From contig JABWCP010000006.1 in the NCBI GenBank assembly GCA_013360215.1, forward strand, positions 40,470 to 104,469: DNA of 64,000 bases, in the 5' to 3' direction. Within the stretch, counting starts at the first letter, position 1; each line of letters opens with the position of its first letter. This DNA is from a bacterium (GTDB taxonomy: Bacteria; CLD3; SB21). Positions 1 through 64,000 of this stretch are shown here, one piece after another. The notes beneath the pieces were generated by a model. It had not been told where the DNA came from and made no database searches. It saw only the letters and a list, made by a program, of their open reading frames with translations. Position numbers and translations under genes: made by a program.

Positions 1-978
1 CCGGGATTAGTTCCGGGATTGCAGGGTGAAGGGGATATACCCGGAAAATCCAAAGAATGGGTCGTTGAGCAAGCTGAGAAATTTTACATGAGCATGGGGT
101 TTGAAAAGCTGAACGATAATTTTTATAAAAATTCTGATTTGTATCCTGCCGATGCCGCAAGCGGACGAAAAAAGAATACCCATGCGTCGGCATGGCACCT
201 GAATCTGGATCAGGATTACCGTTCGCTGATGAGTGTCGAACCCAATATGGAATGGTTTAAAACGACGCATCATGAGCTCGGGCATATTTATTACTACATC
301 GCTTATACCAATCCTGAAGTGCCGCTTACCTTGCGTGCCGGAGCTAATCGTGCGTACCATGAAGCGATGGGTGACCTGATGGCTGTGGCTGCATCGCAAG
401 AGGCTTATTTAGCCAGTTTAGGTTTATTTGATAAAACTAAGACGCCCGATGCGATCAAACTTTTGCTCAACAGCGCTTTATCCAATAGTTCGATCGTTTT
501 TCTGCCATTTGCTGCGGGTACGATGACGCATTTTGAATACGAACTGTACGAAAAAAATCTTCCCAAAGAAGAATTTAATAAGACATGGTGGGCACTAGCC
601 AAAAAATATCAAGGTATAGTTCCACCGAAAGAGCGTGGTGCCGAATATTGTGATGCGGCTACCAAAACGCACATCATTGACGATCCGGCGCAGTATTATG
701 ATTACGCCATTTCGTGTGTTTTGAAATTCCAAATGCATGACCATATTGCCAAGCAGATACTCAAGCAAGATCCGGCCAATTGCAATTATTACGGAAGCAA
801 AGAAGCCGGTGAGTTTATTCGCTCGATTATGCGTCCGGGCGCGAGCAAAGATTGGCGTCAAGTTTTGAAAGAAAAAACGGGTCAGGACTTGTCTGCAAAA
901 GCCATGTTGGATTATTACGGCCCGCTTTATGACTGGCTGCTCCAACAGAATAAGGGAAGAAAGAAAGCCGAGTTTTGA
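1..978 (+). CDS. Peptidase family M2 (angiotensin-converting-enzyme-like dipeptidyl carboxypeptidase), C-terminal part; 5' end lies outside the window
   Basis: Frame is open from the window edge. HHELGHIYYY (HExxH) followed by HEAMGD closely matches the ACE zinc site HHEMGHIQYY...EAIGD. Confidence 0.7.
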   Translation, partial: PGLVPGLQGEGDIPGKSKEWVVEQAEKFYMSMGFEKLNDNFYKNSDLYPADAASGRKKNTHASAWHLNLDQDYRSLMSVEPNMEWFKTTHHELGHIYYYIAYTNPEVPLTLRAGANRAYHEAMGDLMAVAASQEAYLASLGLFDKTKTPDAIKLLLNSALSNSSIVFLPFAAGTMTHFEYELYEKNLPKEEFNKTWWALAKKYQGIVPPKERGAEYCDAATKTHIIDDPAQYYDYAISCVLKFQMHDHIAKQILKQDPANCNYYGSKEAGEFIRSIMRPGASKDWRQVLKEKTGQDLSAKAMLDYYGPLYDWLLQQNKGRKKAEF

Positions 979-1093
979 GGAAAAATGAGAGTTATGAATG
1001 CAGAGTTTAGAGTTTAGAATTTTAGATTTGCGATTAGACGATTGTATGCGAATCATTTGCATAAAACGTTTGAACAACGTGAGGGTTGTTTAG

Positions 1094-1555
1094 TTGATGA
1101 TAAAAGAGATTGCTGAATTGAGAGGTTATCCGGTGATTTATTCGACGCCGGTGGCATGGGGCGAAATGGATGCGCTGGGGCATGTCAATAACATCATGTA
1201 CTTTCGTTATTTTGAAAGTGCGCGCTCCGATTATTTCCAACGCATCGGTGTATGGGATCATGCTCGGGAACACGGTATCGGCGTCATTCTACATTCGACG
1301 CAGTGCCGCTTTAAACGGCCTCTGACTTATCCGGATCAGATTCACGTAGGCGCTGCGACGGTCGAGGTGATGGCCGATCGTTTTCGCATGAAATATGCCG
1401 TGTGGAGTGAAACGCAACAGGCCATCGTGGCCGAAGGCGAAGGATTGATCGTCGTGTATGATTATAATCAAAATCAGAAATGTCCAATGCCATCGTGGAT
1501 GCGCGATGCGATGGCTGACTTAGAAAAAAAGGCGAGTCAGCCGACAAATTTGTAA
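1094..1555 (+). CDS. Hotdog-fold acyl-CoA thioesterase (4HBT/YbgC-like)
   Basis: 153 aa; YSTPVAWGEMDALGHVNNIMYFRYFESAR motif typical of 4HBT thioesterases. Confidence 0.65.
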   Translation: MMIKEIAELRGYPVIYSTPVAWGEMDALGHVNNIMYFRYFESARSDYFQRIGVWDHAREHGIGVILHSTQCRFKRPLTYPDQIHVGAATVEVMADRFRMKYAVWSETQQAIVAEGEGLIVVYDYNQNQKCPMPSWMRDAMADLEKKASQPTNL

Positions 1556-2223
1556 CCTAGACGGTGGACGGTGATAAAATATTGAGGCCGTTTGGGATTG
1601 GGCTCTAATTTTTGACGTAACCACGCCATGTGTACATCCACCGTGCGTGTTGTGATGTCTTCGCCATAATTCCAAACGTTCTCAAGTAATTCATCCCGGG
1701 ACAAAGTCGCATTGCGATGCTCGATCATATAGCGTAACAATCGAAATTCCTGCGCTGAGAGCTCCACTGTTTTTTTATGGACGCGTACTTCGGCTTTTCG
1801 AAAATCCACCTCAATATTGTTGAAACTGTAATTGTCCGACGCCTCCATGCGATTGGCCGGTTCACTACGTCGCAATAGCGCTTCGATACGTGCCGTGAGT
1901 TCGCTCATATCAAAAGGTTTCGTCAGATAATCATCGGCACCGAGTTTGAGTCCGATCACTTTATCGGTCGTCTGGCTTTTGGCGGTCAACATCAATATAG
2001 GCGTACGATCGCCGTCGCCGCGTAAATCGCGGCACACGTCCAAACCTGAACTTTGCGGCAGCATCACATCCATTAAAATAATATCATAACGATTCTTTCG
2101 GGCTTTGCTCAAAGCGATGGTGCCGTTTTCAGCGATGTCCACGGCGAATCCTTCACGCCGTAAGCGATCCGACAAAGTTATAATTAAACCGGGTTCGTCC
2201 TCGACCAGTAATAATTTTTTCAC
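1537..2223 (-). CDS. Response regulator, OmpR/PhoB family (receiver + winged-helix)
   Basis: MKKLLLVEDEP...DIILMDVMLP receiver motifs; C-terminal winged helix (YFITVHRLGYKF). Overlaps the upstream kinase gene by 4 nt. Confidence 0.85.
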   Translation of the reverse strand: MKKLLLVEDEPGLIITLSDRLRREGFAVDIAENGTIALSKARKNRYDIILMDVMLPQSSGLDVCRDLRGDGDRTPILMLTAKSQTTDKVIGLKLGADDYLTKPFDMSELTARIEALLRRSEPANRMEASDNYSFNNIEVDFRKAEVRVHKKTVELSAQEFRLLRYMIEHRNATLSRDELLENVWNYGEDITTRTVDVHMAWLRQKLEPNPKRPQYFITVHRLGYKFVG

Positions 2224-4001
2224 GTTCCCTCCGGAAGAAAAACACTAAACGTACTTCCTTTACCGGGTTCGCTCTCAACACGGATAGTGCCGCTATGCAA
2301 TGCGACATATCGTTCCACAATGCTGAGCCCGAGGCCATTGCCGTGAATCTGTGCATCGCGTACTCCGGACGCTCTGAAGAAAGGTTCAAAAATGTGAGGT
2401 ATATCTTTTTTATCAATGCCAATACCACGGTCGGTTATATCGGTGCGAATATACGGCGATTCATCGGTCAACGTGATACGTATCGGTGCATTGGCGCGAT
2501 TGTACTTGATCGCATTGGCGATCAGATTGTTAAATATCGTTTGTAAAGCTTCATGATTACCTTTAATCGTGTTATGCGTCGTTTGACGGTTTTCGAAATG
2601 AATCGGGGTGTCATTGGGAAATGAGGCGATGCATTTTGTGATAATTATGGATAAATCCAAACGCTCCATTTTTAATGAATTTTTATCGGTGATGATACCT
2701 GAAAAATCCAAAATCTGATCTACCATGTCCGATAGGCGTTTGCTTTCACCACGTATCAACTCGCCATAACGCCGCACATCATTGGCATCGGTTACGATCG
2801 CATCGGAAAGATTTTCACCGGCTGATCGGATAACGGCAAGCGGCGTTTTAAGTTCATGTGAAACTCCGGCAACAAATTCCAATTGCTGATTCGCTAATAT
2901 CCGTTCCTTTCGTTGTGCGATCAAAAGAATAACGAGTCCTGCGGCCATGATAAGCAGAACGCCTGCGCTAATAAAAAGGTTTCGCCATCGTACGATTTTG
3001 ACGGCATTTTCCAATGAGCCTTCACGATGTATGACCCGTAACGTGCAACCTGACGTCTTGATGTCGGCATGCAACCGCGTTACGATCGAATCCATGATCG
3101 GATTAAATGCGCCGTTTGACGTACGTTCGCTTGTTTCAATGGATTGCGTTACGGTCAGGGTTTTCATGGTCGTTTTATCACGGGTGCCTTTGACGCGAAC
3201 CATAAACATATCTTGAGTGCGAATACGGGCAATCTCAGCGCTGATATCCGATTTTGACCAATGTGCGATCGGTAAATTAGGATTGGATTTGTAAAAAAAT
3301 TCAGATTGGTCATCATTGATAACAGCGATATCTACGTCATTTTCGAATGATGGGCCAAAGTGAATACCTGCTAAACTATCCATCCATGATTTGACCGCAT
3401 TCGTATCCAAAAGAACAGCTATGATTTCCTCAGCCGGTTGCTCCCACGGCAGGCTTAGCATTTTGCGCATCGGATTGACAGTCACGATGATATATGGGTA
3501 GTCGGCAAGGAGGTGGCCTTGCATGATAATCAGATTGTTTTTTTCCTTACCGGTCGAGCGCATAGCACGCATCCGCTGTAATTTGAGAACGATGGGGTTT
3601 GACAGTGTGTCGGAAACCCGATGAAGTTCGGGTTTTGCCGAATCCAACAAAAAAACCTCAGGTGTGTTATTTTCAGACATACGACCGTAAAAAACTGATC
3701 GAATCAGATCCTGACGCACAGCACCGGTTTGCCATTTATTGACGGTACTTTGCAGGATATTGGGCAACTGTTCAGGTTGATCAAAGTCCACTCGAAAAAG
3801 ATATTCATGTAGACGCGATATTTCACTGTCAAAATCCGATGCCATACGCGTAGCGCTGATATGGAGATTACTCCGCATGCGCGTCAATTCGCCTTCGCTC
3901 AGTCGCCCCAGCCAAATATACTGCATTGTTCCGATACTGATCAGCGCTATGGTAAGCAGCGCGATAATCCATCCCGGGTGTAATCGTTTTGATTTTGCCA
4001 T
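2220..4001 (-). CDS. Sensor histidine kinase with two TM segments and a periplasmic sensor domain
   Basis: N-terminal TM, ~300 aa periplasmic region, second TM, H-box SHELKTPL, and HATPase_c motifs (NLIANAIKY, GNGLGLSIV). Confidence 0.85.
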   Translation of the reverse strand: MAKSKRLHPGWIIALLTIALISIGTMQYIWLGRLSEGELTRMRSNLHISATRMASDFDSEISRLHEYLFRVDFDQPEQLPNILQSTVNKWQTGAVRQDLIRSVFYGRMSENNTPEVFLLDSAKPELHRVSDTLSNPIVLKLQRMRAMRSTGKEKNNLIIMQGHLLADYPYIIVTVNPMRKMLSLPWEQPAEEIIAVLLDTNAVKSWMDSLAGIHFGPSFENDVDIAVINDDQSEFFYKSNPNLPIAHWSKSDISAEIARIRTQDMFMVRVKGTRDKTTMKTLTVTQSIETSERTSNGAFNPIMDSIVTRLHADIKTSGCTLRVIHREGSLENAVKIVRWRNLFISAGVLLIMAAGLVILLIAQRKERILANQQLEFVAGVSHELKTPLAVIRSAGENLSDAIVTDANDVRRYGELIRGESKRLSDMVDQILDFSGIITDKNSLKMERLDLSIIITKCIASFPNDTPIHFENRQTTHNTIKGNHEALQTIFNNLIANAIKYNRANAPIRITLTDESPYIRTDITDRGIGIDKKDIPHIFEPFFRASGVRDAQIHGNGLGLSIVERYVALHSGTIRVESEPGKGSTFSVFLPEGT

Positions 4002-4167
4002 AGTGAAAAATAGGCATTCGAACAGCGGTCTTCAATCGAAATGTGTGCTGCGATTCACATTTTACATAGTTTACAACTCTTTTACGCCGGCTTAACAACT
4101 CTAGTTCTAAAATCAAGTATCATTAGCGTAATTCATCATCGTCTATAAAACTTGGAAGGAACGCAGT

Positions 4168-4602
4168 ATGAAAAAAATAATCCTCATCTTAGGTATGGCC
4201 CTGCTCGGTGTCGGAGGAAATGCATTCGCGCAAGGTATTCGCTATATGGCTACGGGTCCTGTGCAGCCGGTGGATGAAGTCGGGGTTATATTTGCAGAAA
4301 AAGAGAACGGTTTGATTGCCGATTTGATTTTTCCTGAACACGCATTACCCAAAGGTTATAAACCTCAAGGGATTGAAAAAAATGATGTGTTGGTGATGGT
4401 TAACGGGGTTTCGGTAAAAACCGCAAACGAGTTGAAAGCGGCTTACGATAAAGTCAAAGTCGGTGATACGATCAAACTCGGGCTAAAACGCGGGGATGAA
4501 AAAATGATTGCCAGTTTTGCCAAAATAGATCCCGAGCATTTACCAAAACGTAAAATGATCAAACGTACGCCGGACGGAAAAGAAATAGAGGAAACCAAAT
4601 AA
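4168..4602 (+). CDS. Secreted PDZ-domain protein
   Basis: Signal peptide; PDZ-like stretch VNGVSVKTANELKAAYDKVKVGDTIKLGLKR. Stop overlaps the next start (TAATG). Confidence 0.45.
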   Translation: MKKIILILGMALLGVGGNAFAQGIRYMATGPVQPVDEVGVIFAEKENGLIADLIFPEHALPKGYKPQGIEKNDVLVMVNGVSVKTANELKAAYDKVKVGDTIKLGLKRGDEKMIASFAKIDPEHLPKRKMIKRTPDGKEIEETK

Positions 4603-6092
4603 TGTTAAGGTGGTTTTCTTTTACAGTTCTATTCTTTTGCAGTACGGATTTTAGTTTGGTAGCGCAGTATAATGCATTTAACCAGCGTGATGATAAATAT
4701 CCGCTGTTGGGATTAAAACGCGCCAAAGAGGTTTATGAATCGGAGAAAGCCGAATACGAACGCGTTAAACAATTGTTTGATAAACAACTGGCTTCACCCG
4801 CGGAACTGGAACGGGCCCGGCGTTCACTGGCCGATGTTGAGGTGAACTATCAGCAATCGCTGTTGGCGGTGCTGTTTGAACAGCAATTTATCACGGTGTC
4901 ACGCGCGGTTAAATATCAGGACAAACGCGGACAGAAGCGTGTTCGTGTCGAACTGATGAACACCTCCGGCGGTGAGGCGGAATTTCGTAAGTTGATTTCC
5001 ATGGAAGACGAGCTATTTCGTTCCTTACAACCGGACCACATTAATAATATCTACGTCTCCGTAACGAACACGGAAGGTGCGATCATCAGTCAACCGTACG
5101 AATCCAAAGTCAACGAATTGATCTACGGACAGCCCGTGACACTGGATTTTGTAATGTTGCAAGATTTGGATGTGGTGAGCGTGAATATTATTTATGGTAA
5201 CGGTGCATCGCGCAGCATGCGGATTTTTTTACAAAAAGACGCCACGGAAAATAAAGTATTATTCCAATCCGAGCAGTTTTCACAGGAAGCAGATCTCGGG
5301 AGCAATGCCACATTTGATCTTACGTTGGAGTTATTCAGCGGCACGGATAATACGTTTAAGCTGGAAGTATTGAACCTCCCGCCGGAACTGACGCGTTATT
5401 TTCTTGATGCGGCAACCAATGCTAAACTCAGCCAGTTAAAGTTTACCGAATCGGCGCGTACCCGTAAGGCATCGCTCCGCGTTTTTCTGCCGGATCGTCC
5501 TACCGAACAAGTCCAAATCGAAAAAACGATTCCGTTTTATGTATTAGCGATACCGCAGGAAAAGCAGGCACTCATCCAAACGCAACGCGATAAGGTGTGG
5601 TCCCAACAAGAGATCGAATCGCTCAACGCAGGCTATCTCCGGCTGGAACTCATCGTCAAAGGCAATGCACGTTTATTGGTCAAAGCGCCCAAGTTGTATT
5701 ATGCCACGACAGAATCCGAGCCTGTAGAAGCATCACTTGAAATTCGCAACGACGGTTCACGCCGCCTTGATAACATCAAGTTTGAAGTGGATCTGCCCTT
5801 GGAATGGAAGAAGGAAATACAATCGCTGATGATTCCTTCGATCCATGTAAACGAAGAGTCGGTTGTGCGATTTAAGTTTTATCCGCCGGAACACGTGGCC
5901 GTCGGTAAATACGAAGTGCGCATCCGAACTTCATCCGTCTCCGATAATCAACCGGTCAATGCCGAGGATAAGGTAATTACTATTGATATTCAGGCGGGAA
6001 GTAATGTTTTGGGCACGATGGCGCTGATCGTTCTGATTCTAAGCATTATCGGTGGAATAGTTTGGTTCGGCATTAAACTCACACGTAAATAG
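4602..6092 (+). CDS. Membrane-anchored protein with hydrophobic N- and C-termini; possible GldG-like ABC-2 auxiliary component
   Basis: 496 aa; N-terminal hydrophobic segment and C-terminal TM (LGTMALIVLILSIIGGIVWFGIKL). Sits immediately upstream of the ABC ATPase. The GldG analogy is inference from topology and context. Confidence 0.4.
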   Translation: MLRWFSFTVLFFCSTDFSLVAQYNAFNQRDDKYPLLGLKRAKEVYESEKAEYERVKQLFDKQLASPAELERARRSLADVEVNYQQSLLAVLFEQQFITVSRAVKYQDKRGQKRVRVELMNTSGGEAEFRKLISMEDELFRSLQPDHINNIYVSVTNTEGAIISQPYESKVNELIYGQPVTLDFVMLQDLDVVSVNIIYGNGASRSMRIFLQKDATENKVLFQSEQFSQEADLGSNATFDLTLELFSGTDNTFKLEVLNLPPELTRYFLDAATNAKLSQLKFTESARTRKASLRVFLPDRPTEQVQIEKTIPFYVLAIPQEKQALIQTQRDKVWSQQEIESLNAGYLRLELIVKGNARLLVKAPKLYYATTESEPVEASLEIRNDGSRRLDNIKFEVDLPLEWKKEIQSLMIPSIHVNEESVVRFKFYPPEHVAVGKYEVRIRTSSVSDNQPVNAEDKVITIDIQAGSNVLGTMALIVLILSIIGGIVWFGIKLTRK

Positions 6093-6100
6093 AGGTATTT

Positions 6101-6850
6101 ATGACAGTACACAATCAACCCATTTTAGAAGCGGCACAATTGACCAAACGTTATGACGATGGTGCTTTAGCGCTTAACGGTATTTCGTTTCAGGTTCATC
6201 CCGGTGAAATATATGCGATGCTTGGAGGGAACGGCGCCGGTAAAACGACGACAATTAATATTTTTTTCAATTTCATCACCCCGACATCCGGCGAGGCCAG
6301 AGTCAAAGGAATCATCACACATCAGGAACCTTTAAGGGCCAAAGAACAAATGGCTTTTGTGTCGGAGAATGTGATGCTCTATCCTAATTTTACAGCGATG
6401 GAGAATCTTGAGTTTTTTGCAAAGCTGGGCGGTCGCGCAGACATAACCGAATCGGAAATGGCAGCCACGTTATCACGTGTCGGACTACAAAGCGAAGCGA
6501 TGAACAAAAAAGTCCGAACCTTTTCCAAAGGCATGCGGCAAAAATGCGGTATAGCCATCGCTATTATCAAAAAAGCTCCGGCCATTATTTTGGATGAACC
6601 TACATCGGGTTTGGATCCCAAGGCGGGGTATGAATTTAACCGATTACTGATCGAACTAAAACAAGAGGGTAAAGCGATCCTTATGTCCACTCATGATATT
6701 TTCAGGGCTAAGGAAGTGGCCGATCATATCGGAATTATGAACCGCGGCTCAATCGTGATGCAAAAAAACCGCGATGAATTAGCGCACGAAGATTTAGAGA
6801 AACTCTACATTGAATATATGGCGGGTTACATGGAACCGGTAGCCGTATAG
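6101..6850 (+). CDS. ABC transporter ATP-binding protein (ABC-2 type)
   Basis: Walker A GGNGAGKTT, signature FSKGMRQK, Walker B ILDEPTSGLD. Confidence 0.85.
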   Translation: MTVHNQPILEAAQLTKRYDDGALALNGISFQVHPGEIYAMLGGNGAGKTTTINIFFNFITPTSGEARVKGIITHQEPLRAKEQMAFVSENVMLYPNFTAMENLEFFAKLGGRADITESEMAATLSRVGLQSEAMNKKVRTFSKGMRQKCGIAIAIIKKAPAIILDEPTSGLDPKAGYEFNRLLIELKQEGKAILMSTHDIFRAKEVADHIGIMNRGSIVMQKNRDELAHEDLEKLYIEYMAGYMEPVAV

Positions 6851-6873
6851 CATTAAACATTAGTAAGGTGGTT

Positions 6874-8256
6874 ATGAAAAAAATATGTTGCATAGTCTGG
6901 TTCATTAGTTCTATTGCTACGGCCCAATCGCGTGATGCACAAGTAAGCGAGTTAGATTCATTGATACAATCAGCTTTACGAGACGGGTTTCATGGATTGG
7001 TGTGGGTTGAAAGCAACGACAAGCCGATCTACTACAAAGGTTTTGGTTTTGCTAACGAAAGTAATAACCAAAAATTTGACAGTACGGTTTTTGTACAAAT
7101 CGGTTCTACGGTCAAAGATTTTACGCGTGTTGCGATTTATCAACTAGTCGAAAAAAGAAAGTTATCTCTCAACGATCCGCTGTCCAAATATATGCCCGGC
7201 CTCGCAGGAGAAAAGAATAAGATTACCGTTCAGCACTTATTGAATCATACCGCCGGCTTTCCTATGGGCATCAAATTTGATGCGGAGCCGCTGACGAAAG
7301 AAGAAATGGTAGAACATATCAGAGGTCTAAATTTACTCTCAAGCCCGGGAGTGCACGAAAAATATTCTAACTTAGGTTATTCATGCCTTGCTTATGTCAT
7401 AGAAAAAATAAGCGGTCGTTCATTTGATGCCTATGTGGACGAGTATATTCTGAAACCTTTAGGCATGCATCATACCGGCACATATCGCCCTAATTTTGAT
7501 CGTAATAAAATAGCTCATGGATACCGTCAACATGCGGATATCGGTATTATTTTGGATATGCCGCATGATCAAGACGGGCACCTATGGAGTTTACGAGGGA
7601 ACGGTGGTTATTTATCTACGTTTCGAGATATGAAATTTTTTTTTGATTCATTTGAAACGGACAAATTATTAAGTACGCCGGCATTTCGCATGGCCGTTTA
7701 TGACTCCAAACAGCCTACGGTGCTGGCCGGATCAGATATGATTTCGTTCTATGGGTTTGCCAATTTTCCCGGTATCAAAGCGCGGCTCATGATTGCCAGT
7801 AATCATGATAATTACATGGGGCATCAATTGTTAGAATCCATTGAGGGATATTTACGCAACGGTAAAAACCCTATGGGAAAAGTTATCAAAACCGTTGAGG
7901 TAGATAGCCCCGGCGAGAGTGCAGAGGTTTTTGATTTACCCAAAGAGGGTGCGGGATTGACGATCCGACGATATGTTGAGGCTTTCAATAGCGGTAACGC
8001 GAATACGATGAAAGCGTTTTTTGAAAATTATGCCAAAAGCGGAGACGGTTTTACTCCGATGGAACGACGTTTGCAAAATTATAATCGGTTGTTTTCGGAT
8101 TTAGGTGTTATAACCGTGAGTTCATTTCAAACACGTGCGGATGGTTCCTGGGAAGTGCATGTGGGCTCGGCGAAAGCGAAAGCAATTTTTAATTTTCAAA
8201 TCGAAACTAAAGCGCCTTGGCGTTTTGAAGCTTTACAGATCGAATTAGGCGATTAG
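6874..8256 (+). CDS. Beta-lactamase/PBP-like serine hydrolase family protein with a C-terminal extra domain
   Basis: Signal peptide; S-x-x-K motif IGSTVKDFT; 460 aa. The start could instead be GTG 6868. Confidence 0.65.
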   Translation: MKKICCIVWFISSIATAQSRDAQVSELDSLIQSALRDGFHGLVWVESNDKPIYYKGFGFANESNNQKFDSTVFVQIGSTVKDFTRVAIYQLVEKRKLSLNDPLSKYMPGLAGEKNKITVQHLLNHTAGFPMGIKFDAEPLTKEEMVEHIRGLNLLSSPGVHEKYSNLGYSCLAYVIEKISGRSFDAYVDEYILKPLGMHHTGTYRPNFDRNKIAHGYRQHADIGIILDMPHDQDGHLWSLRGNGGYLSTFRDMKFFFDSFETDKLLSTPAFRMAVYDSKQPTVLAGSDMISFYGFANFPGIKARLMIASNHDNYMGHQLLESIEGYLRNGKNPMGKVIKTVEVDSPGESAEVFDLPKEGAGLTIRRYVEAFNSGNANTMKAFFENYAKSGDGFTPMERRLQNYNRLFSDLGVITVSSFQTRADGSWEVHVGSAKAKAIFNFQIETKAPWRFEALQIELGD

Positions 8257-8281
8257 TTTCACAAATTAAATATAAAACTAT

Positions 8282-9694
8282 ATGTTTACGTTACTGCTGA
8301 AAAAAGAAATACGCGATATTTTAAACTCACCCAAGTTTTCCGTGCTTTTCGGGATGGGATCGTTGCTCATCTTGTTGGCGTTTTATATGGGTGCGCGCAA
8401 TTATCAAGTTCTGCAAAGTCAATACGAAAGCGCGGTGCGAGAAAATTTACGCCAATTGGAAGGCGTGACAGATTGGTCGCGCGTCGAACCACAAATACAT
8501 CTACCACCTTCGCCGTTAGCCAGTCTTATATCCGGTGTGAGCAACGATATCGGTCGCTCAGTACAAGTGCAGGCCGGTGCCGCCGAATTGATACCGGATC
8601 ATACGCGTTATGGCGAAGATCCCGTTTACGCGGCATTCCGTTTACTGGATTTGGAGTTTGTATTTCAACTGATTCTATCATTAGTGGCGATACTACTGGC
8701 TTATAATGCTGTTAACGGCGAACGCGAGCAGGGTACGCTCAAACTGATGATGGCGCATGCCGTGCCCAAAGATAAAGTGATTTTTGCTAAACTTGTCGGC
8801 AGCTTTACCGCAACGGCTCTGCCTTTGCTGGTTCCTATATTGATCGGCTGCGGTATATTGATGGTGATGAATGTACCGCTGACCGGAGCGGAGTGGCTGC
8901 GCCTGATGCTGATCGTATGTTCAGGAATGTTGTATTATTTCGTTTTTCTTAGTGTTTCTATCTTGGTTTCCTCGCTGACAGCCCGATCGGCTCATGCGTT
9001 TCTTGCGCTTTTGATTATCTGGATTTTTACCGTGCTGATCGTACCGCGTACGGCCGTGCTCTTAGCGGGTCGGGCGATCGAAGTGCCGTCCGTGGATGAA
9101 ATCAACTCACAAAAGTTTCGTCATCAATCGCAGCTCTTTAATGAACATTTTCAAAAAATCGGCGAATTTAAACCAAATTCAAACGATCCTGAAAAAGCAA
9201 TGAATGAATTTAACGAATTTATGGACAAAGCGCGCGCTGATCGGGAAAAGAAGGTCGTCGAATTTAATGAACGATTAAATGAAGACCGCGATAACCGGCA
9301 AAAAATACAACAGCAGTGGGCTTTTGCCTTGGGACGTATTTCACCGGCGACGTCGTTTTCGCTCGCCGCCATGCAATTGGCGGGGACATCTTCGGAACTT
9401 CGTAATCGTTTTGAAGAGTCCGTCAAATCGTATAAACAGACATTCAAACAATTTGTTTTTGAAAAAACGGGAAAAGCTCCGGGTGGCCATATGATGATGA
9501 TTCGTATCGGTGATTCGTCTGAAGAAAAACCGAAGCCTATCAATCCTTACGATTTACCGCAGTTTGTGATGCCATCGTTGACTTTTTCAGAAATAATCAA
9601 TGCCGCTTTGCCGGATATGGCCATTTTGATCGTCATCAATATGCTCATATTTGCGGCTACCACAGCTGCATTTCTTCGTTACGACGTACGATAA
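8282..9694 (+). CDS. ABC-2 family transporter permease
   Basis: Multiple TM helices and a long periplasmic loop. Paralog of the next gene, sharing the MxxLLxKExxxILxSPKF N-terminus and the FLRYDVR C-terminus. Confidence 0.6.
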   Translation: MFTLLLKKEIRDILNSPKFSVLFGMGSLLILLAFYMGARNYQVLQSQYESAVRENLRQLEGVTDWSRVEPQIHLPPSPLASLISGVSNDIGRSVQVQAGAAELIPDHTRYGEDPVYAAFRLLDLEFVFQLILSLVAILLAYNAVNGEREQGTLKLMMAHAVPKDKVIFAKLVGSFTATALPLLVPILIGCGILMVMNVPLTGAEWLRLMLIVCSGMLYYFVFLSVSILVSSLTARSAHAFLALLIIWIFTVLIVPRTAVLLAGRAIEVPSVDEINSQKFRHQSQLFNEHFQKIGEFKPNSNDPEKAMNEFNEFMDKARADREKKVVEFNERLNEDRDNRQKIQQQWAFALGRISPATSFSLAAMQLAGTSSELRNRFEESVKSYKQTFKQFVFEKTGKAPGGHMMMIRIGDSSEEKPKPINPYDLPQFVMPSLTFSEIINAALPDMAILIVINMLIFAATTAAFLRYDVR

Positions 9695-9706
9695 AAGGAG
9701 AAACCC

Positions 9707-11170
9707 ATGTTATCGCTATTGATCATCAAAGAATTTAAAAACATACTGCAAAGCCCTAAATTTTTAGCCACATTTATATCGTGTACGCTATTGATCATCC
9801 TCAGTGTGTGGGTCGGTATCCGTGAATACAAGCTGGCCGTGAAAGATTACGAAACAGGCATAGCGCTTAACCGGCAAGATTTGAGTGAACAAACCAATTG
9901 GATGAATGTAGGTAATCGGGTATATCGCAAACCGGATCCTATGCAGATATGGACATTTGGAGTCCATTACGATATTGGACGCGTCGCGCATGTCAACACA
10001 TGGGATTCACCCGAACTGCGCAGCAGCATTTATTCCCGCGATCTCGTGTATGCCGTATTTCGGTTTTTGGATTTCAATTTTATAGTCGTAGTGGTGTTAT
10101 CGTTATTTGCTATCGTATTTACATACGATGCGGTAAGCGGTGAAAAAGAAAGCGGTATGCTAAAGCTTACGTTTTCCAACGGTGTCCCTAAATCCACATA
10201 CATCGTTGCAAAAATCATCGGCTCATGGGCGGGTTTGGGAATTCCATTGATCGTGCCGATGCTGCTATCATTTTTGATGGCGATATTATTGCAAATACCT
10301 CTCACACCCGATCACTATGCTCGTTTAGGCGGTTTATTTTTGTCGGGTGCGCTCTACTTTACTTTTTTTATAATTTTGGGAATTCTGATCTCATCATGGA
10401 CTTCGCACTCGACCGCATCGTTTCTCACTTTACTTGTTTTATGGGTTACGATCACCTTTGTCGTGCCGCGCCTCGGTGTTATGCTATCGGGGCAGGTTTT
10501 ACCGGTGCCCACAGCCGCCGAAGTGGATAGCCAAATCGAAGGTTTTTCCAAGTCGCAATTTGAAACATTGCGCCAAAACCTTTCGGAAACCTGGATGAAA
10601 CGCAATAATGACGTGCAGCAACAACCGGAATCCGAGCGACAGATGTACCGCGATAAGATGGAGTGGACATGGCTGGAAGAAGATCAAAATGCCCGCAAGT
10701 CCGTACAGGAAAACATTGAAAGTTTTACACGCAAAGTACATGAAGAACTGGATAACCGAAAACGCGAGCAAATCGAACTGGGTTTGATCTTTGCGCGCTG
10801 GTCGCCGGCTTCGTTATTTCAGCTCGCGGCAATGCGTTTTTCGCAGACCGATATTTTTCTGAAAGAGCGTTACGACGGCGCGATACGTACCTATCAAAAA
10901 GATTTTTCCGATGTTGTGGAAAAAAAACGCCGAGAAAATAGAGCCGAAGGACTGCGTATCGAAGTGGATAGCGATCGCGGATTTCGCGTGCAAACACCGG
11001 ATTTGAAAAAAACGATTGATGTGCGATCCATCCCGGAATTTACACATCCAGCCGTTTCCGCCGGGCATGCATGGCGGTTATCGGTTTGGGATATTGTACT
11101 CCTCGCCGTGATAACAGGATTTGCCTTTTTGGGAGCGTTGGTGCGATTTCTGCGCTACGATGTACGCTAA
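9707..11170 (+). CDS. ABC-2 family transporter permease (tandem paralog)
   Basis: Same architecture and conserved termini as 8282..9694. Confidence 0.6.
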   Translation: MLSLLIIKEFKNILQSPKFLATFISCTLLIILSVWVGIREYKLAVKDYETGIALNRQDLSEQTNWMNVGNRVYRKPDPMQIWTFGVHYDIGRVAHVNTWDSPELRSSIYSRDLVYAVFRFLDFNFIVVVVLSLFAIVFTYDAVSGEKESGMLKLTFSNGVPKSTYIVAKIIGSWAGLGIPLIVPMLLSFLMAILLQIPLTPDHYARLGGLFLSGALYFTFFIILGILISSWTSHSTASFLTLLVLWVTITFVVPRLGVMLSGQVLPVPTAAEVDSQIEGFSKSQFETLRQNLSETWMKRNNDVQQQPESERQMYRDKMEWTWLEEDQNARKSVQENIESFTRKVHEELDNRKREQIELGLIFARWSPASLFQLAAMRFSQTDIFLKERYDGAIRTYQKDFSDVVEKKRRENRAEGLRIEVDSDRGFRVQTPDLKKTIDVRSIPEFTHPAVSAGHAWRLSVWDIVLLAVITGFAFLGALVRFLRYDVR

Positions 11171-11174
11171 TACG

Positions 11175-12323
11175 TCAATATTTAGCCAATGAAGGATCTA
11201 CGGTTTCCGCGTAAGCGATGATACCGCCGCGAAGATTGATGAGATTATCAAAGCCCAGCGTGCGCAGTTGCGCGATGGCCTTGGCGCTGCGTCCGCCCAT
11301 TTTGCAATGAACCACGACCGGTTTGTTTGGGGCGATGCGGGCAGATTCTTGCATAATCTGTGCAAGAGGTATTAATGTGCCGCCGAGATTGCATATGTCG
11401 TATTCAAATGACTCGCGCACATCAATGAGTTGAAAATCTTTTCCGGTATCTATCCAATGTTTGAGTTCGGTCGGTGAAATTTCTCCGGCAGTTTGTTTTT
11501 CGGGTTCGGAAATTCCGCAAAAAACTTCATAGTCTATCAATGCGGTGATGGTCGGTTGCAGGCCATTGATCGGATTGACCGGATCGCGCTTAAATTTCAT
11601 AGTTCGTGATTCAAACGTCAACGCATTCCACAGAAAAAGTTTTCCGCTAAGCGGCGCTCCGATACCGGTGATAACTTTGATGGCTTCGCTTGCTTGCATG
11701 CTGCCAATAATGCCCGGCAAAACACCGAGGACACCGCCTTCAGCGCAACTGGGAACCATACCTGGCGGCGGCGGGGTGGGAAAAAGATCGCGATAGTTTG
11801 GTCCGAGCGTACCGGAAGGATCTGTATAATGAAAAACCGAAACCTGGCCTTCGAATTGAAATATTGATGCGTAGATCAGCGGTTTATTCAGTAATACACA
11901 GGCGTCATTGACCAAATACCGTGTTTGAAAGTTATCGCTTCCGTCGGCGATAATGTCGTAAGATCGTATGATGTCCATCGCATTGGCTGAAGTGAGTTTT
12001 TCGCGATGTGTATTAAAATGCACAAACGGGTTGAGCTGCTTCAAACGTTGCGCGGCCGTATCGGCTTTGGGTTTACCGACATCATCCACGGTATATAGGA
12101 CTTGCCTTTGGAGATTACTTGCATCAACTGTGTCAAAATCAACAATACCGATAGTTCCTACGCCGGCGGCTGTAAGATAAAGCAAACAGGGTGCGCCGAG
12201 GCCTCCTGCACCGATGACCAATACTTTGGCTGATTTGAGTTTTTGTTGCCCTTCAAGGCCAAATTCTTTGAGAATAAGATGACGATTGTAGCGTGCTAAT
12301 TCTTCAGTGGTCAATCCGTGCAT
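11175..12323 (-). CDS. ThiF/MoeB-family adenylyltransferase fused to a rhodanese domain (MoeZ-type)
   Basis: VLVIGAGGLGAPCLLYLTAAGVGTIGIVDFDTVDASNLQRQ nucleotide-binding motif; C-terminal rhodanese with active-site CKMGGRS. Confidence 0.85.
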   Translation of the reverse strand: MHGLTTEELARYNRHLILKEFGLEGQQKLKSAKVLVIGAGGLGAPCLLYLTAAGVGTIGIVDFDTVDASNLQRQVLYTVDDVGKPKADTAAQRLKQLNPFVHFNTHREKLTSANAMDIIRSYDIIADGSDNFQTRYLVNDACVLLNKPLIYASIFQFEGQVSVFHYTDPSGTLGPNYRDLFPTPPPPGMVPSCAEGGVLGVLPGIIGSMQASEAIKVITGIGAPLSGKLFLWNALTFESRTMKFKRDPVNPINGLQPTITALIDYEVFCGISEPEKQTAGEISPTELKHWIDTGKDFQLIDVRESFEYDICNLGGTLIPLAQIMQESARIAPNKPVVVHCKMGGRSAKAIAQLRTLGFDNLINLRGGIIAYAETVDPSLAKY

Positions 12324-12335
12324 ACGATACGCCGC

Positions 12336-13622
12336 CTAACTATGTTCGACGATCATCGCACCGCCTTGACCGCCACCGATGCATAACGTAGCTAAACCGA
12401 ACTGAAGATTTTTTCGCTTAAGCTCTTTGAGTACGGTCAAAACAAGCCGCGTTGCGGATGAACCTACGGGGTGACCAAGTGCAATAGCACCGCCATTGAC
12501 GTTGAGGATTTGGCGATCAATTTCACCAACCGCTTCGGTTAGTCCCAATTTTTCTTCGGCAAATTTTTTGGAAGCAAAACAACGTTCATTGGCGATCACC
12601 TGCGCGGCGAAAGCTTCATTCATCTCAATACGTTGTATATCCTTCATGGAGAGGCCGGCTTTTTTGAGCGCGACGGGTGTGGCGTATACCGGGCCGAGTC
12701 CCATGCGTTCCGGATCAAGACCTGCGAAGCCGAAACCGCGAATGGAGCCGAGCGGTGTATATCCTAACGCTTTAGCTTTTTCTTCCGACATGACGAGAAC
12801 AAACGCCGCGCCATCGGTGATTTGGCTGGAATTGCCGGCTGTTACGGTGCCATATTTTTTATCAAACGCCGGGCGAAGTTTGCCCAGCGCTTCCATAGTC
12901 TGATTTTTTCGAATGCCGTTATCTTCGTCAGCGATTTTTTTAAAATCAGGCGGTAAATACACCGGCATGATTTCTTCTTTGAGAATACCGTTGTCCGTTG
13001 CTGTCATGGCGCGTTGATGACTCAGGAGCGCCAGTTCGTCCTGCTCTTTGCGGGTAATGCCGTATTCTTTGGCTAATACTTCGGCGGTTTCGCCCATATT
13101 AAGTCCGCAAAATCCGTCGGTAAGCCCCAAGAGAAGTCCTATCACAGGTTTGAAATCACCGGGGCGAAACGAGGCCATGGCGCCGATTCGTGCCGGCATA
13201 GAACGGGCTTGCATCATCGCGGCAAATTTATTGGTCGCACGTTCCGAAAAAAGCAAAGGTACCTTAGTCATGGATTCGACTCCGCCGGCAATGATGACAT
13301 CGGCTTCACCGGCGATAATCCGTAGATAGGCATCGGCAATAGATTGCATACCGCTGGCGCAATTGCGCCCGACGGTAAAGGAAGGTACGTGTTTGGGGAC
13401 TCCCGCCTCCAGCGCGATGATACGGGCGACATTGGTGGCTTCGGGCGGATTGCCGATATTGCCGACAATGACTTCGTCCACGAGTTTACAGTCAAGATTG
13501 GTGCGCGCCATCAGTTCACGCATCGCCAGTTTCCCGAGATCAACCGCCGACATTTTATTGAAAAGCGTTCCGGCTTTTATGTATGGCGTTCGCACGCCGT
13601 CAACGATAACAACCTTTTTCAT
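12336..13622 (-). CDS. Acetyl-CoA C-acyltransferase (thiolase)
   Basis: Thiolase signatures NVNGGAIALGHPVGSSATR and ATLCIGGGQGGAMIVE; N-terminal VDGVRTPYIKAGT. Confidence 0.9.
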   Translation of the reverse strand: MKKVVIVDGVRTPYIKAGTLFNKMSAVDLGKLAMRELMARTNLDCKLVDEVIVGNIGNPPEATNVARIIALEAGVPKHVPSFTVGRNCASGMQSIADAYLRIIAGEADVIIAGGVESMTKVPLLFSERATNKFAAMMQARSMPARIGAMASFRPGDFKPVIGLLLGLTDGFCGLNMGETAEVLAKEYGITRKEQDELALLSHQRAMTATDNGILKEEIMPVYLPPDFKKIADEDNGIRKNQTMEALGKLRPAFDKKYGTVTAGNSSQITDGAAFVLVMSEEKAKALGYTPLGSIRGFGFAGLDPERMGLGPVYATPVALKKAGLSMKDIQRIEMNEAFAAQVIANERCFASKKFAEEKLGLTEAVGEIDRQILNVNGGAIALGHPVGSSATRLVLTVLKELKRKNLQFGLATLCIGGGQGGAMIVEHS

Positions 13623-13629
13623 ATACGAC

Positions 13630-15135
13630 TCATTTGTTGGAATACGATTTTTTAATCAGTTCGTCCAAATATTTTCTGGGATCATCAAAAACTTCGGGCG
13701 TTACAAGAAAATGTGTTTTACCGGCCAATTTTAATCCGTATTCGTAATCTTTAAAAAGCTCTGCAGCGATCGCCCGGAACGAGCGTTTTTCAGTTTGTGA
13801 TCGCTGAGCGATTTTTTGAATGGCCACATCGGAAAATTCAAAAATAATGCCGTGCGTCGTGAGATACTGCTGTTGAAATTCTTTCATCGAAGAATAGGTG
13901 AGCAGCTTGTTGAGTTCGGCTTGCGGCTGCAAAACGACGTCTTTGGTGACGCGAAATTTACGAATGTTCGTGGACGGTAATTTCTTTTCAAATTTGATCA
14001 ATACGTTTTCTAAAATATTGACTAAGCCGCGCGCGCCTGTTTTTTGGACAAACGCACGTTCTGCAAAAATGTGCAATGCGTCGTCATCAAATTCGACTTC
14101 GATACCGTAAGCGGCAAAATCGCGCTTTTTGCTGAGGATCACGCTGCTGTTGGGGTTTTTTAGAATATTAAATAGCGCGTCAACCGTAAGTTCGTTGAGT
14201 ACGGCGATGACGGGCAGGCGTCCTACAAATTCCGATTCGAATCCGTATTCGACGAGGTCTTCTGTTTTTACGCGTTTCATCAGTTCGCCGCGCGAGAGTT
14301 TAGAAATGCCTTCCTGATCCGAGCCGAAGCCGATGCGTACTTGATTGATGCGCTTGCGGATGTTTTCTTCGATGCCGCCGAAAGCGCCGCTCATTACGAA
14401 TAGGATGTTTTTTGTGTTTACTTTTTTACGCTGCACTTTGCCGGTGCGTTGGGCTTCCATCGCGGCTTCCATTTGGGCGGCCATGTCATGCGGTACGCGC
14501 AGATCCACTTCGGATTCTTCCATAAGTTTCAAAAGGTTCCGCTGAACGCCGGTACGGGATACATCAATACCGCGGTTGTTTTGTGCCGAAGCGATTTTGT
14601 CTATTTCGTCAAGATAGATAATACCGTATTCGGCGCTTTTGATATCGCCGTCGGCTTCACGTACAAGATCGCGCACGAGGTCTTCAACATCGCCCCCGAC
14701 ATAGCCGGTTTCGGAAAACTTGGTGGCATCGCCTTTGACGAAAGGTACACCGATTTTTTTTGCAATCAGTTTGACGATGTACGTTTTACCCACACCCGTA
14801 GGGCCGATGAGAAGAACATTGCTTTTGATGTTACCTACAAGTTTTTGTTCATCCGTGAGCGTGTCTTCCAGTTTCATACGGTTGTAGTGCGTGGCGATCT
14901 TGGTGGCGATGACTTCGATCGCTTCTTCCTGGCATTCGACGAACTGGTTGAGGTATTCTTCCAATTCCTCAGGCTTCAGGTCAAAATTGGTCTTTTCACC
15001 GGATTTCAGCGTTGAACCCTGATTTTTCGTGCCTGCACTGTCTTGTTCCGGATCGGCCGTACCGTATTTTTCTTTTAAAAATTCTTCAAACTCTTTTTTG
15101 AATTGTTCCGAATTGGTCTGCGACGAAATATTCAT
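13630..15135 (-). CDS. ClpX-family AAA+ ATPase lacking the N-terminal zinc-binding domain
   Basis: Walker A GPTGVGKT, ClpX-like ATKFSETGYVGGDVEDL, and an IGF-loop-like VRIGFGS. Start placed at MNISS (ATG 15133-15135) because AAAGGA lies 11 nt upstream; the ORF frame opens at 15168. Confidence 0.65.
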   Translation of the reverse strand: MNISSQTNSEQFKKEFEEFLKEKYGTADPEQDSAGTKNQGSTLKSGEKTNFDLKPEELEEYLNQFVECQEEAIEVIATKIATHYNRMKLEDTLTDEQKLVGNIKSNVLLIGPTGVGKTYIVKLIAKKIGVPFVKGDATKFSETGYVGGDVEDLVRDLVREADGDIKSAEYGIIYLDEIDKIASAQNNRGIDVSRTGVQRNLLKLMEESEVDLRVPHDMAAQMEAAMEAQRTGKVQRKKVNTKNILFVMSGAFGGIEENIRKRINQVRIGFGSDQEGISKLSRGELMKRVKTEDLVEYGFESEFVGRLPVIAVLNELTVDALFNILKNPNSSVILSKKRDFAAYGIEVEFDDDALHIFAERAFVQKTGARGLVNILENVLIKFEKKLPSTNIRKFRVTKDVVLQPQAELNKLLTYSSMKEFQQQYLTTHGIIFEFSDVAIQKIAQRSQTEKRSFRAIAAELFKDYEYGLKLAGKTHFLVTPEVFDDPRKYLDELIKKSYSNK

Positions 15136-15320
15136 CGTTGGTGTTTTCCTTTGGTTGATTCTTAGCATAACGAAACAAGTCGTGACTTATTTCATCAATG
15201 CTGGATCAACTTACTGGGATTCCTGATGAAATTCAAGCGATTAGCTATGTTGCGTGGGCTCTACCGCCCGTCGCATTTTTCGTACTAAGACACCGTATGA
15301 AAAACACCAAAGTTGTTGAG

Positions 15321-15803
15321 CTATTCTGCACGATCAATCCGGCAAATGTAGCATCCGGCTTCCGCATTGCGCGCATGGAGGTATGCGACATCTGTATGTT
15401 TTTCAAAAATGTCGCTGATCATTTGATCTACATCGCGATCTCCGACAAGACGGGTGTATACCATACGCTGATCATCGGAATAACCAATGAGGGTTAATGG
15501 AAAGTGCTTTTTATCGGCTTTGATTTCCGGAGGAAATCGGTGTATATCTTCATAGGGCGTTACGGATTCGGCATGAATAAATACAGGGCCGGGCTGGTTG
15601 AAGGCGTTATCCACTTCAAACGGAGAATGCGAAAAAAGCAAACGTCTGTCCGTACCGGGCCTGAAGGGTTTCAGCGAAACGCGGCACGGGCCGTAGCCGG
15701 TCGCAATTTGTTCGACGACGGCGTGACCTTGATCGTCCATTCGGTCGGTGCGAATGCGTTCTGCTAAGTTTAACGGCAGTGGAACGATTTTGAATTTAGT
15801 CAT
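15321..15803 (-). CDS. Conserved hypothetical protein
   Basis: 160 aa ORF; AGGAGA RBS 7 nt upstream of the ATG at 15801-15803. No recognisable catalytic motif. Confidence 0.45.
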   Translation of the reverse strand: MTKFKIVPLPLNLAERIRTDRMDDQGHAVVEQIATGYGPCRVSLKPFRPGTDRRLLFSHSPFEVDNAFNQPGPVFIHAESVTPYEDIHRFPPEIKADKKHFPLTLIGYSDDQRMVYTRLVGDRDVDQMISDIFEKHTDVAYLHARNAEAGCYICRIDRAE

Positions 15804-16006
15804 ACAAATCTCCTTTAAAATTTGTTTTATGCTGAATGATAAATAGTTCATGACGTCCAAACGACCCGATTCTTGCTCTTGTTGTAGGCTTTTGTTGAAA
15901 TTTGCTTTCATTACTTAGAAACCTTTGTATATTTGTCGCCGTATATCGTCTGTCCCAATATTTCATTTCGTCAGAATGTATTTCTTTTACCATAACCCAG
16001 TGAGGT

Positions 16007-19000
16007 GTGATGAAACGATTTCTATGTTTTGCAATGTGCGGTTTGTTGTGCTTTACGTTGAAAAATGTTTCTGCGCAGCAAACATGGCCGGTCGAGGGTC
16101 TGCATGATAAAACGCCCTCGATTCATGCGTTTGTCGGTGCTACAATTATTCCCGGGCCCGGACAAAAAATTGATAGCGGCACGATCGTCATTCGCGACGG
16201 TGTCATTGAAGCGATCGGTAAATCCGTTAATATTCCGCGTGAGGCCGTCATCCATGATCTCAAGGGAATGTGGATTTATCCGGGGTTGATTGACGCTTAC
16301 GCCGGTTACGGGATCGCACCGCCGGCAAAAGAGAAGGGGAGCGACGGTCCGCAACCTTACACATCCAAAAAAGGCGCTTACAGCTGGAATCAAGCCGTTA
16401 AACCGGAATTTGAAGCGGCGCGGGAATTTACCATAGATGCCAAACGTGCGGGCGAATTACGTGCGTTGGGATTTACGACCGTTCATGCCAGACCGCTGGA
16501 CGGTATTGTGCGCGGCACCGGAGCGATTGTCAATTTGGGCGAGTCTTCGGCCGCCGAAGAAATTTTAAGTCGTCAGGCGACGGCCAATTTTTCATTTGAT
16601 AAAGGTGTTTCTACACAAGATTATCCGAGTTCACTGATCGGTACGATCGCGCTGATCCGGCAAACATTTTACGATGCATCGTGGTATGGCAAAGCGATGA
16701 ATTCCAAAAACCGTCCGGATGTGAATATTTCTCTTGAAGCGCTCAATACACAATTTTCAGCTAAACTGCCTTTGATTTTTGAAGTAGCGAATACGCAGGA
16801 CATTTTTCGGGTGATGCAGATCGGTAAAGAGTTTGGACAAACGTTCATTATCAAATCCGCAGGATATGAATACGAACGCATCGAAGCGCTCAAACAAAAC
16901 GGCGTATCATTGATCGTACCGGTCAATTTTCCTTCAGCGTATGATGTCGAAGATCCAGACGATGCGCGCAATGTCTCCTTAGCCCAGATGAAAAAATGGG
17001 AATGGGCTCCGGCCAATCCCGGCGCATTGGCCAAGGCGGGTATCTCCTTCGCATTGACTTCGGCTGGTTTGCAGGACAACAAATCATTTTGGTCCAACAT
17101 TCATAAATCTATTGCGATGGGATTACCGGCGGATAAAGCACTGGAGGCCCTGACAACGCGGCCGGCCAAAATGCTCGGTATAGACGCACAGGTTGGCACG
17201 CTGGAAAAAGGAAAATTGGCTAATCTGGTAATCGCTTCCGGCAATTTATTTGAAAAAAATACGACGATCACCCAATCCTGGATCAAAGGACGCTCGTATG
17301 AAGTCAATCGCGTACCGGCGATAGATCCGCGCGGCGTATGGAATCTCCAAGGGGATCTCAAAGCATACGTCCTGATGATCAATGGTACGCTTTCAAAGTT
17401 GAGCGGTAATTTTATGTACCGCGATTCGCAAAACGTAGAAGTAACTCCTTCGGTTAACGGGGATATGCTGTCCATCCAGTTTCGTGGAGATTCGATCGGC
17501 GAGCCCGGGCTTGTTCGTTTGAAGGCGCTGCTTATCAACGGACGTCTGTCCGGTACCGGAGAATTTCCTTCAGGTAAGACGATGAGCTGGTCCGGAACGT
17601 TGTTCAAATCGTTTGAACCGAAGGCGGAAGATAATTCGATCAAGCCGGATTCGTCCGTATTATCACCGATCAGCTTTCCCAATATGGCTTTCGGTTTGAA
17701 AGAAATTCCCGTACAACAAACCGTATTAATCCGAAACGCTACGGTGTGGACTAATACGTCGAAAGGGATTTTAAAAGAAACCGATGTGTTGTTTGAAAAA
17801 GGTAAAATCAAACAAGTCGGAAAAAATCTTTCGGCGCCAGCGGGTGCATGGATCGTTGATGGGACGGGCAAACATGTGACGACGGGTATTATCGATGAAC
17901 ACTCGCACATTGCGGTGAGCCGTGGCGTCAATGAAGGTACGCAATCGGTGAGTTCGGAAGTGCGCATCGGCGATGCCTTGGATGCCGAGGATTCGGATAT
18001 ATATCGCCAATTGGCCGGCGGGGTCACATCGTCGCACCTTTTGCACGGCTCCGCTAATGCGATCGGCGGACAGACACAATTGATCAAATTACGTTGGGGT
18101 GCCGCGGCTGAAGAATTAAAATTTCCAAACTGGCCCGGCTTTATCAAGTTTGCTCTCGGTGAAAATGTCAAACAGTCCAATTGGGGTGATAATTTTACGA
18201 CGCGGTATCCGCAAACCCGCATGGGCGTTGAGCAAATCATCCGTGATGCGTTTCAGGCGGCAAAAGAATACAAATCGACGTGGGAAAGTTATCAGAAATC
18301 CGGCGGAGAAAAATCCGGAAAAGTTGCTCCGCGCCGCGATCTGGAGCTTGATGCCCTGGTCGAAATTCTCGACGGGAAACGTCATATCACATGCCATTCT
18401 TACGTCCAATCGGAAATTACGATGCTGATGCGCGTAGCCGAAGAAATGGGTTTTCGCGTCAATACGTTTACGCATATTCTCGAAGGTTACAAAGTAGCCG
18501 ATAAGATGAAAAAACATGGCGCGGCGGGTTCTACGTTTGCTGATTGGTGGGCATACAAATATGAGGTAATTGATGCGATACCGCATAATCCTGGGCTCAT
18601 GCACCAGGAAGGCGTTACCGTGGGTATCAATTCCGATGACGCCGAAATGGCGCGGCGACTCAATCAGGAAGCGGCCAAATCGGTAAAATATGCCGGCGTT
18701 TCAGAAGAAGATGCGTGGAAATTTGTAACGCTCAATCCGGCAAAAATGCTGCGCGTGGATGATCGTGTGGGCAGCTTGGATAACGGCAAAGATGCGGATA
18801 TCGTAGTATGGAATAATAACCCGCTTTCGATTTATGCCGTGCCGGAAAAAACTTTTGTAGACGGGCGTTTATATTTTGATAAAGAAACGGATGTCCGTTT
18901 GCAAAACGAAGTGGATCAGGAACGCAGCCGGTTAATACAAAAAATGATCGCGGATAAAAAAGGCGGCACCCCGGCCGTAAAACCCATACCGCAGAAGAAA

Positions 19001-19030
19001 ATTCGTTACCACTGTGTCGGTGAGGAATAG
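16007..19030 (+). CDS. Secreted amidohydrolase-family protein (large, two-lobed)
   Basis: Signal peptide; metal-binding motif IDEHSHIAVSRG and HITCHSY, plus amidohydrolase-type GINSDD; 1007 aa. Confidence 0.8.
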   Translation: MMKRFLCFAMCGLLCFTLKNVSAQQTWPVEGLHDKTPSIHAFVGATIIPGPGQKIDSGTIVIRDGVIEAIGKSVNIPREAVIHDLKGMWIYPGLIDAYAGYGIAPPAKEKGSDGPQPYTSKKGAYSWNQAVKPEFEAAREFTIDAKRAGELRALGFTTVHARPLDGIVRGTGAIVNLGESSAAEEILSRQATANFSFDKGVSTQDYPSSLIGTIALIRQTFYDASWYGKAMNSKNRPDVNISLEALNTQFSAKLPLIFEVANTQDIFRVMQIGKEFGQTFIIKSAGYEYERIEALKQNGVSLIVPVNFPSAYDVEDPDDARNVSLAQMKKWEWAPANPGALAKAGISFALTSAGLQDNKSFWSNIHKSIAMGLPADKALEALTTRPAKMLGIDAQVGTLEKGKLANLVIASGNLFEKNTTITQSWIKGRSYEVNRVPAIDPRGVWNLQGDLKAYVLMINGTLSKLSGNFMYRDSQNVEVTPSVNGDMLSIQFRGDSIGEPGLVRLKALLINGRLSGTGEFPSGKTMSWSGTLFKSFEPKAEDNSIKPDSSVLSPISFPNMAFGLKEIPVQQTVLIRNATVWTNTSKGILKETDVLFEKGKIKQVGKNLSAPAGAWIVDGTGKHVTTGIIDEHSHIAVSRGVNEGTQSVSSEVRIGDALDAEDSDIYRQLAGGVTSSHLLHGSANAIGGQTQLIKLRWGAAAEELKFPNWPGFIKFALGENVKQSNWGDNFTTRYPQTRMGVEQIIRDAFQAAKEYKSTWESYQKSGGEKSGKVAPRRDLELDALVEILDGKRHITCHSYVQSEITMLMRVAEEMGFRVNTFTHILEGYKVADKMKKHGAAGSTFADWWAYKYEVIDAIPHNPGLMHQEGVTVGINSDDAEMARRLNQEAAKSVKYAGVSEEDAWKFVTLNPAKMLRVDDRVGSLDNGKDADIVVWNNNPLSIYAVPEKTFVDGRLYFDKETDVRLQNEVDQERSRLIQKMIADKKGGTPAVKPIPQKKIRYHCVGEE

Positions 19031-19039
19031 GAGAAAAAT

Positions 19040-20359
19040 ATGAAAAAATCAGGAACGCATTTGAAAAAAATATATATGATGGCCACATGGATCATGGTGG
19101 TGTTCACTTCCGTCGCACAGGCTCAGGATTTGCCGACGCCCGCATCATCCCAAAAGCAGCCGATTCTGTTACGCAATGGTCGCGTACATGTCGGTGATGG
19201 GCGTGTGCTGGAAAAAACGGACATCCTTCTGGATAACGGTAAAATCATCGAAATTGGCCCTGGGCTTAGCAAACCTTCCACCGCACGTGAGGTGGACGCA
19301 ACGGGAAAAGAAATTTATCCCGGGTTGATTGCCTGCTATAGCACGCTCGGTTTGTCGGAGATCGAAGCGGCACGCCCGACGCGTGATGATCGGGAAGTCG
19401 GTTCGATCAATCCCAATGCGCGCGCATTGATAGCGTTTAACACCGATTCCCGTGTTATTCCTACCGTGCGCTCCAATGGCGTGCTTCTGGCGCAAATCAC
19501 GCCGCAGGGAGGCACGTTGTCGGGAACGGCTTCCGTCGTTCAGCTGGATGCATGGAACTATGAAGACGCGGTGGTTTCTGCGGACAATGGTTTGATCGTG
19601 CAGTGGCCGTCTATGTCGATCTCCAGTAGTATATTTGCGCCGCCGGCCGATGTTCAAAAGAAAAACTCGGAAAAAGCATTAAACGAGCTATTCAAAGCTT
19701 TTGAGGATGCGTATGCGTATTTTACAGCTAAAAAAACCGGTAATTCTGCCGCGCTTGATTTAAAATGGGAGTCTGTGATTCCTGTTTTTGAAAAGAAAAG
19801 ACGGGTATTCATTCGTGCCAATGATGCTAAACAAATTCAGGCGGCCGTGGCACTTTTGAAGAAATACGATATACTCGGCGCGATTATCGGCGGTTATGAT
19901 AGTTGGCGCGTCGCACCGCTCTTGAAAGAGCATAATATACCAGTTATCATCACGGATACGCATGCGATACCCGGGCGTGAAGATGAAGACTACGATCTGC
20001 GTTACAAACTGCCCAAACTCTTGCTGGATGCCGGTGTTACATTTGCCATTACCATAGACGGCAGTTGGCAACAGCGGAATTTGGCGTTTCAAGCCGGATC
20101 GGGCGTGGCTTTTGGTTTGTCTAAAGAAGAAGCGTTGACGGCTATCACTAAGTCACCGGCCGAAATTTTAGGTATAAATGATCGTATGGGTACTATAGAA
20201 AAAGGTAAAGATGCGACCTTGATCGTGGTAAGCGGTGATATTATGGACATGCGTACATCTATAGTAGAGCAGGCATTTATACAAGGCCGGGATATTGATC
20301 TTGGTAATAAACAAACCGATCTGTATCAACGGTTTAAGAAAAAGTATGATCAAAACTGA
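19040..20359 (+). CDS. Secreted amidohydrolase-family protein
   Basis: Signal peptide; amidohydrolase-like fold motifs. Lies 9 nt after the previous gene, so probably co-transcribed. Confidence 0.75.
   Translation: MKKSGTHLKKIYMMATWIMVVFTSVAQAQDLPTPASSQKQPILLRNGRVHVGDGRVLEKTDILLDNGKIIEIGPGLSKPSTAREVDATGKEIYPGLIACYSTLGLSEIEAARPTRDDREVGSINPNARALIAFNTDSRVIPTVRSNGVLLAQITPQGGTLSGTASVVQLDAWNYEDAVVSADNGLIVQWPSMSISSSIFAPPADVQKKNSEKALNELFKAFEDAYAYFTAKKTGNSAALDLKWESVIPVFEKKRRVFIRANDAKQIQAAVALLKKYDILGAIIGGYDSWRVAPLLKEHNIPVIITDTHAIPGREDEDYDLRYKLPKLLLDAGVTFAITIDGSWQQRNLAFQAGSGVAFGLSKEEALTAITKSPAEILGINDRMGTIEKGKDATLIVVSGDIMDMRTSIVEQAFIQGRDIDLGNKQTDLYQRFKKKYDQN
20279..20350. repeat. Left copy of a 72-bp direct repeat (3' end of the amidohydrolase gene); candidate attL-like boundary
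   Basis: atacaaggccgggatattgatcttggtaataaacaaaccgatctgtatcaacggtttaagaaaaagtatgat recurs at 38749..38830 with 4 mismatches. Confidence 0.6.
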
Positions 20360-20392
20360 ATATCTTGATAACAGGAGATCATTTTAATCATT

Positions 20393-20419
20393 GAAAGCGG
20401 GCCAAAGCCCGCTTTTTTT
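20393..20419 (+). terminator. Rho-independent terminator after the amidohydrolase operon
   Basis: aaagcgggccaaagcccgc hairpin followed by a T7 run. Confidence 0.6.
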
Positions 20420-20741
20420 ATAAAAAGCCTGGCTTGTAATATTTTAGTTCAAATTGGTTTCAAAAGCCACGTTATCAAGTTGATGATGGGATGTAACTAT
20501 CAAATTAATTTTATCCATTGGCGAGGATGGCTTTTTCATAAGGCGATTCATTTTGCTTCACAGAGCGAAACAGGGGACAAATACCCGGGATATCATTCAC
20601 ATGAAAATAGGGTTTGAATTGTCGAATATGGCCATGAGTTTTAGAATACAGATACGAACAAGCGAAAATTTTGGTAATTCAAATTGAAAGTTGAACTTAG
20701 GTATTGAACTTTGGGCTATCAGATGATTTCGAAATTATTTG

Positions 20742-23204
20742 TCAGTATTTTTTCTTTTTTCTTAATCTTCCGATGAAAGGGGATACGATAATAATCGCGA
20801 AAGGAATGAACAAAAAAGCGATAAACTCATACGGCACGCGGTGCAAGGGAATTGTCTCAGGGTTGCCCCAGAGCATGAGCCCCGCCCAGTAATAAGGCGA
20901 TTGTTTCAGTTCATACGCCTCATTGATATATTTTAGTTTCGCTTGCCGTAGCGCTTCTGCACGCGTAAGTCCGGATGCAATACCTTCATAAAATGCACTC
21001 ATAATCATGGCTGTTGCTTCGTCATCAATATCCCAAGCGGACATGATCAGGCTGTATGCACCAGCATACGCAAAAGCTTGATTGAAACCCATGAGCCCTT
21101 CGCCGGCGACGGGTTTGCCCAAGCCGGTGCGGCAGGCGCTTAAAACGACAAGGTCAGCATCAATACGAAAGTCATAGATGTCATACATTTTAAGAGAACT
21201 GTGATCCGAAAAAAAAATTTGTGAATACATCGGTTCGATATCGGATACGACAGCGTGAGTAGCGAAATCTATGATTTTATAATTAGCGATATGGGATATT
21301 ATTTCATTTACTGAAAGATGGTTAACCCAATATCGGCTTTTATCAAATGTGTTTGAGCTGCTAATCATCTGTTTTTCAGTGTAAGGCAGATCACTTCGTA
21401 GTGAAGATGAAGCAAATGCAAATCCAGCATAGTGGCGAGGTGCGTTTGAAAAACGACGAACGCGATCTAACCAAAAACTGGCTGATATGGCGTAAACTAT
21501 AGGATAATGTCGAAGCAAAATATCGTTAGGTTTATCTGATGAAAGTAACAATTCAAAGGGCAAACGGGTTAATGGCCCGTCTGGGACAACGATGAGTGTT
21601 TTATTTTTATCAAGAATGTCTTCAAAAGGGTGAATCAACGCATTGTATAATTTTCTGCTCGCCACTTCGTCCGTGGTTTGATTTGTACAGACAGTTTCAG
21701 CCCATCGGATTAAACTATCTTTACGGATTCCTGAAATATTTATTTTCATCGTATCGCCAGTAATAAAAAACGAAATCAACGAATCTTCACAGAGGCCGTA
21801 CTCTATTAGTTGGTAGGACTGACCCAATGCGTCCTTTAAAGCGTTCGAGGATTGATTTGTATTTTCAAATGGTGATTTCGCAGAATCCTCCAAAAAAAGT
21901 AAAGAGTCTAACAGGTGAACTCGTTCGGTATCCCATATGCGGGCCTCATGCAGAGCTATGGGATGATTTTGATATTGGCCAAAGATATTTCGAATGCGTC
22001 GATCAATTGAAGATAAACTGTCTGATAAAGCTTTCAGTGATCTATTACCGCTAAGTCGGAGCAGTTTGGATGAGTACAGTGATTTAGTATTTTCAATGAG
22101 GTTAAATGCGACTTGAGTTTTTCCTTGTCTGGCATAAAAACGCGCGGCATGTAGATAAGCAGGGACGATATTTTTAGAAATAGCAACAATGGAGATACCT
22201 TTATTTAATTCAGCCTTTTTAGTAGCTAACATGATAGAGCGACGGTACAAGCTGTCGGCTTCTTCTATTTTAGATTGTGATTCGGCCACTCTAGCTAATC
22301 CGGAACAAGCCGTCCAGTTTTCCATTAATAAATTCAATGCAGTTTTATAAGAAACAGAGGCTTTATCCCATTTGCCGATACGTTCATAATAGTATCCCAA
22401 TTCGCTGTACACGACATCTGCTTCGCTTTTCAACGTTTTTATTTCTTCAACGGATCGTAGTTGATTCTTTATTGCTTCTTCGTATTTGTTTTGTTTGTAA
22501 TACAATTCAGCGATGCCCGAATAAGCGCTTAATTTACGATCATTTGGCTGAATATGGAGCTTAGAACTCATTGCCAAAACTCGATTAAAATACTCTTCCG
22601 ATTTTCGAAACTCATTAGTTTCTCTGAAAATTCTTCCCATCTGAAGGTAGGTCGAGCTTAATTCATACTCATCATGTAGTCGCTCAAAAAAAATATTACA
22701 TGAATCAAAACAAGCTAGTGCTTCGCGGTAATTACCAAGATGAAAATTGACTAATCCTAATCGGTTAAGTGTAGAGTAATACGGATGCGGTTTCTTTTTA
22801 AACACGGAATCAGCGCGTGCAATTTTAATTGCCTCATGTAGGAGTAGTAGAGAAGAGGAATATTCGTTGAGCATCAGTTTGTAGTGCGCTTCAAAAGATA
22901 AAGCATAAACCAGCCAATCAGGATAATGTGTATTTAAAAATATCTGTTGAGACTTACGGGTAGGATCAATCGCAGAAGCATAGTCGTTAATATTTTGATA
23001 AAACACTCCTATCCGAAGATATTCAATACCGCAACGCATAGAGTCAGTTCGGTTGCTCAATGATGAAATCAAACTATCCAAAACATGCAACGCACCGCGT
23101 GGGTTGCTTTCATTCAGCATTTTTTGGATTGGCTTGAAATCTTGTGATGAAGCTTTTGTGAATACAACCAAACAATACATCACAAAATAAAGGAACTTAA
23201 TCAT
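20742..23204 (-). CDS. TPR-repeat + CHAT-domain (caspase-like) protease with signal peptide and C-terminal TM anchor
   Basis: N-terminal signal peptide; ~350 aa of TPR-like repeats. CHAT His-Cys dyad context (DFATHAVV ... LVVLSACRTGLGK); C-terminal hydrophobic helix and a KKKKY tail. Confidence 0.8.
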   Translation of the reverse strand: MIKFLYFVMYCLVVFTKASSQDFKPIQKMLNESNPRGALHVLDSLISSLSNRTDSMRCGIEYLRIGVFYQNINDYASAIDPTRKSQQIFLNTHYPDWLVYALSFEAHYKLMLNEYSSSLLLLHEAIKIARADSVFKKKPHPYYSTLNRLGLVNFHLGNYREALACFDSCNIFFERLHDEYELSSTYLQMGRIFRETNEFRKSEEYFNRVLAMSSKLHIQPNDRKLSAYSGIAELYYKQNKYEEAIKNQLRSVEEIKTLKSEADVVYSELGYYYERIGKWDKASVSYKTALNLLMENWTACSGLARVAESQSKIEEADSLYRRSIMLATKKAELNKGISIVAISKNIVPAYLHAARFYARQGKTQVAFNLIENTKSLYSSKLLRLSGNRSLKALSDSLSSIDRRIRNIFGQYQNHPIALHEARIWDTERVHLLDSLLFLEDSAKSPFENTNQSSNALKDALGQSYQLIEYGLCEDSLISFFITGDTMKINISGIRKDSLIRWAETVCTNQTTDEVASRKLYNALIHPFEDILDKNKTLIVVPDGPLTRLPFELLLSSDKPNDILLRHYPIVYAISASFWLDRVRRFSNAPRHYAGFAFASSSLRSDLPYTEKQMISSSNTFDKSRYWVNHLSVNEIISHIANYKIIDFATHAVVSDIEPMYSQIFFSDHSSLKMYDIYDFRIDADLVVLSACRTGLGKPVAGEGLMGFNQAFAYAGAYSLIMSAWDIDDEATAMIMSAFYEGIASGLTRAEALRQAKLKYINEAYELKQSPYYWAGLMLWGNPETIPLHRVPYEFIAFLFIPFAIIIVSPFIGRLRKKKKY

Positions 23205-23281
23205 AAGGAATGGCGTTTAATGTAGAAGTCTCTCTCAATTTAATTTATCGTCCTACCCATCTCAAAAAGAGGAGTGTTTGT

Positions 23282-23908
23282 ATGAAAAAGATCGCTCTCT
23301 GCGTTTCAGGCACTTTTACGCTTGCAATTATTTATGCTTTGTACGGTATTTTAGGGCCAGTTAACACAACTGACACCAATGATTCGGGCACAGCTATTCC
23401 ACCGACCGGAGGAGGTAATGATGTTCAAATATCCAATAGGCCGATCAGTGATCCTAATTCCTACCTATCCATAACTTTACCAAAAAACATTATTGCCGAC
23501 ATTTCTATCAATGTAATTAACAATGGTGACGCCGATGGTCAGCCTAATTACATCGTAATGTCTCAATATTATATGACGATGTGGGATGACGGTTTGCCGG
23601 AAGTGAAATCTCATAACGATGTGCTGACCAAAGTTCAAATTATTCGTGATAAAATATTAAAATTTAAATCACAAAACATTTTCTCCCGTTATCCAATGGG
23701 TACTGTGCTGACAGGGGATACAATTTTTGTAGAAATCGACGGTAAAGCTGTATCCCTTGGCGAACTGATACGTTTTGGGTTTTATTTTAACTCCGGCAAA
23801 ACGACGCCGTACGACGAGTATTATTGCAAAATAGGAATGAGAAATTACGGCATCAAAATCGAAGTTCGTAACAAAGGTTTCATGAAATACTTTGACAGCT
23901 CGCATTAA
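23282..23908 (+). CDS. Secreted hypothetical protein
   Basis: AGAGGAG RBS, signal-anchor, 208 aa. Divergent from the CHAT gene (78-bp spacer). Confidence 0.45.
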   Translation: MKKIALCVSGTFTLAIIYALYGILGPVNTTDTNDSGTAIPPTGGGNDVQISNRPISDPNSYLSITLPKNIIADISINVINNGDADGQPNYIVMSQYYMTMWDDGLPEVKSHNDVLTKVQIIRDKILKFKSQNIFSRYPMGTVLTGDTIFVEIDGKAVSLGELIRFGFYFNSGKTTPYDEYYCKIGMRNYGIKIEVRNKGFMKYFDSSH

Positions 23909-24090
23909 ATATAGCTTGAAACGGTTTTGTAATGTTTCAGAAAGTGCAGATTTATGTCAGGTACAGTTTTTTTACATAGATATTATTCATGATTCAATGG
24001 GTATTTACATATACCGACATATGATTTACTTGCTTTTACTTGTTCGGTATTTTCAAAAAACGTTTCATATGTTTTTTTACGAATTAAAAA

Positions 24091-24723
24091 CTATTCGCTG
24101 ATGTATTTATTTATTTGTGCTGTGAGTATTTCGACACGCAAAAAAACTTTGGAGTTGGTTGTAAGTTTACGAACTGATTCCAATGTGTTTAATGTGAGTA
24201 CTAGTTTTTCTTTATCATACCTCGGAAACAAACCCAGAGTCGTTTCTTTGGATTCAAATAACAATCGCACACCTTCTTTGAAGAGCCGGATATCCTCCGG
24301 CTCTTTTTCATTGGAACCGCGGGTCGCGGCGGGTGCTATGGCAAACTCATAATCCTTTTGAAACTGCGCCAAGCCTTGCGGCCCGTGATCGAACCGATAA
24401 TTTACATAAGCCACTAGGCCGGAATAACTCCCGACTATGATCAAAAAAATGGCTGCGGCGCGTAACCACACGGTTTTTGTCAAATTAGATTTTACAGAAG
24501 GTGTGGTTTTCTGTTGGAGCCGTGCAAAATGATTTTCCGAGGGGGTTAGTCGATCTAATCCCGTTTTACGATCCAGCATGACCTGTAATTCAGCCTGAGC
24601 ATTCGGATCCAGATCTATGCGTCGGCGAATAGATTCTTCTTTTTCCGGTGTCAAAGGAAAATGACTGCGCATCGCATAGTCGGCAATTTCCTGACGGCTG
24701 AGTTTTTCTTTTGAGTCCAGCAT
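24091..24723 (-). CDS. Putative membrane anti-sigma factor (single TM)
   Basis: Immediately downstream of the sigma-factor gene on the same strand (24-nt gap). ~95 aa cytoplasmic N-domain, one TM (LRAAAIFLIIVGSYSGLVAYV), ~95 aa periplasmic C-domain. Assignment is by context. Confidence 0.5.
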   Translation of the reverse strand: MLDSKEKLSRQEIADYAMRSHFPLTPEKEESIRRRIDLDPNAQAELQVMLDRKTGLDRLTPSENHFARLQQKTTPSVKSNLTKTVWLRAAAIFLIIVGSYSGLVAYVNYRFDHGPQGLAQFQKDYEFAIAPAATRGSNEKEPEDIRLFKEGVRLLFESKETTLGLFPRYDKEKLVLTLNTLESVRKLTTNSKVFLRVEILTAQINKYISE

Positions 24724-24747
24724 ACAATCTCTTACGGTATAGACAAT

Positions 24748-25398
24748 TTAGGGGTTCGGTTCATAACTCTCTGCATAGGCTTCGCGGATTGTATGGGAAT
24801 TGCGAAGCGCTTTGATGCCACGCGCAAAATACGCGCGTATGGTTTCCACGCTGTGTCCCATCTCCTGAGCGATCACATGATACTCTTTATCTTCCCATAT
24901 TTTTTTGTGAATAACCGTCTGTACATAGTCCGGAAGTTGGCGCATTTCTCCGGAGATGATTCTGTCAAAAAACAGTTTTACATCCAAATCATGTATCATG
25001 GACCTATCGGCTTCGTTACCGATCACTTCTGTCAGTACTTCGTTCCACTGTTCCGGATGACAAGAACGAATATAGTTGAGAAAGCGATACTTGCAGATGA
25101 CCGAAAGCCATCCCGCAAAATGCGACGGGGTATGCACATGAGCGTGTTTTTGAATGAATAAAAAATAGACTTCTTCGATAAGTTTTTCGGCATCACCGGC
25201 AGAGTGAATTTGCCCGCAAAGAAACTTGCGAAAAAAATATCTTCTCGTCCAGCAATAAACCCAAGTTTGTACCCATTCGCCGTCATTTGCTTTGCCAATC
25301 AGACGCCATTGCACAAAACGATGGTTCACCGCATCGGCATTATCTAATTGAAAATCAATGGCTTTGAGCAATGTGCCCGGCAACTGATCTGAATCCAT
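24748..25398 (-). CDS. Sigma-70 family (ECF-type) RNA polymerase sigma factor with ~65 aa N-terminal extension
   Basis: Region 2 (EEVYFLFIQKHAHVHTPSHFAGWLSVICKYRFLNYIR) and region 4 HTH (YHVIAQEMGHSVETIRAYFARGIKALR). Confidence 0.75.
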   Translation of the reverse strand: MDSDQLPGTLLKAIDFQLDNADAVNHRFVQWRLIGKANDGEWVQTWVYCWTRRYFFRKFLCGQIHSAGDAEKLIEEVYFLFIQKHAHVHTPSHFAGWLSVICKYRFLNYIRSCHPEQWNEVLTEVIGNEADRSMIHDLDVKLFFDRIISGEMRQLPDYVQTVIHKKIWEDKEYHVIAQEMGHSVETIRAYFARGIKALRNSHTIREAYAESYEPNP

Positions 25399-25669
25399 GA
25401 GGGAAAGTAGTTATGAAATAACCAAGAACGGTGTCTATATGAGTAAACAAAGTTAAACATCGGTATGGCGATGTACAAGAAAATTATTTCTTAAAAACTT
25501 TTTGTGAATTTTGTTCATAGGAAAATCGAGTATGTAATGTTTTCCGCTCTTAGAGCAATGAGTAACTGCGAAGTGTGTAATATGCTCTAAAACTTCCACT
25601 GCCAAATAACTAAGTATTTAATAATTTCGTTCTAATTGAATTGTTAAACCAAATTTAGGAGGAGATGTT

Positions 25670-26683
25670 ATGATCCGTTTTTTTATCGGCATTTTCATTT
25701 TCTTTCTTACCGCACAAGCTAGTTCTCAGAATGTTAAGCTAATAAGAAAAGGTGAGATCAAGGAACACGATATCAATTCTGCAATAACCGCAATATTTGG
25801 ATCTAAACTAGACACTGCTGTTTTGGCGATTATGGATGACGGAAATGCGATAACTTGGACGCTTGGAGGTAAATCCGTAAAACAGGGCGCAGTTCTTAAC
25901 GCCAGGGTATTTTATATCTTTGTTGCCGGTAATCGGATTATGGATGAACCGTCTGTCAATTATATCAAAAACAAATCTGCAATCGAAAATTCAGTGAATG
26001 ACATTTTGAGTTTTATTAAGCAATCAAATCGGTTCGGAATATATAGCGCCAAAAGTAACGGGGGCAACATCCCATATAAGGTATATGAAGTTTCAAATAT
26101 TAAACCCCCGGGAAACGCTGAAATAATTATAGATGTGATTCAAGATGACAACTCAAGAATGAGCAAGAAGATAACAGTTCCAATCCATGAGTTGAATTGG
26201 GCACTGCTTAAAGTCGGTGTGCAGCAGAGCAAGTTTGTCAAAAATGATTTTAGAATCAGCGAAGGTCGAATCATTGCATCACCTGATAGTGCACATCGGA
26301 AAGAATGGAAACAGCAGTTGTTCGTAGCGATTGAAGTGCATTGGCCTCGCGATCCGGAAACTTATAATCCGAACATATACAACTGGAAAAAACATAATTA
26401 TGACCGTTTGGGGTTGTTCACTGGCTTAAAATTGTCAAAAGCCCCCTTAGATGTCTTTTTTATTGGAAGTACGGTTGATCTTTTTAAAGATTTTTCTTTT
26501 GTCGGCGGTCTATCATGGAAAAAAATTTATAAAAACGAATCTGTAGCAATCGGGAATGTGTCTTCGCTTAAGACAGCCAAAAACTACCTGACCCAAAAAT
26601 ATTCTAAGCCAACGTGGTTTTGGGGCTTAGCTCTATCGCCATCTGCAATGGCAGAATCACTTGGGTTAAAAGAAAAACAATGA
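25670..26683 (+). CDS. Secreted hypothetical protein
   Basis: GGAGGAG RBS and signal peptide MIRFFIGIFIFFLTAQASSQ; 337 aa. Confidence 0.5.
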   Translation: MIRFFIGIFIFFLTAQASSQNVKLIRKGEIKEHDINSAITAIFGSKLDTAVLAIMDDGNAITWTLGGKSVKQGAVLNARVFYIFVAGNRIMDEPSVNYIKNKSAIENSVNDILSFIKQSNRFGIYSAKSNGGNIPYKVYEVSNIKPPGNAEIIIDVIQDDNSRMSKKITVPIHELNWALLKVGVQQSKFVKNDFRISEGRIIASPDSAHRKEWKQQLFVAIEVHWPRDPETYNPNIYNWKKHNYDRLGLFTGLKLSKAPLDVFFIGSTVDLFKDFSFVGGLSWKKIYKNESVAIGNVSSLKTAKNYLTQKYSKPTWFWGLALSPSAMAESLGLKEKQ

Positions 26684-26850
26684 ACGATCATCGCGCTATA
26701 TGACCGTTATGTATTTTCATTAGAATTTATTATAACTACGAAAGCCGCAAATTTTGGAGACAGAGTCTTTTCTTTTTTAGAAAAACAAATATTTCAATGT
26801 GCTTTTGGGGTTATTCATAGAAGTTAAACATCTTCAAAAGAAGGAGTTTT

Positions 26851-27374
26851 ATGAAAAAAATCATTTTTTTTTCTTGCTTCTGTGGGCTCATGATGTCTTT
26901 TCTCAGTCAGACAATTCGTCTGAAGATGAAAAGCCTTGGCTTAAAAAGCATTTCAATGTCAAGTCGGGTTGGGGATATAGATTTTGGCTGGTACGGCTTG
27001 AGGAGAGGTTTTATATTGATTTGAAAGAAAAACATCATAAGGAAATCGATGTTTTTAAACATGGAAAAATAGGAGCTCCGGGGTCTCAGATTTTGAGTAT
27101 AGATGCGTATCATGGATTTGATAAAGGCTTTCTTAGATTGGGGGTAAACGGTTCTTTAGGTCATGCCACTACCGCTGATCAAGAAGAAGAGCTACTCATA
27201 TGGACGGCAGGAGGATTTATTCAATTTGGCAGAGCAATCCGAATTGAAGGTGGCATAATAAAGGCTTTTAGTGCGGATATAGCATCGGATGGTAGGCAAG
27301 ATGATCGTGCATGCTATATAGGCCTGTCATATCCCTACGATTTGATAGATGTAATAAACGAATTTACTCAATGA
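26851..27374 (+). pseudogene. Secreted hypothetical protein gene interrupted by a frameshift in a T9 homopolymer (26864..26872)
   Basis: ATG 26851 with AAGGAG 7 nt upstream opens MKKIIFF, then shifts frame. The 191-aa ORF (26799..27374) has no ATG and no signal peptide. One extra T in the T9 run gives MKKIIFFFLLLWAHDVFSQ..., a clean signal peptide in frame with the long ORF. Confidence 0.5.
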
Positions 27375-27446
27375 AGTTTATAGTCGGGTTTTGATTTAAA
27401 CTTTCAAATTTATGCGCCGAACATTTTACGTAGCATAGATCTTCAT

Positions 27447-27478
27447 GAAAGCCGGAAAATTAACCGGCTTTTTTTTGT
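27447..27478 (+). terminator. Rho-independent terminator
   Basis: agccgg-aaaattaa-ccggct hairpin followed by T8. Confidence 0.55.
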
Positions 27479-27682
27479 TACCACTAAAAATTAAGGAAAA
27501 TAATACCTTTCTCAAATGCATCCAACCCCGACGCAGTTATAATCTTTTCATTACAAAGCCACTATATACTTTATCGCCTCATTGATGTATCACCAAATTT
27601 ACATCAGAAATAATCCGCCTGCTGCTATTGAGCACACTCTCAAATAGTTATCAAAGACTTAAAGTGTTCACACAGAGTTGTA

Positions 27683-27911
27683 TTTTCTCGTCCAGCAATA
27701 AACCCAAGTTTGTACCTATTCGTCGTCATTTGCTTTGCCCATCAGACGCCATTGCACAAAACGATCTTTCGTTATCTAATTGAAAATCAATGGCTTTGAG
27801 CAATGTGCCCGACATATGACCTGAATCCATGAGGGAATGCAGTTATGTAATAACCAAGAATGGTGTCTATATGAGTAAATAAAGTTAAACACCATAGCTA
27901 CGATGTACAAG
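27683..27911 (-). repeat. Degenerate duplicate of the promoter/5'UTR/first ~55 codons of the ECF sigma-factor gene (gene fragment)
   Basis: ~230 bp at ~88% identity to 25238..25479, including the start codon (27828-27830 on the minus strand). A 13-bp deletion breaks the frame. Confidence 0.7.
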
Positions 27912-28054
27912 ATTTTTTTGCATAAGCGCGTATTCAGAATTTCCACGCGTGCTATGGGAGATGGAAATTCTGTCGTCTAAATTTAAGCACACGTCTTTTG
28001 GGTCTAATTCCTTTTTTGGTTCTCATATTCGTCTTTTAAGGGGTCTGTACGGCT

Positions 28055-28360
28055 ATGTCTAAAAGCAGCAAATACGATGCGACACGTGAATTTATAGATG
28101 CACTTACGGAAATCATCGCCGAACCGCACCAGCATGTATTGGACAAGGTTATACTAATATGTACGCGCCTCAGAGGTTCTTACGTACCGTCTGAAAAATA
28201 TGTGCTTCGTCAGAAAGCGGTGCGTGATGTGGTCGAAATGCATCATCGCGGCATGCCGGTGCGCCTCATCATCGAAAAAACAGGTCTGAAAAAATCAACC
28301 GTGTACAAAATAATCAAAGACCAAAACGGCGGTATTTCTGAAAAGACCAATACGAAATAA
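28055..28360 (+). CDS. Small HTH DNA-binding protein (putative transcriptional regulator), paralog A
   Basis: 101 aa; C-terminal HTH-like GLKKSTVYKIIK. ~60% identical to the protein at 38308..38628. Confidence 0.6.
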   Translation: MSKSSKYDATREFIDALTEIIAEPHQHVLDKVILICTRLRGSYVPSEKYVLRQKAVRDVVEMHHRGMPVRLIIEKTGLKKSTVYKIIKDQNGGISEKTNTK

Positions 28361-28597
28361 TAAGATCATTGAAGTGGAGATAGTAGCTGTGAAAGATAAT
28401 TTCTTAAGAGATTTCGGTCTTACGATGATGCTTGCCACGATTTCCGGATTGTTGTTGCTGTGCATCGTATGGTGGCTGTGATGTGAATGTATGCCGTCAA
28501 GCTTAGAATAAGACGCTTTATTTTATCAGGTGATTGTAACAAAACGAATATATGAAAAAATCATACCAATGATTTCCAAAAAACACGGGGAGAAGAC

Positions 28598-29215
28598 ATG
28601 AGACAAATAGGGTGGTCTGTAGTATTCATGCTGATCGTTTTCGGCATAAGTATATACGGTCAAAAACAAGAGAAAGAAAGAAAGCCTACGGCCGCAGTAT
28701 TGGATTTTAAGATCATATCGGGATTGACGCCGCAGGAAGCAGCCGCGCTGACGAGCAAGTTTCGTAACTCGTTTTCCAATACCGGCAAATACACGGTGCT
28801 TGAGCGCGGTGAGATGGACAAGATTCTCAAAGAGCAGGATTTTAAGATGTCCGATGTGTGTAACTCCAGCGAGTGCGCGGTGGAGATCGGCCAGTTATTG
28901 GCCGCAGAGAAGATGGTAACCGGAGACATCGGCAAAATAGGAGAGACTTATTCGGTCACGATCAAACTTTTGGATGTGACTACCGGCAAAGTGGATGTGA
29001 CGGTCAATGAGGAATACCGCGGTAAACCGGACGGATTGCTTACGGTATTTGATATCATGGCGCAGAAAATCACCGGCACGTATAGAGTTTCCAAAACCAA
29101 ATGGTATATCCTCGGCGGAGTGGTGATAGCCGGCGGTGCAGCGGCGTTTCTAATGAAGCCCGCCAAGAAATCACCTCCGGTTTCTGTTTTTCCGGATCCG
29201 CCGAATAATCCGTAA
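28598..29215 (+). CDS. CsgG-like lipoprotein with C-terminal TM helix
   Basis: Signal peptide; AVLDF...GKYTVLERGEMDKILKEQ and GQLLAAEKMVTGDIGKIG...YSVTIKLLDVTTGKV resemble CsgG/LpoB-type motifs. C-terminal hydrophobic helix. Confidence 0.45.
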   Translation: MRQIGWSVVFMLIVFGISIYGQKQEKERKPTAAVLDFKIISGLTPQEAAALTSKFRNSFSNTGKYTVLERGEMDKILKEQDFKMSDVCNSSECAVEIGQLLAAEKMVTGDIGKIGETYSVTIKLLDVTTGKVDVTVNEEYRGKPDGLLTVFDIMAQKITGTYRVSKTKWYILGGVVIAGGAAAFLMKPAKKSPPVSVFPDPPNNP

Positions 29216-29293
29216 CAATAAGACAATGCACCGTTAACCGGAAGAATATTCTTCATCGGACTTGAACTACATAAAACATACAGGAGATAAGCA

Positions 29294-30610
29294 ATGAAGC
29301 GTATCATACCACTAATGCTGTTACTTATTATCGGAAGTAATCCCGTCAACGCTCAGATACCACAATACATCACTTTTCAGGGTGTGCTGACGGAGGCGGA
29401 CGGCAACCCCAAACCGGACGGCAATTATTCAATTGATTTCAAGATTTACGATCAACCATCCGGAGGCACTTCAAAATACAGCCAGAACGAAAGTGTTTCG
29501 ATCAGACGCGGTGTTTTTTCCGTCAAACTCGGCCCTTTGCCGGCCACGCTCCGATTTGATGTACCTTATTATCTGGGCATCACAGTATCCGGTGGCATAG
29601 AGATGTCACCGCGCATTGCGCTGAATAGCACGCCGTATAGTTTGTCATCTGTTCGAGCCGATACGGCAAAAACTACTCTGGATGGCGGCATCACTTCCGC
29701 TAAAATAGCCTCCGGTTCGATTTCTGACGGACATGTCGCTTCAGGAGCGGCTATCGCCGGTACGAAAATCACACCTAATTTTGGTTCACAAAATATCACA
29801 ACAAGCGGAAGCGTGACGGCCACATCATTTAGCGGAGATGGAAGTGCACTGACCAACGTCGGCGCAGGTAGTATTCCTGACGGCTCAATAACATCCACTA
29901 AAATATTGGACGGAACGATCACCAATGCAGATATAAACGCGACGGCAGGTATTGCGACGAGCAAGATTAGTGGTACGGTGACTTCCATCAGCGGACACGG
30001 CCTTGGGAGTCTAGCAACTAAAAATACTGTGGACTCTTCTACGATTACCGACGGCTCGATAACGAATGCAGACATACGTGCCAATGCGGGCATATCCGGA
30101 ACTAAAATCAATCCAGATTTTGGTAGTCAGAATGTGGCTACGACAGGAAATGTCACTGCAAATAGTATTCAGGGAGACGGGGGGAACCTTACAGGGTTTA
30201 TGAAAATAAGACAAATAGTTCAAGATGGTCATAGTAGTCAGGTTTCATGCAATTCAGAAGAAACAAAATCAGTTATAAGTTTATCGCTTAATGTAGGGAG
30301 CACTACAAACCATGTCTTAATTCAAATTTCAAGTGAAATTCGCGCTGATGCTGGTTCGAATATCAGGACAGGAATAATCAGACTAAAACGCAATGGAGCC
30401 ACCACCATCAAGGCCCAGGAAATAACAACATATGCTGTTCCGTTTAAGACGCCATTTTCAATGTCATATGTTGATTCACCTAATTCAAGTTCTTTGGTTA
30501 CTTACGAACTTGAAGTGTCAACTGTTGGAAGCTCACCATTGGTTTTGAATTTTAATAGTGGATCATTCCTAAATGGTATAACAATGACTTTAATGGAAAT
30601 CGCGCCTTGA
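29294..30610 (+). CDS. Secreted Ser/Thr/Gly-rich protein with ~60-aa periodic repeats and a distinct C-terminal domain
   Basis: Signal peptide; at least three repeat units of the pattern ITxAxIxxGxI...GTKIxPxFGSQNxxTxGxVTAxSxxGDGxxLT. Confidence 0.55.
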   Translation: MKRIIPLMLLLIIGSNPVNAQIPQYITFQGVLTEADGNPKPDGNYSIDFKIYDQPSGGTSKYSQNESVSIRRGVFSVKLGPLPATLRFDVPYYLGITVSGGIEMSPRIALNSTPYSLSSVRADTAKTTLDGGITSAKIASGSISDGHVASGAAIAGTKITPNFGSQNITTSGSVTATSFSGDGSALTNVGAGSIPDGSITSTKILDGTITNADINATAGIATSKISGTVTSISGHGLGSLATKNTVDSSTITDGSITNADIRANAGISGTKINPDFGSQNVATTGNVTANSIQGDGGNLTGFMKIRQIVQDGHSSQVSCNSEETKSVISLSLNVGSTTNHVLIQISSEIRADAGSNIRTGIIRLKRNGATTIKAQEITTYAVPFKTPFSMSYVDSPNSSSLVTYELEVSTVGSSPLVLNFNSGSFLNGITMTLMEIAP

Positions 30611-30646
30611 AATTAACGTTATCAATAAATCGTACAAATCTTCAAA

Positions 30647-30946
30647 GTGGAGGAAATTAAAATGGAATTTCATGATTTAAATCTTGAAGAAATAGAAAAT
30701 CTAACAAAAGACGAGTTAAGAATTGCTTCATTGGAAATGGATTCAGAAATCAATGACTTGGAAGTGTTACTTGTTTCCACAACAATCACAACGAATTTCT
30801 GCTCATTGTATCGCCCAAAAATGCGTAAGACCCTTAAGAGAATTCTTAATATTATATCCCATCCTATACTCAAGGCTATAATTGGAAGCAAGCCATCCAA
30901 AGCATTAAAAAAAATAATCGAAATTCTTGACAAGGTTTGTCCATAA
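30647..30946 (+). CDS. Hypothetical small protein in AT-rich spacer (doubtful)
   Basis: 99-aa ORF, very AT-rich, no convincing RBS. Confidence 0.2.
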   Translation: MEEIKMEFHDLNLEEIENLTKDELRIASLEMDSEINDLEVLLVSTTITTNFCSLYRPKMRKTLKRILNIISHPILKAIIGSKPSKALKKIIEILDKVCP

Positions 30947-31256
30947 ATATTATGGTTAAAAAAGAACAATGTTCTGATTCAATTGATAAGAATCTGCAGT
31001 CGATAAGAATAACTGAATCCGAACTTAATTATAAGAAGTTTTATTTTTAATTTATTTTTTTCCAAATAGCGGCCTTGTATAGCAGTATCGCATTTGAGCA
31101 ACACTTTTTCTGGACGTGCATGATGTAAACGACGATCTAAATTAAAAATTCAATGATACCGATATGTCTTCGAACTCCATTTTGCCTTGCTCGATTGGTT
31201 TGATTTTGACTTACGCTTAGTATGTCAATTGTCTTCAATAAATCATAGGTATTCTC

Positions 31257-33692
31257 ATGAAAAAAATCATTCTCATATCATTATTATTTGCACAAAATTG
31301 GAATCCTATTTATTCTCAAGAACAAATTTTACTACCTTCGTTCACGTCAGGATTTGATAAACCATCGGGTTCTGGAGCGGTGATCTCGGCATCCATCGGT
31401 GTGATCGCTGCCGATACCAGTACGGGTTCGGGCGTTTCACTGGGCGGAGGATTTTTCGGTTATACGATCAATACGGTGCCGCCGACACGCGTTGCTAATT
31501 TTACCGCCAATCCGGTAGATACCACACAAGTGACACTGGCATGGCAAGCAAGTATAGGGGACACGTCAAGTTTTCGTTATTTCATATATCGCGGCGCTAC
31601 GCGTACCGGCGCTTATCAGCGTGTGGATTCGACGATCAGAACGCAACTGAATATCAATGATATAGGTCGTGTACGCAAAACAGTGTACTTTTATTACGTG
31701 ACTGCAAAAAATCGTTGGGGTACTTCTTACACATCAGACACGGCACAGGTCACGACCTACGGCGAACCCGATACGCCTTCCAGCTTTACGGCACAATTGG
31801 AGTCAGGCAAAGTCAATCGCATCCAGATGACATGGTCAGCTTCAGATTTTGACCCGTCGCAGTATAAAATCTACAGATCAAACCAAGCAACAACCGGTTT
31901 TGTTGCTATAGATTCTGTCCATAGCGGTACTTTAGTATTCACCGATAGCACACTGCAATTGGGTGCGACATACTACTACAATGTTCGGGCAAAGAATAGT
32001 TGGGGAGAGTCGGCACCCACCATCACGCGCAATGTTACATCCGGAAATCTGACGCTGGCCTATTCCGGTACACCGCCTACCAATGTCACAGAAAATCAAT
32101 CAGCGCTCGTACAGGCTACGATCAATGCGGATCGGGGCAATGGGGATATCGTGAAGCTGTATTATAAGGCCGGCGGCGCGGCTTCTTATTCGGATTCGGC
32201 AGATATGAATTATTCCGGAGGCGTATATTCATATTCGATTCCGTGGAATAAGATTGCTTCGCGCGGTGCCGTTTATTTTGTTCGTGCTCGTGTGGGTAAT
32301 TCAAACCAATCGGAATCTGAAAAACATATCACCGCTGCTATAACTTCCGGTGTGACCAAAAGTAATAGTCAGCCTGTAGCAGTAGCCAAAAAACATGACC
32401 TATCCAAATTTGAAATTATCTCCATTCCTCTCGACATCACCGGCGCAAAAGATGTGAATACAGTGCTTGGATCAATTTTTGGAGAAAAGGGCAAAGAGTG
32501 GGAAATATGGAACTATAGCAGCGGCAATCAGATTTTTACCGGTAATATTGCTTCCGGAAAAGGGTATTGGTTCATTACGACCAAAGAGGGTTCGCTTAAA
32601 ACCGGCGCGGCCAAAACTTTTACTACCGAAACGCCATACACTGTGAGCGTACAGTCAGGATGGAATATTATCGGCAATCCGTTCCATTTCGACGTTTCGA
32701 CGTCGGATATTATTCCCTCTTCCGGAGTCTCTATTGAAAATTCTAAATTCTACACTTGGGGCGTCAACAAAGATTGGCAGGAAGTAAGTTCGATCAAACC
32801 GTGGTTCGGTTACTACGTAAAAGTCATCGGCAATGGGAATTTGCTTATTTATCCTAAAGCGGCCGGGAGTGTTTCTAAACCTCTTATGAGAAGCGTTGCA
32901 TCGGATTTTGACAAAGGCGAATGGTTGATCAATATTCAAGCCGTAAGCGAAGAAATCGCAGATAAACATAATTTTATCGGTGCGCTTTCCCATGCGGATG
33001 ATGCCGTGGATGAAGAAGATTATTACGATACACCGTTACCGCCGGGCGATCAGCGTCTGCACCTCTATTTTCCGCATAAGGATTGGGGATCGAAGTCTGA
33101 TGACTACGGGATCGATATGCGCCGCGTATCGGAGGAAGGCCATACGTGGGATTTTGAAGTGTCAACGAATATCACGCGTTCTCATATAGTGATCGGCGAG
33201 CCGGTGAATCTGCCGGAAAATTTCAGTGTGCGCGTTATGGATACGGATTTGCGTGTAATGTACGATGCGAAGCAACAAAAAGAAATTCCTGTAATCCTGA
33301 CTTCCAAAACGAGCGACGCGCGACATTATAAAGTGCTCGTAGGAACGGAAGCATATATCAATGCGCACGATATGGGTTTTTTGGGCTTGCCTACAGGATT
33401 CGAATTAAATCAAAACTATCCCAATCCCTTTAATCCGACAACGACAATCAAGTTTGCGCTTCCCGTTGCATCAAAAATTGAAATTACGATTTATAATGCT
33501 TTAGGTCAGGTGGTGCGTAAGCTTGCAGATCGCGAGTATGCGGCGGGGTATCAGTTCGCCCAATGGGACGGAAAAGACAATCGTGGAAGCATGGCGGCGT
33601 CCGGAGTGTACATCTACCGTCTGACCGCACGCAGTTTAGACGGTTCAGGTAAAAGTTTTACGAAATCCCAAAAGATGCTGCTGATGAAGTGA
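31257..33692 (+). CDS. Secreted fibronectin-type-III repeat protein with T9SS (Por) C-terminal sorting domain
   Basis: Signal peptide; FN3-like modules (W/Y/T pattern: LAWQAS...YFYYVTAKN; MTWSAS...YYYNVRAKN). C-terminal NQNYPNPFNPTTTIKFALP...IYNALGQVV...GVYIYRL is a typical T9SS CTD. Confidence 0.75.
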   Translation: MKKIILISLLFAQNWNPIYSQEQILLPSFTSGFDKPSGSGAVISASIGVIAADTSTGSGVSLGGGFFGYTINTVPPTRVANFTANPVDTTQVTLAWQASIGDTSSFRYFIYRGATRTGAYQRVDSTIRTQLNINDIGRVRKTVYFYYVTAKNRWGTSYTSDTAQVTTYGEPDTPSSFTAQLESGKVNRIQMTWSASDFDPSQYKIYRSNQATTGFVAIDSVHSGTLVFTDSTLQLGATYYYNVRAKNSWGESAPTITRNVTSGNLTLAYSGTPPTNVTENQSALVQATINADRGNGDIVKLYYKAGGAASYSDSADMNYSGGVYSYSIPWNKIASRGAVYFVRARVGNSNQSESEKHITAAITSGVTKSNSQPVAVAKKHDLSKFEIISIPLDITGAKDVNTVLGSIFGEKGKEWEIWNYSSGNQIFTGNIASGKGYWFITTKEGSLKTGAAKTFTTETPYTVSVQSGWNIIGNPFHFDVSTSDIIPSSGVSIENSKFYTWGVNKDWQEVSSIKPWFGYYVKVIGNGNLLIYPKAAGSVSKPLMRSVASDFDKGEWLINIQAVSEEIADKHNFIGALSHADDAVDEEDYYDTPLPPGDQRLHLYFPHKDWGSKSDDYGIDMRRVSEEGHTWDFEVSTNITRSHIVIGEPVNLPENFSVRVMDTDLRVMYDAKQQKEIPVILTSKTSDARHYKVLVGTEAYINAHDMGFLGLPTGFELNQNYPNPFNPTTTIKFALPVASKIEITIYNALGQVVRKLADREYAAGYQFAQWDGKDNRGSMAASGVYIYRLTARSLDGSGKSFTKSQKMLLMK

Positions 33693-34148
33693 ATCAATTT
33701 TTGTTCAGCGATAAGCTTTGGACGGAAGATAGATGCTTTGATCATAAACGATACAAAATACCGGAATACTCGCGTGCGCGAAAATCTATACGGATAAACA
33801 TGATTGATACAACCTAGTATGGGCACCGGCTTTGACAGTTGAAATTTCCTCTATCGAGCATTCTAGGGCAAAACCAAGTGACTATTGCATAATAGAGTTT
33901 ATTTAAACTATGTTTAACCATTATGCTCCAAAATTTACCGTGTATGCTACGGGAAGCGGTGTTGGTGTCTTGTGTATATACATTAATTTTAACTCCTCGT
34001 CACTGCAATAATGCTGTAGTGTCGAGGTGTCGTGAGTGATCGATTCTCTTTAGCACGCCTTAGAGTGTTCTTCTTTTTCTAAAAAATATTTCGCGCTGGA
34101 AAAAATAGCAAGTGTGATACTTTTTAAGGGCCTCAAAAATATCAGTCC

Positions 34149-37100
34149 ATGATACACAACACGTTAATGCTATTCCGGTTATATTTTTTTTATTTGCTCT
34201 TAACAGGTTATCTATCGCAAATATGCGCACAGCCTGAAGCATATCATGTAGATAAGATCGGCCGTGAACACGGCCTTTTGCAAAACAGGGTAACGTGTCT
34301 TTTGCAAAGTCGCGACGGTCGGATATGGATCGGAACCCGTGAAGGGTTGCATTGTTACGATGGCTCACTAATGAAGTTGTACCTCTCGGATTCTCTGGCC
34401 GCATCACTATCGAGTAATTACATAACAGCGATTGCCGAAGACAGTCTGGAAAGTATATGGGTCGGCACCGAACGTGGCTTAAATCGTATAAATCGTTACT
34501 CCGGGGAGGTTTCCCGTCATCCGGTGATTACGGAAGATCAGCATTCAGTTTCAGATGGTCGCGTAACAAGTCTTTTTACTGATGCTCGCGGGCGTTTATG
34601 GGTCGGGACTTTGCAGGGCTTATTTCGGTTTTCGGAAAATGGCTTTATATCCTATCCACTAAAATGGCCAGACAAAACGGATTCGACGATATTGTTTCCT
34701 GTACGTGTCATGTATCAGCCGCTTCATAATCCGGATGAACTCTGGATCGGCACTACCGGACTAGGTATGCTCGTAATGGATATGGACAAAGGTGTTTATA
34801 CACGCGTAGCTGCGGTGACTACCCGCGCACCGACTGCTGATATTTCGACTGTATGGTCTATCTATAGTCAGGGAGACTCCGTCGTGTGGATGGGCACCCC
34901 CAATGGTCTTATCCGATGGGGGCGAACTTATAATCAATGGCGTTCATACCAGCCGCAAAAAACAGATCGGTATAGTATCAATGATTTACGCATACGATGT
35001 GTAACGACTGCCGATGCCTCGGGCTTATGGATCGGTACATCGAACGGAGGGTTAAATTATTTCGACATGGTTTCGGAACGTTTTTATCATATAGGCAATG
35101 ATCCCGATAATGCTGTTTTTTTTCGTGATTATGTCAATGCTTTAATCAAAACTTCTGACGGTACATTATGGGTCGGAACGCATGCTCATGAACTATATAA
35201 AATATCGAAAACGGCGATACAGTATAAGCATTATGCCACCAAAGACGGATTACCGCACGATATGGTGCGCTGCTTTTGGGAAGACATAGACAGCGCCGTC
35301 TGGGTAGGGACAGAAAATGGCGTAGCACGATGGGCCGAAGGCCAATTCAGCGTATTCCCGGTTGCTATGAGTAACTTACAAATACGGATGATCTACCGGG
35401 ATCGTAGGCAAAACTTATGGATCGGTTCCCGATTAGGAGGTATTTGGCGGCAAGATGCGAACAAAACGATAAGGCGATTTGTACAAAATAAAAATTTGCT
35501 CGGCTCGCTTTCGGGAAATCGCGTTTACACCTGTTACGAAGATACGCTGTCAGATGTACTGTGGGTAGGTACTTATAAAGGTGGATTAAACCGTTTTGAT
35601 TATAGCAGCGCACGCTTTGAACTCTACCGGTATGATTCATCACGATTTGGAAATTCTAATTACGAATTTGTCAATGCCATTGCTTTACAATCGGATTCCA
35701 TCGTGTGGCTGGGTACACGGCATCACGGATTGATTCGTTTCGATGTGCGCCGACGGCAGTTTCGTTATTTTTCCGGAGAACGTTATGGCGCCGAAGACAA
35801 TCATGTATATGGATTGTGCATTGATCGAAAAGGGTATTTATGGGTTGCGACCGGTAAAGGGCTTCAGCGATGGGACATGCAAAATCTGACACCCACGGTA
35901 TTTACCGTTAAGGACGGTTTGGCTAATGATATGGTGTATTCAGTGCAGGAAGATTTGCACGGTCGGATTTGGCTTACCAATAACAATGGTCTGACGGTGC
36001 TGCGTTGGGGTGATGAAAATCAAAAGCCATCGGTTACTAATTTTTCCGGCGGTAAAGATTTGCCTATACGTCAGTTCGAGCCCGGGTCGGGCTTCAGAAA
36101 AAAAGACGGTACTTTACTTTTTGGAGGCGTCGAAGGGTTTATTCATGTATTCCCGGAGAGCGTTGAAAAAAAAGATAATCTTCTTAGGCCCTATCTTACA
36201 CGGTTTGAAGTTTTTCAGGAAGCGTGGCCATTGGATACCGTGATAGATCGAAAAACGGCGATCGTACTCCCGTATGATAAAAATTTTTTTACTTTTCAGT
36301 TCTCAGCCATCGGGTTTCAGCGTTCCGATGAGTTGGAGTTTGAATATCTATTGGAAGGTTTAGATCGCCATTGGGTGACTGTACACCGAGGTCAGCGAGA
36401 TGTATCTTATGCCAATATTCGATCAGGCGAGTATTTCTTTACATTGCGGGCCAAGCTTGACGGTGCAATCGTGGGCATGCCCGCACGAATAAAGGTTATC
36501 GTTCAAACCGCATGGTGGGATACCATACTTTTTCGTCTATCTATAATTGTGATCGTTTTGATTTCCGGAGCCGGCATATTCCGAATGCAATCAAAGCGCA
36601 TGCATAAGAGAAACAAAGAACTCAGGGAATTATCCAATCATCTTGTGCAAGCCCGTGAATCCGAAAGGCTCAAAATAGCCCGCGAAATTCACGATGAATT
36701 AGGGCAGAGCCTTGCGGTGATGAAAATCGAAGCATCCGTGGTTGATGATGACCATACTTCCATAATACATCTGATCGACGAGGCCGCTCGAAAGGTCCAG
36801 TCTATTGCACTGGAACTTCGTCCGGCTATTTTAGACGACATCGGTTTATCGGCAGCAATAGCGGCGCATATGCGGGATATTATCTTAAAAACGAATATCC
36901 ATTGGCGGTTGGATATAAATGATGTAGAAGCATCCGACTTGGCTAATATTACGGCGTTCAGGATTTTCCAGGAGTGCGTGACCAATATCCTGCGCCATTC
37001 CAACGCCACCGAAGCTTCCGTAACGCTGAGTCAAACGCAAGGTAAACTATTTTTAACCGTCGATGATAACGGATCGGGAATCGATGAAATACATCTTACG

Positions 37101-37235
37101 AGCAGTAAATCAATCGGCCTGATCGGCATGCGTGAGCGTATCCGTGCTGTCGGCGGTCATATTTTTATCAAAACGGCTGTCGGACAGGGAACCCATATCC
37201 GTGTTGAACTGCCATCAGAACCCGTGGAGTCATGA
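34149..37235 (+). CDS. Sensor histidine kinase with periplasmic beta-propeller (Reg_prop/Y_Y_Y-type) sensor, HisKA_3 and HATPase domains
   Basis: Signal peptide; many WVGT/WIGT propeller repeats; TM before ERLKIAREIHDELGQSL H-box (NarX-type); HATPase motifs DDNGSGI and GLIGMRER. Confidence 0.85.
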   Translation: MIHNTLMLFRLYFFYLLLTGYLSQICAQPEAYHVDKIGREHGLLQNRVTCLLQSRDGRIWIGTREGLHCYDGSLMKLYLSDSLAASLSSNYITAIAEDSLESIWVGTERGLNRINRYSGEVSRHPVITEDQHSVSDGRVTSLFTDARGRLWVGTLQGLFRFSENGFISYPLKWPDKTDSTILFPVRVMYQPLHNPDELWIGTTGLGMLVMDMDKGVYTRVAAVTTRAPTADISTVWSIYSQGDSVVWMGTPNGLIRWGRTYNQWRSYQPQKTDRYSINDLRIRCVTTADASGLWIGTSNGGLNYFDMVSERFYHIGNDPDNAVFFRDYVNALIKTSDGTLWVGTHAHELYKISKTAIQYKHYATKDGLPHDMVRCFWEDIDSAVWVGTENGVARWAEGQFSVFPVAMSNLQIRMIYRDRRQNLWIGSRLGGIWRQDANKTIRRFVQNKNLLGSLSGNRVYTCYEDTLSDVLWVGTYKGGLNRFDYSSARFELYRYDSSRFGNSNYEFVNAIALQSDSIVWLGTRHHGLIRFDVRRRQFRYFSGERYGAEDNHVYGLCIDRKGYLWVATGKGLQRWDMQNLTPTVFTVKDGLANDMVYSVQEDLHGRIWLTNNNGLTVLRWGDENQKPSVTNFSGGKDLPIRQFEPGSGFRKKDGTLLFGGVEGFIHVFPESVEKKDNLLRPYLTRFEVFQEAWPLDTVIDRKTAIVLPYDKNFFTFQFSAIGFQRSDELEFEYLLEGLDRHWVTVHRGQRDVSYANIRSGEYFFTLRAKLDGAIVGMPARIKVIVQTAWWDTILFRLSIIVIVLISGAGIFRMQSKRMHKRNKELRELSNHLVQARESERLKIAREIHDELGQSLAVMKIEASVVDDDHTSIIHLIDEAARKVQSIALELRPAILDDIGLSAAIAAHMRDIILKTNIHWRLDINDVEASDLANITAFRIFQECVTNILRHSNATEASVTLSQTQGKLFLTVDDNGSGIDEIHLTSSKSIGLIGMRERIRAVGGHIFIKTAVGQGTHIRVELPSEPVES

Positions 37236-37236
37236 T

Positions 37237-37857
37237 ATGTATGTGCTTATTGTAGATGATCATGCCGTTGTACGCTTTGGCGTTGAAAAAATATTGAGCG
37301 CCGAATTTAAAGAAGTACGTATTGACGAAGCATCCGACGGAGAAAAAGCTTTGGAGCTATTCAGAATTTCGGATTATGATCTTATTTTGCTTGATATGGC
37401 TCTACCCGGGCGCAATGGGTTTGATGTCCTTCGGCATATTAAGACTGAAAAACCGGATCAGCGTGTTTTGGTATTATCTATGCAGACACAGGAGGAGTAT
37501 GCCTTACGCGTGCTCAAGGCCGGTGCAAACGCTTTTGTCTGTAAGACATCACTGACGGATGAACTTATTGTAGCCATACATCGTGTAATGCGAGGCGGTA
37601 GATTTGTCTCCGCACCTATTGCCGAAGCCGTGACTGTATCATTTGGAACGGATGAGGTTATACACCGAAAACTCTCTCAGCGCGAATTTCAGGTGTTGTG
37701 CCTGATCGGTGGCGGGAAAACGGTAACTGAGATAGCGGACGAATTGTGCATCAGTGTAAAAACGGTCAGCACCTTACGTGAGCGCTTATTGAAAAAACTA
37801 GGACTGAATACCACGGCTGAAATCATACGTTATGCGATCGAGAATAAATTTGTCTGA
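37237..37857 (+). CDS. Response regulator, NarL/LuxR family
   Basis: MYVLIVDDH receiver; C-terminal LuxR HTH (LSQREFQVLCLIGGGKTVTEIADELCISVKTV). ATG lies 1 nt after the kinase stop codon. Confidence 0.85.
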   Translation: MYVLIVDDHAVVRFGVEKILSAEFKEVRIDEASDGEKALELFRISDYDLILLDMALPGRNGFDVLRHIKTEKPDQRVLVLSMQTQEEYALRVLKAGANAFVCKTSLTDELIVAIHRVMRGGRFVSAPIAEAVTVSFGTDEVIHRKLSQREFQVLCLIGGGKTVTEIADELCISVKTVSTLRERLLKKLGLNTTAEIIRYAIENKFV

Positions 37858-38011
37858 TTGATCTTTCCGCCTTTGTTTGCGATCATCAAATAGCTCTTAC
37901 CTGCAATGCTTAAAGAATGATGGCTTTAAATTCGTAGCGCCTACAGATTTTGATCAATTTCAGGTTTAATCCACGTCATTGATGACCTATCTATTTCTCC
38001 GGCAAAAAACA

Positions 38012-38055
38012 TGTAGGACAAACCCCGACAACAAAATCAGAGTTTGTCCTACATA
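38012..38055. other. Perfect 13-bp inverted repeat (hairpin) without a U-tail
   Basis: atgtaggacaaac-N18-gtttgtcctacat, ~155 bp downstream of the LuxR regulator gene. Confidence 0.4.
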
Positions 38056-38307
38056 CAAACCTATGCGCTTTTGTTATCTTATAGCATATTTAAATCATCC
38101 GATTTCCTAATCTCAGTTTAAGACAGGTGACTTTTGGCTGATCGTGAAATCAGAGAACGCTATGTCATACGTTTGTTGATTATTATTTTTACAGCGGCTT
38201 TGCTGATAATGATATATCTGCTTGTAAGGCTTTAGATTTGAAGAAAAATCCGAACACAACATGACGGATAAAATGAATATACAGGCGAACGAAAAGGTGG
38301 AATTGAA

Positions 38308-38628
38308 GTGAAAAACGAGAAATACGATACAACAAGAGAATTTGTAACGACGTTGAGCGAAATAATAGCTCAACCGGGTCATCATGTACTGGATAAAATT
38401 GTTTCCATTTGTTCACGATTAAGGGGTACGTACGTACCATCGGCAAAGTACGTTCTTCGCCAGAGCGCCATTCATCGTGTGATTGATTTGCACCATCAGG
38501 GCAAGTCGGTTCGTGAAATTACCGCTTCCGTTGGTTTAAAAAAATCTACCGTTTATAAAATTCTCAAAGAGCATCACTTCAATGTGTGCACCCTCAAAAA
38601 ACGAAACGCGGGAACTGTAACTGCATAG
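38308..38628 (+). CDS. Small HTH DNA-binding protein, paralog B (GTG start)
   Basis: 106 aa; GLKKSTVYKILK HTH; paralog of 28055..28360. AAGGTGG RBS upstream of GTG. Confidence 0.55.
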   Translation: MKNEKYDTTREFVTTLSEIIAQPGHHVLDKIVSICSRLRGTYVPSAKYVLRQSAIHRVIDLHHQGKSVREITASVGLKKSTVYKILKEHHFNVCTLKKRNAGTVTA

Positions 38629-38748
38629 TAGGAAAGTAGTTCAATCCGACCGATTAGATTCTGAACCGAATTTTTTAAATTATGGCGACTCTGTTTTTAT
38701 TCTGGTAACATTCGGCACTAATATCATTCTACAGCAAGTACCTATCAT

Positions 38749-38830
38749 ATACAAGGCCGGGATATTAATCTTGATAATAAACAAACCGATCTATATCAAA
38801 GGTTTAAGAAAAAGTATGATTAGTGCCTAA
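38749..38830. repeat. Right copy of the 72-bp direct repeat (remnant of amidohydrolase 3' end); candidate attR-like boundary
   Basis: 68/72 identical to 20279..20350 (roughly 94%). Followed by a diverged terminator-like hairpin at 38861..38890. Confidence 0.6.
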
Positions 38831-38987
38831 AGCTATGGGATAAGAATTTCATTTTAAGTATAAAAAGCGGGTTTAACCTCGCTTTTTTTTATTAAAAAAA
38901 TTTTCAGTTTGTAATAATTTAGTCAAAATTTTGCTTTTAAAGTTTTGATAAAACTTCGTTTATGAGGTGAAATTTTTTATGACAAAT

Positions 38988-39007
38988 TTATGACAATTAT
39001 CATAGGG
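38988..39007. promoter_or_regulatory. Operator-like motif TTATGACAATTATCATAGGG upstream of the multiheme cytochrome gene
   Basis: Near-palindrome ATGACAATTATCAT. Identical flanks TTTTATGACAATT / TCATAGGG recur at 40641..40660. Confidence 0.45.
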
Positions 39008-39080
39008 ATGGTTTGGTCGTGTGTTTATTTTATATGCGAGATTCAACTCCAAACCAATCCTAAGTAGGAGGTAAAAAGCG

Positions 39081-40430
39081 ATGAGAAGTAACTTGATGAG
39101 ATTTGCAGGCATCGTCGCACTACCATTAGTATTTTTAGCGTTTTTGTTTATCAATAGCTGCGAAGGCCCGAGAGGCCCCGCCGGAGCGGATGGCAAAGAT
39201 GGTACAAATGGCACAAATGGTACCGATGCAAACGAAACATGCAAAACATGCCACAATCCCAATGATGTGGATCGTATCAAAATTGAATTCCAGTTTTCCA
39301 AACATGAATACGGCGAAGCCGCTTTTGAAGAAGCCGGCAATACATCTTGCGCCGTATGCCACACGCAACAAGGATTCCTGTATGTTGTTCAGAACAATGT
39401 TCCGTCAACATTTACGTTGAATGCAGGTACCGGCAAGTACTCCAATAGTTATGCTACTATTTCTTCCCAGGCCTTAGGCGAAATTGGTTGCGGTACGTGC
39501 CATGCCAGTACGCATACGACGTATGGTGCTGCGGATACGGTATTAACGACGAATGCGGCTGTTGCGATGAATATGTGGAAAGGCAATAAGACGATCAATT
39601 TGGCTCAAGACAATGGTCGTTCTAATCTTTGCATCAAGTGCCATCAACCGCGTCCTATGACAAAGAGCACGACGCTCAGTAATGGCGATATCGTCAATTA
39701 TGATTCTTTAGCATTAGATCCGAATCGGATGTTCTATGATTCAACGACGGGTGCTTCCAATACGCATACCTATCCCAGCTATCGCATGCATGTGCACTAC
39801 GGTGTAGTAGGTGCTGTATTTGCAGGTATGGGTGGTGTAGAATTCACAGGATCTAAAACAGTTCAAAGTTCAACGCACACTTCCGTTGCGTCCTGCCAAG
39901 ATTGTCACATGGCGACGGTCAGTGGTCGTGGTGGCGGACACACATTTATGGTGCAGGGTAACTTTAATGGTTGCAATACCTCCGGTTGCCATACCGGCGT
40001 AAGTTCCAGCAACTCTACCTTGTGGACAAATCCTCGGAACACGATCAAAGGTTTGCTCAATACATTGGCTACGAAGATCAATGCGGCCGGCGGCGGAACA
40101 CCGATCCTCCACGCTGACAGTGATACTGAAACCAATTTGTGGGCAGGTTTGACGACAGGCAATTGGGATGGATATCTGAATATATATGATCCTTCATCCA
40201 ATCCCGGCGGGGCATGGAGAAATCCCAATCCAAGCGGCTCATGGACACAAGCTCAAAAAGATGCAAACTTAGCATTACCGAAGTTCCCATCGCTGAAGTA
40301 TGTACAAGTCGGTGCGATGATTAACTTCCAGTTTGCACTGAGAGAAGCCAGCCTCGGTATTCACAACTACAAATATTCGGAAGCTCTGCTGACGAATACG
40401 ATTGAAAAAATGACGGATGCAGGCTTTTAA
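39081..40430 (+). CDS. Multiheme cytochrome c lipoprotein with N-terminal collagen-like GXY stretch
   Basis: Lipobox FINSC; 7 consecutive GXY triplets (GPRGPAGADGKDGTNGTNGTD). Five CxxCH motifs (CKTCH, CAVCH, CGTCH, CIKCH, CQDCH) and one CNTSGCH (Cx4CH). TAGGAGG RBS. Confidence 0.8.
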   Translation: MRSNLMRFAGIVALPLVFLAFLFINSCEGPRGPAGADGKDGTNGTNGTDANETCKTCHNPNDVDRIKIEFQFSKHEYGEAAFEEAGNTSCAVCHTQQGFLYVVQNNVPSTFTLNAGTGKYSNSYATISSQALGEIGCGTCHASTHTTYGAADTVLTTNAAVAMNMWKGNKTINLAQDNGRSNLCIKCHQPRPMTKSTTLSNGDIVNYDSLALDPNRMFYDSTTGASNTHTYPSYRMHVHYGVVGAVFAGMGGVEFTGSKTVQSSTHTSVASCQDCHMATVSGRGGGHTFMVQGNFNGCNTSGCHTGVSSSNSTLWTNPRNTIKGLLNTLATKINAAGGGTPILHADSDTETNLWAGLTTGNWDGYLNIYDPSSNPGGAWRNPNPSGSWTQAQKDANLALPKFPSLKYVQVGAMINFQFALREASLGIHNYKYSEALLTNTIEKMTDAGF

Positions 40431-40455
40431 TTAGTACGATCGTTACGATTCTTCA

Positions 40456-40490
40456 AAGGTCGCTCGCTAAAACGAGCGACCTTATTTTTT
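40456..40490 (+). terminator. Rho-independent terminator
   Basis: aaggtcgctcg-ctaaaa-cgagcgacctt hairpin followed by a T run. Confidence 0.6.
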
Positions 40491-40640
40491 ATCTATTTTC
40501 CGCTTTGTTCCACAAATTTTAAGCAAAAACCTTCTGATGCTTAAAATCAAACGACCCATAAGTTGTTAAAACGCTGGTTACATCAGTTTGTTGACTGATG
40601 ATAATTAATGCAAAGTAATGCTGTAATTTTCTTTACAATT

Positions 40641-40660
40641 TTATGACAATTGTCATAGGG
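40641..40660. promoter_or_regulatory. Operator-like perfect palindrome ATGACAATTGTCAT upstream of the beta-barrel gene
   Basis: TTATGACAATTGTCATAGGG is shared (19/20) with 38988..39007. Confidence 0.45.
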
Positions 40661-40774
40661 TGTATTGCGACTTGGGCATATCTTTTGATGAAATAAGTGC
40701 CTTTCTGTATTTTTATTAGCTTTATTTTGACATATAATTTACGACGATTCATGGACTTGAAGCCTGAGGTTGCT

Positions 40775-42148
40775 ATGAATATCAAAAAAAGATTAGTTGG
40801 CTACTTGATAGTGTTGTGCGGCGCAGTCGTACTTTTTGACGCATCAGCCCAAACGCTTTCAACGCGGCTTTCGACATCGGTGTATTCCTGGGAAAATCAG
40901 TATGCGGATTCAACCACACAAAAAAGTTTTCGTGGTTATCAAACGGCGATTTTTCATGCCAACGGGATTTGGAAATCCAATATTTCGTTGCACGGATATG
41001 TAACCGGAAGTTATGATCTGGCCGGTGCGCGGCAGGACAATCCGGATTATCGCGTGTACAATCTTTATGCGCAGTGGAAATCCGATCCGACAAAAAATCA
41101 TCGTTGGGAAGCCCGCGTAGGGCGTCAGCAGGTTTATGCCGGTGTACGCGCACCCTCGATAGATGGTGTCCGTTACGACTTTTATAACGCCGACAAATAC
41201 GGATTTATGGCTTACTACGGTGCACTGCCTCCGGCCGATGGAACTGTAAAAATGGGGCGCCCGGCGGATCGTTCCGCGTTTGGTGCCAAGGTGATGACTT
41301 CCAAGTTGGCGCAAACTCATATGGCCCTAACGTATGTTGAACGACGCAGCATTGGTCAATATTACTATACGATCAATGAGCGCAACGCGGATACCCTCGT
41401 TTACAGTCCGGATTTGGATGAGCGGCTTATCGCTTTTGATGCCAATCGCAATTTTTTCGGAAAGATCAATTGGTTTTATAATGTGACGTACGATGCGTTG
41501 GCTTCCAACGTGCGTAAGATATCTACGGATGTGCAATTCCAACCGTTGCATACGCTGTGGTTTGCCGTACAGTATGCGTACCGCCGACCGGATCTTTATT
41601 ACAATACCATTTTTGCGAAGTTTGATGACATTGATGCCAATCAGGAACTGTGGGTGCGCGGAACGTATCAATTCAATACCGATTGGTCGTTTAACGGTGA
41701 ATATGCCAACGTATTTTACAAAATGAAAGACGCGTGGCGTTACGGTGCGGGTCTCACGTATCAACGTACCAACGTATCTTATCAATGGCGTTTGGGTTAT
41801 GGCGGCACGATCAAACAGATTTCGTTAAGTTCGTATTACCCTGTCCGTCGAAACATGTATTTGTATGGTGGGTTGACTTATGCTACATATGACATGAAAG
41901 ATGACATCACATCGAGCGATTTTTCGTCAAGCAGCACACAAGATATCTACCGTCAGGTATATCAATATACCAATAGTTCCATGACGGCCGTTCTGCGCTG
42001 CAATTATAATCTGATGCAGGCGATGAACGTGGATGTCGAAGGACAATACCTTTCGCAAAACATCAAAACATCGCCGGTTTTTGCCGGATCGAAATATGAC
42101 CTGCGCTTTTTTGTGCGCGCCAATTATTGGTTCTTCAATAAAATATAA
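40775..42148 (+). CDS. Outer-membrane beta-barrel (porin-like) protein
   Basis: Signal peptide (start set at MNIKKRL, ATG 40775); Y/W/G-rich amphipathic beta-strand pattern throughout. Sits between two multiheme cytochrome genes. Confidence 0.55.
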   Translation: MNIKKRLVGYLIVLCGAVVLFDASAQTLSTRLSTSVYSWENQYADSTTQKSFRGYQTAIFHANGIWKSNISLHGYVTGSYDLAGARQDNPDYRVYNLYAQWKSDPTKNHRWEARVGRQQVYAGVRAPSIDGVRYDFYNADKYGFMAYYGALPPADGTVKMGRPADRSAFGAKVMTSKLAQTHMALTYVERRSIGQYYYTINERNADTLVYSPDLDERLIAFDANRNFFGKINWFYNVTYDALASNVRKISTDVQFQPLHTLWFAVQYAYRRPDLYYNTIFAKFDDIDANQELWVRGTYQFNTDWSFNGEYANVFYKMKDAWRYGAGLTYQRTNVSYQWRLGYGGTIKQISLSSYYPVRRNMYLYGGLTYATYDMKDDITSSDFSSSSTQDIYRQVYQYTNSSMTAVLRCNYNLMQAMNVDVEGQYLSQNIKTSPVFAGSKYDLRFFVRANYWFFNKI

Positions 42149-42166
42149 CTTATAACGGACACTGGT

Positions 42167-43261
42167 ATGAAGAAATTACTCGGAATAATACTCATTACGG
42201 CGGTCGGACTCATGGCCGCTGCCTTGGTTTTCTTTCCTTCTTCGGAGCCGCTCAAAGCTTCGTCGCTGGTGAAAACTTCCGCTCAGATGCAAGATAAGAT
42301 CGGCAGCCGTTATGCGATTATATACAAAGAAGAGGATCGCTCCAAGCTGATCAAACACAGTCACAAGTTTCACGCCACTAAAGGCGGCGCTGAATGTAAA
42401 GACTGCCATGCTTCGATCACTTCTAGTGAAAAAGCGATGGACAGCAATCTTCCCAAAATGGATGCCTGCTACGAATGCCACGACAAAGAAACGACGGACT
42501 GTAAGCTCTGCCATCTTGAGCCCAAAGAACCGTATTCATCCTACAAAGCGCCCAAACGGGAATTGACCTTTAATCACAAGGCGCATCTCGGGATGAAAAA
42601 TGTAAATTGTGAAACCTGCCACAGCGAAATAACTAACAAAGCGTATACCGGCGCACGTACACTGCCTGCGATGGAGTCTTGTATGGGTTGCCATGACGGC
42701 GCACAGGCGAGCAATGATTGTAAAACTTGCCATACGGACATCCGTTTTATCAAACCTGCGGATCATATGGCCGGATTTATTCGTACGCATAAACACGAAG
42801 TGGCTACGCAAGGCGATGCCAACTGCCGCATGTGCCATAGCACCGAATCCTGCGAAGATTGCCATAATGGCGGTAATCTGAATAAAATGAAAAATAGAAA
42901 CGAATTCAGCCCGTCCGGTACACCGTCGGGTATGAGTGAAAATAGCAGTCAGATTATTAGTAAAGCCCATGCACTGGATTTCATTTTCACACACCGTTTT
43001 GATGCCAAGGCTAAAACTTCCGAATGTCAAACCTGCCACGAAGCTGAGAGTTTCTGTGTACAGTGCCACAATAATAATGATAAAATGTCTAAACCGGCTT
43101 GGCATAAGGTAGCTGGTTTTACGTCGGGTGTAGGCGGCGGTTTGCACGCTCAGTTAGCCAAAAAAGATATGGAAAACTGCGTAAGTTGCCATAACATCGA
43201 AGGGCAGGATCCGACTTGTTACACGTGTCATAAAGCCGATGGTTCACTTAAAAATTTCTGA
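42167..43261 (+). CDS. Dodecaheme cytochrome c (12 CxxCH), periplasmic/membrane-anchored
   Basis: 12 canonical CxxCH motifs in 364 aa, about one heme per 30 residues as in MtrA/OmaB-type cytochromes. N-terminal signal/anchor. Confidence 0.85.
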   Translation: MKKLLGIILITAVGLMAAALVFFPSSEPLKASSLVKTSAQMQDKIGSRYAIIYKEEDRSKLIKHSHKFHATKGGAECKDCHASITSSEKAMDSNLPKMDACYECHDKETTDCKLCHLEPKEPYSSYKAPKRELTFNHKAHLGMKNVNCETCHSEITNKAYTGARTLPAMESCMGCHDGAQASNDCKTCHTDIRFIKPADHMAGFIRTHKHEVATQGDANCRMCHSTESCEDCHNGGNLNKMKNRNEFSPSGTPSGMSENSSQIISKAHALDFIFTHRFDAKAKTSECQTCHEAESFCVQCHNNNDKMSKPAWHKVAGFTSGVGGGLHAQLAKKDMENCVSCHNIEGQDPTCYTCHKADGSLKNF

Positions 43262-43271
43262 GGACAGCCAA

Positions 43272-43655
43272 ATGAAAAAGAAAATATTAATAATAATGTT
43301 ATCCCTTTTGGCCTTCGTGGGCTGCAGCGAATCCGAAGATATTGGTAATGTACCCGGCCCACCGGATCCGCCAAAACCATACAGTTATGTAACCGACATA
43401 AAAGCCGTACTTGATGATGGATGTGCATCACCTTGTCATTCGACGGCTGTGAAGCTTGGAAATTATGATTTATCCACGTATGCCGGTGTTTTAGGAAATG
43501 GGTCCGATGCAACACCGAATGCTATACCCGGTGATTCGACCAGTCTTATTATCGTCAAATTAAAATCCGGACATCCTTCAGTTGATGTATCCAGGTTAGC
43601 GATGATATTGCAGTGGGTCTATCAGGATAGCTGCAAAGAGACACTGCCGGACTAA
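43272..43655 (+). CDS. Small lipoprotein with a single CASPCH (Cx3CH) motif
   Basis: Lipobox FVGCSES; GAGGA RBS; CASPCH possibly heme-binding. Confidence 0.4.
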   Translation: MKKKILIIMLSLLAFVGCSESEDIGNVPGPPDPPKPYSYVTDIKAVLDDGCASPCHSTAVKLGNYDLSTYAGVLGNGSDATPNAIPGDSTSLIIVKLKSGHPSVDVSRLAMILQWVYQDSCKETLPD

Positions 43656-43680
43656 CAAACGGTTTTTTTTGATAGAGTAG

Positions 43681-43717
43681 AATCCCCGGATGATTTTTCG
43701 TTCGGGGATTTTTTTTA
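43681..43717. terminator. Bidirectional terminator hairpin between convergent genes
   Basis: aatccccgga-N12-ccggggatt flanked by T runs. Confidence 0.5.
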
Positions 43718-45103
43718 AACTTTGTACAGCGCTAAACACGTCTGTCGTTCCTGATCCAGATCAATGATAGGATGCGGATAATGGCTGAATAATCCGTTTT
43801 GCCGTTTATCCGGGTCATGTATTTCACGAAGCGAAACATTTTCCAGCTTCGGTACCCATCGCCGAATATATACGGCATCCGGATCAAATTTTTTCCCTTG
43901 GGTCAGAGGATTAAAAATCCGAAAATACGGTGCAGCATCCACACCGGTACCGGCGGCCCATTGCCAGTTACCGTTATTGCTGGATAATTCATAGTCCAAC
44001 AGTTTTTCTGCAAAATACGCCTCGCCTTTACGCCAATCGACATGCAGATGTTTGACCAAAAATGAAGCCACGATCATCCGTACCCGATTGTGCATATATC
44101 CCGTTGCATTAAGTTCACGTATACCGGCATCCACGATGGGATAACCCGTATACCCTGATTTCCATGCTTCAAACCAATCTTCGCGATTAGGCCATACGAT
44201 GCGGTCAAACTGGGCTTGAAAACTACGGATTATGACGTGTGGGAAATGCCAAAGTATCATCATGAAAAATTCACGCCAGATGAGTTCTGACAAAAAAACT
44301 TTAGCCGCCGGCGCCTCATGTTTTGATAGAAAGTCTATAAGCTGGCGAACACTGATCGTACCAAAACGAAGGTGTGGCGCAAGGTGAGAGGTAGCGTTCA
44401 GTCCGGGCAAGTCGCGTTGTGTATCGTATTTTTCGAGGTAATCACCGGTAAATTGTGTCCATTGTTTTTGAGCGGCATCGGAACCGCCGTGTATGATATT
44501 TTCACGCTTAACAAACCCGATCTCTTGCAGCGAATGAATAAGCGGTAGCGACGAAATCAGAGGAGAAAATTTTTTCCATGATATGGATGTATTATCTGTT
44601 ATTGCATTCGGATAAGAATGGGTATACGTATTCAGCCATCGGTTTTTATAAGCAGTAAAAACTTTATAAGGCGTGCCGTCATCTTTTACGATTTCTGATT
44701 TTTCAAAAATGACCTGATCTTTAAAAGAGTGTACAAGGATTCCTTTTTGGGTTAATACCTCCGTTATCGCCGTATCGCGCGCGTTGGCATACGGCTCATA
44801 GTCGTGATTAAAGAATAATGCATCCGTTTTGTTTTCAGAAAATAGCTGCGGAATAACGACTTCTGGTTCACCGTAAAGTATATGTACGGTCGGCGCACCA
44901 TGGGCTTTCAATTTGTTTTGAAGATAGGTGAGCGATTCGTAAATAAAGCTCAATCGTCGGTCATCGGCCGGCAAACGATCCAAAATATGTTTGTCAAATA
45001 TAAAAATAAGTGAAACAAATTGGCTTGCCTTTATAGCGTGGAGAAGCGCCGTATTATCGTCTAATCGTAGATCCCGCCTTAACCAAACAATGCTGTGCTG
45101 CAT
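43715..45103 (-). CDS. phr: Deoxyribodipyrimidine photolyase / cryptochrome family
   Basis: MQHSIVWLRRDLRLDDNTAL N-terminus; FAD-binding region (WREFF, GYMHNRVRMIVASFL, WQWAAG). Start set at ATG 45101-45103. Confidence 0.85.
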   Translation of the reverse strand: MQHSIVWLRRDLRLDDNTALLHAIKASQFVSLIFIFDKHILDRLPADDRRLSFIYESLTYLQNKLKAHGAPTVHILYGEPEVVIPQLFSENKTDALFFNHDYEPYANARDTAITEVLTQKGILVHSFKDQVIFEKSEIVKDDGTPYKVFTAYKNRWLNTYTHSYPNAITDNTSISWKKFSPLISSLPLIHSLQEIGFVKRENIIHGGSDAAQKQWTQFTGDYLEKYDTQRDLPGLNATSHLAPHLRFGTISVRQLIDFLSKHEAPAAKVFLSELIWREFFMMILWHFPHVIIRSFQAQFDRIVWPNREDWFEAWKSGYTGYPIVDAGIRELNATGYMHNRVRMIVASFLVKHLHVDWRKGEAYFAEKLLDYELSSNNGNWQWAAGTGVDAAPYFRIFNPLTQGKKFDPDAVYIRRWVPKLENVSLREIHDPDKRQNGLFSHYPHPIIDLDQERQTCLALYKV

Positions 45104-45361
45104 GCATTTATCTTTTATTTTGAATTTAACTGTGTTCTTGCACTTGCTGTACAAGTTATCGTGCAAACCGAAACCGACGAACCGACCGTTACAATACATC
45201 AAAAACGGTCTGTGATTTTGCTACGAGCTGTGCATGGATGACCTTTTGTGCATGTAATATATAAAATATAATTGTTTAAAAAAACATCGCATATATTAAA
45301 CAATATTTCTTATTTTCAAAACACTTTTAGAAGTGTTTTTTATTGCTTACACTACCACGCT

Positions 45362-47194
45362 ATGATGTACAAAAATTTATCCGACTGTATTGCCGATTTG
45401 GAACGGCACGGTCATTTGATACGCGTTAATGAAGAAGTGGATCCCTATCTTGAGATGGCGGAGATCCAACGACGCGTATATCAAGAACAAGGTCCGGCAT
45501 TATTATTTACCCGCGTCAAAGGGTGTCGTTTCCCGGCTGTTTCCAATCTTTTTGGAACGATGGACCGAACGCGCTTTATGTTTCGCCATACGCTCGCGGC
45601 TGTGCAAAAACTGATCGAATTAAAAGTTGATCCGGCGAATCTGGCCAAACGCCCGTTGCGTTATGCTGGAGTTCCATTTTCAGCGTTGACGATGTTGCCA
45701 TGGAAAAAAAGCAACGGTGCGGTTTTAAAAAATACATGCCGTATCGGTGAGCTTCCGCAAATCACTTGTTGGCCCAAGGATGGCGGGCCGTTTGTCACAT
45801 TGCCGCAGGTTTACTCCGAACATCCGGATCACCCCGGATGGAAAATGTCCAATCTTGGCATGTACCGCATACAAATGGCCGGTAATCAGTATATCCAGGA
45901 TCGTGAGGTCGGCGGCCATTATCAGATTCATCGCGGTATCGGCGTGCACCATGCCGCCGCCATTCGTCGTGGTGAAAAGTTGCGTGTTAGCATTTTTGTC
46001 GGCGGTCCGCCTGCGCACACCTTGGCGGCGGTAATGCCCTTACCCGAAGGTTTATCCGAACTGATGTTTGCGGGTGTACTGACAGGACGGCGTTTTCGTT
46101 ATGGTTACCAAAACGGTCATGCGGTATCCATGGATGCTGATTTTGTGATTACGGGTACTATTGATACGCAAGCGACAAAACCGGAAGGTCCTTTTGGAGA
46201 TCACTTAGGTTACTACAGTCTCACGCACGACTATCCGTACATTGAGGTGGAGCAGGTGTATCACCGGGATGGCGCGGTATGGCCGTTTACCGTTGTCGGA
46301 CGCCCGCCGCAAGAGGATACATCGTTCGGGGATATTATTCATGAAATCACAGGGCCGGTTATACCTACGGTGATCGCCGGTTTGCATGGTGTCAATGCGG
46401 TGGACGGCGCGGGTGTTCATCCGCTGTTACTTGCGATCGGCAGCGAGCGTTATGTGCCTTACGGCGAACGTAAACCGCAGGAACTTCTTACTATCGCCAA
46501 TGCCATTCTCGGTCAGGGGCAACTTTCTTTGGCAAAGTATCTCTTCATCACCGCAAAAGAAGACGATCTGTCGCTTGATGTACATGATATTCCTAAATTT
46601 TTGCAACACGTACTTTCACGGGTGCGTTGGGAGGAGGATCTGCATTTTCAGACACGAACGACGATTGATACATTGGATTATTCAGGTTTCGGTTTTAATC
46701 AAGGGTCTAAAGTGGTGATAGCATCCGCGGGTAAAGTCCGTCGCTTATTGGCAAGTCAGGTGCCTTCGGAATTAAAATTACCGGAGGGTTTTTCCGATGC
46801 GCACGTTATTTTACCGGGCATTGTTGCCGTCAGAGGAGCCCAATATTCCGACCGCGTAGCCGCCCGAAAAGCCATTCGTGTTTTATGCGAATATTTGGAA
46901 CATCAGAGAGATTTGGAAAACTTGCCATTATGGATAGTTTGTGATGATGTGACGTTAGTCAAAGCACAACTCAACAATTTTCTGTGGGTGACTTTTACGC
47001 GTTCCGATCCGGCGGCTGATATGGACGGAGCGGGTGCTTTTGTGGAGGATAAACATTGGGGTTGCAGGGGACCTCTGGTTATTGACGCACGGATCAAACC
47101 GCATCACGCACCGCCGCTTATCGAAGATCCCGATGTCACGCGTCGTGTGGATGCATTGGCTGAAAAAGGAAAAAGTTTGTACGGTATTATTTAA
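45362..47194 (+). CDS. UbiD-family (prenylated-FMN-dependent) decarboxylase
   Basis: N-terminal DLRDFIADLE-like sequence LSDCIADLERHGHLIRVNEEVDP; ~610 aa UbiD-like. Confidence 0.7.
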   Translation: MMYKNLSDCIADLERHGHLIRVNEEVDPYLEMAEIQRRVYQEQGPALLFTRVKGCRFPAVSNLFGTMDRTRFMFRHTLAAVQKLIELKVDPANLAKRPLRYAGVPFSALTMLPWKKSNGAVLKNTCRIGELPQITCWPKDGGPFVTLPQVYSEHPDHPGWKMSNLGMYRIQMAGNQYIQDREVGGHYQIHRGIGVHHAAAIRRGEKLRVSIFVGGPPAHTLAAVMPLPEGLSELMFAGVLTGRRFRYGYQNGHAVSMDADFVITGTIDTQATKPEGPFGDHLGYYSLTHDYPYIEVEQVYHRDGAVWPFTVVGRPPQEDTSFGDIIHEITGPVIPTVIAGLHGVNAVDGAGVHPLLLAIGSERYVPYGERKPQELLTIANAILGQGQLSLAKYLFITAKEDDLSLDVHDIPKFLQHVLSRVRWEEDLHFQTRTTIDTLDYSGFGFNQGSKVVIASAGKVRRLLASQVPSELKLPEGFSDAHVILPGIVAVRGAQYSDRVAARKAIRVLCEYLEHQRDLENLPLWIVCDDVTLVKAQLNNFLWVTFTRSDPAADMDGAGAFVEDKHWGCRGPLVIDARIKPHHAPPLIEDPDVTRRVDALAEKGKSLYGII

Positions 47195-47231
47195 GTTTCG
47201 GATTCATTGAACGGTTAACTTTTGGAGCATC

Positions 47232-48026
47232 ATGGAAATCAATTGCCTGCACATTGCCGATATTTTTGCACAATCCGGTTTGGATATGGTCACAGAAACG
47301 CTGCCCAAACTCATCAAGGAACGTGACATTCATTTTGTTGTGGCAAACGGTGAAAATACGCTCGAAGGTAAAGGTATAACCGAAGGGCAATGCCAGCATC
47401 TTTTTAATCTCGGCGTACATGTGATCACCAGCGGTAACCATATTTGGGATCGAAAGAAAACATTTTATGCGGAAAACCCGTTGATTCAAAAATACTTACT
47501 TCGCCCGCTCAATTATCCTGTGGGCAATGAAGGTCGTGGTTCGACGGTATACGAATTAAAAAATGGCCTCAAAATCGGTGTGATCAATCTGCAAGGGCGA
47601 ACCTATATGTATGACATAGATTGCCCTTTTCGCGTCGGTGAACGCGAAATTGAAAAACTTCAGGATGAAACCAATATCATTATTGTAGATTTTCATGCGG
47701 AAGCGACCGCTGAAAAAATTGCGTTTCGTCATTATGTTGACGGGCGTGTGAGTGCTGTGATCGGGACACATACGCATGTACAAACGGCGGATGAAATGAT
47801 CACCCCATCCGGCACGGCGTATATTACCGATGCCGGTATGACGGGCCCGCACGACGGTGTGATCGGTATGCAAAAAGAGCCCACGGTAAAAAAATTTATA
47901 CTCCAAACGTACTTCAAATTTGAGCCCTCCAAAGGGGATGTGCGCTTTCACGGCTTGTTTTTTAAGGTTAATGTCGAAACCGGGCGTGCAACCTATGTCG
48001 AACGTGTGCGCATAGACAAACCATAA
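47232..48026 (+). CDS. YmdB-like metallophosphoesterase (TIGR00282 family)
   Basis: FVVANGEN...GNHIWD metallophosphatase motifs; 264 aa. Confidence 0.7.
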   Translation: MEINCLHIADIFAQSGLDMVTETLPKLIKERDIHFVVANGENTLEGKGITEGQCQHLFNLGVHVITSGNHIWDRKKTFYAENPLIQKYLLRPLNYPVGNEGRGSTVYELKNGLKIGVINLQGRTYMYDIDCPFRVGEREIEKLQDETNIIIVDFHAEATAEKIAFRHYVDGRVSAVIGTHTHVQTADEMITPSGTAYITDAGMTGPHDGVIGMQKEPTVKKFILQTYFKFEPSKGDVRFHGLFFKVNVETGRATYVERVRIDKP

Positions 48027-48140
48027 CTCATTTCTTATCAAGCTTTAACAGCATTGCATCCGCGGATGGAACTTTTTTGGGGGCGGTGAAGTTTAATTGA
48101 TAGGTTCTTGAAAGGAACTTTTTTCCCAAAGGAGAGCGCG

Positions 48141-48512
48141 ATGGCTAAGATTTGTGTCATAGAAGATGAGCCGAATCTAAGGCTATTGTATCGTTCTGAG
48201 TTTGAAAGAATGGGGCACGAAGTCATTTGCCACGCCAATGGGCGCGAAGCTTACCGATCACTTCCGGTTGATCAGCCCGATCTGATCATCCTTGATATCA
48301 TGATGCCTGAAGGCGATGGTTTGGAGTTTCTCTCAAATGTACTGGTTATGCATGTTGGCATACCGGTGATTATCAATTCAGCGTACGCGCAGTTTAAAAA
48401 TGATTTCGTCAGTTGGGCGGCTGAGGCGTATGTCGTCAAGTCCAGCGATTTAAGTGAACTGAAAGAGCAAGTCCATCGCGTTCTCTTCAAGTTTTCAATG
48501 GCCACCGCGTGA
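48141..48512 (+). CDS. Single-domain response regulator (CheY-like receiver)
   Basis: MAKICVIEDEP...DLIILDIMMP; no output domain. Confidence 0.7.
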   Translation: MAKICVIEDEPNLRLLYRSEFERMGHEVICHANGREAYRSLPVDQPDLIILDIMMPEGDGLEFLSNVLVMHVGIPVIINSAYAQFKNDFVSWAAEAYVVKSSDLSELKEQVHRVLFKFSMATA

Positions 48513-48571
48513 TCCATAGATGGGCACGCCTTAATTCACGCCTTATCATAAGGCGCGTGAGTCTTACTCAT

Positions 48572-48599
48572 CCCGCTGTCGTCACAGCGGGATTTTTTA
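48572..48599 (+). terminator. Rho-independent terminator (preceded by a second hairpin at 48536..48559)
   Basis: cccgctg-tcgtca-cagcggg hairpin followed by T6. Confidence 0.65.
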
Positions 48600-48681
48600 T
48601 TGAGCTTCTCTTAAGGTTTGGGTACATTTTAGTCGCACTTAACATATCACGAGATTATACATAATAACAGGAGATGAATCT

Positions 48682-49539
48682 GTGGAAATCAAACGTATCG
48701 CCGTGATCGGCGCCGGTACTATGGGAAACGGAATTGCTCACGTTTTTGCGCAAACCGGATACGATGTCAATTTGATTGATATCAAACAGGAATTTGTCGA
48801 ACGCGGTAAAGCGAATATCGAAAAAAATATGGGCCGTCAGGTTACCAAAGGTACTTTGACGGAAGAACAAAAAAACGCTGCACTGGCGCGGATCACGCTT
48901 TGCACCAAAATCGAAGATGCGGCTAACTGTGATTTTGTCGTCGAAGCGGCATCCGAAAACCCGGAAATAAAAGCGGGCATTTTTAAAACTCTGGATAACG
49001 TATGTAAACCTGACGTGATTTTATCCACCAATACATCTTCGATTTCGATCACACAGATCGCTGCAGTGACCAAACGTGCCGATAAAGTGATCGGGATGCA
49101 TTTTATGAATCCCGTGCCCGTCATGAAACTGATCGAATTGATCCGTGGATTAGCAACAAGCCAGGCTACGTATGACACGGTCAAAACTATGTCCGAAAAA
49201 CTTGGCAAAGTGCCTGTCGAGGTCAATGATTATCCGGGTTTTATTTCCAATCGCGTGTTGATGCCTATGATCAATGAAGCGATATTCTGTCTCATGGAAG
49301 GTGTGGCGTCTGTCGAAGCCATTGATACCGTAATGAAACTCGGCATGAATCATCCTATGGGGCCGCTGCAACTTGCCGATTTTATCGGTTTGGACGTATG
49401 TCTTTCCATCATGAATGTATTGCATGAAGGTCTTGGCGACGACAAATACCGCCCATGTCCGCTGCTCAAAAAAATGGTAACAGCAGGGTATTATGGCGTA
49501 AAAAGCGGAAAAGGTTTTTACGACTACCCCAAAAAGTAA
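48682..49539 (+). CDS. 3-hydroxybutyryl-CoA / 3-hydroxyacyl-CoA dehydrogenase (GTG start)
   Basis: [24 protein letters not shown] Rossmann motif and 3HCDH C-domain; AGGAG RBS 9 nt upstream of GTG. Confidence 0.85.
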
Positions 49540-49612
49540 TTGCAAATTTCGGTTGAATGTGTAAAGACGAAAATGTAACTTACGCCGTTGTATAAAATAA
49601 AAAGGACTGTCT

Positions 49613-50053
49613 ATGCGAATTTTAGTAGTGCTTGTTAGCCTGATCGTTGGTGCGTCGCTTGTTGCGCAACAGCGAACCACCATCAAGTTTGGAACCGGGA
49701 AAATTGATATGACCTGCTCCAATAAAGCGGCGGCAGGATTTTTTAAAAATATTGAAATTCGATCAACCGATACGCCGATCCGCATTTATTTCATGAAAAA
49801 CGATAAAACCGTTATGGACGTATCCGGTTCAGCGGTTTATATTTCGTATGAACAAGATACACGGGGAGATGATGTAGCCGCTGTTACTGTGGATCAAAAG
49901 AATTTTTGGGGTGTCAAAGTTATTTATTTTGTAACGGCGACGGTTCCCAATAAATACGTAGATATTAACGGTGAACAAAAGGAAGTGGCGGGACATCTCA
50001 ATTTGGATTATTTAGGATTGCCATTGTGGATTTCGCGAACAAGCAAGTCTTGA
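49613..50053 (+). CDS. Secreted hypothetical protein
   Basis: Signal peptide; 146 aa. Confidence 0.4.
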   Translation: MRILVVLVSLIVGASLVAQQRTTIKFGTGKIDMTCSNKAAAGFFKNIEIRSTDTPIRIYFMKNDKTVMDVSGSAVYISYEQDTRGDDVAAVTVDQKNFWGVKVIYFVTATVPNKYVDINGEQKEVAGHLNLDYLGLPLWISRTSKS

Positions 50054-50071
50054 TGATATGAAATTGCTTAA

Positions 50072-50097
50072 AAAGCCTCCGATAAGGAGGCTTTTTA
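50072..50097 (+). terminator. Rho-independent terminator
   Basis: aaagcctcc-gataa-ggaggcttttt. Confidence 0.55.
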
Positions 50098-50218
50098 GTT
50101 TTATCGGTATCCTACAAAAAAAAACGATACTTGTGTACGCGGGGAATTTAGCGTATGTTTGTGCGTTGTAATCGTCTCAGTACCCCAATAAAACTTTATC
50201 TATATCAGGCGATACGTT

Positions 50219-50947
50219 ATGCGATTTTGTTTTTTAATGTTATGCGCATTGAGTTTTACCGGTTGTGACAAAGAACCTGTTACCGAAGATACGTTAATAA
50301 CACGCGGGCGTGAACTGTTTCGCAGCCTTCAATTTTCGTCGGACGGTAAAACGTCCTGTGTGACGTGTCATCCCGAAGGGCACACGGATAACCGTAACTG
50401 GCATTTTGCAGCGATCCACGACACGACGGCCGGTATTCCCGATTCATTTCGCACCATTACTTTATGGGGCATAGCACAAACCGGATCGCCGTATCTTTGG
50501 AAAAACTCCTTTCGTTCGTTGGAATCCGTTACGCGTTTATATACGGATACTATTATGGGTGGGACGGCCTCGGAGGATGAAGTGGCCGCTTTAGTGGCGT
50601 ATCAAAGATCGCTGGCATTTCCAAAAAATCCGAACTTGGCGGACAACGGTCAACTGACAGAGGCGCAAGCACGCGGAAAGAGCATTTACGAAGACCCTAA
50701 TCGCGGCAACTGTGCGCCATGCCATCCTGCTCCGACCTACGGAAGTCCTATTCCGAAAAATATTTATACCGGCGGCACATTTCGTACTGTCGGATTACGC
50801 GGTCTTTATTCGATAGCACCTTATTTTCATAATGGTTCGGCCAAAACACTGCACGAGGTGATTGAACATTATGCCGGCAATGGGCTTATTGCACCGTTGA
50901 CCGCGCAGGAACGTGACGATCTCGTAGAATATCTTAAAACTTTATAA
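50219..50947 (+). CDS. Di-heme cytochrome c peroxidase (CCP/MauG) family lipoprotein, short form
   Basis: Lipobox FTGC; two CxxCH (CVTCH, CAPCH). C-terminal FRTVGLRGLYSIAPYFHNGS...LTAQERDDLVEYLKTL matches the CCP family C-terminus. Confidence 0.65.
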   Translation: MRFCFLMLCALSFTGCDKEPVTEDTLITRGRELFRSLQFSSDGKTSCVTCHPEGHTDNRNWHFAAIHDTTAGIPDSFRTITLWGIAQTGSPYLWKNSFRSLESVTRLYTDTIMGGTASEDEVAALVAYQRSLAFPKNPNLADNGQLTEAQARGKSIYEDPNRGNCAPCHPAPTYGSPIPKNIYTGGTFRTVGLRGLYSIAPYFHNGSAKTLHEVIEHYAGNGLIAPLTAQERDDLVEYLKTL

Positions 50948-50968
50948 TATCTAACGATCAGTACAGCT

Positions 50969-51775
50969 ATGAAACATGACAAAATGAGATTTGTACTTAT
51001 TCTGAGTTTGATTTTTTCGGTTATGCAATCTTGTGAGAAAGAAAAAATCAGTGAAGACGCGCAAATCGCTTATGGAAGAAAACTTTTTAACGATACTAAG
51101 TTTTCCGGCAGCGGACAGTTAAGCTGCGGTACTTGTCACCCTCAAGGAGATATGGATAACAAGCAGTGGCATTTGGACTTGATTCATGATTCACTTGGCG
51201 GTGTGGCGGTATCCTATTCCACTCCGACCTTATTTGGCGTAGCGGAGACGGCGCCCTATCTATGGAAAGGTCAAGGTGGCAGCGATCTGGATACGTTGAC
51301 CAAAACGGTTATCACGGGTATTATGGGCGGTACGGCCACCGATGAAGAAATAAAAGCCATCGGCGCATATATGCGATTTTTGGATGTTCCTGCCAATCCT
51401 TTTCGAAATGATGATGGTTCTTTAACTGCCGAGCAAGCGCGCGGTAAAATTGTTTTTGAAAATCAGGGTAAGTGTAATATTTGTCATTCCGGAGAGACGC
51501 TCTCCGGTAAGTTTTCGATTCAAATCAAAGCGGCTAGACCGGCATTTGATGTACCGTCTTTGCGATGGGTTTTTGCAACGGCGCCGTACTGGCATGACGG
51601 ATCGGCCGGGTCATTGCGCGCTGTGATCAATCATTACGCAGATACCATCACTACGGCGCAGATGACAACATGGAAGTGGAACGGCACCGGACAAGTGACG
51701 CCAAAACCCATATTCGATATCGAATTGACAGAGCAGGAAAAAAACGATTTGATCGAATATCTAAAAACGTTGTAA
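50969..51775 (+). CDS. Di-heme cytochrome c peroxidase (CCP/MauG) family lipoprotein, tandem paralog
   Basis: Lipobox MQSC; CGTCH and CNICH; APYWHDGSAGSL...LTEQEKNDLIEYLKTL. Confidence 0.65.
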   Translation: MKHDKMRFVLILSLIFSVMQSCEKEKISEDAQIAYGRKLFNDTKFSGSGQLSCGTCHPQGDMDNKQWHLDLIHDSLGGVAVSYSTPTLFGVAETAPYLWKGQGGSDLDTLTKTVITGIMGGTATDEEIKAIGAYMRFLDVPANPFRNDDGSLTAEQARGKIVFENQGKCNICHSGETLSGKFSIQIKAARPAFDVPSLRWVFATAPYWHDGSAGSLRAVINHYADTITTAQMTTWKWNGTGQVTPKPIFDIELTEQEKNDLIEYLKTL

Positions 51776-51793
51776 TCAAATTATTTTGAGGAT

Positions 51794-53008
51794 ATGGCCA
51801 TGAGTAAATTTTGCTGGATTGTGATTGCAGTGTGTTTATTGGCGGCACCGATTCATGCACAGGAAGAAACGGTTGCTCCGAATACGGAAGCCGGAACGGA
51901 AGGAACATCCGTAGGTTTTGGCGGTTTTGTGGATGTCGCGCATGCCGTCGGGCGTAAAGCGGGGAATGCCAATACGCTTGGGGATAATAATTTTAACAAT
52001 ATGCGCACATTGTTGATGTTTAATGCACAACAGGGTTCGAAAATACGCGCCGATGTAGAAGTTCTTTTTGATGATCGTTCTAAGGATCGAATTCGCTTGC
52101 AAGGTGCATTTGTGACAATTTTTGATGTACCCAATGAAGCCGTCAATTTTATGATCGGAAAAATTCCGAATCCGTTCGGTAACTTTGCCAAGCGTGAATT
52201 TTCCGATGTCAATCCTTTGATCGGTCAACCCCTGATGCGGCAATACCGCACGGCATTGGATTGGAATAATCTCTGGAACAATGCGGAACAGGTCGTCCGA
52301 AAGAGTGAACGAAAAAAATATGATGGCAATATACCGATTTCGCGATTTGAAGCGGCAACGCCGACGGTATACGATGCGCGATGGGATTTTGGTGTACAAA
52401 TGTTCGGCTCGATCGGTTGGTTTGAATATCAAGCGGCTGTCACGGAAGGTTCCATATCCAATCCGGAGGCGGATCTGAATAAAGGCAAACAATTTGTCGG
52501 TCGTATCGGTTTCAATCCGGTTCCCGGTATTCGTATCGGTTTTTCCGGAGCATACAATCCGTATTTGTCGAAAGCCGATGACCAGCGATTATTGGAAGAA
52601 GGTAAAGGACTAGGCGAGTACCATCAGACGGCGTACGGTGCGGATTGGGAACTGAGTTATCGCTATTTTATGATGAGTGGTGAATTTGTACGCAGCACTT
52701 GGGATGCGACGGTGATCGAAGGCGAACTGTCTAACTGGAGCGTTTATTCTGATATCAAGTACAAACTGCATCCACGATGGTATATCGCAGGTCGGTACGA
52801 TATTATGCGTTTTTCCGAAATCCGTGAATCTAAATTAAGTTCTAAAAAAACGCCGTGGGATTATAATGTTCAACGCTATGAAGCGGGTATCGGATTTCGT
52901 GTGACGACCGATGTGACATTGAAGCTTGTCGAACAGTGGACGCGATTTGATCAATCGGAAATCCCGATGAGCCGTTTGACGGCTGTTCAATTATCCGTAC
53001 CATTTTAA
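51794..53008 (+). CDS. Putative outer-membrane (porin-like) protein
   Basis: Signal peptide ending AQEE; alternating aromatic/glycine pattern. Ends in a hydrophobic/aromatic strand (QLSVPF). Confidence 0.4.
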   Translation: MAMSKFCWIVIAVCLLAAPIHAQEETVAPNTEAGTEGTSVGFGGFVDVAHAVGRKAGNANTLGDNNFNNMRTLLMFNAQQGSKIRADVEVLFDDRSKDRIRLQGAFVTIFDVPNEAVNFMIGKIPNPFGNFAKREFSDVNPLIGQPLMRQYRTALDWNNLWNNAEQVVRKSERKKYDGNIPISRFEAATPTVYDARWDFGVQMFGSIGWFEYQAAVTEGSISNPEADLNKGKQFVGRIGFNPVPGIRIGFSGAYNPYLSKADDQRLLEEGKGLGEYHQTAYGADWELSYRYFMMSGEFVRSTWDATVIEGELSNWSVYSDIKYKLHPRWYIAGRYDIMRFSEIRESKLSSKKTPWDYNVQRYEAGIGFRVTTDVTLKLVEQWTRFDQSEIPMSRLTAVQLSVPF

Positions 53009-53028
53009 AAGCATTTAAGAGGATTCAT

Positions 53029-53751
53029 ATGAAACTAATTTTTTCAGCGATAGCAGGGATAACCTTTTGGATATTATCGGTGACAGGTACGTCCACGCGT
53101 TTATTTGAAGCGATGGGTCAAAACGCCCGCTTAAATCATGACGTAATACTGATGCGCCCGGCGGGCGATGGTAAAATAACAGGAACGGTCAGTTTTCCTC
53201 GATCAGCTAATGCTACCGGGCGTGCCGTAAAAGGATCATACGGAAAAAACACATCACGTTTAAAATCCGGTTCCGCCGGCGAAAAAAGAGCGGTGGTATA
53301 TATTGCCTCGGCCAAGGGTAATTTCCCCGCGCCGCAAAGCCGGCCTGCTATGCGTCAAAAAAATATAGCCATTACGCCGCGCATTTTACCGGTGCTGGCG
53401 GGAACGACAGTGGACTTCCCCAATGAAGATGATTTGTTTCACAATATTTTTTCACTTTCGCCTTCTGTCAAATTTGATCTTGGGCGTTATGCCAAAGGTG
53501 TTTCCAAGTCTGTCAAATTTACTACGCCGGGTGTTGTCAAAGTGTTTTGTGACATTCATTCGACTATGGGCGGGGTCGTTCTGGTTTTACAAAACCCGTA
53601 TTATACCGTGACGGAAGCCGATGGAAGTTATGCATTATCCGGTGTACCGGCGGGGACGTATGATCTGGTGGCATGGCATGAAGGGGGTACACAAACTCAA
53701 AAAATTACCATCTCAGCTTCCGGAGTGATCACACAAAATTTTGCCTTTTGA
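53029..53751 (+). CDS. Cupredoxin-like (type-1 copper?) protein with C-terminal carboxypeptidase-regulatory-like beta-sandwich
   Basis: Candidate T1Cu ligands H...CDIHSTM (His, Cys-x2-His-x2-Met). C-terminal YTVTEADGSYALSGVPAGTYDLVAWHEGG. Tentative. Confidence 0.4.
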   Translation: MKLIFSAIAGITFWILSVTGTSTRLFEAMGQNARLNHDVILMRPAGDGKITGTVSFPRSANATGRAVKGSYGKNTSRLKSGSAGEKRAVVYIASAKGNFPAPQSRPAMRQKNIAITPRILPVLAGTTVDFPNEDDLFHNIFSLSPSVKFDLGRYAKGVSKSVKFTTPGVVKVFCDIHSTMGGVVLVLQNPYYTVTEADGSYALSGVPAGTYDLVAWHEGGTQTQKITISASGVITQNFAF

Positions 53752-53777
53752 AAAGTAATACCATTGTTATGTGAAAA

Positions 53778-53806
53778 AAAACCTGCTTTCGGCAGGTTTT
53801 TTTATT
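53778..53806 (+). terminator. Rho-independent terminator
   Basis: aaacctgc-tttc-ggcaggttt followed by a T run. Confidence 0.6.
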
Positions 53807-53956
53807 TATACCCAAACCTGATAGGCCATATAAGCATTTAATTTTTACTTTAACAGATATTGTTTTCAGTTCAATAAACTCCGTGATGATCCGTCGAACC
53901 GATATGGGTTTATCGCTTGCAAGAAATCGGGTGAGTGTGTACATTAGGCCGCTTTT

Positions 53957-54301
53957 TCAGAAAAGTTCCGTGCGGTTTTGCAGGCACGACACATAGCGAT
54001 TAAACCCTGTAATTTCAAGATAGCGGATTTCTGAATCAGGAAATTGAATGAAGATTAACCGTCCGTCATTCGTCCGTGCCATTTGATAAGCTTTGATCAA
54101 CGTATTGATTCCGACTGAACCGATGTGTTTCATTTTAAATTCAAGGATCAAATCCGTTTGGCCGGTTTCTTTGCGGATCAGATCGTAGGCATTTTGGAGA
54201 GCGATCAAATCATTGTCTGAATCATACGGATCGAATCGCCCTTCGAGGACGAGAAGTACATGGGTTTTAAAAATTTCATGTGTTGCGCGCAGGGATGGCA
54301 T
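53957..54301 (-). CDS. STAS-domain protein (anti-sigma-factor antagonist-like)
   Basis: SpoIIAA-like pattern: LVLEGRFD... then LILEFKMKHIGSVGINTLIKAYQ. Confidence 0.5.
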   Translation of the reverse strand: MPSLRATHEIFKTHVLLVLEGRFDPYDSDNDLIALQNAYDLIRKETGQTDLILEFKMKHIGSVGINTLIKAYQMARTNDGRLIFIQFPDSEIRYLEITGFNRYVSCLQNRTELF

Positions 54302-54378
54302 ATTGGGTTTAGTTATAATTTCAACAGAGATACTACATACAAACTTATTTTCAAACAATATAAAAGGATTAAGCCGAT

Positions 54379-54912
54379 ATGAAGTCAAATAGGTATTGGT
54401 TCGTTGCGTTGGTTTTGATTGGTTTTATCTCATCATGCCAATCGTCGAAAACGGAGACGGCGGCTGATTTATTTAAACAGGCGGACAGCCTTTTTACAAA
54501 AAACAAAACGGATGAGGCGTTTACGTTATTGGCCGGTATGGAAACACGTTTTAAATCCGATACGACCGTGATGTGTGAAGTGTGGCGTGTAACGGCCGAA
54601 GCGTATGCGCAATATAAAAATGAATTTACAAAGACTATAGAATATTATGATCGTATTGTAAATACCTATCCCAATACGCCTCAAGCCGTGGCCAGTTTAT
54701 TCAAAAAAGCATACACCTACGAAAACGGGCTGAACGACAATGATCGTGCAAAAGCGGCGTATGAAGAATTTATAAAAAAATATCCCAATCATGAATTAGC
54801 CGATGATGCGCAAACGATGATAGATTTTCTCGGTAAACCGGCGGATGATTTGATCGAAATGCTGGAGAAAAAGGCTAAACAAAATGAAAAAAAATCAACA
54901 CCTGCTAAATAA
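54379..54912 (+). CDS. TPR-like lipoprotein
   Basis: Lipobox ISSC; TPR-like helical repeats (YYDRIVNTYPNTPQA..., AYEEFIKKYPNHELADDA). Confidence 0.45.
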   Translation: MKSNRYWFVALVLIGFISSCQSSKTETAADLFKQADSLFTKNKTDEAFTLLAGMETRFKSDTTVMCEVWRVTAEAYAQYKNEFTKTIEYYDRIVNTYPNTPQAVASLFKKAYTYENGLNDNDRAKAAYEEFIKKYPNHELADDAQTMIDFLGKPADDLIEMLEKKAKQNEKKSTPAK

Positions 54913-54926
54913 CTTAATCGGAGTTT

Positions 54927-56357
54927 ATGATAAATTTATTTGAAACCCGCGCTAAAATTATTTGTACGATTGGTCCGTCATCGAGCGATTACGAAACTTT
55001 GGTACGGATGATTGATGCCGGGATGGATATTGCGCGTCTTAATTTTTCGCACGGCTCGCATGACGCGCATCGTCAGGTAATGGACAATATTCGTAAAGCG
55101 GCTGCGCAGGTTGGTAAGCAGGTAGCGCTTCTTCAGGATTTGCAAGGCCCTAAAATACGTGTGGGAGTTTTTAAAAACGGCCCTATTGATTTGCGTATCG
55201 GTGAAAAATTTACAATTACATCCAGGGATGTAGATGGTGATCAGCATATCGTTTCCACCACGTACAAAGAACTGCCCGGGGACGTAAAAGTCGGTGATGA
55301 TTTACTTTTAGATGACGGACTACTTAGGCTGCGTGTCGTCTCTAAGACCGGTACCGATGTGGTGTGTGAAGTCATCATCGGCGGTGTGCTGAAAAATAAC
55401 AAAGGGATCAATTTGCCCGGTGTGCATGTCAGCGCCCCTTCGTTGACGGAAAAAGATGCGGAGGATCTGCTTTTCGGCTTGGCTAATGACGTAGACTATG
55501 TCGCGCTTTCGTTTGTTCGCAAACCGGAAGATATACTTCATGTGAAAGAAGTGATACGTGCGCACGGCAAGAATACACCCGTCGTAGCGAAAATCGAAAA
55601 ACCGGAAGCTATTGATTGTATAGAACGTATTATAGCGATAACGGACGGATTGATGGTTGCGCGCGGTGATCTTGGTGTTGAGATGAAAACCGAAGAAGTT
55701 CCGCCCATTCAGAAGCGATTGATTCATCTTTGCAACCGTGCCGGAGTGCCGGTGATCACGGCAACACAAATGCTTGATTCGATGGTTAACAATCCGCGTC
55801 CGACGCGTGCGGAGGCTTCGGACGTTGCCAATGCCATATTGGACGGTTCGGACGCCGTGATGTTATCGGCGGAAACAGCATCGGGTAAATATCCGGTGGA
55901 AACCATCGCCACCATGAAACAAATCATTAAACTGATCGAAAAAGAAATTCCCCACGATCAGAGCAAACGTCGCAAGACAGGCGTAGAATTGCAAATGATG
56001 CAGGAGGGGATAGCCATCGCCGCTTGCGGGCTTGCCGATATGCTAGAAGCCGATGCCATCGTTAATATTACGATGACGGGCGCTATGTCTAAGCTCGTGG
56101 CTAAACACCGTCCCGGTACACCCATCATTGCAATTACACATTCGGAGCAGGTATGCCGTCAACTTAATCTTGTGTGGGGCGTACGCGGCATCAATGTTGC
56201 TGATCTGAAAGAGGATATTGATGAAAGTATTGAAAAAGTTAAAAAAGATCTTGTAAAGCGTAAGATCCTATCTGCAGGCCAGCGTATCCTGATAACCGCA
56301 GGTTTGCCTTTTGGCGGACGCGGGGCGACCAATACGGTTCGGGTTGAAACGGTTTAG
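54927..56357 (+). CDS. pyk: Pyruvate kinase
   Basis: KIICTIGPSS...MDIARLNFSHGSH, MVARGDLGVE, and a C-terminal allosteric domain. Confidence 0.9.
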   Translation: MINLFETRAKIICTIGPSSSDYETLVRMIDAGMDIARLNFSHGSHDAHRQVMDNIRKAAAQVGKQVALLQDLQGPKIRVGVFKNGPIDLRIGEKFTITSRDVDGDQHIVSTTYKELPGDVKVGDDLLLDDGLLRLRVVSKTGTDVVCEVIIGGVLKNNKGINLPGVHVSAPSLTEKDAEDLLFGLANDVDYVALSFVRKPEDILHVKEVIRAHGKNTPVVAKIEKPEAIDCIERIIAITDGLMVARGDLGVEMKTEEVPPIQKRLIHLCNRAGVPVITATQMLDSMVNNPRPTRAEASDVANAILDGSDAVMLSAETASGKYPVETIATMKQIIKLIEKEIPHDQSKRRKTGVELQMMQEGIAIAACGLADMLEADAIVNITMTGAMSKLVAKHRPGTPIIAITHSEQVCRQLNLVWGVRGINVADLKEDIDESIEKVKKDLVKRKILSAGQRILITAGLPFGGRGATNTVRVETV

Positions 56358-56371
56358 TCTGTAAAATCGCA

Positions 56372-58081
56372 TCAACGCACGACAGCGATTTTACCGGTTT
56401 TGGAATAATCGCCAATATTCAAACGATAGATATAAATGCCGGAGGGTAAAAACTTTCCGGCATTATCTTTTATATCCCAATTTAAAAGATGATTATTAGG
56501 ATCAAATTTGCCGTAGTTATGATGTACCATTCGCTTTCCTGAAATAGTATAAACCTCGAAAACAACGGATGCCGTTTTTCGAAGATCAAACTTGATATTG
56601 ACCACGTCATGTAGATCCGTTCGAATCGGATTAGGATAGATTTGCAGATTAGTAGCCGTTGCATGTGAAGAAGAGCCGTCTGTTAAACCGGTACTGATCG
56701 TATAGGTCGTATTGGTCTTATTTGTAGTCGTGTTGCTGACGATAACGATCAAAGAATCGCCCGCTTTCATATGCGATACAACAAAACTGTCAACATGGCT
56801 TCGACGGGTTATAAAAGGATCGCCGGATTCCAAACGTTCAATGGTAATGATATTAAAATCGGAAGGGCTACCTGATTCGAAACGAATTTTAATATCACTG
56901 GAGTCAAAGGTTTTAAAGTTATAATACCGTGCCGCCAAACCGGGTATGCCATCGGTATAAGTTAAATTACCGATTAAAGTGTTTTTATAAAAACTTACCG
57001 CAGGAAACGAGCGACTTTCCTGAAAATATGTAATACTGTCATAACGATCTTTTGTAAAATAGTTCCAGATTGAAAATTCGGTAAATGAATTTCTAAGGTC
57101 AGTACTTGTTTCGGCTTCGAGAGCATTATTTATAGCGATCAACGCCCGTTCGTCGGGCATGCGTTCCCATATATTTCGAACTATAGAAGCGCCGCGGGTC
57201 TTTTCCATCATATGCAACCAATGTGTAACATGGTAACCAAAAAACGTCGTCTCGCTGAATAAAGACACGTGGGGGTTGCTGTAAAATCTTGGTAGATAAG
57301 CGTAATAGTCGTTGACCTCGTCATATACTACATCTTCCAGCCAAGTTGAAGTCATTTCATAAAACCAACCGTCCGTATAACCGGTATCGTATTTATAGGC
57401 CAATTGAATGGCGTGGTGAAATTCGTGCGCCGCCGTTACCCGCATGGCGTCATAACCGTGCGTTTTGAATCCACCGCCTACAAAATCATTTTCAATTTCA
57501 ATGAATGATTCCCATGTATCGCTTCCGGATGGATATTGCTGCACCGGTGCCGTCTGACCGTAAGCGCTGATGTTGATAATGTATACCTCATAGTATCCGT
57601 CACGCTTCATATTGACGGGTTCACGATATCCCATGGTATCGATTTCTTTACGGTATGATTTTTCAAAAGCCTTTCCGTTTTCTTCGACCCAGTCGGGAAT
57701 GGTATTGGCGTCGGCATCAATAGTTGATACTTTATCTGTGCCGACCGTATCGTAGTATATTTTAAATGTACGATTTTTTCCTGAACCGGTTACAAACGCG
57801 TGATTGTAAACAAATGCGGCAGATTTTTTCTGCACAGCAAACGATTTATTTAATTTTTGAGAAAGAGCTTGTAAAGTTTGAATTGCCGGAAAACCGCATT
57901 TGTCAGCCTCATGGATCGGTGTAGAATCCGAAGTCGTAAGCAAATCATGCAGTGTATCGTAGGCTTGTTGATCGCTGATAATGCCATCGGCGTGGTCTTT
58001 ACACGTTTGCGAAAGTCGTCCTTGGGCAAAGGCATAACCGGTTGTAGTAAGGACTATAAATACAAATAGACGGTTTATCAT
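56372..58081 (-). CDS. Secreted putative zinc metalloprotease (HEFHH) with T9SS C-terminal sorting domain
   Basis: Signal peptide; TAAHEFHHAIQ HExxH motif. C-terminal LQIYPNPIRTDL...GIYIYRL...GKIAVVR is a Por/T9SS CTD. Confidence 0.6.
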   Translation of the reverse strand: MINRLFVFIVLTTTGYAFAQGRLSQTCKDHADGIISDQQAYDTLHDLLTTSDSTPIHEADKCGFPAIQTLQALSQKLNKSFAVQKKSAAFVYNHAFVTGSGKNRTFKIYYDTVGTDKVSTIDADANTIPDWVEENGKAFEKSYRKEIDTMGYREPVNMKRDGYYEVYIINISAYGQTAPVQQYPSGSDTWESFIEIENDFVGGGFKTHGYDAMRVTAAHEFHHAIQLAYKYDTGYTDGWFYEMTSTWLEDVVYDEVNDYYAYLPRFYSNPHVSLFSETTFFGYHVTHWLHMMEKTRGASIVRNIWERMPDERALIAINNALEAETSTDLRNSFTEFSIWNYFTKDRYDSITYFQESRSFPAVSFYKNTLIGNLTYTDGIPGLAARYYNFKTFDSSDIKIRFESGSPSDFNIITIERLESGDPFITRRSHVDSFVVSHMKAGDSLIVIVSNTTTNKTNTTYTISTGLTDGSSSHATATNLQIYPNPIRTDLHDVVNIKFDLRKTASVVFEVYTISGKRMVHHNYGKFDPNNHLLNWDIKDNAGKFLPSGIYIYRLNIGDYSKTGKIAVVR

Positions 58082-59460
58082 TCGTAACGATCCCTGCTTT
58101 TTTTTCTAAAAGTTAGTGACAAAGGGACGCCTTCAAAACCAAACTCATCCCGCATTTGATTTTCGATGTACTGGCGATAGTTAGCCGGAATGAGGGTTGG
58201 TTCATTGGAGAAAATCGCGAATACAGGTGGCCGTGATTTGACTTGCGTTGCGTAGTTCAGTTTGATTTCTTTACCGCGTACGGCGGGCGGGTGATTGCGT
58301 GCAATGATGCGTTCGAGAAAGCGGTTGAGTTGCGCGGTTGCAATAGTCCGGTTACGTTCGTCATGCACTTTTTTAGCTGTTTCGAGTACTTTGGCAACGC
58401 GTTGTTTGGTGAGCGCCGACGTAAAAACATACGGAATATATTTGGTTGCGCCGAGTGCTTTGTCCAAATGCTTTTCGTAATCAAGCGCCGTTTTGTCTGT
58501 TTTTTTAACAAGATCCCATTTATTTACAACTAAAATTAATCCTTTTTTCAGTTGCCGGGCTTCTTCGAGTACGCGAATGTCCTGAGCCGCGAGCCCCTCA
58601 ATCGCATCAATCAAGAGAATCGCTACATCGCACTCTTGTATTGTCTTGAGTGTACGAAGAGTGCTGTAAAATTCGAGATTTTCTTTAACTTTGGCCTTGC
58701 GTCGCAGACCGGCCGTATCAATCAATTTGAATGCGGTATCATTGTAAATAAAATCAGTATCAATCGCGTCGCGCGTTGTTCCCGGTATATCCGAAACGAT
58801 ATGTTTATTTTTACCGATGATGGCGTTGACCAAAGAAGATTTTCCGACATTGGGGCGTCCGATAATAGCCAAACGAATGGCGCTAGTATCGGTCGTTATT
58901 TCGTCCGGACTGGCCGCAAATCGGTCACCAAGCGCCGTCATGATACGATCGAGCATGTCGCCGATATGGCGACTGTTAAGCGCCGATATCATCAGCGGTT
59001 GACCCATGGCCAGTTTATAAATTTCCTGATCCGCCAGTGTATTTTGATAGACCTTTTCGTTGTCCACTTTATTGACTATCAATAACGATGTTTTTTTAGA
59101 ACGTTTTAAAACATCGGCAATTTTCATTTCTGTCGTGGAAAGTTGGCTTACGGCATCAATCAGTAAAATAACGAGATCGGATTCGTCAATAGCCAGCTGC
59201 GCTTGCTCACGGATAGCGGTATTGATGAGATCATGCGAATCCGGAATAAACCCGCCCGTATCGATGAGAATAAAATTTTTTCCACGCCATTCGGCGATTT
59301 CATAGTGACGGTCCCGTGTTACCCCGGGTGTGCCGTCTACGATGGCATCCTGACGTCCGATGATGCGGTTGAATAGCGTTGATTTTCCTACATTGGGCCG
59401 TCCGACTATCGTGACGACGGGAAGGCGGTTGATTTTTTTTGAGGCCACTTTAAAAGTCAA
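58078..59460 (-). CDS. der: Ribosome-associated GTPase Der (EngA), two GTPase domains + KH-like
   Basis: Two G1 motifs (GRPNVGKSTLFN, GRPNVGKSSLVN); DTAG; NKVD/NKWD. Confidence 0.9.
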   Translation of the reverse strand: MTFKVASKKINRLPVVTIVGRPNVGKSTLFNRIIGRQDAIVDGTPGVTRDRHYEIAEWRGKNFILIDTGGFIPDSHDLINTAIREQAQLAIDESDLVILLIDAVSQLSTTEMKIADVLKRSKKTSLLIVNKVDNEKVYQNTLADQEIYKLAMGQPLMISALNSRHIGDMLDRIMTALGDRFAASPDEITTDTSAIRLAIIGRPNVGKSSLVNAIIGKNKHIVSDIPGTTRDAIDTDFIYNDTAFKLIDTAGLRRKAKVKENLEFYSTLRTLKTIQECDVAILLIDAIEGLAAQDIRVLEEARQLKKGLILVVNKWDLVKKTDKTALDYEKHLDKALGATKYIPYVFTSALTKQRVAKVLETAKKVHDERNRTIATAQLNRFLERIIARNHPPAVRGKEIKLNYATQVKSRPPVFAIFSNEPTLIPANYRQYIENQMRDEFGFEGVPLSLTFRKKSRDRYE

Positions 59461-59532
59461 TATTGAATATATATACTTGATTTAATAACCTAACCAACAG
59501 CGCGTACTATTTCAAGGTTTAAATAGGAATTT

Positions 59533-61401
59533 ATGTATATACGATCGCTTCAAATACGCGATTTTATGGGTTTTTCGGTGTATCGGACCGAATTCAAAGA
59601 GGGATTTTCCGCTTTGATGATGGGCCCGTCCCAAGGAAAAACCGGTTTGCGAATGGCCATGCGCGCTGTACTCACGGATCATTTTGATCGCAATTTTGCC
59701 TTGTTTCACCGTAATCATTCCGATACGTCTGAAATCAATTTGGAGTTGTATTGCGGAAAGAGTGCCTTAAGATTTAATAAGAATTGGACCGGCGGTGCTG
59801 TACAACAATGGACTGTAGAAAATCCGGATGCCGGCACGGTTTTAGACCTTACAAACCAGGGAACGTATGATGATTGGGCGCGATGGCTTTTGTATGAAAC
59901 GCAAGGTTGGCCGGTGAGCGAACATGATGGTGAGACTGTTTTGCACAATGAATGGGCGCGTGAACAGTACGATTTTTTGATGCGCCTTATTTTCTGTGAT
60001 GAAACGACTATGGCTGATCTCATGACGATGCCGATTTCTTCGTTGGTAGGCCTTCGGTATGTACAGAATATGGAAGTGCGATTAAATGAATTGATACAAA
60101 AAGCGTCAGAAAAAGTATTTATTCTCAAATCGGAAGAAAACCTCGTCCAAAACGAACTGTCATTATTAGAACAAAAGCGACAAATGGTTTTAGTGTTGGA
60201 AAAGGATTTGGAAAGCGATACCGAATTACTTCAAAAATTGGACGAAAGACTGATTCAAACGCAACACGATCGCGTACAAGCCGAGCGCATCACCGGCTAT
60301 ATTCAGGAAAAGCGCAGCGAAATTACCAAACTAGGTTTTGAAATTACGACGTATCAAAACGTCATGCAAAACAACGTATTGCAAGATACGTCGGAAGAAG
60401 AAATACGTACGCTGGATCGTAAAGCGCGGTTATATGAAAAAGCCCTTAAAGAAATAGAAACCATCGAAGAAAACATCATACAACGACGGCACTTAGAAAA
60501 AAATCTCGAAGGCATCGAGCAGGAGATACAGGTCATAGATCGCACGCATACGGGCAAATTACCTCCGGAAATAAAAACGCAAAAAAAAGCGTACGAGTCC
60601 GAAGCGCGTCGTTTGCGTTTGTTGTTGTCCAAAATGCAGGATGATCCTTCTTCGATGGAGCATTGGCAAACTGAAAAACGCACGCATGAAGAAGCGTATC
60701 ATCAATATACGATTCTCAAAAAAACGCGCCAGTACATGAACCAAAATAATCTGCAAAAGTTGAAATCAACGACTGAAAAATTGATCGTGAAGCGCCAACA
60801 AATGCAAGATGAACTGGATCAGATATTTGCATCGCAGCACGAAACTCAATATCAGAAACTGGAAGCGGCCGTTGCATCGGATCGCCAGCAAGCGCTCGAA
60901 CTGAAAGAGCGGATGGCTGCGGCCGTTGCAAGAAAAGAAAAGTTACAGCAGGAGATACAAGCGCTTCAACTTGTCGTAGATAAGCATCTTTCGCGGGCCG
61001 ATCAGAAACGTCGGGAAATCACATCAAAACGGCATTTACTTTTTGTTCGCGAGACGGTTATGGATTTTTATAACGCGCAAATCGAGCTTCGAAAAAACGA
61101 ACTGAGTCGTCAGATTAAAACGCATTTAAAGAAATTTCGAGTTGAATTTACAAATAAACAGCTGTTCGGAAAAAACAAAACGAATGAAGCTTCGCATGAA
61201 ACGATACCGATATCCTCATCAGAGCGGGCTCTATCTCAGCATATTCTTGCTATGACAGTCTTGGCTATGAATTTAAAAAGTCCTCTTTTTTTTGCTGATG
61301 AGAACTTTTCGTGGTATCTGACGAAAGAAGATCGTACGGAGATCGAAACATTGGCCGATCAATTAAAGTTTGGTCAATTCATGTTCTTCGAAAAAAATTA
61401 A
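59533..61401 (+). CDS. SMC/RecF-like coiled-coil protein with degenerate ATPase motifs
   Basis: N-terminal MYIRSLQIRDFMGF...GPSQGKTGL resembles an SMC head but Walker A is one residue short. ~400 aa predicted coiled coil. C-terminal LSQH...LFFADE stands in place of LSGGQ/Walker B. Confidence 0.45.
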   Translation: MYIRSLQIRDFMGFSVYRTEFKEGFSALMMGPSQGKTGLRMAMRAVLTDHFDRNFALFHRNHSDTSEINLELYCGKSALRFNKNWTGGAVQQWTVENPDAGTVLDLTNQGTYDDWARWLLYETQGWPVSEHDGETVLHNEWAREQYDFLMRLIFCDETTMADLMTMPISSLVGLRYVQNMEVRLNELIQKASEKVFILKSEENLVQNELSLLEQKRQMVLVLEKDLESDTELLQKLDERLIQTQHDRVQAERITGYIQEKRSEITKLGFEITTYQNVMQNNVLQDTSEEEIRTLDRKARLYEKALKEIETIEENIIQRRHLEKNLEGIEQEIQVIDRTHTGKLPPEIKTQKKAYESEARRLRLLLSKMQDDPSSMEHWQTEKRTHEEAYHQYTILKKTRQYMNQNNLQKLKSTTEKLIVKRQQMQDELDQIFASQHETQYQKLEAAVASDRQQALELKERMAAAVARKEKLQQEIQALQLVVDKHLSRADQKRREITSKRHLLFVRETVMDFYNAQIELRKNELSRQIKTHLKKFRVEFTNKQLFGKNKTNEASHETIPISSSERALSQHILAMTVLAMNLKSPLFFADENFSWYLTKEDRTEIETLADQLKFGQFMFFEKN

Positions 61402-61691
61402 AACTCTATATCGCCCACAATGACCGATTCGCGTATCGGCGCGACGAGTTCCTTAACGACCCTCAGATGTTCAGGATGATCGGCATAAATTTGCAAATCT
61501 TCCTTATTTTTAAAACGACTCGTAAGCATAATATCGTGCCCTTGGCGACGTTCGGAAAAATTAGGCCGCGCATGAATTTCAATGACTTGCGGTATTCGAT
61601 GTTTCAGATCTTCCAAAGCAGCGCACATGTTTTCGATAGCGGTAGTATCTGCACCCGGTTTAAGTTTGAATAAAACGATGTGATCAATCAC
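61398..61691 (-). CDS. Dabb-family stress-responsive protein (dimeric alpha/beta barrel)
   Basis: 97 aa; MIDHIVLFKLKPG...KEDLQIYADHPEH pattern. Confidence 0.55.
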   Translation of the reverse strand: MIDHIVLFKLKPGADTTAIENMCAALEDLKHRIPQVIEIHARPNFSERRQGHDIMLTSRFKNKEDLQIYADHPEHLRVVKELVAPIRESVIVGDIEF

Positions 61692-61705
61692 GGTATCCTC
61701 CTTGT

Positions 61706-63157
61706 TTAAAAAGCAAATTCTAATGCGCGTTTGGCAGTAAAATAACGGTTATAGATGTAGGTTGATTTGGCCTCAATCTCTATTTTATATATTCCTGAAG
61801 GTGCTAATTGTTCGGTCATAGCGGGTTGTTTGCCTTGTGAAGAATCGGACTTATTTTGTTCGCGAAATTGTAAAATGTCCCGCAACGGGCTGTTGGATTT
61901 ATATGCTCTGTTCCACTGTAGCGTTTTGATTCCCGGCGATGTCATGCTATTACGGGCAAGTGTAGCGACAAGTTTTCCTTTTTCATCCACGATGCGGGCC
62001 GTAAGACGGGATGTTTCCGGTAAATAAAACGAAAATACTAACTGACTATCCTTGAGCGCGACATTGAGATTCTGTATGTCTGTTCCGATATGATAATATT
62101 GTGCGCTGATTTTATCGGCGATAAATACCTGACCAAATTTTTTTCCTATGGCGATGGCACGAGGTTCTATAAATTGATTTTCTCCGTCACCGGGTGAACC
62201 GAAAGTGCCCATATAACGAAGATCACGATCAAACTTATGAATAACATGGTTTTCTGCGTCGGTAACCCACACATTATTAAAACCGTCAATAGCTACCGAT
62301 GTCAGATTGACTTTGTCGAAGCCATATTCTGATGAAACCACGCCCATTTGAAAATGTCCATCGAATCCTAATTTTTGAATGCGTGTGCCATCCATGTCAA
62401 CGACGATAAAAAAGTGGTCTTGTGTGAAATTATCCGGGTCACTGCCATCTGACACGGCAATGGCATCGGGACGATACAGTGACAATGTACCGGAAGCGTC
62501 AGCCGCATTGTCCCAAATCTGACACGGAATGAGGTTGGAATCTAATACCTGAATACGATCATTTTTATAGTCGGTCACGTAGACTTGATTTTTTTGATCT
62601 ACGGCTACGCCGCGCGGTTCATCATATTCGCCGGATTTGCTTCCTTTTTTTCCTGAAGCTTTGACGAAAAGCAAATATCCTCCGGGATTCTTTAGTTTGA
62701 CGATACGATTATTACCGGTATCGGATATATAAACATCACCATCACTATTGCAAGCGATGCCACGCGGACGTTTGAGTTTTTGCTGAGGACCTTTGCCTTC
62801 ATACACGTCTAAGCCCTGCATAGAGCTGTTGAAGATGATATTATTCTGACCGGAATTGACACCGTAAGCCGTGAGATCATCGTCGTCATTACGATTATCG
62901 GGATCGTCGGTAGATTTTAAGCGGGTAACGGCCAAACCGCGAGGATCCGAAGGCGTGATGTCAGAGCGTCCTATCAATGCCATAAATGCAAATAAATGAA
63001 CTGCCGTGGCTTTGTGAATCGGTGCGTGATTAGCGGGAGGATATACCAGAAGAGATTCTGATTTTCGAATACGTGGTTTTGTGTCTTCCGCAAGATCTTG
63101 AGATCGGCCAAACGAAGTAACAAAGAAAAACAAAATAATTAAAAAGTAATGTTTCAT
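61706..63157 (-). CDS. Secreted NHL-repeat beta-propeller protein
   Basis: Signal peptide; NHL-type repeats (YISDTGNNRIVKL, VYVTDYKNDRIQVLD, VWVTDAENHVIHKFD). Confidence 0.6.
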   Translation of the reverse strand: MKHYFLIILFFFVTSFGRSQDLAEDTKPRIRKSESLLVYPPANHAPIHKATAVHLFAFMALIGRSDITPSDPRGLAVTRLKSTDDPDNRNDDDDLTAYGVNSGQNNIIFNSSMQGLDVYEGKGPQQKLKRPRGIACNSDGDVYISDTGNNRIVKLKNPGGYLLFVKASGKKGSKSGEYDEPRGVAVDQKNQVYVTDYKNDRIQVLDSNLIPCQIWDNAADASGTLSLYRPDAIAVSDGSDPDNFTQDHFFIVVDMDGTRIQKLGFDGHFQMGVVSSEYGFDKVNLTSVAIDGFNNVWVTDAENHVIHKFDRDLRYMGTFGSPGDGENQFIEPRAIAIGKKFGQVFIADKISAQYYHIGTDIQNLNVALKDSQLVFSFYLPETSRLTARIVDEKGKLVATLARNSMTSPGIKTLQWNRAYKSNSPLRDILQFREQNKSDSSQGKQPAMTEQLAPSGIYKIEIEAKSTYIYNRYFTAKRALEFAF

Positions 63158-64000
63158 TATTGCCCCTCGATGGCTTGTAACGCCGATTCGATGGCATACC
63201 GTACATCGGAATTATTAGTCTTGCCGAGGCTTTGTTGCAAAACGGTTTTTGCAGAGCGTGCATCCGGGCCGATCTTACCTAGTATTTCAGCGATGCTGTA
63301 CATAAGTCCGCCGTCCTGATCGGTTAATGATTGCAATTTGGATGTGAGCTTGGGTACGGCCGATTTTCCTATTTGTACAAGCGCTGTTTTAGCATTATCC
63401 GAAAACCGGTAATCGTAACTCATAAGCGAAGCCATCATAAAATCAATTGCCGCAGGATCCGAAGTTTTCAGATGCCCTAAGGTGACTATTGCCGATGATT
63501 GCATTTCAGTCAGCGTTTCTTTGTGTTCCAAATTTCGTTTGGAGAATATTGCGATAAGTTGCGATTCCAAAGGCTTAGGCTGCATTCCCATTTTTTCAAT
63601 CATCAACAATGTTTGCAACTGCTCATCCCAATTATCTTTACCGCTAAGTATTACTTTGGCTTCGTCCATGGTAGGTATAATGCCGGGTACGGCAATGTCA
63701 TACCACAAACAGAAATCAATGCGTTCGTCTTTTTGACTTTTGTAAGGAGTTTTTGGTGCATTGGCGGCAATGCGTTCGGACGTTTTATTTGCAAAGTATT
63801 TCAAATCCGATTCGGGAAATACAGCGGTTATTTCTTTGTTTCGCTCTGCATTGGTGGTCAAGCGAAATTGACGGATGAAATCAAAAAGGCGATCGGCTAT
63901 ATCGTCCGAGGCATCGAAACGGTGAAAATATTCGCTGAGCCAATCCAATGCTTGGCGCTTATTTTCAGCCGTGGGCGAAGTTTGATACAGGCGATTGAGC
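63157..64000 (-). CDS. HEAT/PBS-lyase-like repeat protein; frame stays open to the window edge, so the start is uncertain (TTG at 63948 or beyond the window)
   Basis: HEAT-like repeats (IAEILGKIGPDARSAKTVLQQSLGK...). No stop codon between 63949 and 64000 in frame. Confidence 0.4.
   Translation of the reverse strand, partial: LNRLYQTSPTAENKRQALDWLSEYFHRFDASDDIADRLFDFIRQFRLTTNAERNKEITAVFPESDLKYFANKTSERIAANAPKTPYKSQKDERIDFCLWYDIAVPGIIPTMDEAKVILSGKDNWDEQLQTLLMIEKMGMQPKPLESQLIAIFSKRNLEHKETLTEMQSSAIVTLGHLKTSDPAAIDFMMASLMSYDYRFSDNAKTALVQIGKSAVPKLTSKLQSLTDQDGGLMYSIAEILGKIGPDARSAKTVLQQSLGKTNNSDVRYAIESALQAIEGQ

Follow-up and report, generated by a model that had tools for sequence, protein, structure and literature searches.

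A collagen-like Gly-X-Y tract between the lipobox cysteine and the heme domain in a family of multiheme lipoprotein-type cytochromes c

Introduction

Several bacterial surface and envelope proteins carry collagen-like sequences. Scl1 and Scl2 of Streptococcus, BclA of Bacillus and Bucl8 of Burkholderia contain uninterrupted Gly-X-Y repeats without hydroxyproline and form a rod with a globular head. Bacterial collagen-like proteins are Pro-rich at the X position, contain charged or polar residues and differ between strains in repeat number. Those known so far are tens of triplets long and act as adhesins, in spores or as efflux tails. In animals, C1q, the collectins and collagen-tailed acetylcholinesterase (ColQ) likewise carry globular heads on stalks of collagen, while Lpp of E. 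coli forms a trimeric lipid-anchored rod.

Among cytochromes, dedicated heme lyases serve non-canonical heme motifs such as CXXCK in NrfA and CX15CH in MccA. CX4CH is listed as a minor heme motif (PMC11492766), and heme 3 of hydrazine dehydrogenase carries it (PMC6469936). A lipoprotein cytochrome with low-complexity repeat tethers has been described in Geobacter sulfurreducens, namely the triheme protein PgcA, whose hemes are likened to 'hemes on a string' (PMC5732950; see also PMC10570954).

Here, we analyse a lipoprotein-type cytochrome c gene in a 64-kb stretch of a bacterial contig (64,000 nucleotides of JABWCP010000006.1), hereafter called the window. An earlier note, made from the sequence alone, had pointed out a collagen-like stretch behind the lipobox cysteine of this protein as well as an atypical Cx4CH motif. 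It considered collagen-like linkers on cytochromes to be undescribed, and our literature search agrees with this, as we found no paper describing a collagen-linked cytochrome or any other combination of a bacterial collagen rod with a lipoprotein multiheme cytochrome.

Results

The cytochrome ORF is preceded by a ribosome-binding site (AGGAGG) located 8 nt 5' of the ATG, and the translation of 39081-40430 (+) reads MRSNLMRFAGIVALPLVFLAFLFINSC-E-GPRGPAGADGKDGTNGTNGTD-ANET-CKTCH from its N-terminus. The features of the ORF and its surroundings are collected in Table 1. The lipobox-like motif of the protein, I-N-S-C, departs from the consensus [LVI][ASTVI][GAS]C in having an atypical Asn at position -2, and relatives have the classic lipoboxes L-A-S-C, L-T-S-C or F-S-A-C at the equivalent position. 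Cys27 is invariant in an alignment of 91 sequences (alignment A1), where Glu28 is conserved at 90% or more. Behind the lipobox, 'C-E' is found in 167 of 221 relatives and 'C-T/V-K-E' in about 30.

Table 1. Positions of the cytochrome gene, its motifs and the neighbouring features in the window.
Feature	Position	Strand	Basis
Two-component pair: Reg_prop/Y_Y_Y histidine kinase and LuxR-type response regulator, upstream	34149-37857	+	
Second terminator-like hairpin, upstream of gene	38862-38887		Consensus scan
Whole gene, 449 aa, hexaheme cytochrome c of lipoprotein type, family uncharacterised	39081-40430	+	Pfam matches, motif count
Presumed signal peptide M1-S26, ending in lipobox-like I-N-S before Cys27	39081-39158	+	Direct sequence reading
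Presumed lipid-modified Cys27 (39159-39161), then Glu28	39159-39164	+	Alignment A1
Collagen-like tract, seven uninterrupted Gly-X-Y triplets, G29-D49	39165-39227	+	Translation
Weak 9-bp tandem repeat, 2.8 copies, encoding GTN GTN GT	39199-39223	+	Tandem Repeats Finder score 43, 87% matches
Junction A-N-E-T, then heme-binding motif 1 CKTCH (aa 54-58)	39228-39254	+	Conserved in relatives
Heme motif 2, CAVCH	39348-39362	+	Cys/His invariant in A1
Heme motif 3, CGTCH	39489-39503	+	Cys/His invariant in A1
Heme motif 4, CIKCH	39630-39644	+	Cys/His invariant in A1
Heme motif 5, CQDCH	39894-39908	+	Cys/His invariant in A1
Cx4CH motif CNTSGCH (aa 298-304), taken as sixth heme site	39972-39992	+	C298, C303 and H304 invariant in A1
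Terminator-like hairpin, 11-bp stem and T tail, just past stop codon	40456-40483	+	Consensus scan
Large outer-membrane beta-barrel gene, about 24 predicted strands	40751-42148	+	AF2 pLDDT 80, all-beta
364-aa cytochrome, 12 CxxCH, N-terminal signal or anchor	42167-43261	+	Motif count
Small lipoprotein, mature N-terminus CSESED, CASPCH motif	43272-43655	+	Sequence

The seven uninterrupted Gly-X-Y triplets that had been noticed earlier are indeed present, in the order GPR GPA GAD GKD GTN GTN GTD, and the interval 39159-39227 corresponds exactly to Cys27 to Asp49. Their placement directly after the lipobox cysteine is nearly exact, with only Glu28 intervening. Heme motif 1 begins five residues past the last triplet, and Pro occurs in two of the seven. 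The underlying DNA, which had been described as repetitive, is so to a modest degree: a repeat was detected over the codons ggt aca aat / ggc aca aat / ggt acc gat, but the longest exact 9-periodic run in the tract is 8 nt. The Pfam Collagen model (PF01391) matches the window protein with 16.4 bits (E-value of 0.0077), below its gathering cut-off of 27.2.

The heme domain identifies the protein as a multiheme cytochrome c, as it scores above the gathering cut-offs (GA) of the Pfam models Cytochrome_C7 (33.9 bits, GA 24.8) and Cytochrom_CIII (29.5 bits, GA 22.9). All of its 1200 homologues are unnamed or labelled 'cytochrome c3 family'. The family is large and found mainly in Bacteroidota, and none of its hundreds of sequence clusters has been characterised or named. 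Relatives occur in Prolixibacter, Mariniphaga and Tangfeifania bins, and the complete chromosomes OY761460.1 and OY820914.1 carry members of the family. The protein was not assigned to the MtrC/OmcA decahemes, as the MtrC/MtrF domain II/IV model (PF22113) scored 28.9, just under its cut-off of 30, and there are six heme motifs, not ten. The Cytochrom_C552 model scored 21.3 (below 24.1). Profile searches of the PDB gave weak matches to OcwA (6I5B, E-value of 0.008) and an octaheme nitrite reductase (8RV0, E-value of 0.012), and the matched regions cover the 'G-[IV]-H-N' helix at the C-terminus. A Foldseek search with the cytochrome model returned nothing significant (E-value of 2.8), including no significant match to the MtrC fold, and the CXXCK active-site motif is absent from the window protein. 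Membership in the NrfA/ONR/OcwA group was rejected on these sub-threshold scores, the lack of CXXCK and the lack of a significant fold match, and a mapping of the six hemes onto those of NrfA was abandoned because the alignments were sub-threshold. The closest solved relatives of the cytochrome are thus only weakly similar, and they are no guide to its oligomeric state.

The protein contains five CxxCH motifs (aa 54, 90, 137, 184 and 272) and one Cx4CH motif, CNTSGCH. The latter, which had also been noted earlier, is located at 39972-39992 and hence outside 39159-39227. At the homologous site, 144 relatives have C-x4-CH, with the insert consensus C-N-[TVA]-[TS]-G-C-H, while 34 have CxxCH, including P0117 from the same family. 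Considering these 34 homologues and the invariance of the Cys and His residues, we regard the Cx4CH motif as a real sixth heme attachment site, predicted to be a canonical site that was expanded by two residues. Seven His residues outside the motifs are invariant in alignment A1, so all six hemes could be bis-His.

The expectation that a Cx4CH site usually needs a dedicated lyase is unsupported here, as the motif is a listed minor one, is replaced by CxxCH in the 34 relatives, and has no cytochrome c biogenesis gene or heme lyase accompanying it within the 64-kb window. At two loci of the same sub-lineage (L002 and L014), there was likewise no specialised CcsA/NrfEFG-type lyase gene. While the search for a nearby lyase gave nothing in the window, 35 of 80 related loci encode a fused CcsBA synthase in the vicinity of the cytochrome gene, and one also lies beside P0136, a long variant. 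Nothing here indicates a special lyase need for the Cx4CH motif.

We next determined how widespread the tract is in relatives of the protein. A profile search over 1.84 billion representatives yielded 839 relatives, the best 150 of which were examined together with the first 120 homologues. The N-terminal region could be read in 256 relatives, and the tract was present in all 221 that have a complete lipoprotein-type N-terminus. Orthologues lacking the tract, which the earlier note would have taken as a sign of an assembly artefact, were thus not found among these; five more proteins without it are all fragments of 87-293 aa that miss the N-terminus. Tract length ranges from 2 to 16 triplets in the 221 relatives, most commonly six or seven, and 26 relatives have three only. 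All length changes are whole triplets, and no interruptions of the Gly register were seen in these 221 sequences. The close homologues (120 of 120) show C-E-G-P-x-G-... right behind the Cys, have 3-9 triplets, and end in D-A-N-E-T/S-C-x-x-C-H. Conserved triplets at the two ends (GPM/GPR, GPA ... GxD) flank a variable middle; about half of the 221 relatives start with GPM or GPR followed by GPA. The tail between the tract and heme 1 is 'ANET' in 107 of the 221, and measures four residues in 171 and one residue in 41. The proposed role as a spacer between the anchor and the heme domain is in line with this conserved and length-variable position, and the tract is genuine and, in our reading, selectively maintained.

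Variation in tract length between strains had also been anticipated. This holds for 4 of 10 other lineages, where relatives of at least 90% identity differ by one or two triplets (6/7, 5/6, 6/7 and 6/7/8 triplets within the four clusters), but not for the lineage of the window protein, which is fixed at seven triplets in 9 of 9 cluster members with an N-terminus. For this lineage we therefore dropped a reading of the gene as a contingency locus with strain-level length variation. No other protein with a GXY leader was found among the 1059 ORFs of the 80 related loci (about 1 Mb) or in the window. Within these loci, the leader is therefore specific to the cytochrome family, which rules it out as a general lipoprotein feature.

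Longer versions of the tract were found in homologues. P0136 (51.4 bits), P0154 (113.6 bits) and P0144 (32.8 bits) pass the Pfam Collagen cut-off of 27.2, and so do the lipoprotein forms P0140 (15 triplets, 30.3 bits) and P0179 (16 triplets, 35.9 bits). The tracts above this threshold contain 15-80 triplets. In all five proteins, a cytochrome domain homologous to that of the window protein (E-values of 1e-137 to 1e-40) is located immediately C-terminal to the collagen. Long collagen domains also occur in non-lipoprotein homologues, and the forms with up to about 80 triplets may be secreted and paired with a T9SS-sorted partner. The window tract is homologous to these bona fide collagen domains and is the short version of what, in homologues, extends to 15-80 triplets. 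A search for other heads on such stalks, using the N-domain of the long variants, gave almost only short fragments. These matches, annotated as 'collagen-like protein, partial', break off within their collagen repeats and are uninformative about other heads.

The cytochrome gene looks monocistronic, with a strong terminator-like hairpin between it and the barrel operon, and the barrel and 12-heme genes are probably in a separate transcription unit. Foldseek matched the barrel to FimD/PapC usher barrels and porins (E-value of about 1e-10), and at the sequence level it showed no relation to any named family. The barrel adjoins the cytochrome in loci L001, L002 and L014. Homologues of the barrel (P0504, locus tag F9K33_11135) and of the cytochrome (P0061, F9K33_11140) have consecutive locus tags at NCBI and are therefore adjacent genes in their genome as well. 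The barrel and 12-heme genes are nevertheless common to only 3 of the 80 loci, so this gene context is lineage-specific, and a conserved operon with these genes was rejected. The neighbourhood of most relatives is unlike that in the window, with a small DUF5777 barrel adjoining the cytochrome instead. The DUF5777 barrel, a cytochrome b561 and a membrane multiheme protein are found in 47-62 of the 80 related loci, and NrfC/NrfD-like genes lie near the cytochrome in 25-26; all of these are also present at L090. Our literature search found no paper on DUF5777. The small lipoprotein in the window has an N-terminus, CSESED, that resembles the Bacteroidetes surface-export signal (LES consensus, PMC5080379). 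It was also considered as a homologue of a small CxxCH lipoprotein (F5) of other loci, which was dropped as BLASTP found no similarity. From its position only, the upstream two-component pair could possibly regulate the cytochrome.

Discussion

We favour, with reasonable though far from full confidence, the reading that the tract is a collagen-like stalk, a short form of a (Gly-X-Y)n module that spaces the heme domain from the membrane. A stiff stalk would then lie between the presumed lipid-modified Cys and heme 1, with its length set in whole-triplet steps. With the collagen rise of 0.286 nm per residue, the 21 residues would, if helical, span about 6 nm, and the stalk would keep the heme domain a fixed distance away from the anchoring membrane. 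In the tracts of the relatives, Pro fills 32% of the X positions, and the triplets GKD, GAD, GQD, GQN and GTN, typical of streptococcal Scl collagen, are abundant. A structured collagen-type stalk is preferred over a floppy linker because of the Gly periodicity, the triplet-only indels, the conserved ends and the homologues with 15-80 triplets. For the same reasons, flexibility, which had been suggested earlier, is unlikely to be the main property of the tract.

As the genes for an outer-membrane barrel and for multiheme proteins are adjacent, the protein is probably part of a chain that transfers electrons in the envelope and involves the barrel and other multiheme cytochromes. Its membrane and orientation are inferred, as are its physiological electron donor and acceptor. 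Surface exposure is not supported, since the N-terminus C-E-G-P-R-G fails the Bacteroidetes surface-export signal, defined as C-X-K-(D/E)2-X or, as a minimum, a polar or basic residue followed by two acidic ones at +4/+5. This rule was worked out in Capnocytophaga, Bacteroides and Flavobacterium, so it may not hold here (PMC5080379). About 30 relatives with C-T/V-K-E-G have only one acidic residue when compared with the rule.

Three chains may form a triple helix in the stalk of a homotrimer, clamped by three lipid anchors at one end and by the cytochrome heads at the other, which would put three copies of heme 1 at the stalk tip. We lean slightly against the broader proposal that this widespread family consists of homotrimers on a true collagen triple helix, in which the number of triplets (3-16 in anchored forms, up to about 80 in secreted ones) acts as a molecular ruler for the distance of the hemes to the membrane or cell surface. 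The shortness of the tract, the 26 relatives with three triplets and the score below the Pfam cut-off all argue against a triple helix. By comparison with collagen model peptides, seven triplets, two of which contain Pro and none hydroxyproline, are too short for a stable triple helix alone. The AF2 monomer model of the 449-aa cytochrome has an overall pLDDT of 81 with a confident heme domain, and residues 24-54 are below 50. Such low values would be expected if the segment folds only as an oligomer, and disorder would give the same result.

Alternatively, the tract could be a monomeric extended linker, where a single polyproline-II-like or disordered chain provides reach and mobility to the heme domain, as do the tethers of most lipoproteins and the (Pro-Thr)n strings of PgcA, and there is neither triple helix nor trimer. 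The 3-9 triplets of the close relatives are short for an autonomous triple helix, the model shows no structure over the tract, and the window tract is under the Pfam Collagen cut-off. Moreover, PgcA shows that repeat tethers exist on lipoprotein cytochromes (PMC5732950; see also PMC10570954). Still, a linker of this kind has no need for the regular Gly spacing, which the 221 relatives nevertheless keep without interruption, with their indels in register. It also fits poorly with the sequence conservation of triplets one and two and of the final triplet, and with the Pfam-significant collagen domains of 25-80 triplets found at the same position in homologues. We consider this explanation unlikely, while taking it more seriously than the ones that follow.

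It would be more surprising if C-E-G-P-x-G-P-A-G were mainly a recognition element, either a sorting signal for lipoprotein localisation or a collagenase-type cleavage site (X-Gly in P-X-G-P) through which a soluble cytochrome is freed from its anchor. The first two triplets are far more conserved than a spacer would require, and M-G-P-A presumably resembles the collagenase substrate Leu-Gly-Pro-Ala. PgcA, too, starts out as a lipoprotein and is processed into a 41-kDa protein that is free of the anchor (PMC5732950). Conversely, recognition leaves both the variable run of further triplets and the long collagen domains of non-lipoprotein homologues unexplained. The sequence mismatches the one described Bacteroidetes export signal, and no protease gene is consistently adjacent in the related loci. 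We therefore find this reading improbable.

Very improbable, in our judgement, is that the tract is an acidic strip whose Asp and Asn residues at the Y position serve as ligands, close to heme 1, for Fe, Mn, Ca or the surface of a mineral. Among 1455 triplets, D accounts for 38% and N for 14% of Y positions (52% together), and binding of Fe(III) oxides has been proposed for the repeats in PgcA (PMC5732950). Many relatives, however, have GPA/GPQ/GPT-type triplets and few acidic residues (e.g., P0185, P0197 and P0200), the net charge of the window tract calculated from its sequence is only about -1, and the Gly periodicity would go unexplained.

The idea that the tract arose by misassembly, or by chance as low-complexity sequence, has nothing but its short length in its favour and can practically be dismissed, as the identical protein occurs on 12 contigs from several sources, 9 of 9 cluster members with an N-terminus have seven triplets, shuffling the mature protein (11% Gly) 200,000 times gave a GXY run of at least seven triplets in 11 cases (chance probability of about 5e-5), and the tract is conserved over hundreds of relatives.

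If the collagen-like stalk is a triple helix, the protein would be a trimer with three copies of heme 1 together at the rod tip, and the spacing would be tunable by 0.86 nm per triplet. With such a trimer, a redox protein tethered by collagen would be seen for the first time, and electrons would move across or beyond the cell envelope by a new design. This bears on how cells bridge fixed periplasmic distances or reach past the outer membrane. Although sediments, soils, digesters and corroding metal all harbour abundant Bacteroidota, the envelope electron-transfer machinery of these bacteria is almost unstudied. Short natural collagen segments that lack hydroxyproline and are clamped at both ends may interest protein engineers, and the natural alternation of CxxCH and Cx4CH at one site could provide a clean system for the heme attachment specificity of CcsBA.

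Among known cytochromes, PgcA resembles the window protein in that its repeat number varies between relatives, as with the GXY tract (PMC5732950). Its repeats are (Pro-Thr/Ala)n between single-heme domains rather than Gly-X-Y, without collagen periodicity or an implied trimer. PgcA is proteolytically released, and it has no sequence relationship to the window cytochrome. The tetraheme cytochrome c3 and heme 3 of hydrazine dehydrogenase share the same rare CX4CH motif (PMC11492766, PMC6469936), although these proteins belong to other families. Of the NrfA/ONR/OcwA superfamily, which the window protein matches weakly, OcwA is the cell-surface terminal reductase of Thermincola. The MtrCAB and porin-cytochrome conduits of Shewanella and Geobacter likewise combine a lipoprotein multiheme cytochrome with adjacent genes for a large outer-membrane barrel and a periplasmic multiheme cytochrome. 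Compared with the ten hemes of MtrC, the window protein has six, and a terminator-like hairpin separates the cytochrome gene from the barrel genes.

By analogy, C1q, the collectins, ColQ and Lpp may share the logic of the proposed stalk, in which a trimeric rod of defined length positions heads or sets an envelope distance. They have no homology to the window protein, Lpp is a coiled coil, and none has a redox cofactor. Compared with Scl1/Scl2, BclA and Bucl8, the tract described here has seven triplets, starts one residue after the lipobox Cys, and carries a multiheme cytochrome as its head.

Conservation of the collagen-like tract

At the N-terminus of the hexaheme cytochrome, a hydrophobic signal peptide runs up to I-N-S-Cys27; Glu28, seven uninterrupted Gly-X-Y triplets and the four residues ANET come next, ahead of heme motif 1, CKTCH. 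The stretch delimited in the earlier note, 39159-39227, corresponds exactly to Cys27 through Asp49. A word-indexed search with this protein yielded 1200 homologues; in all 120 of those listed (59-67% identity, nearly all unnamed) the lipobox cysteine leads directly into the tract as C-E-G-P-x-G, and three to nine triplets are followed by D-A-N-E-T/S-C-x-x-C-H. When 1.84 billion cluster representatives were searched with a profile, 839 relatives emerged, 486 of them with an E-value of at most 1e-10. Pooling the listed sequences from both searches left 256 with a readable N-terminal region, and the tract was present in each of the 221 complete lipoprotein-type N-termini among them (2-16 triplets, mode 6-7), including those of a distant sister family of hexaheme proteins of ~330-400 aa. 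The five relatives showing no tract were all fragments of 87-293 aa that lack the N-terminus. The earlier note had named orthologues without the tract as a sign of an assembly artefact, and the 221 N-termini clearly speak otherwise. The tract is neither an artefact nor confined to the genome of the window.

A single E separates Cys from the first Gly in 167 proteins; about 30 have T/V-K-E there. Triplets 1 and 2 read GP(M/R/A) and GPA in approximately half of the relatives and the last triplet is GxD, while the middle varies. Over 1455 triplets, position X is mostly P (32%), A (15%), K (15%) or T (11%), and position Y is D (38%), A (19%), N (14%) or M (8%). No other protein among the 1059 ORFs of 80 related loci and the window has such a leader. 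Two relatives are built differently: P0238 (797 aa) has 13 CxxCH motifs and, besides its collagen leader, a Big_7 domain, and the lipoprotein P0245 has a ~150-aa non-collagen domain in place of the tract.

Tract length variation

Relatives that are ~65% identical to the window protein have 3, 4, 6, 7, 8 or 9 triplets. The variation between strains anticipated in the earlier note was found in four of ten other 90%-identity clusters, which are polymorphic by whole triplets (6/7, 5/6, 6/7 and 6/7/8), but not in the remaining six, nor in the window's own cluster. There, each of the nine members whose N-terminus is present has seven triplets, and the only differences are X/Y substitutions (R31I, T42N and T45S). 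Between near-identical proteins of other clusters (P0072, P0360 and P0363 among them), consecutive triplets sometimes change in concert, for example three GAD versus three GED, which suggests that repeat units turn over rather than that point mutations arose one by one.

In the DNA, self-identity at 9 bp was 0.43 within the tract versus 0.30 in control sequence, and exact periodic runs of 15-23 nt occurred in a few loci only. The DNA repetition claimed for the window is real but mild: TRF detected a short 9-bp repeat whose copies differ at synonymous sites, and the longest exact periodic run is 8 nt. The tract therefore gains and loses triplets between closely related proteins, and its register is kept throughout. 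It does not behave as a hypermutable simple repeat in the window's organism.

Collagen domains in longer homologues

In five relatives of 579-911 aa, an ordinary signal peptide is followed by an N-terminal domain of ~115 aa, then by a Gly-X-Y run and the same cytochrome domain (profile search, E-values of 1e-137 to 1e-59). Three of these runs exceed the Pfam Collagen cut-off of 27.2 bits, namely those of P0136 (25 triplets, 51.4 bits), P0144 (17 triplets, 32.8 bits) and P0154 (25+5+5+45 triplets, 113.6 bits). With eight triplets each, P0147 is under the cut-off and P0159 has no match at E ≤ 0.01. The lipoprotein forms P0140 and P0179, with 15-16 triplets, also exceed it (30.3 and 35.9 bits); the window tract scores 16.4 bits. 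In every case, one to six residues separate the collagen end from heme motif 1. The N-terminal domain of the long forms is the one common to Bacteroidota proteins that NCBI names 'collagen-like protein' (904 matches, mostly fragments). The triplets GKD, GQD, GQN and GLP are typical of streptococcal Scl collagens. Judged by these sequences, the tract is a collagen module, more than a glycine-rich linker.

A gene for a T9SS-sorted protein directly precedes each of the three long variants with fetched context. In two of these loci it encodes 157 aa, in which a stretch of ~55 residues rich in Gly and Thr lies between a signal peptide and the sorting domain. This neighbour is possibly a cell-surface anchor partner.

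Cytochrome domain and heme motifs

The Pfam c7 and c3 models score above cut-off in the window protein, and MtrC/MtrF and NrfA (c552) slightly under it. No NCBIfam family covers the protein, and its homologues are annotated as 'hypothetical' or 'cytochrome c3 family'. An AF2 model from a 91-sequence alignment has a confident heme domain (pLDDT 81, pTM 0.80) with long C-terminal helices and leaves residues 24-54 unstructured. Foldseek found no significant match to this model in the PDB. A profile search of PDB sequences gave weak matches to an octaheme nitrite reductase (E 0.012) and to 6I5B (E 0.008), which is OcwA, a cell-surface terminal reductase of Thermincola; both share a C-terminal G-[IV]-H-N helix with the window protein. 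Seven histidines outside the motifs are invariant. These would be enough for each of the six hemes to be bis-His ligated, which favours a role in electron transfer over a catalytic one.

Five heme motifs are CxxCH, at aa 54, 90, 137, 184 and 272. The sixth, CNTSGCH, had been described in the earlier note as a non-canonical attachment site that usually needs a dedicated lyase. Within the close family, C298, C303 and H304 do not vary. The homologous site, which follows a conserved GGH-x-F...F-N-G, is C-x4-CH in 144 relatives (consensus C-N-[TVA]-[TS]-G-C-H) and plain CxxCH in 34, including P0117 of the same family (FNGCNVCH). Because of this invariance and the CxxCH at the same position, the alignment identifies a true heme site that is longer by two residues. 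CX4CH is itself a recognised minor heme motif (PMC11492766), also found at heme 3 of hydrazine dehydrogenase (PMC6469936). A separate relative, P0275, has CLRPCH (Cx3CH) as its first heme motif.

The nearby lyase that had been proposed as a check is absent from the window, as no cytochrome c biogenesis gene was found in its 64 kb, but 35 of the 80 related loci encode, inside the flanks that were fetched, a CcsBA synthase of ~1025 aa, a fusion of ResB and CcsA. For 61 loci the upstream sequence reached 4.5 kb or more, and 25 of these have the synthase on that side; it also lies two genes from the long variant P0136. The synthase may be a dedicated enzyme or just the sole one of the genomes concerned.

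Genomic neighbourhood

Features of the window and of related loci
Feature	Sequence	Position	Strand	Description
T9SS-sorted protein	window	31257-33692		811 aa; FlgD-Ig-like domain, T9SS C-terminal sorting domain
LuxR-type response regulator	window	37237-37857
Terminator-like hairpin	window	38862-38887
Perfect direct repeat	window	38976-38996		TTTATGACAA twice, 11-nt spacing
Hexaheme cytochrome gene	window	39081-40430	+	449 aa, translation
Gly-X-Y tract	window	39165-39227	+	GPR GPA GAD GKD GTN GTN GTD
TRF repeat	window	39199-39223		9-bp unit, 2.8 copies, score 43
CNTSGCH (Cx4CH)	window	39972-39992	+	aa 298-304
Terminator-like hairpin	window	40456-40483		11-bp stem, 7 GC pairs, T tail
Predicted all-beta barrel	window	40751-42148	+	466 aa, ~24 strands, AF2 pLDDT 80
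12-heme cytochrome	window	downstream of barrel gene		364 aa, 12 CxxCH motifs
Small lipoprotein	window	43272-43655		127 aa; mature N-terminus CSESED; CASPCH (Cx3CH)
Second cytochrome cluster	window	50219-53008
NHL-repeat protein	window	61706-63157	-
T9SS-sorted protein	L085	6589-7950		before long variant
T9SS-sorted protein	L087	619-1092		before long variant
T9SS-sorted protein	L089	2480-2953		before long variant
Genes after P0136	L085	10038-14332		NHL-repeat beta-propeller protein, then 1050-aa fused CcsBA cytochrome c synthase
Sister-family locus	L090	7001-11222		two tandem collagen-cytochrome paralogues

As terminator-like hairpins flank it on either side, the cytochrome gene looks monocistronic, apart from the barrel/12-heme unit. 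The direct repeat, ~85-105 nt upstream of its start codon, may be a regulator binding site, for example for the LuxR-type response regulator. Foldseek matched the predicted outer-membrane barrel to FimD/PapC usher barrels and porins (E ~1e-10); it belongs to no Pfam family, and just 18 of 5.8 billion proteins are homologous to it. The CSESED of the small lipoprotein resembles the Bacteroidetes lipoprotein surface-export signal, and its CASPCH might bind heme. The C-E-G-P-R of the window protein does not match this signal, C-X-K-(D/E)2-X. BLASTP detected no similarity between the small lipoprotein and the small CxxCH lipoprotein of other loci.

The arrangement of barrel, 12-heme cytochrome and small lipoprotein was found in only 3 of 80 loci. 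In those examined (L001, L002 and L014) the barrel adjoins the collagen-cytochrome gene, and the homologues P0504 (barrel) and P0061 (cytochrome) have consecutive NCBI locus tags. More frequent neighbours among the 80 loci were cytochrome b561 (52), a membrane multiheme cytochrome (49), a DUF5777 beta-barrel (47), a small CxxCH lipoprotein (41), class-I cytochrome c (38) and NrfD- and NrfC-like proteins (26 and 25); a divergent Crp/Fnr regulator was present in 58 of the 75 with enough upstream sequence. The paralogues of the sister-family locus, 407 and 406 aa long, each match Pfam Collagen; a 139-aa protein and then a DUF5777 barrel follow them, and a divergent Crp/Fnr regulator is upstream. 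Given these neighbours in the window, the related loci and the sister-family locus, the protein belongs, across the superfamily, to gene sets for respiration or for electron transfer in the envelope, with an outer-membrane barrel among their members.

Elsewhere in the window (44% GC), the NHL-repeat protein is distant from the cytochrome. In the second cytochrome cluster, a pair of adjacent diheme proteins (242 and 268 aa) resembling MauG/cytochrome c peroxidase is followed by a 404-aa protein without a Pfam match. The T9SS-sorted 811-aa protein indicates a type IX secretion system in the organism (Bacteroidota/FCB group).

A putative collagen-type stalk

Bacterial collagen-like proteins, lipoprotein multiheme cytochromes, repeat tethers (PgcA) and CX4CH sites are known one by one. 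A collagen module between the lipobox cysteine and heme 1, kept across a large Bacteroidota family, appears to be an undescribed combination. Full-text searches found no paper on collagen-like lipoprotein multiheme cytochromes, and nothing relevant on collagen with multiheme or collagen-like with c-type cytochrome, in agreement with the earlier note.

We think that the tract probably serves as a collagen-type stalk or spacer. Its conserved caps would be GPx-GPA beside the lipid anchor and GxD-ANET beside heme 1, and the count of variable middle triplets would determine how far heme 1 stands from the anchor, each triplet adding 0.86 nm, for a total of ~6 nm in the window protein if helical. Whether the stalk is also a homotrimeric triple helix we regard as finely balanced, leaning slightly against. 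Homology to the long, Pfam-significant collagen domains makes it plausible; against it count the seven hydroxyproline-free triplets, which, going by collagen model peptides, are too few for a stable helix on their own, and the relatives with just three triplets. A monomeric extended tether, like the Pro-Thr strings of PgcA, is a possible but unlikely alternative. It is improbable that the conserved GPxGPAG is a sorting or cleavage signal, and there is only a slim chance that the tract is an acidic metal-binding strip. Artefact or chance can be dismissed, as the identical protein is present on 12 contigs from several archives and 11 of 200,000 shuffled versions of the mature sequence contained a run of at least seven triplets.

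If the collagen-type stalk were trimeric, the helix would be clamped between three lipid anchors and as many cytochrome heads, and three copies of heme 1 would be grouped at its tip. Such clamping by the heads would be similar to that in C1q and the collectins, and the lipid-anchored stalk may be likened to Lpp, a lipid-anchored trimeric rod.
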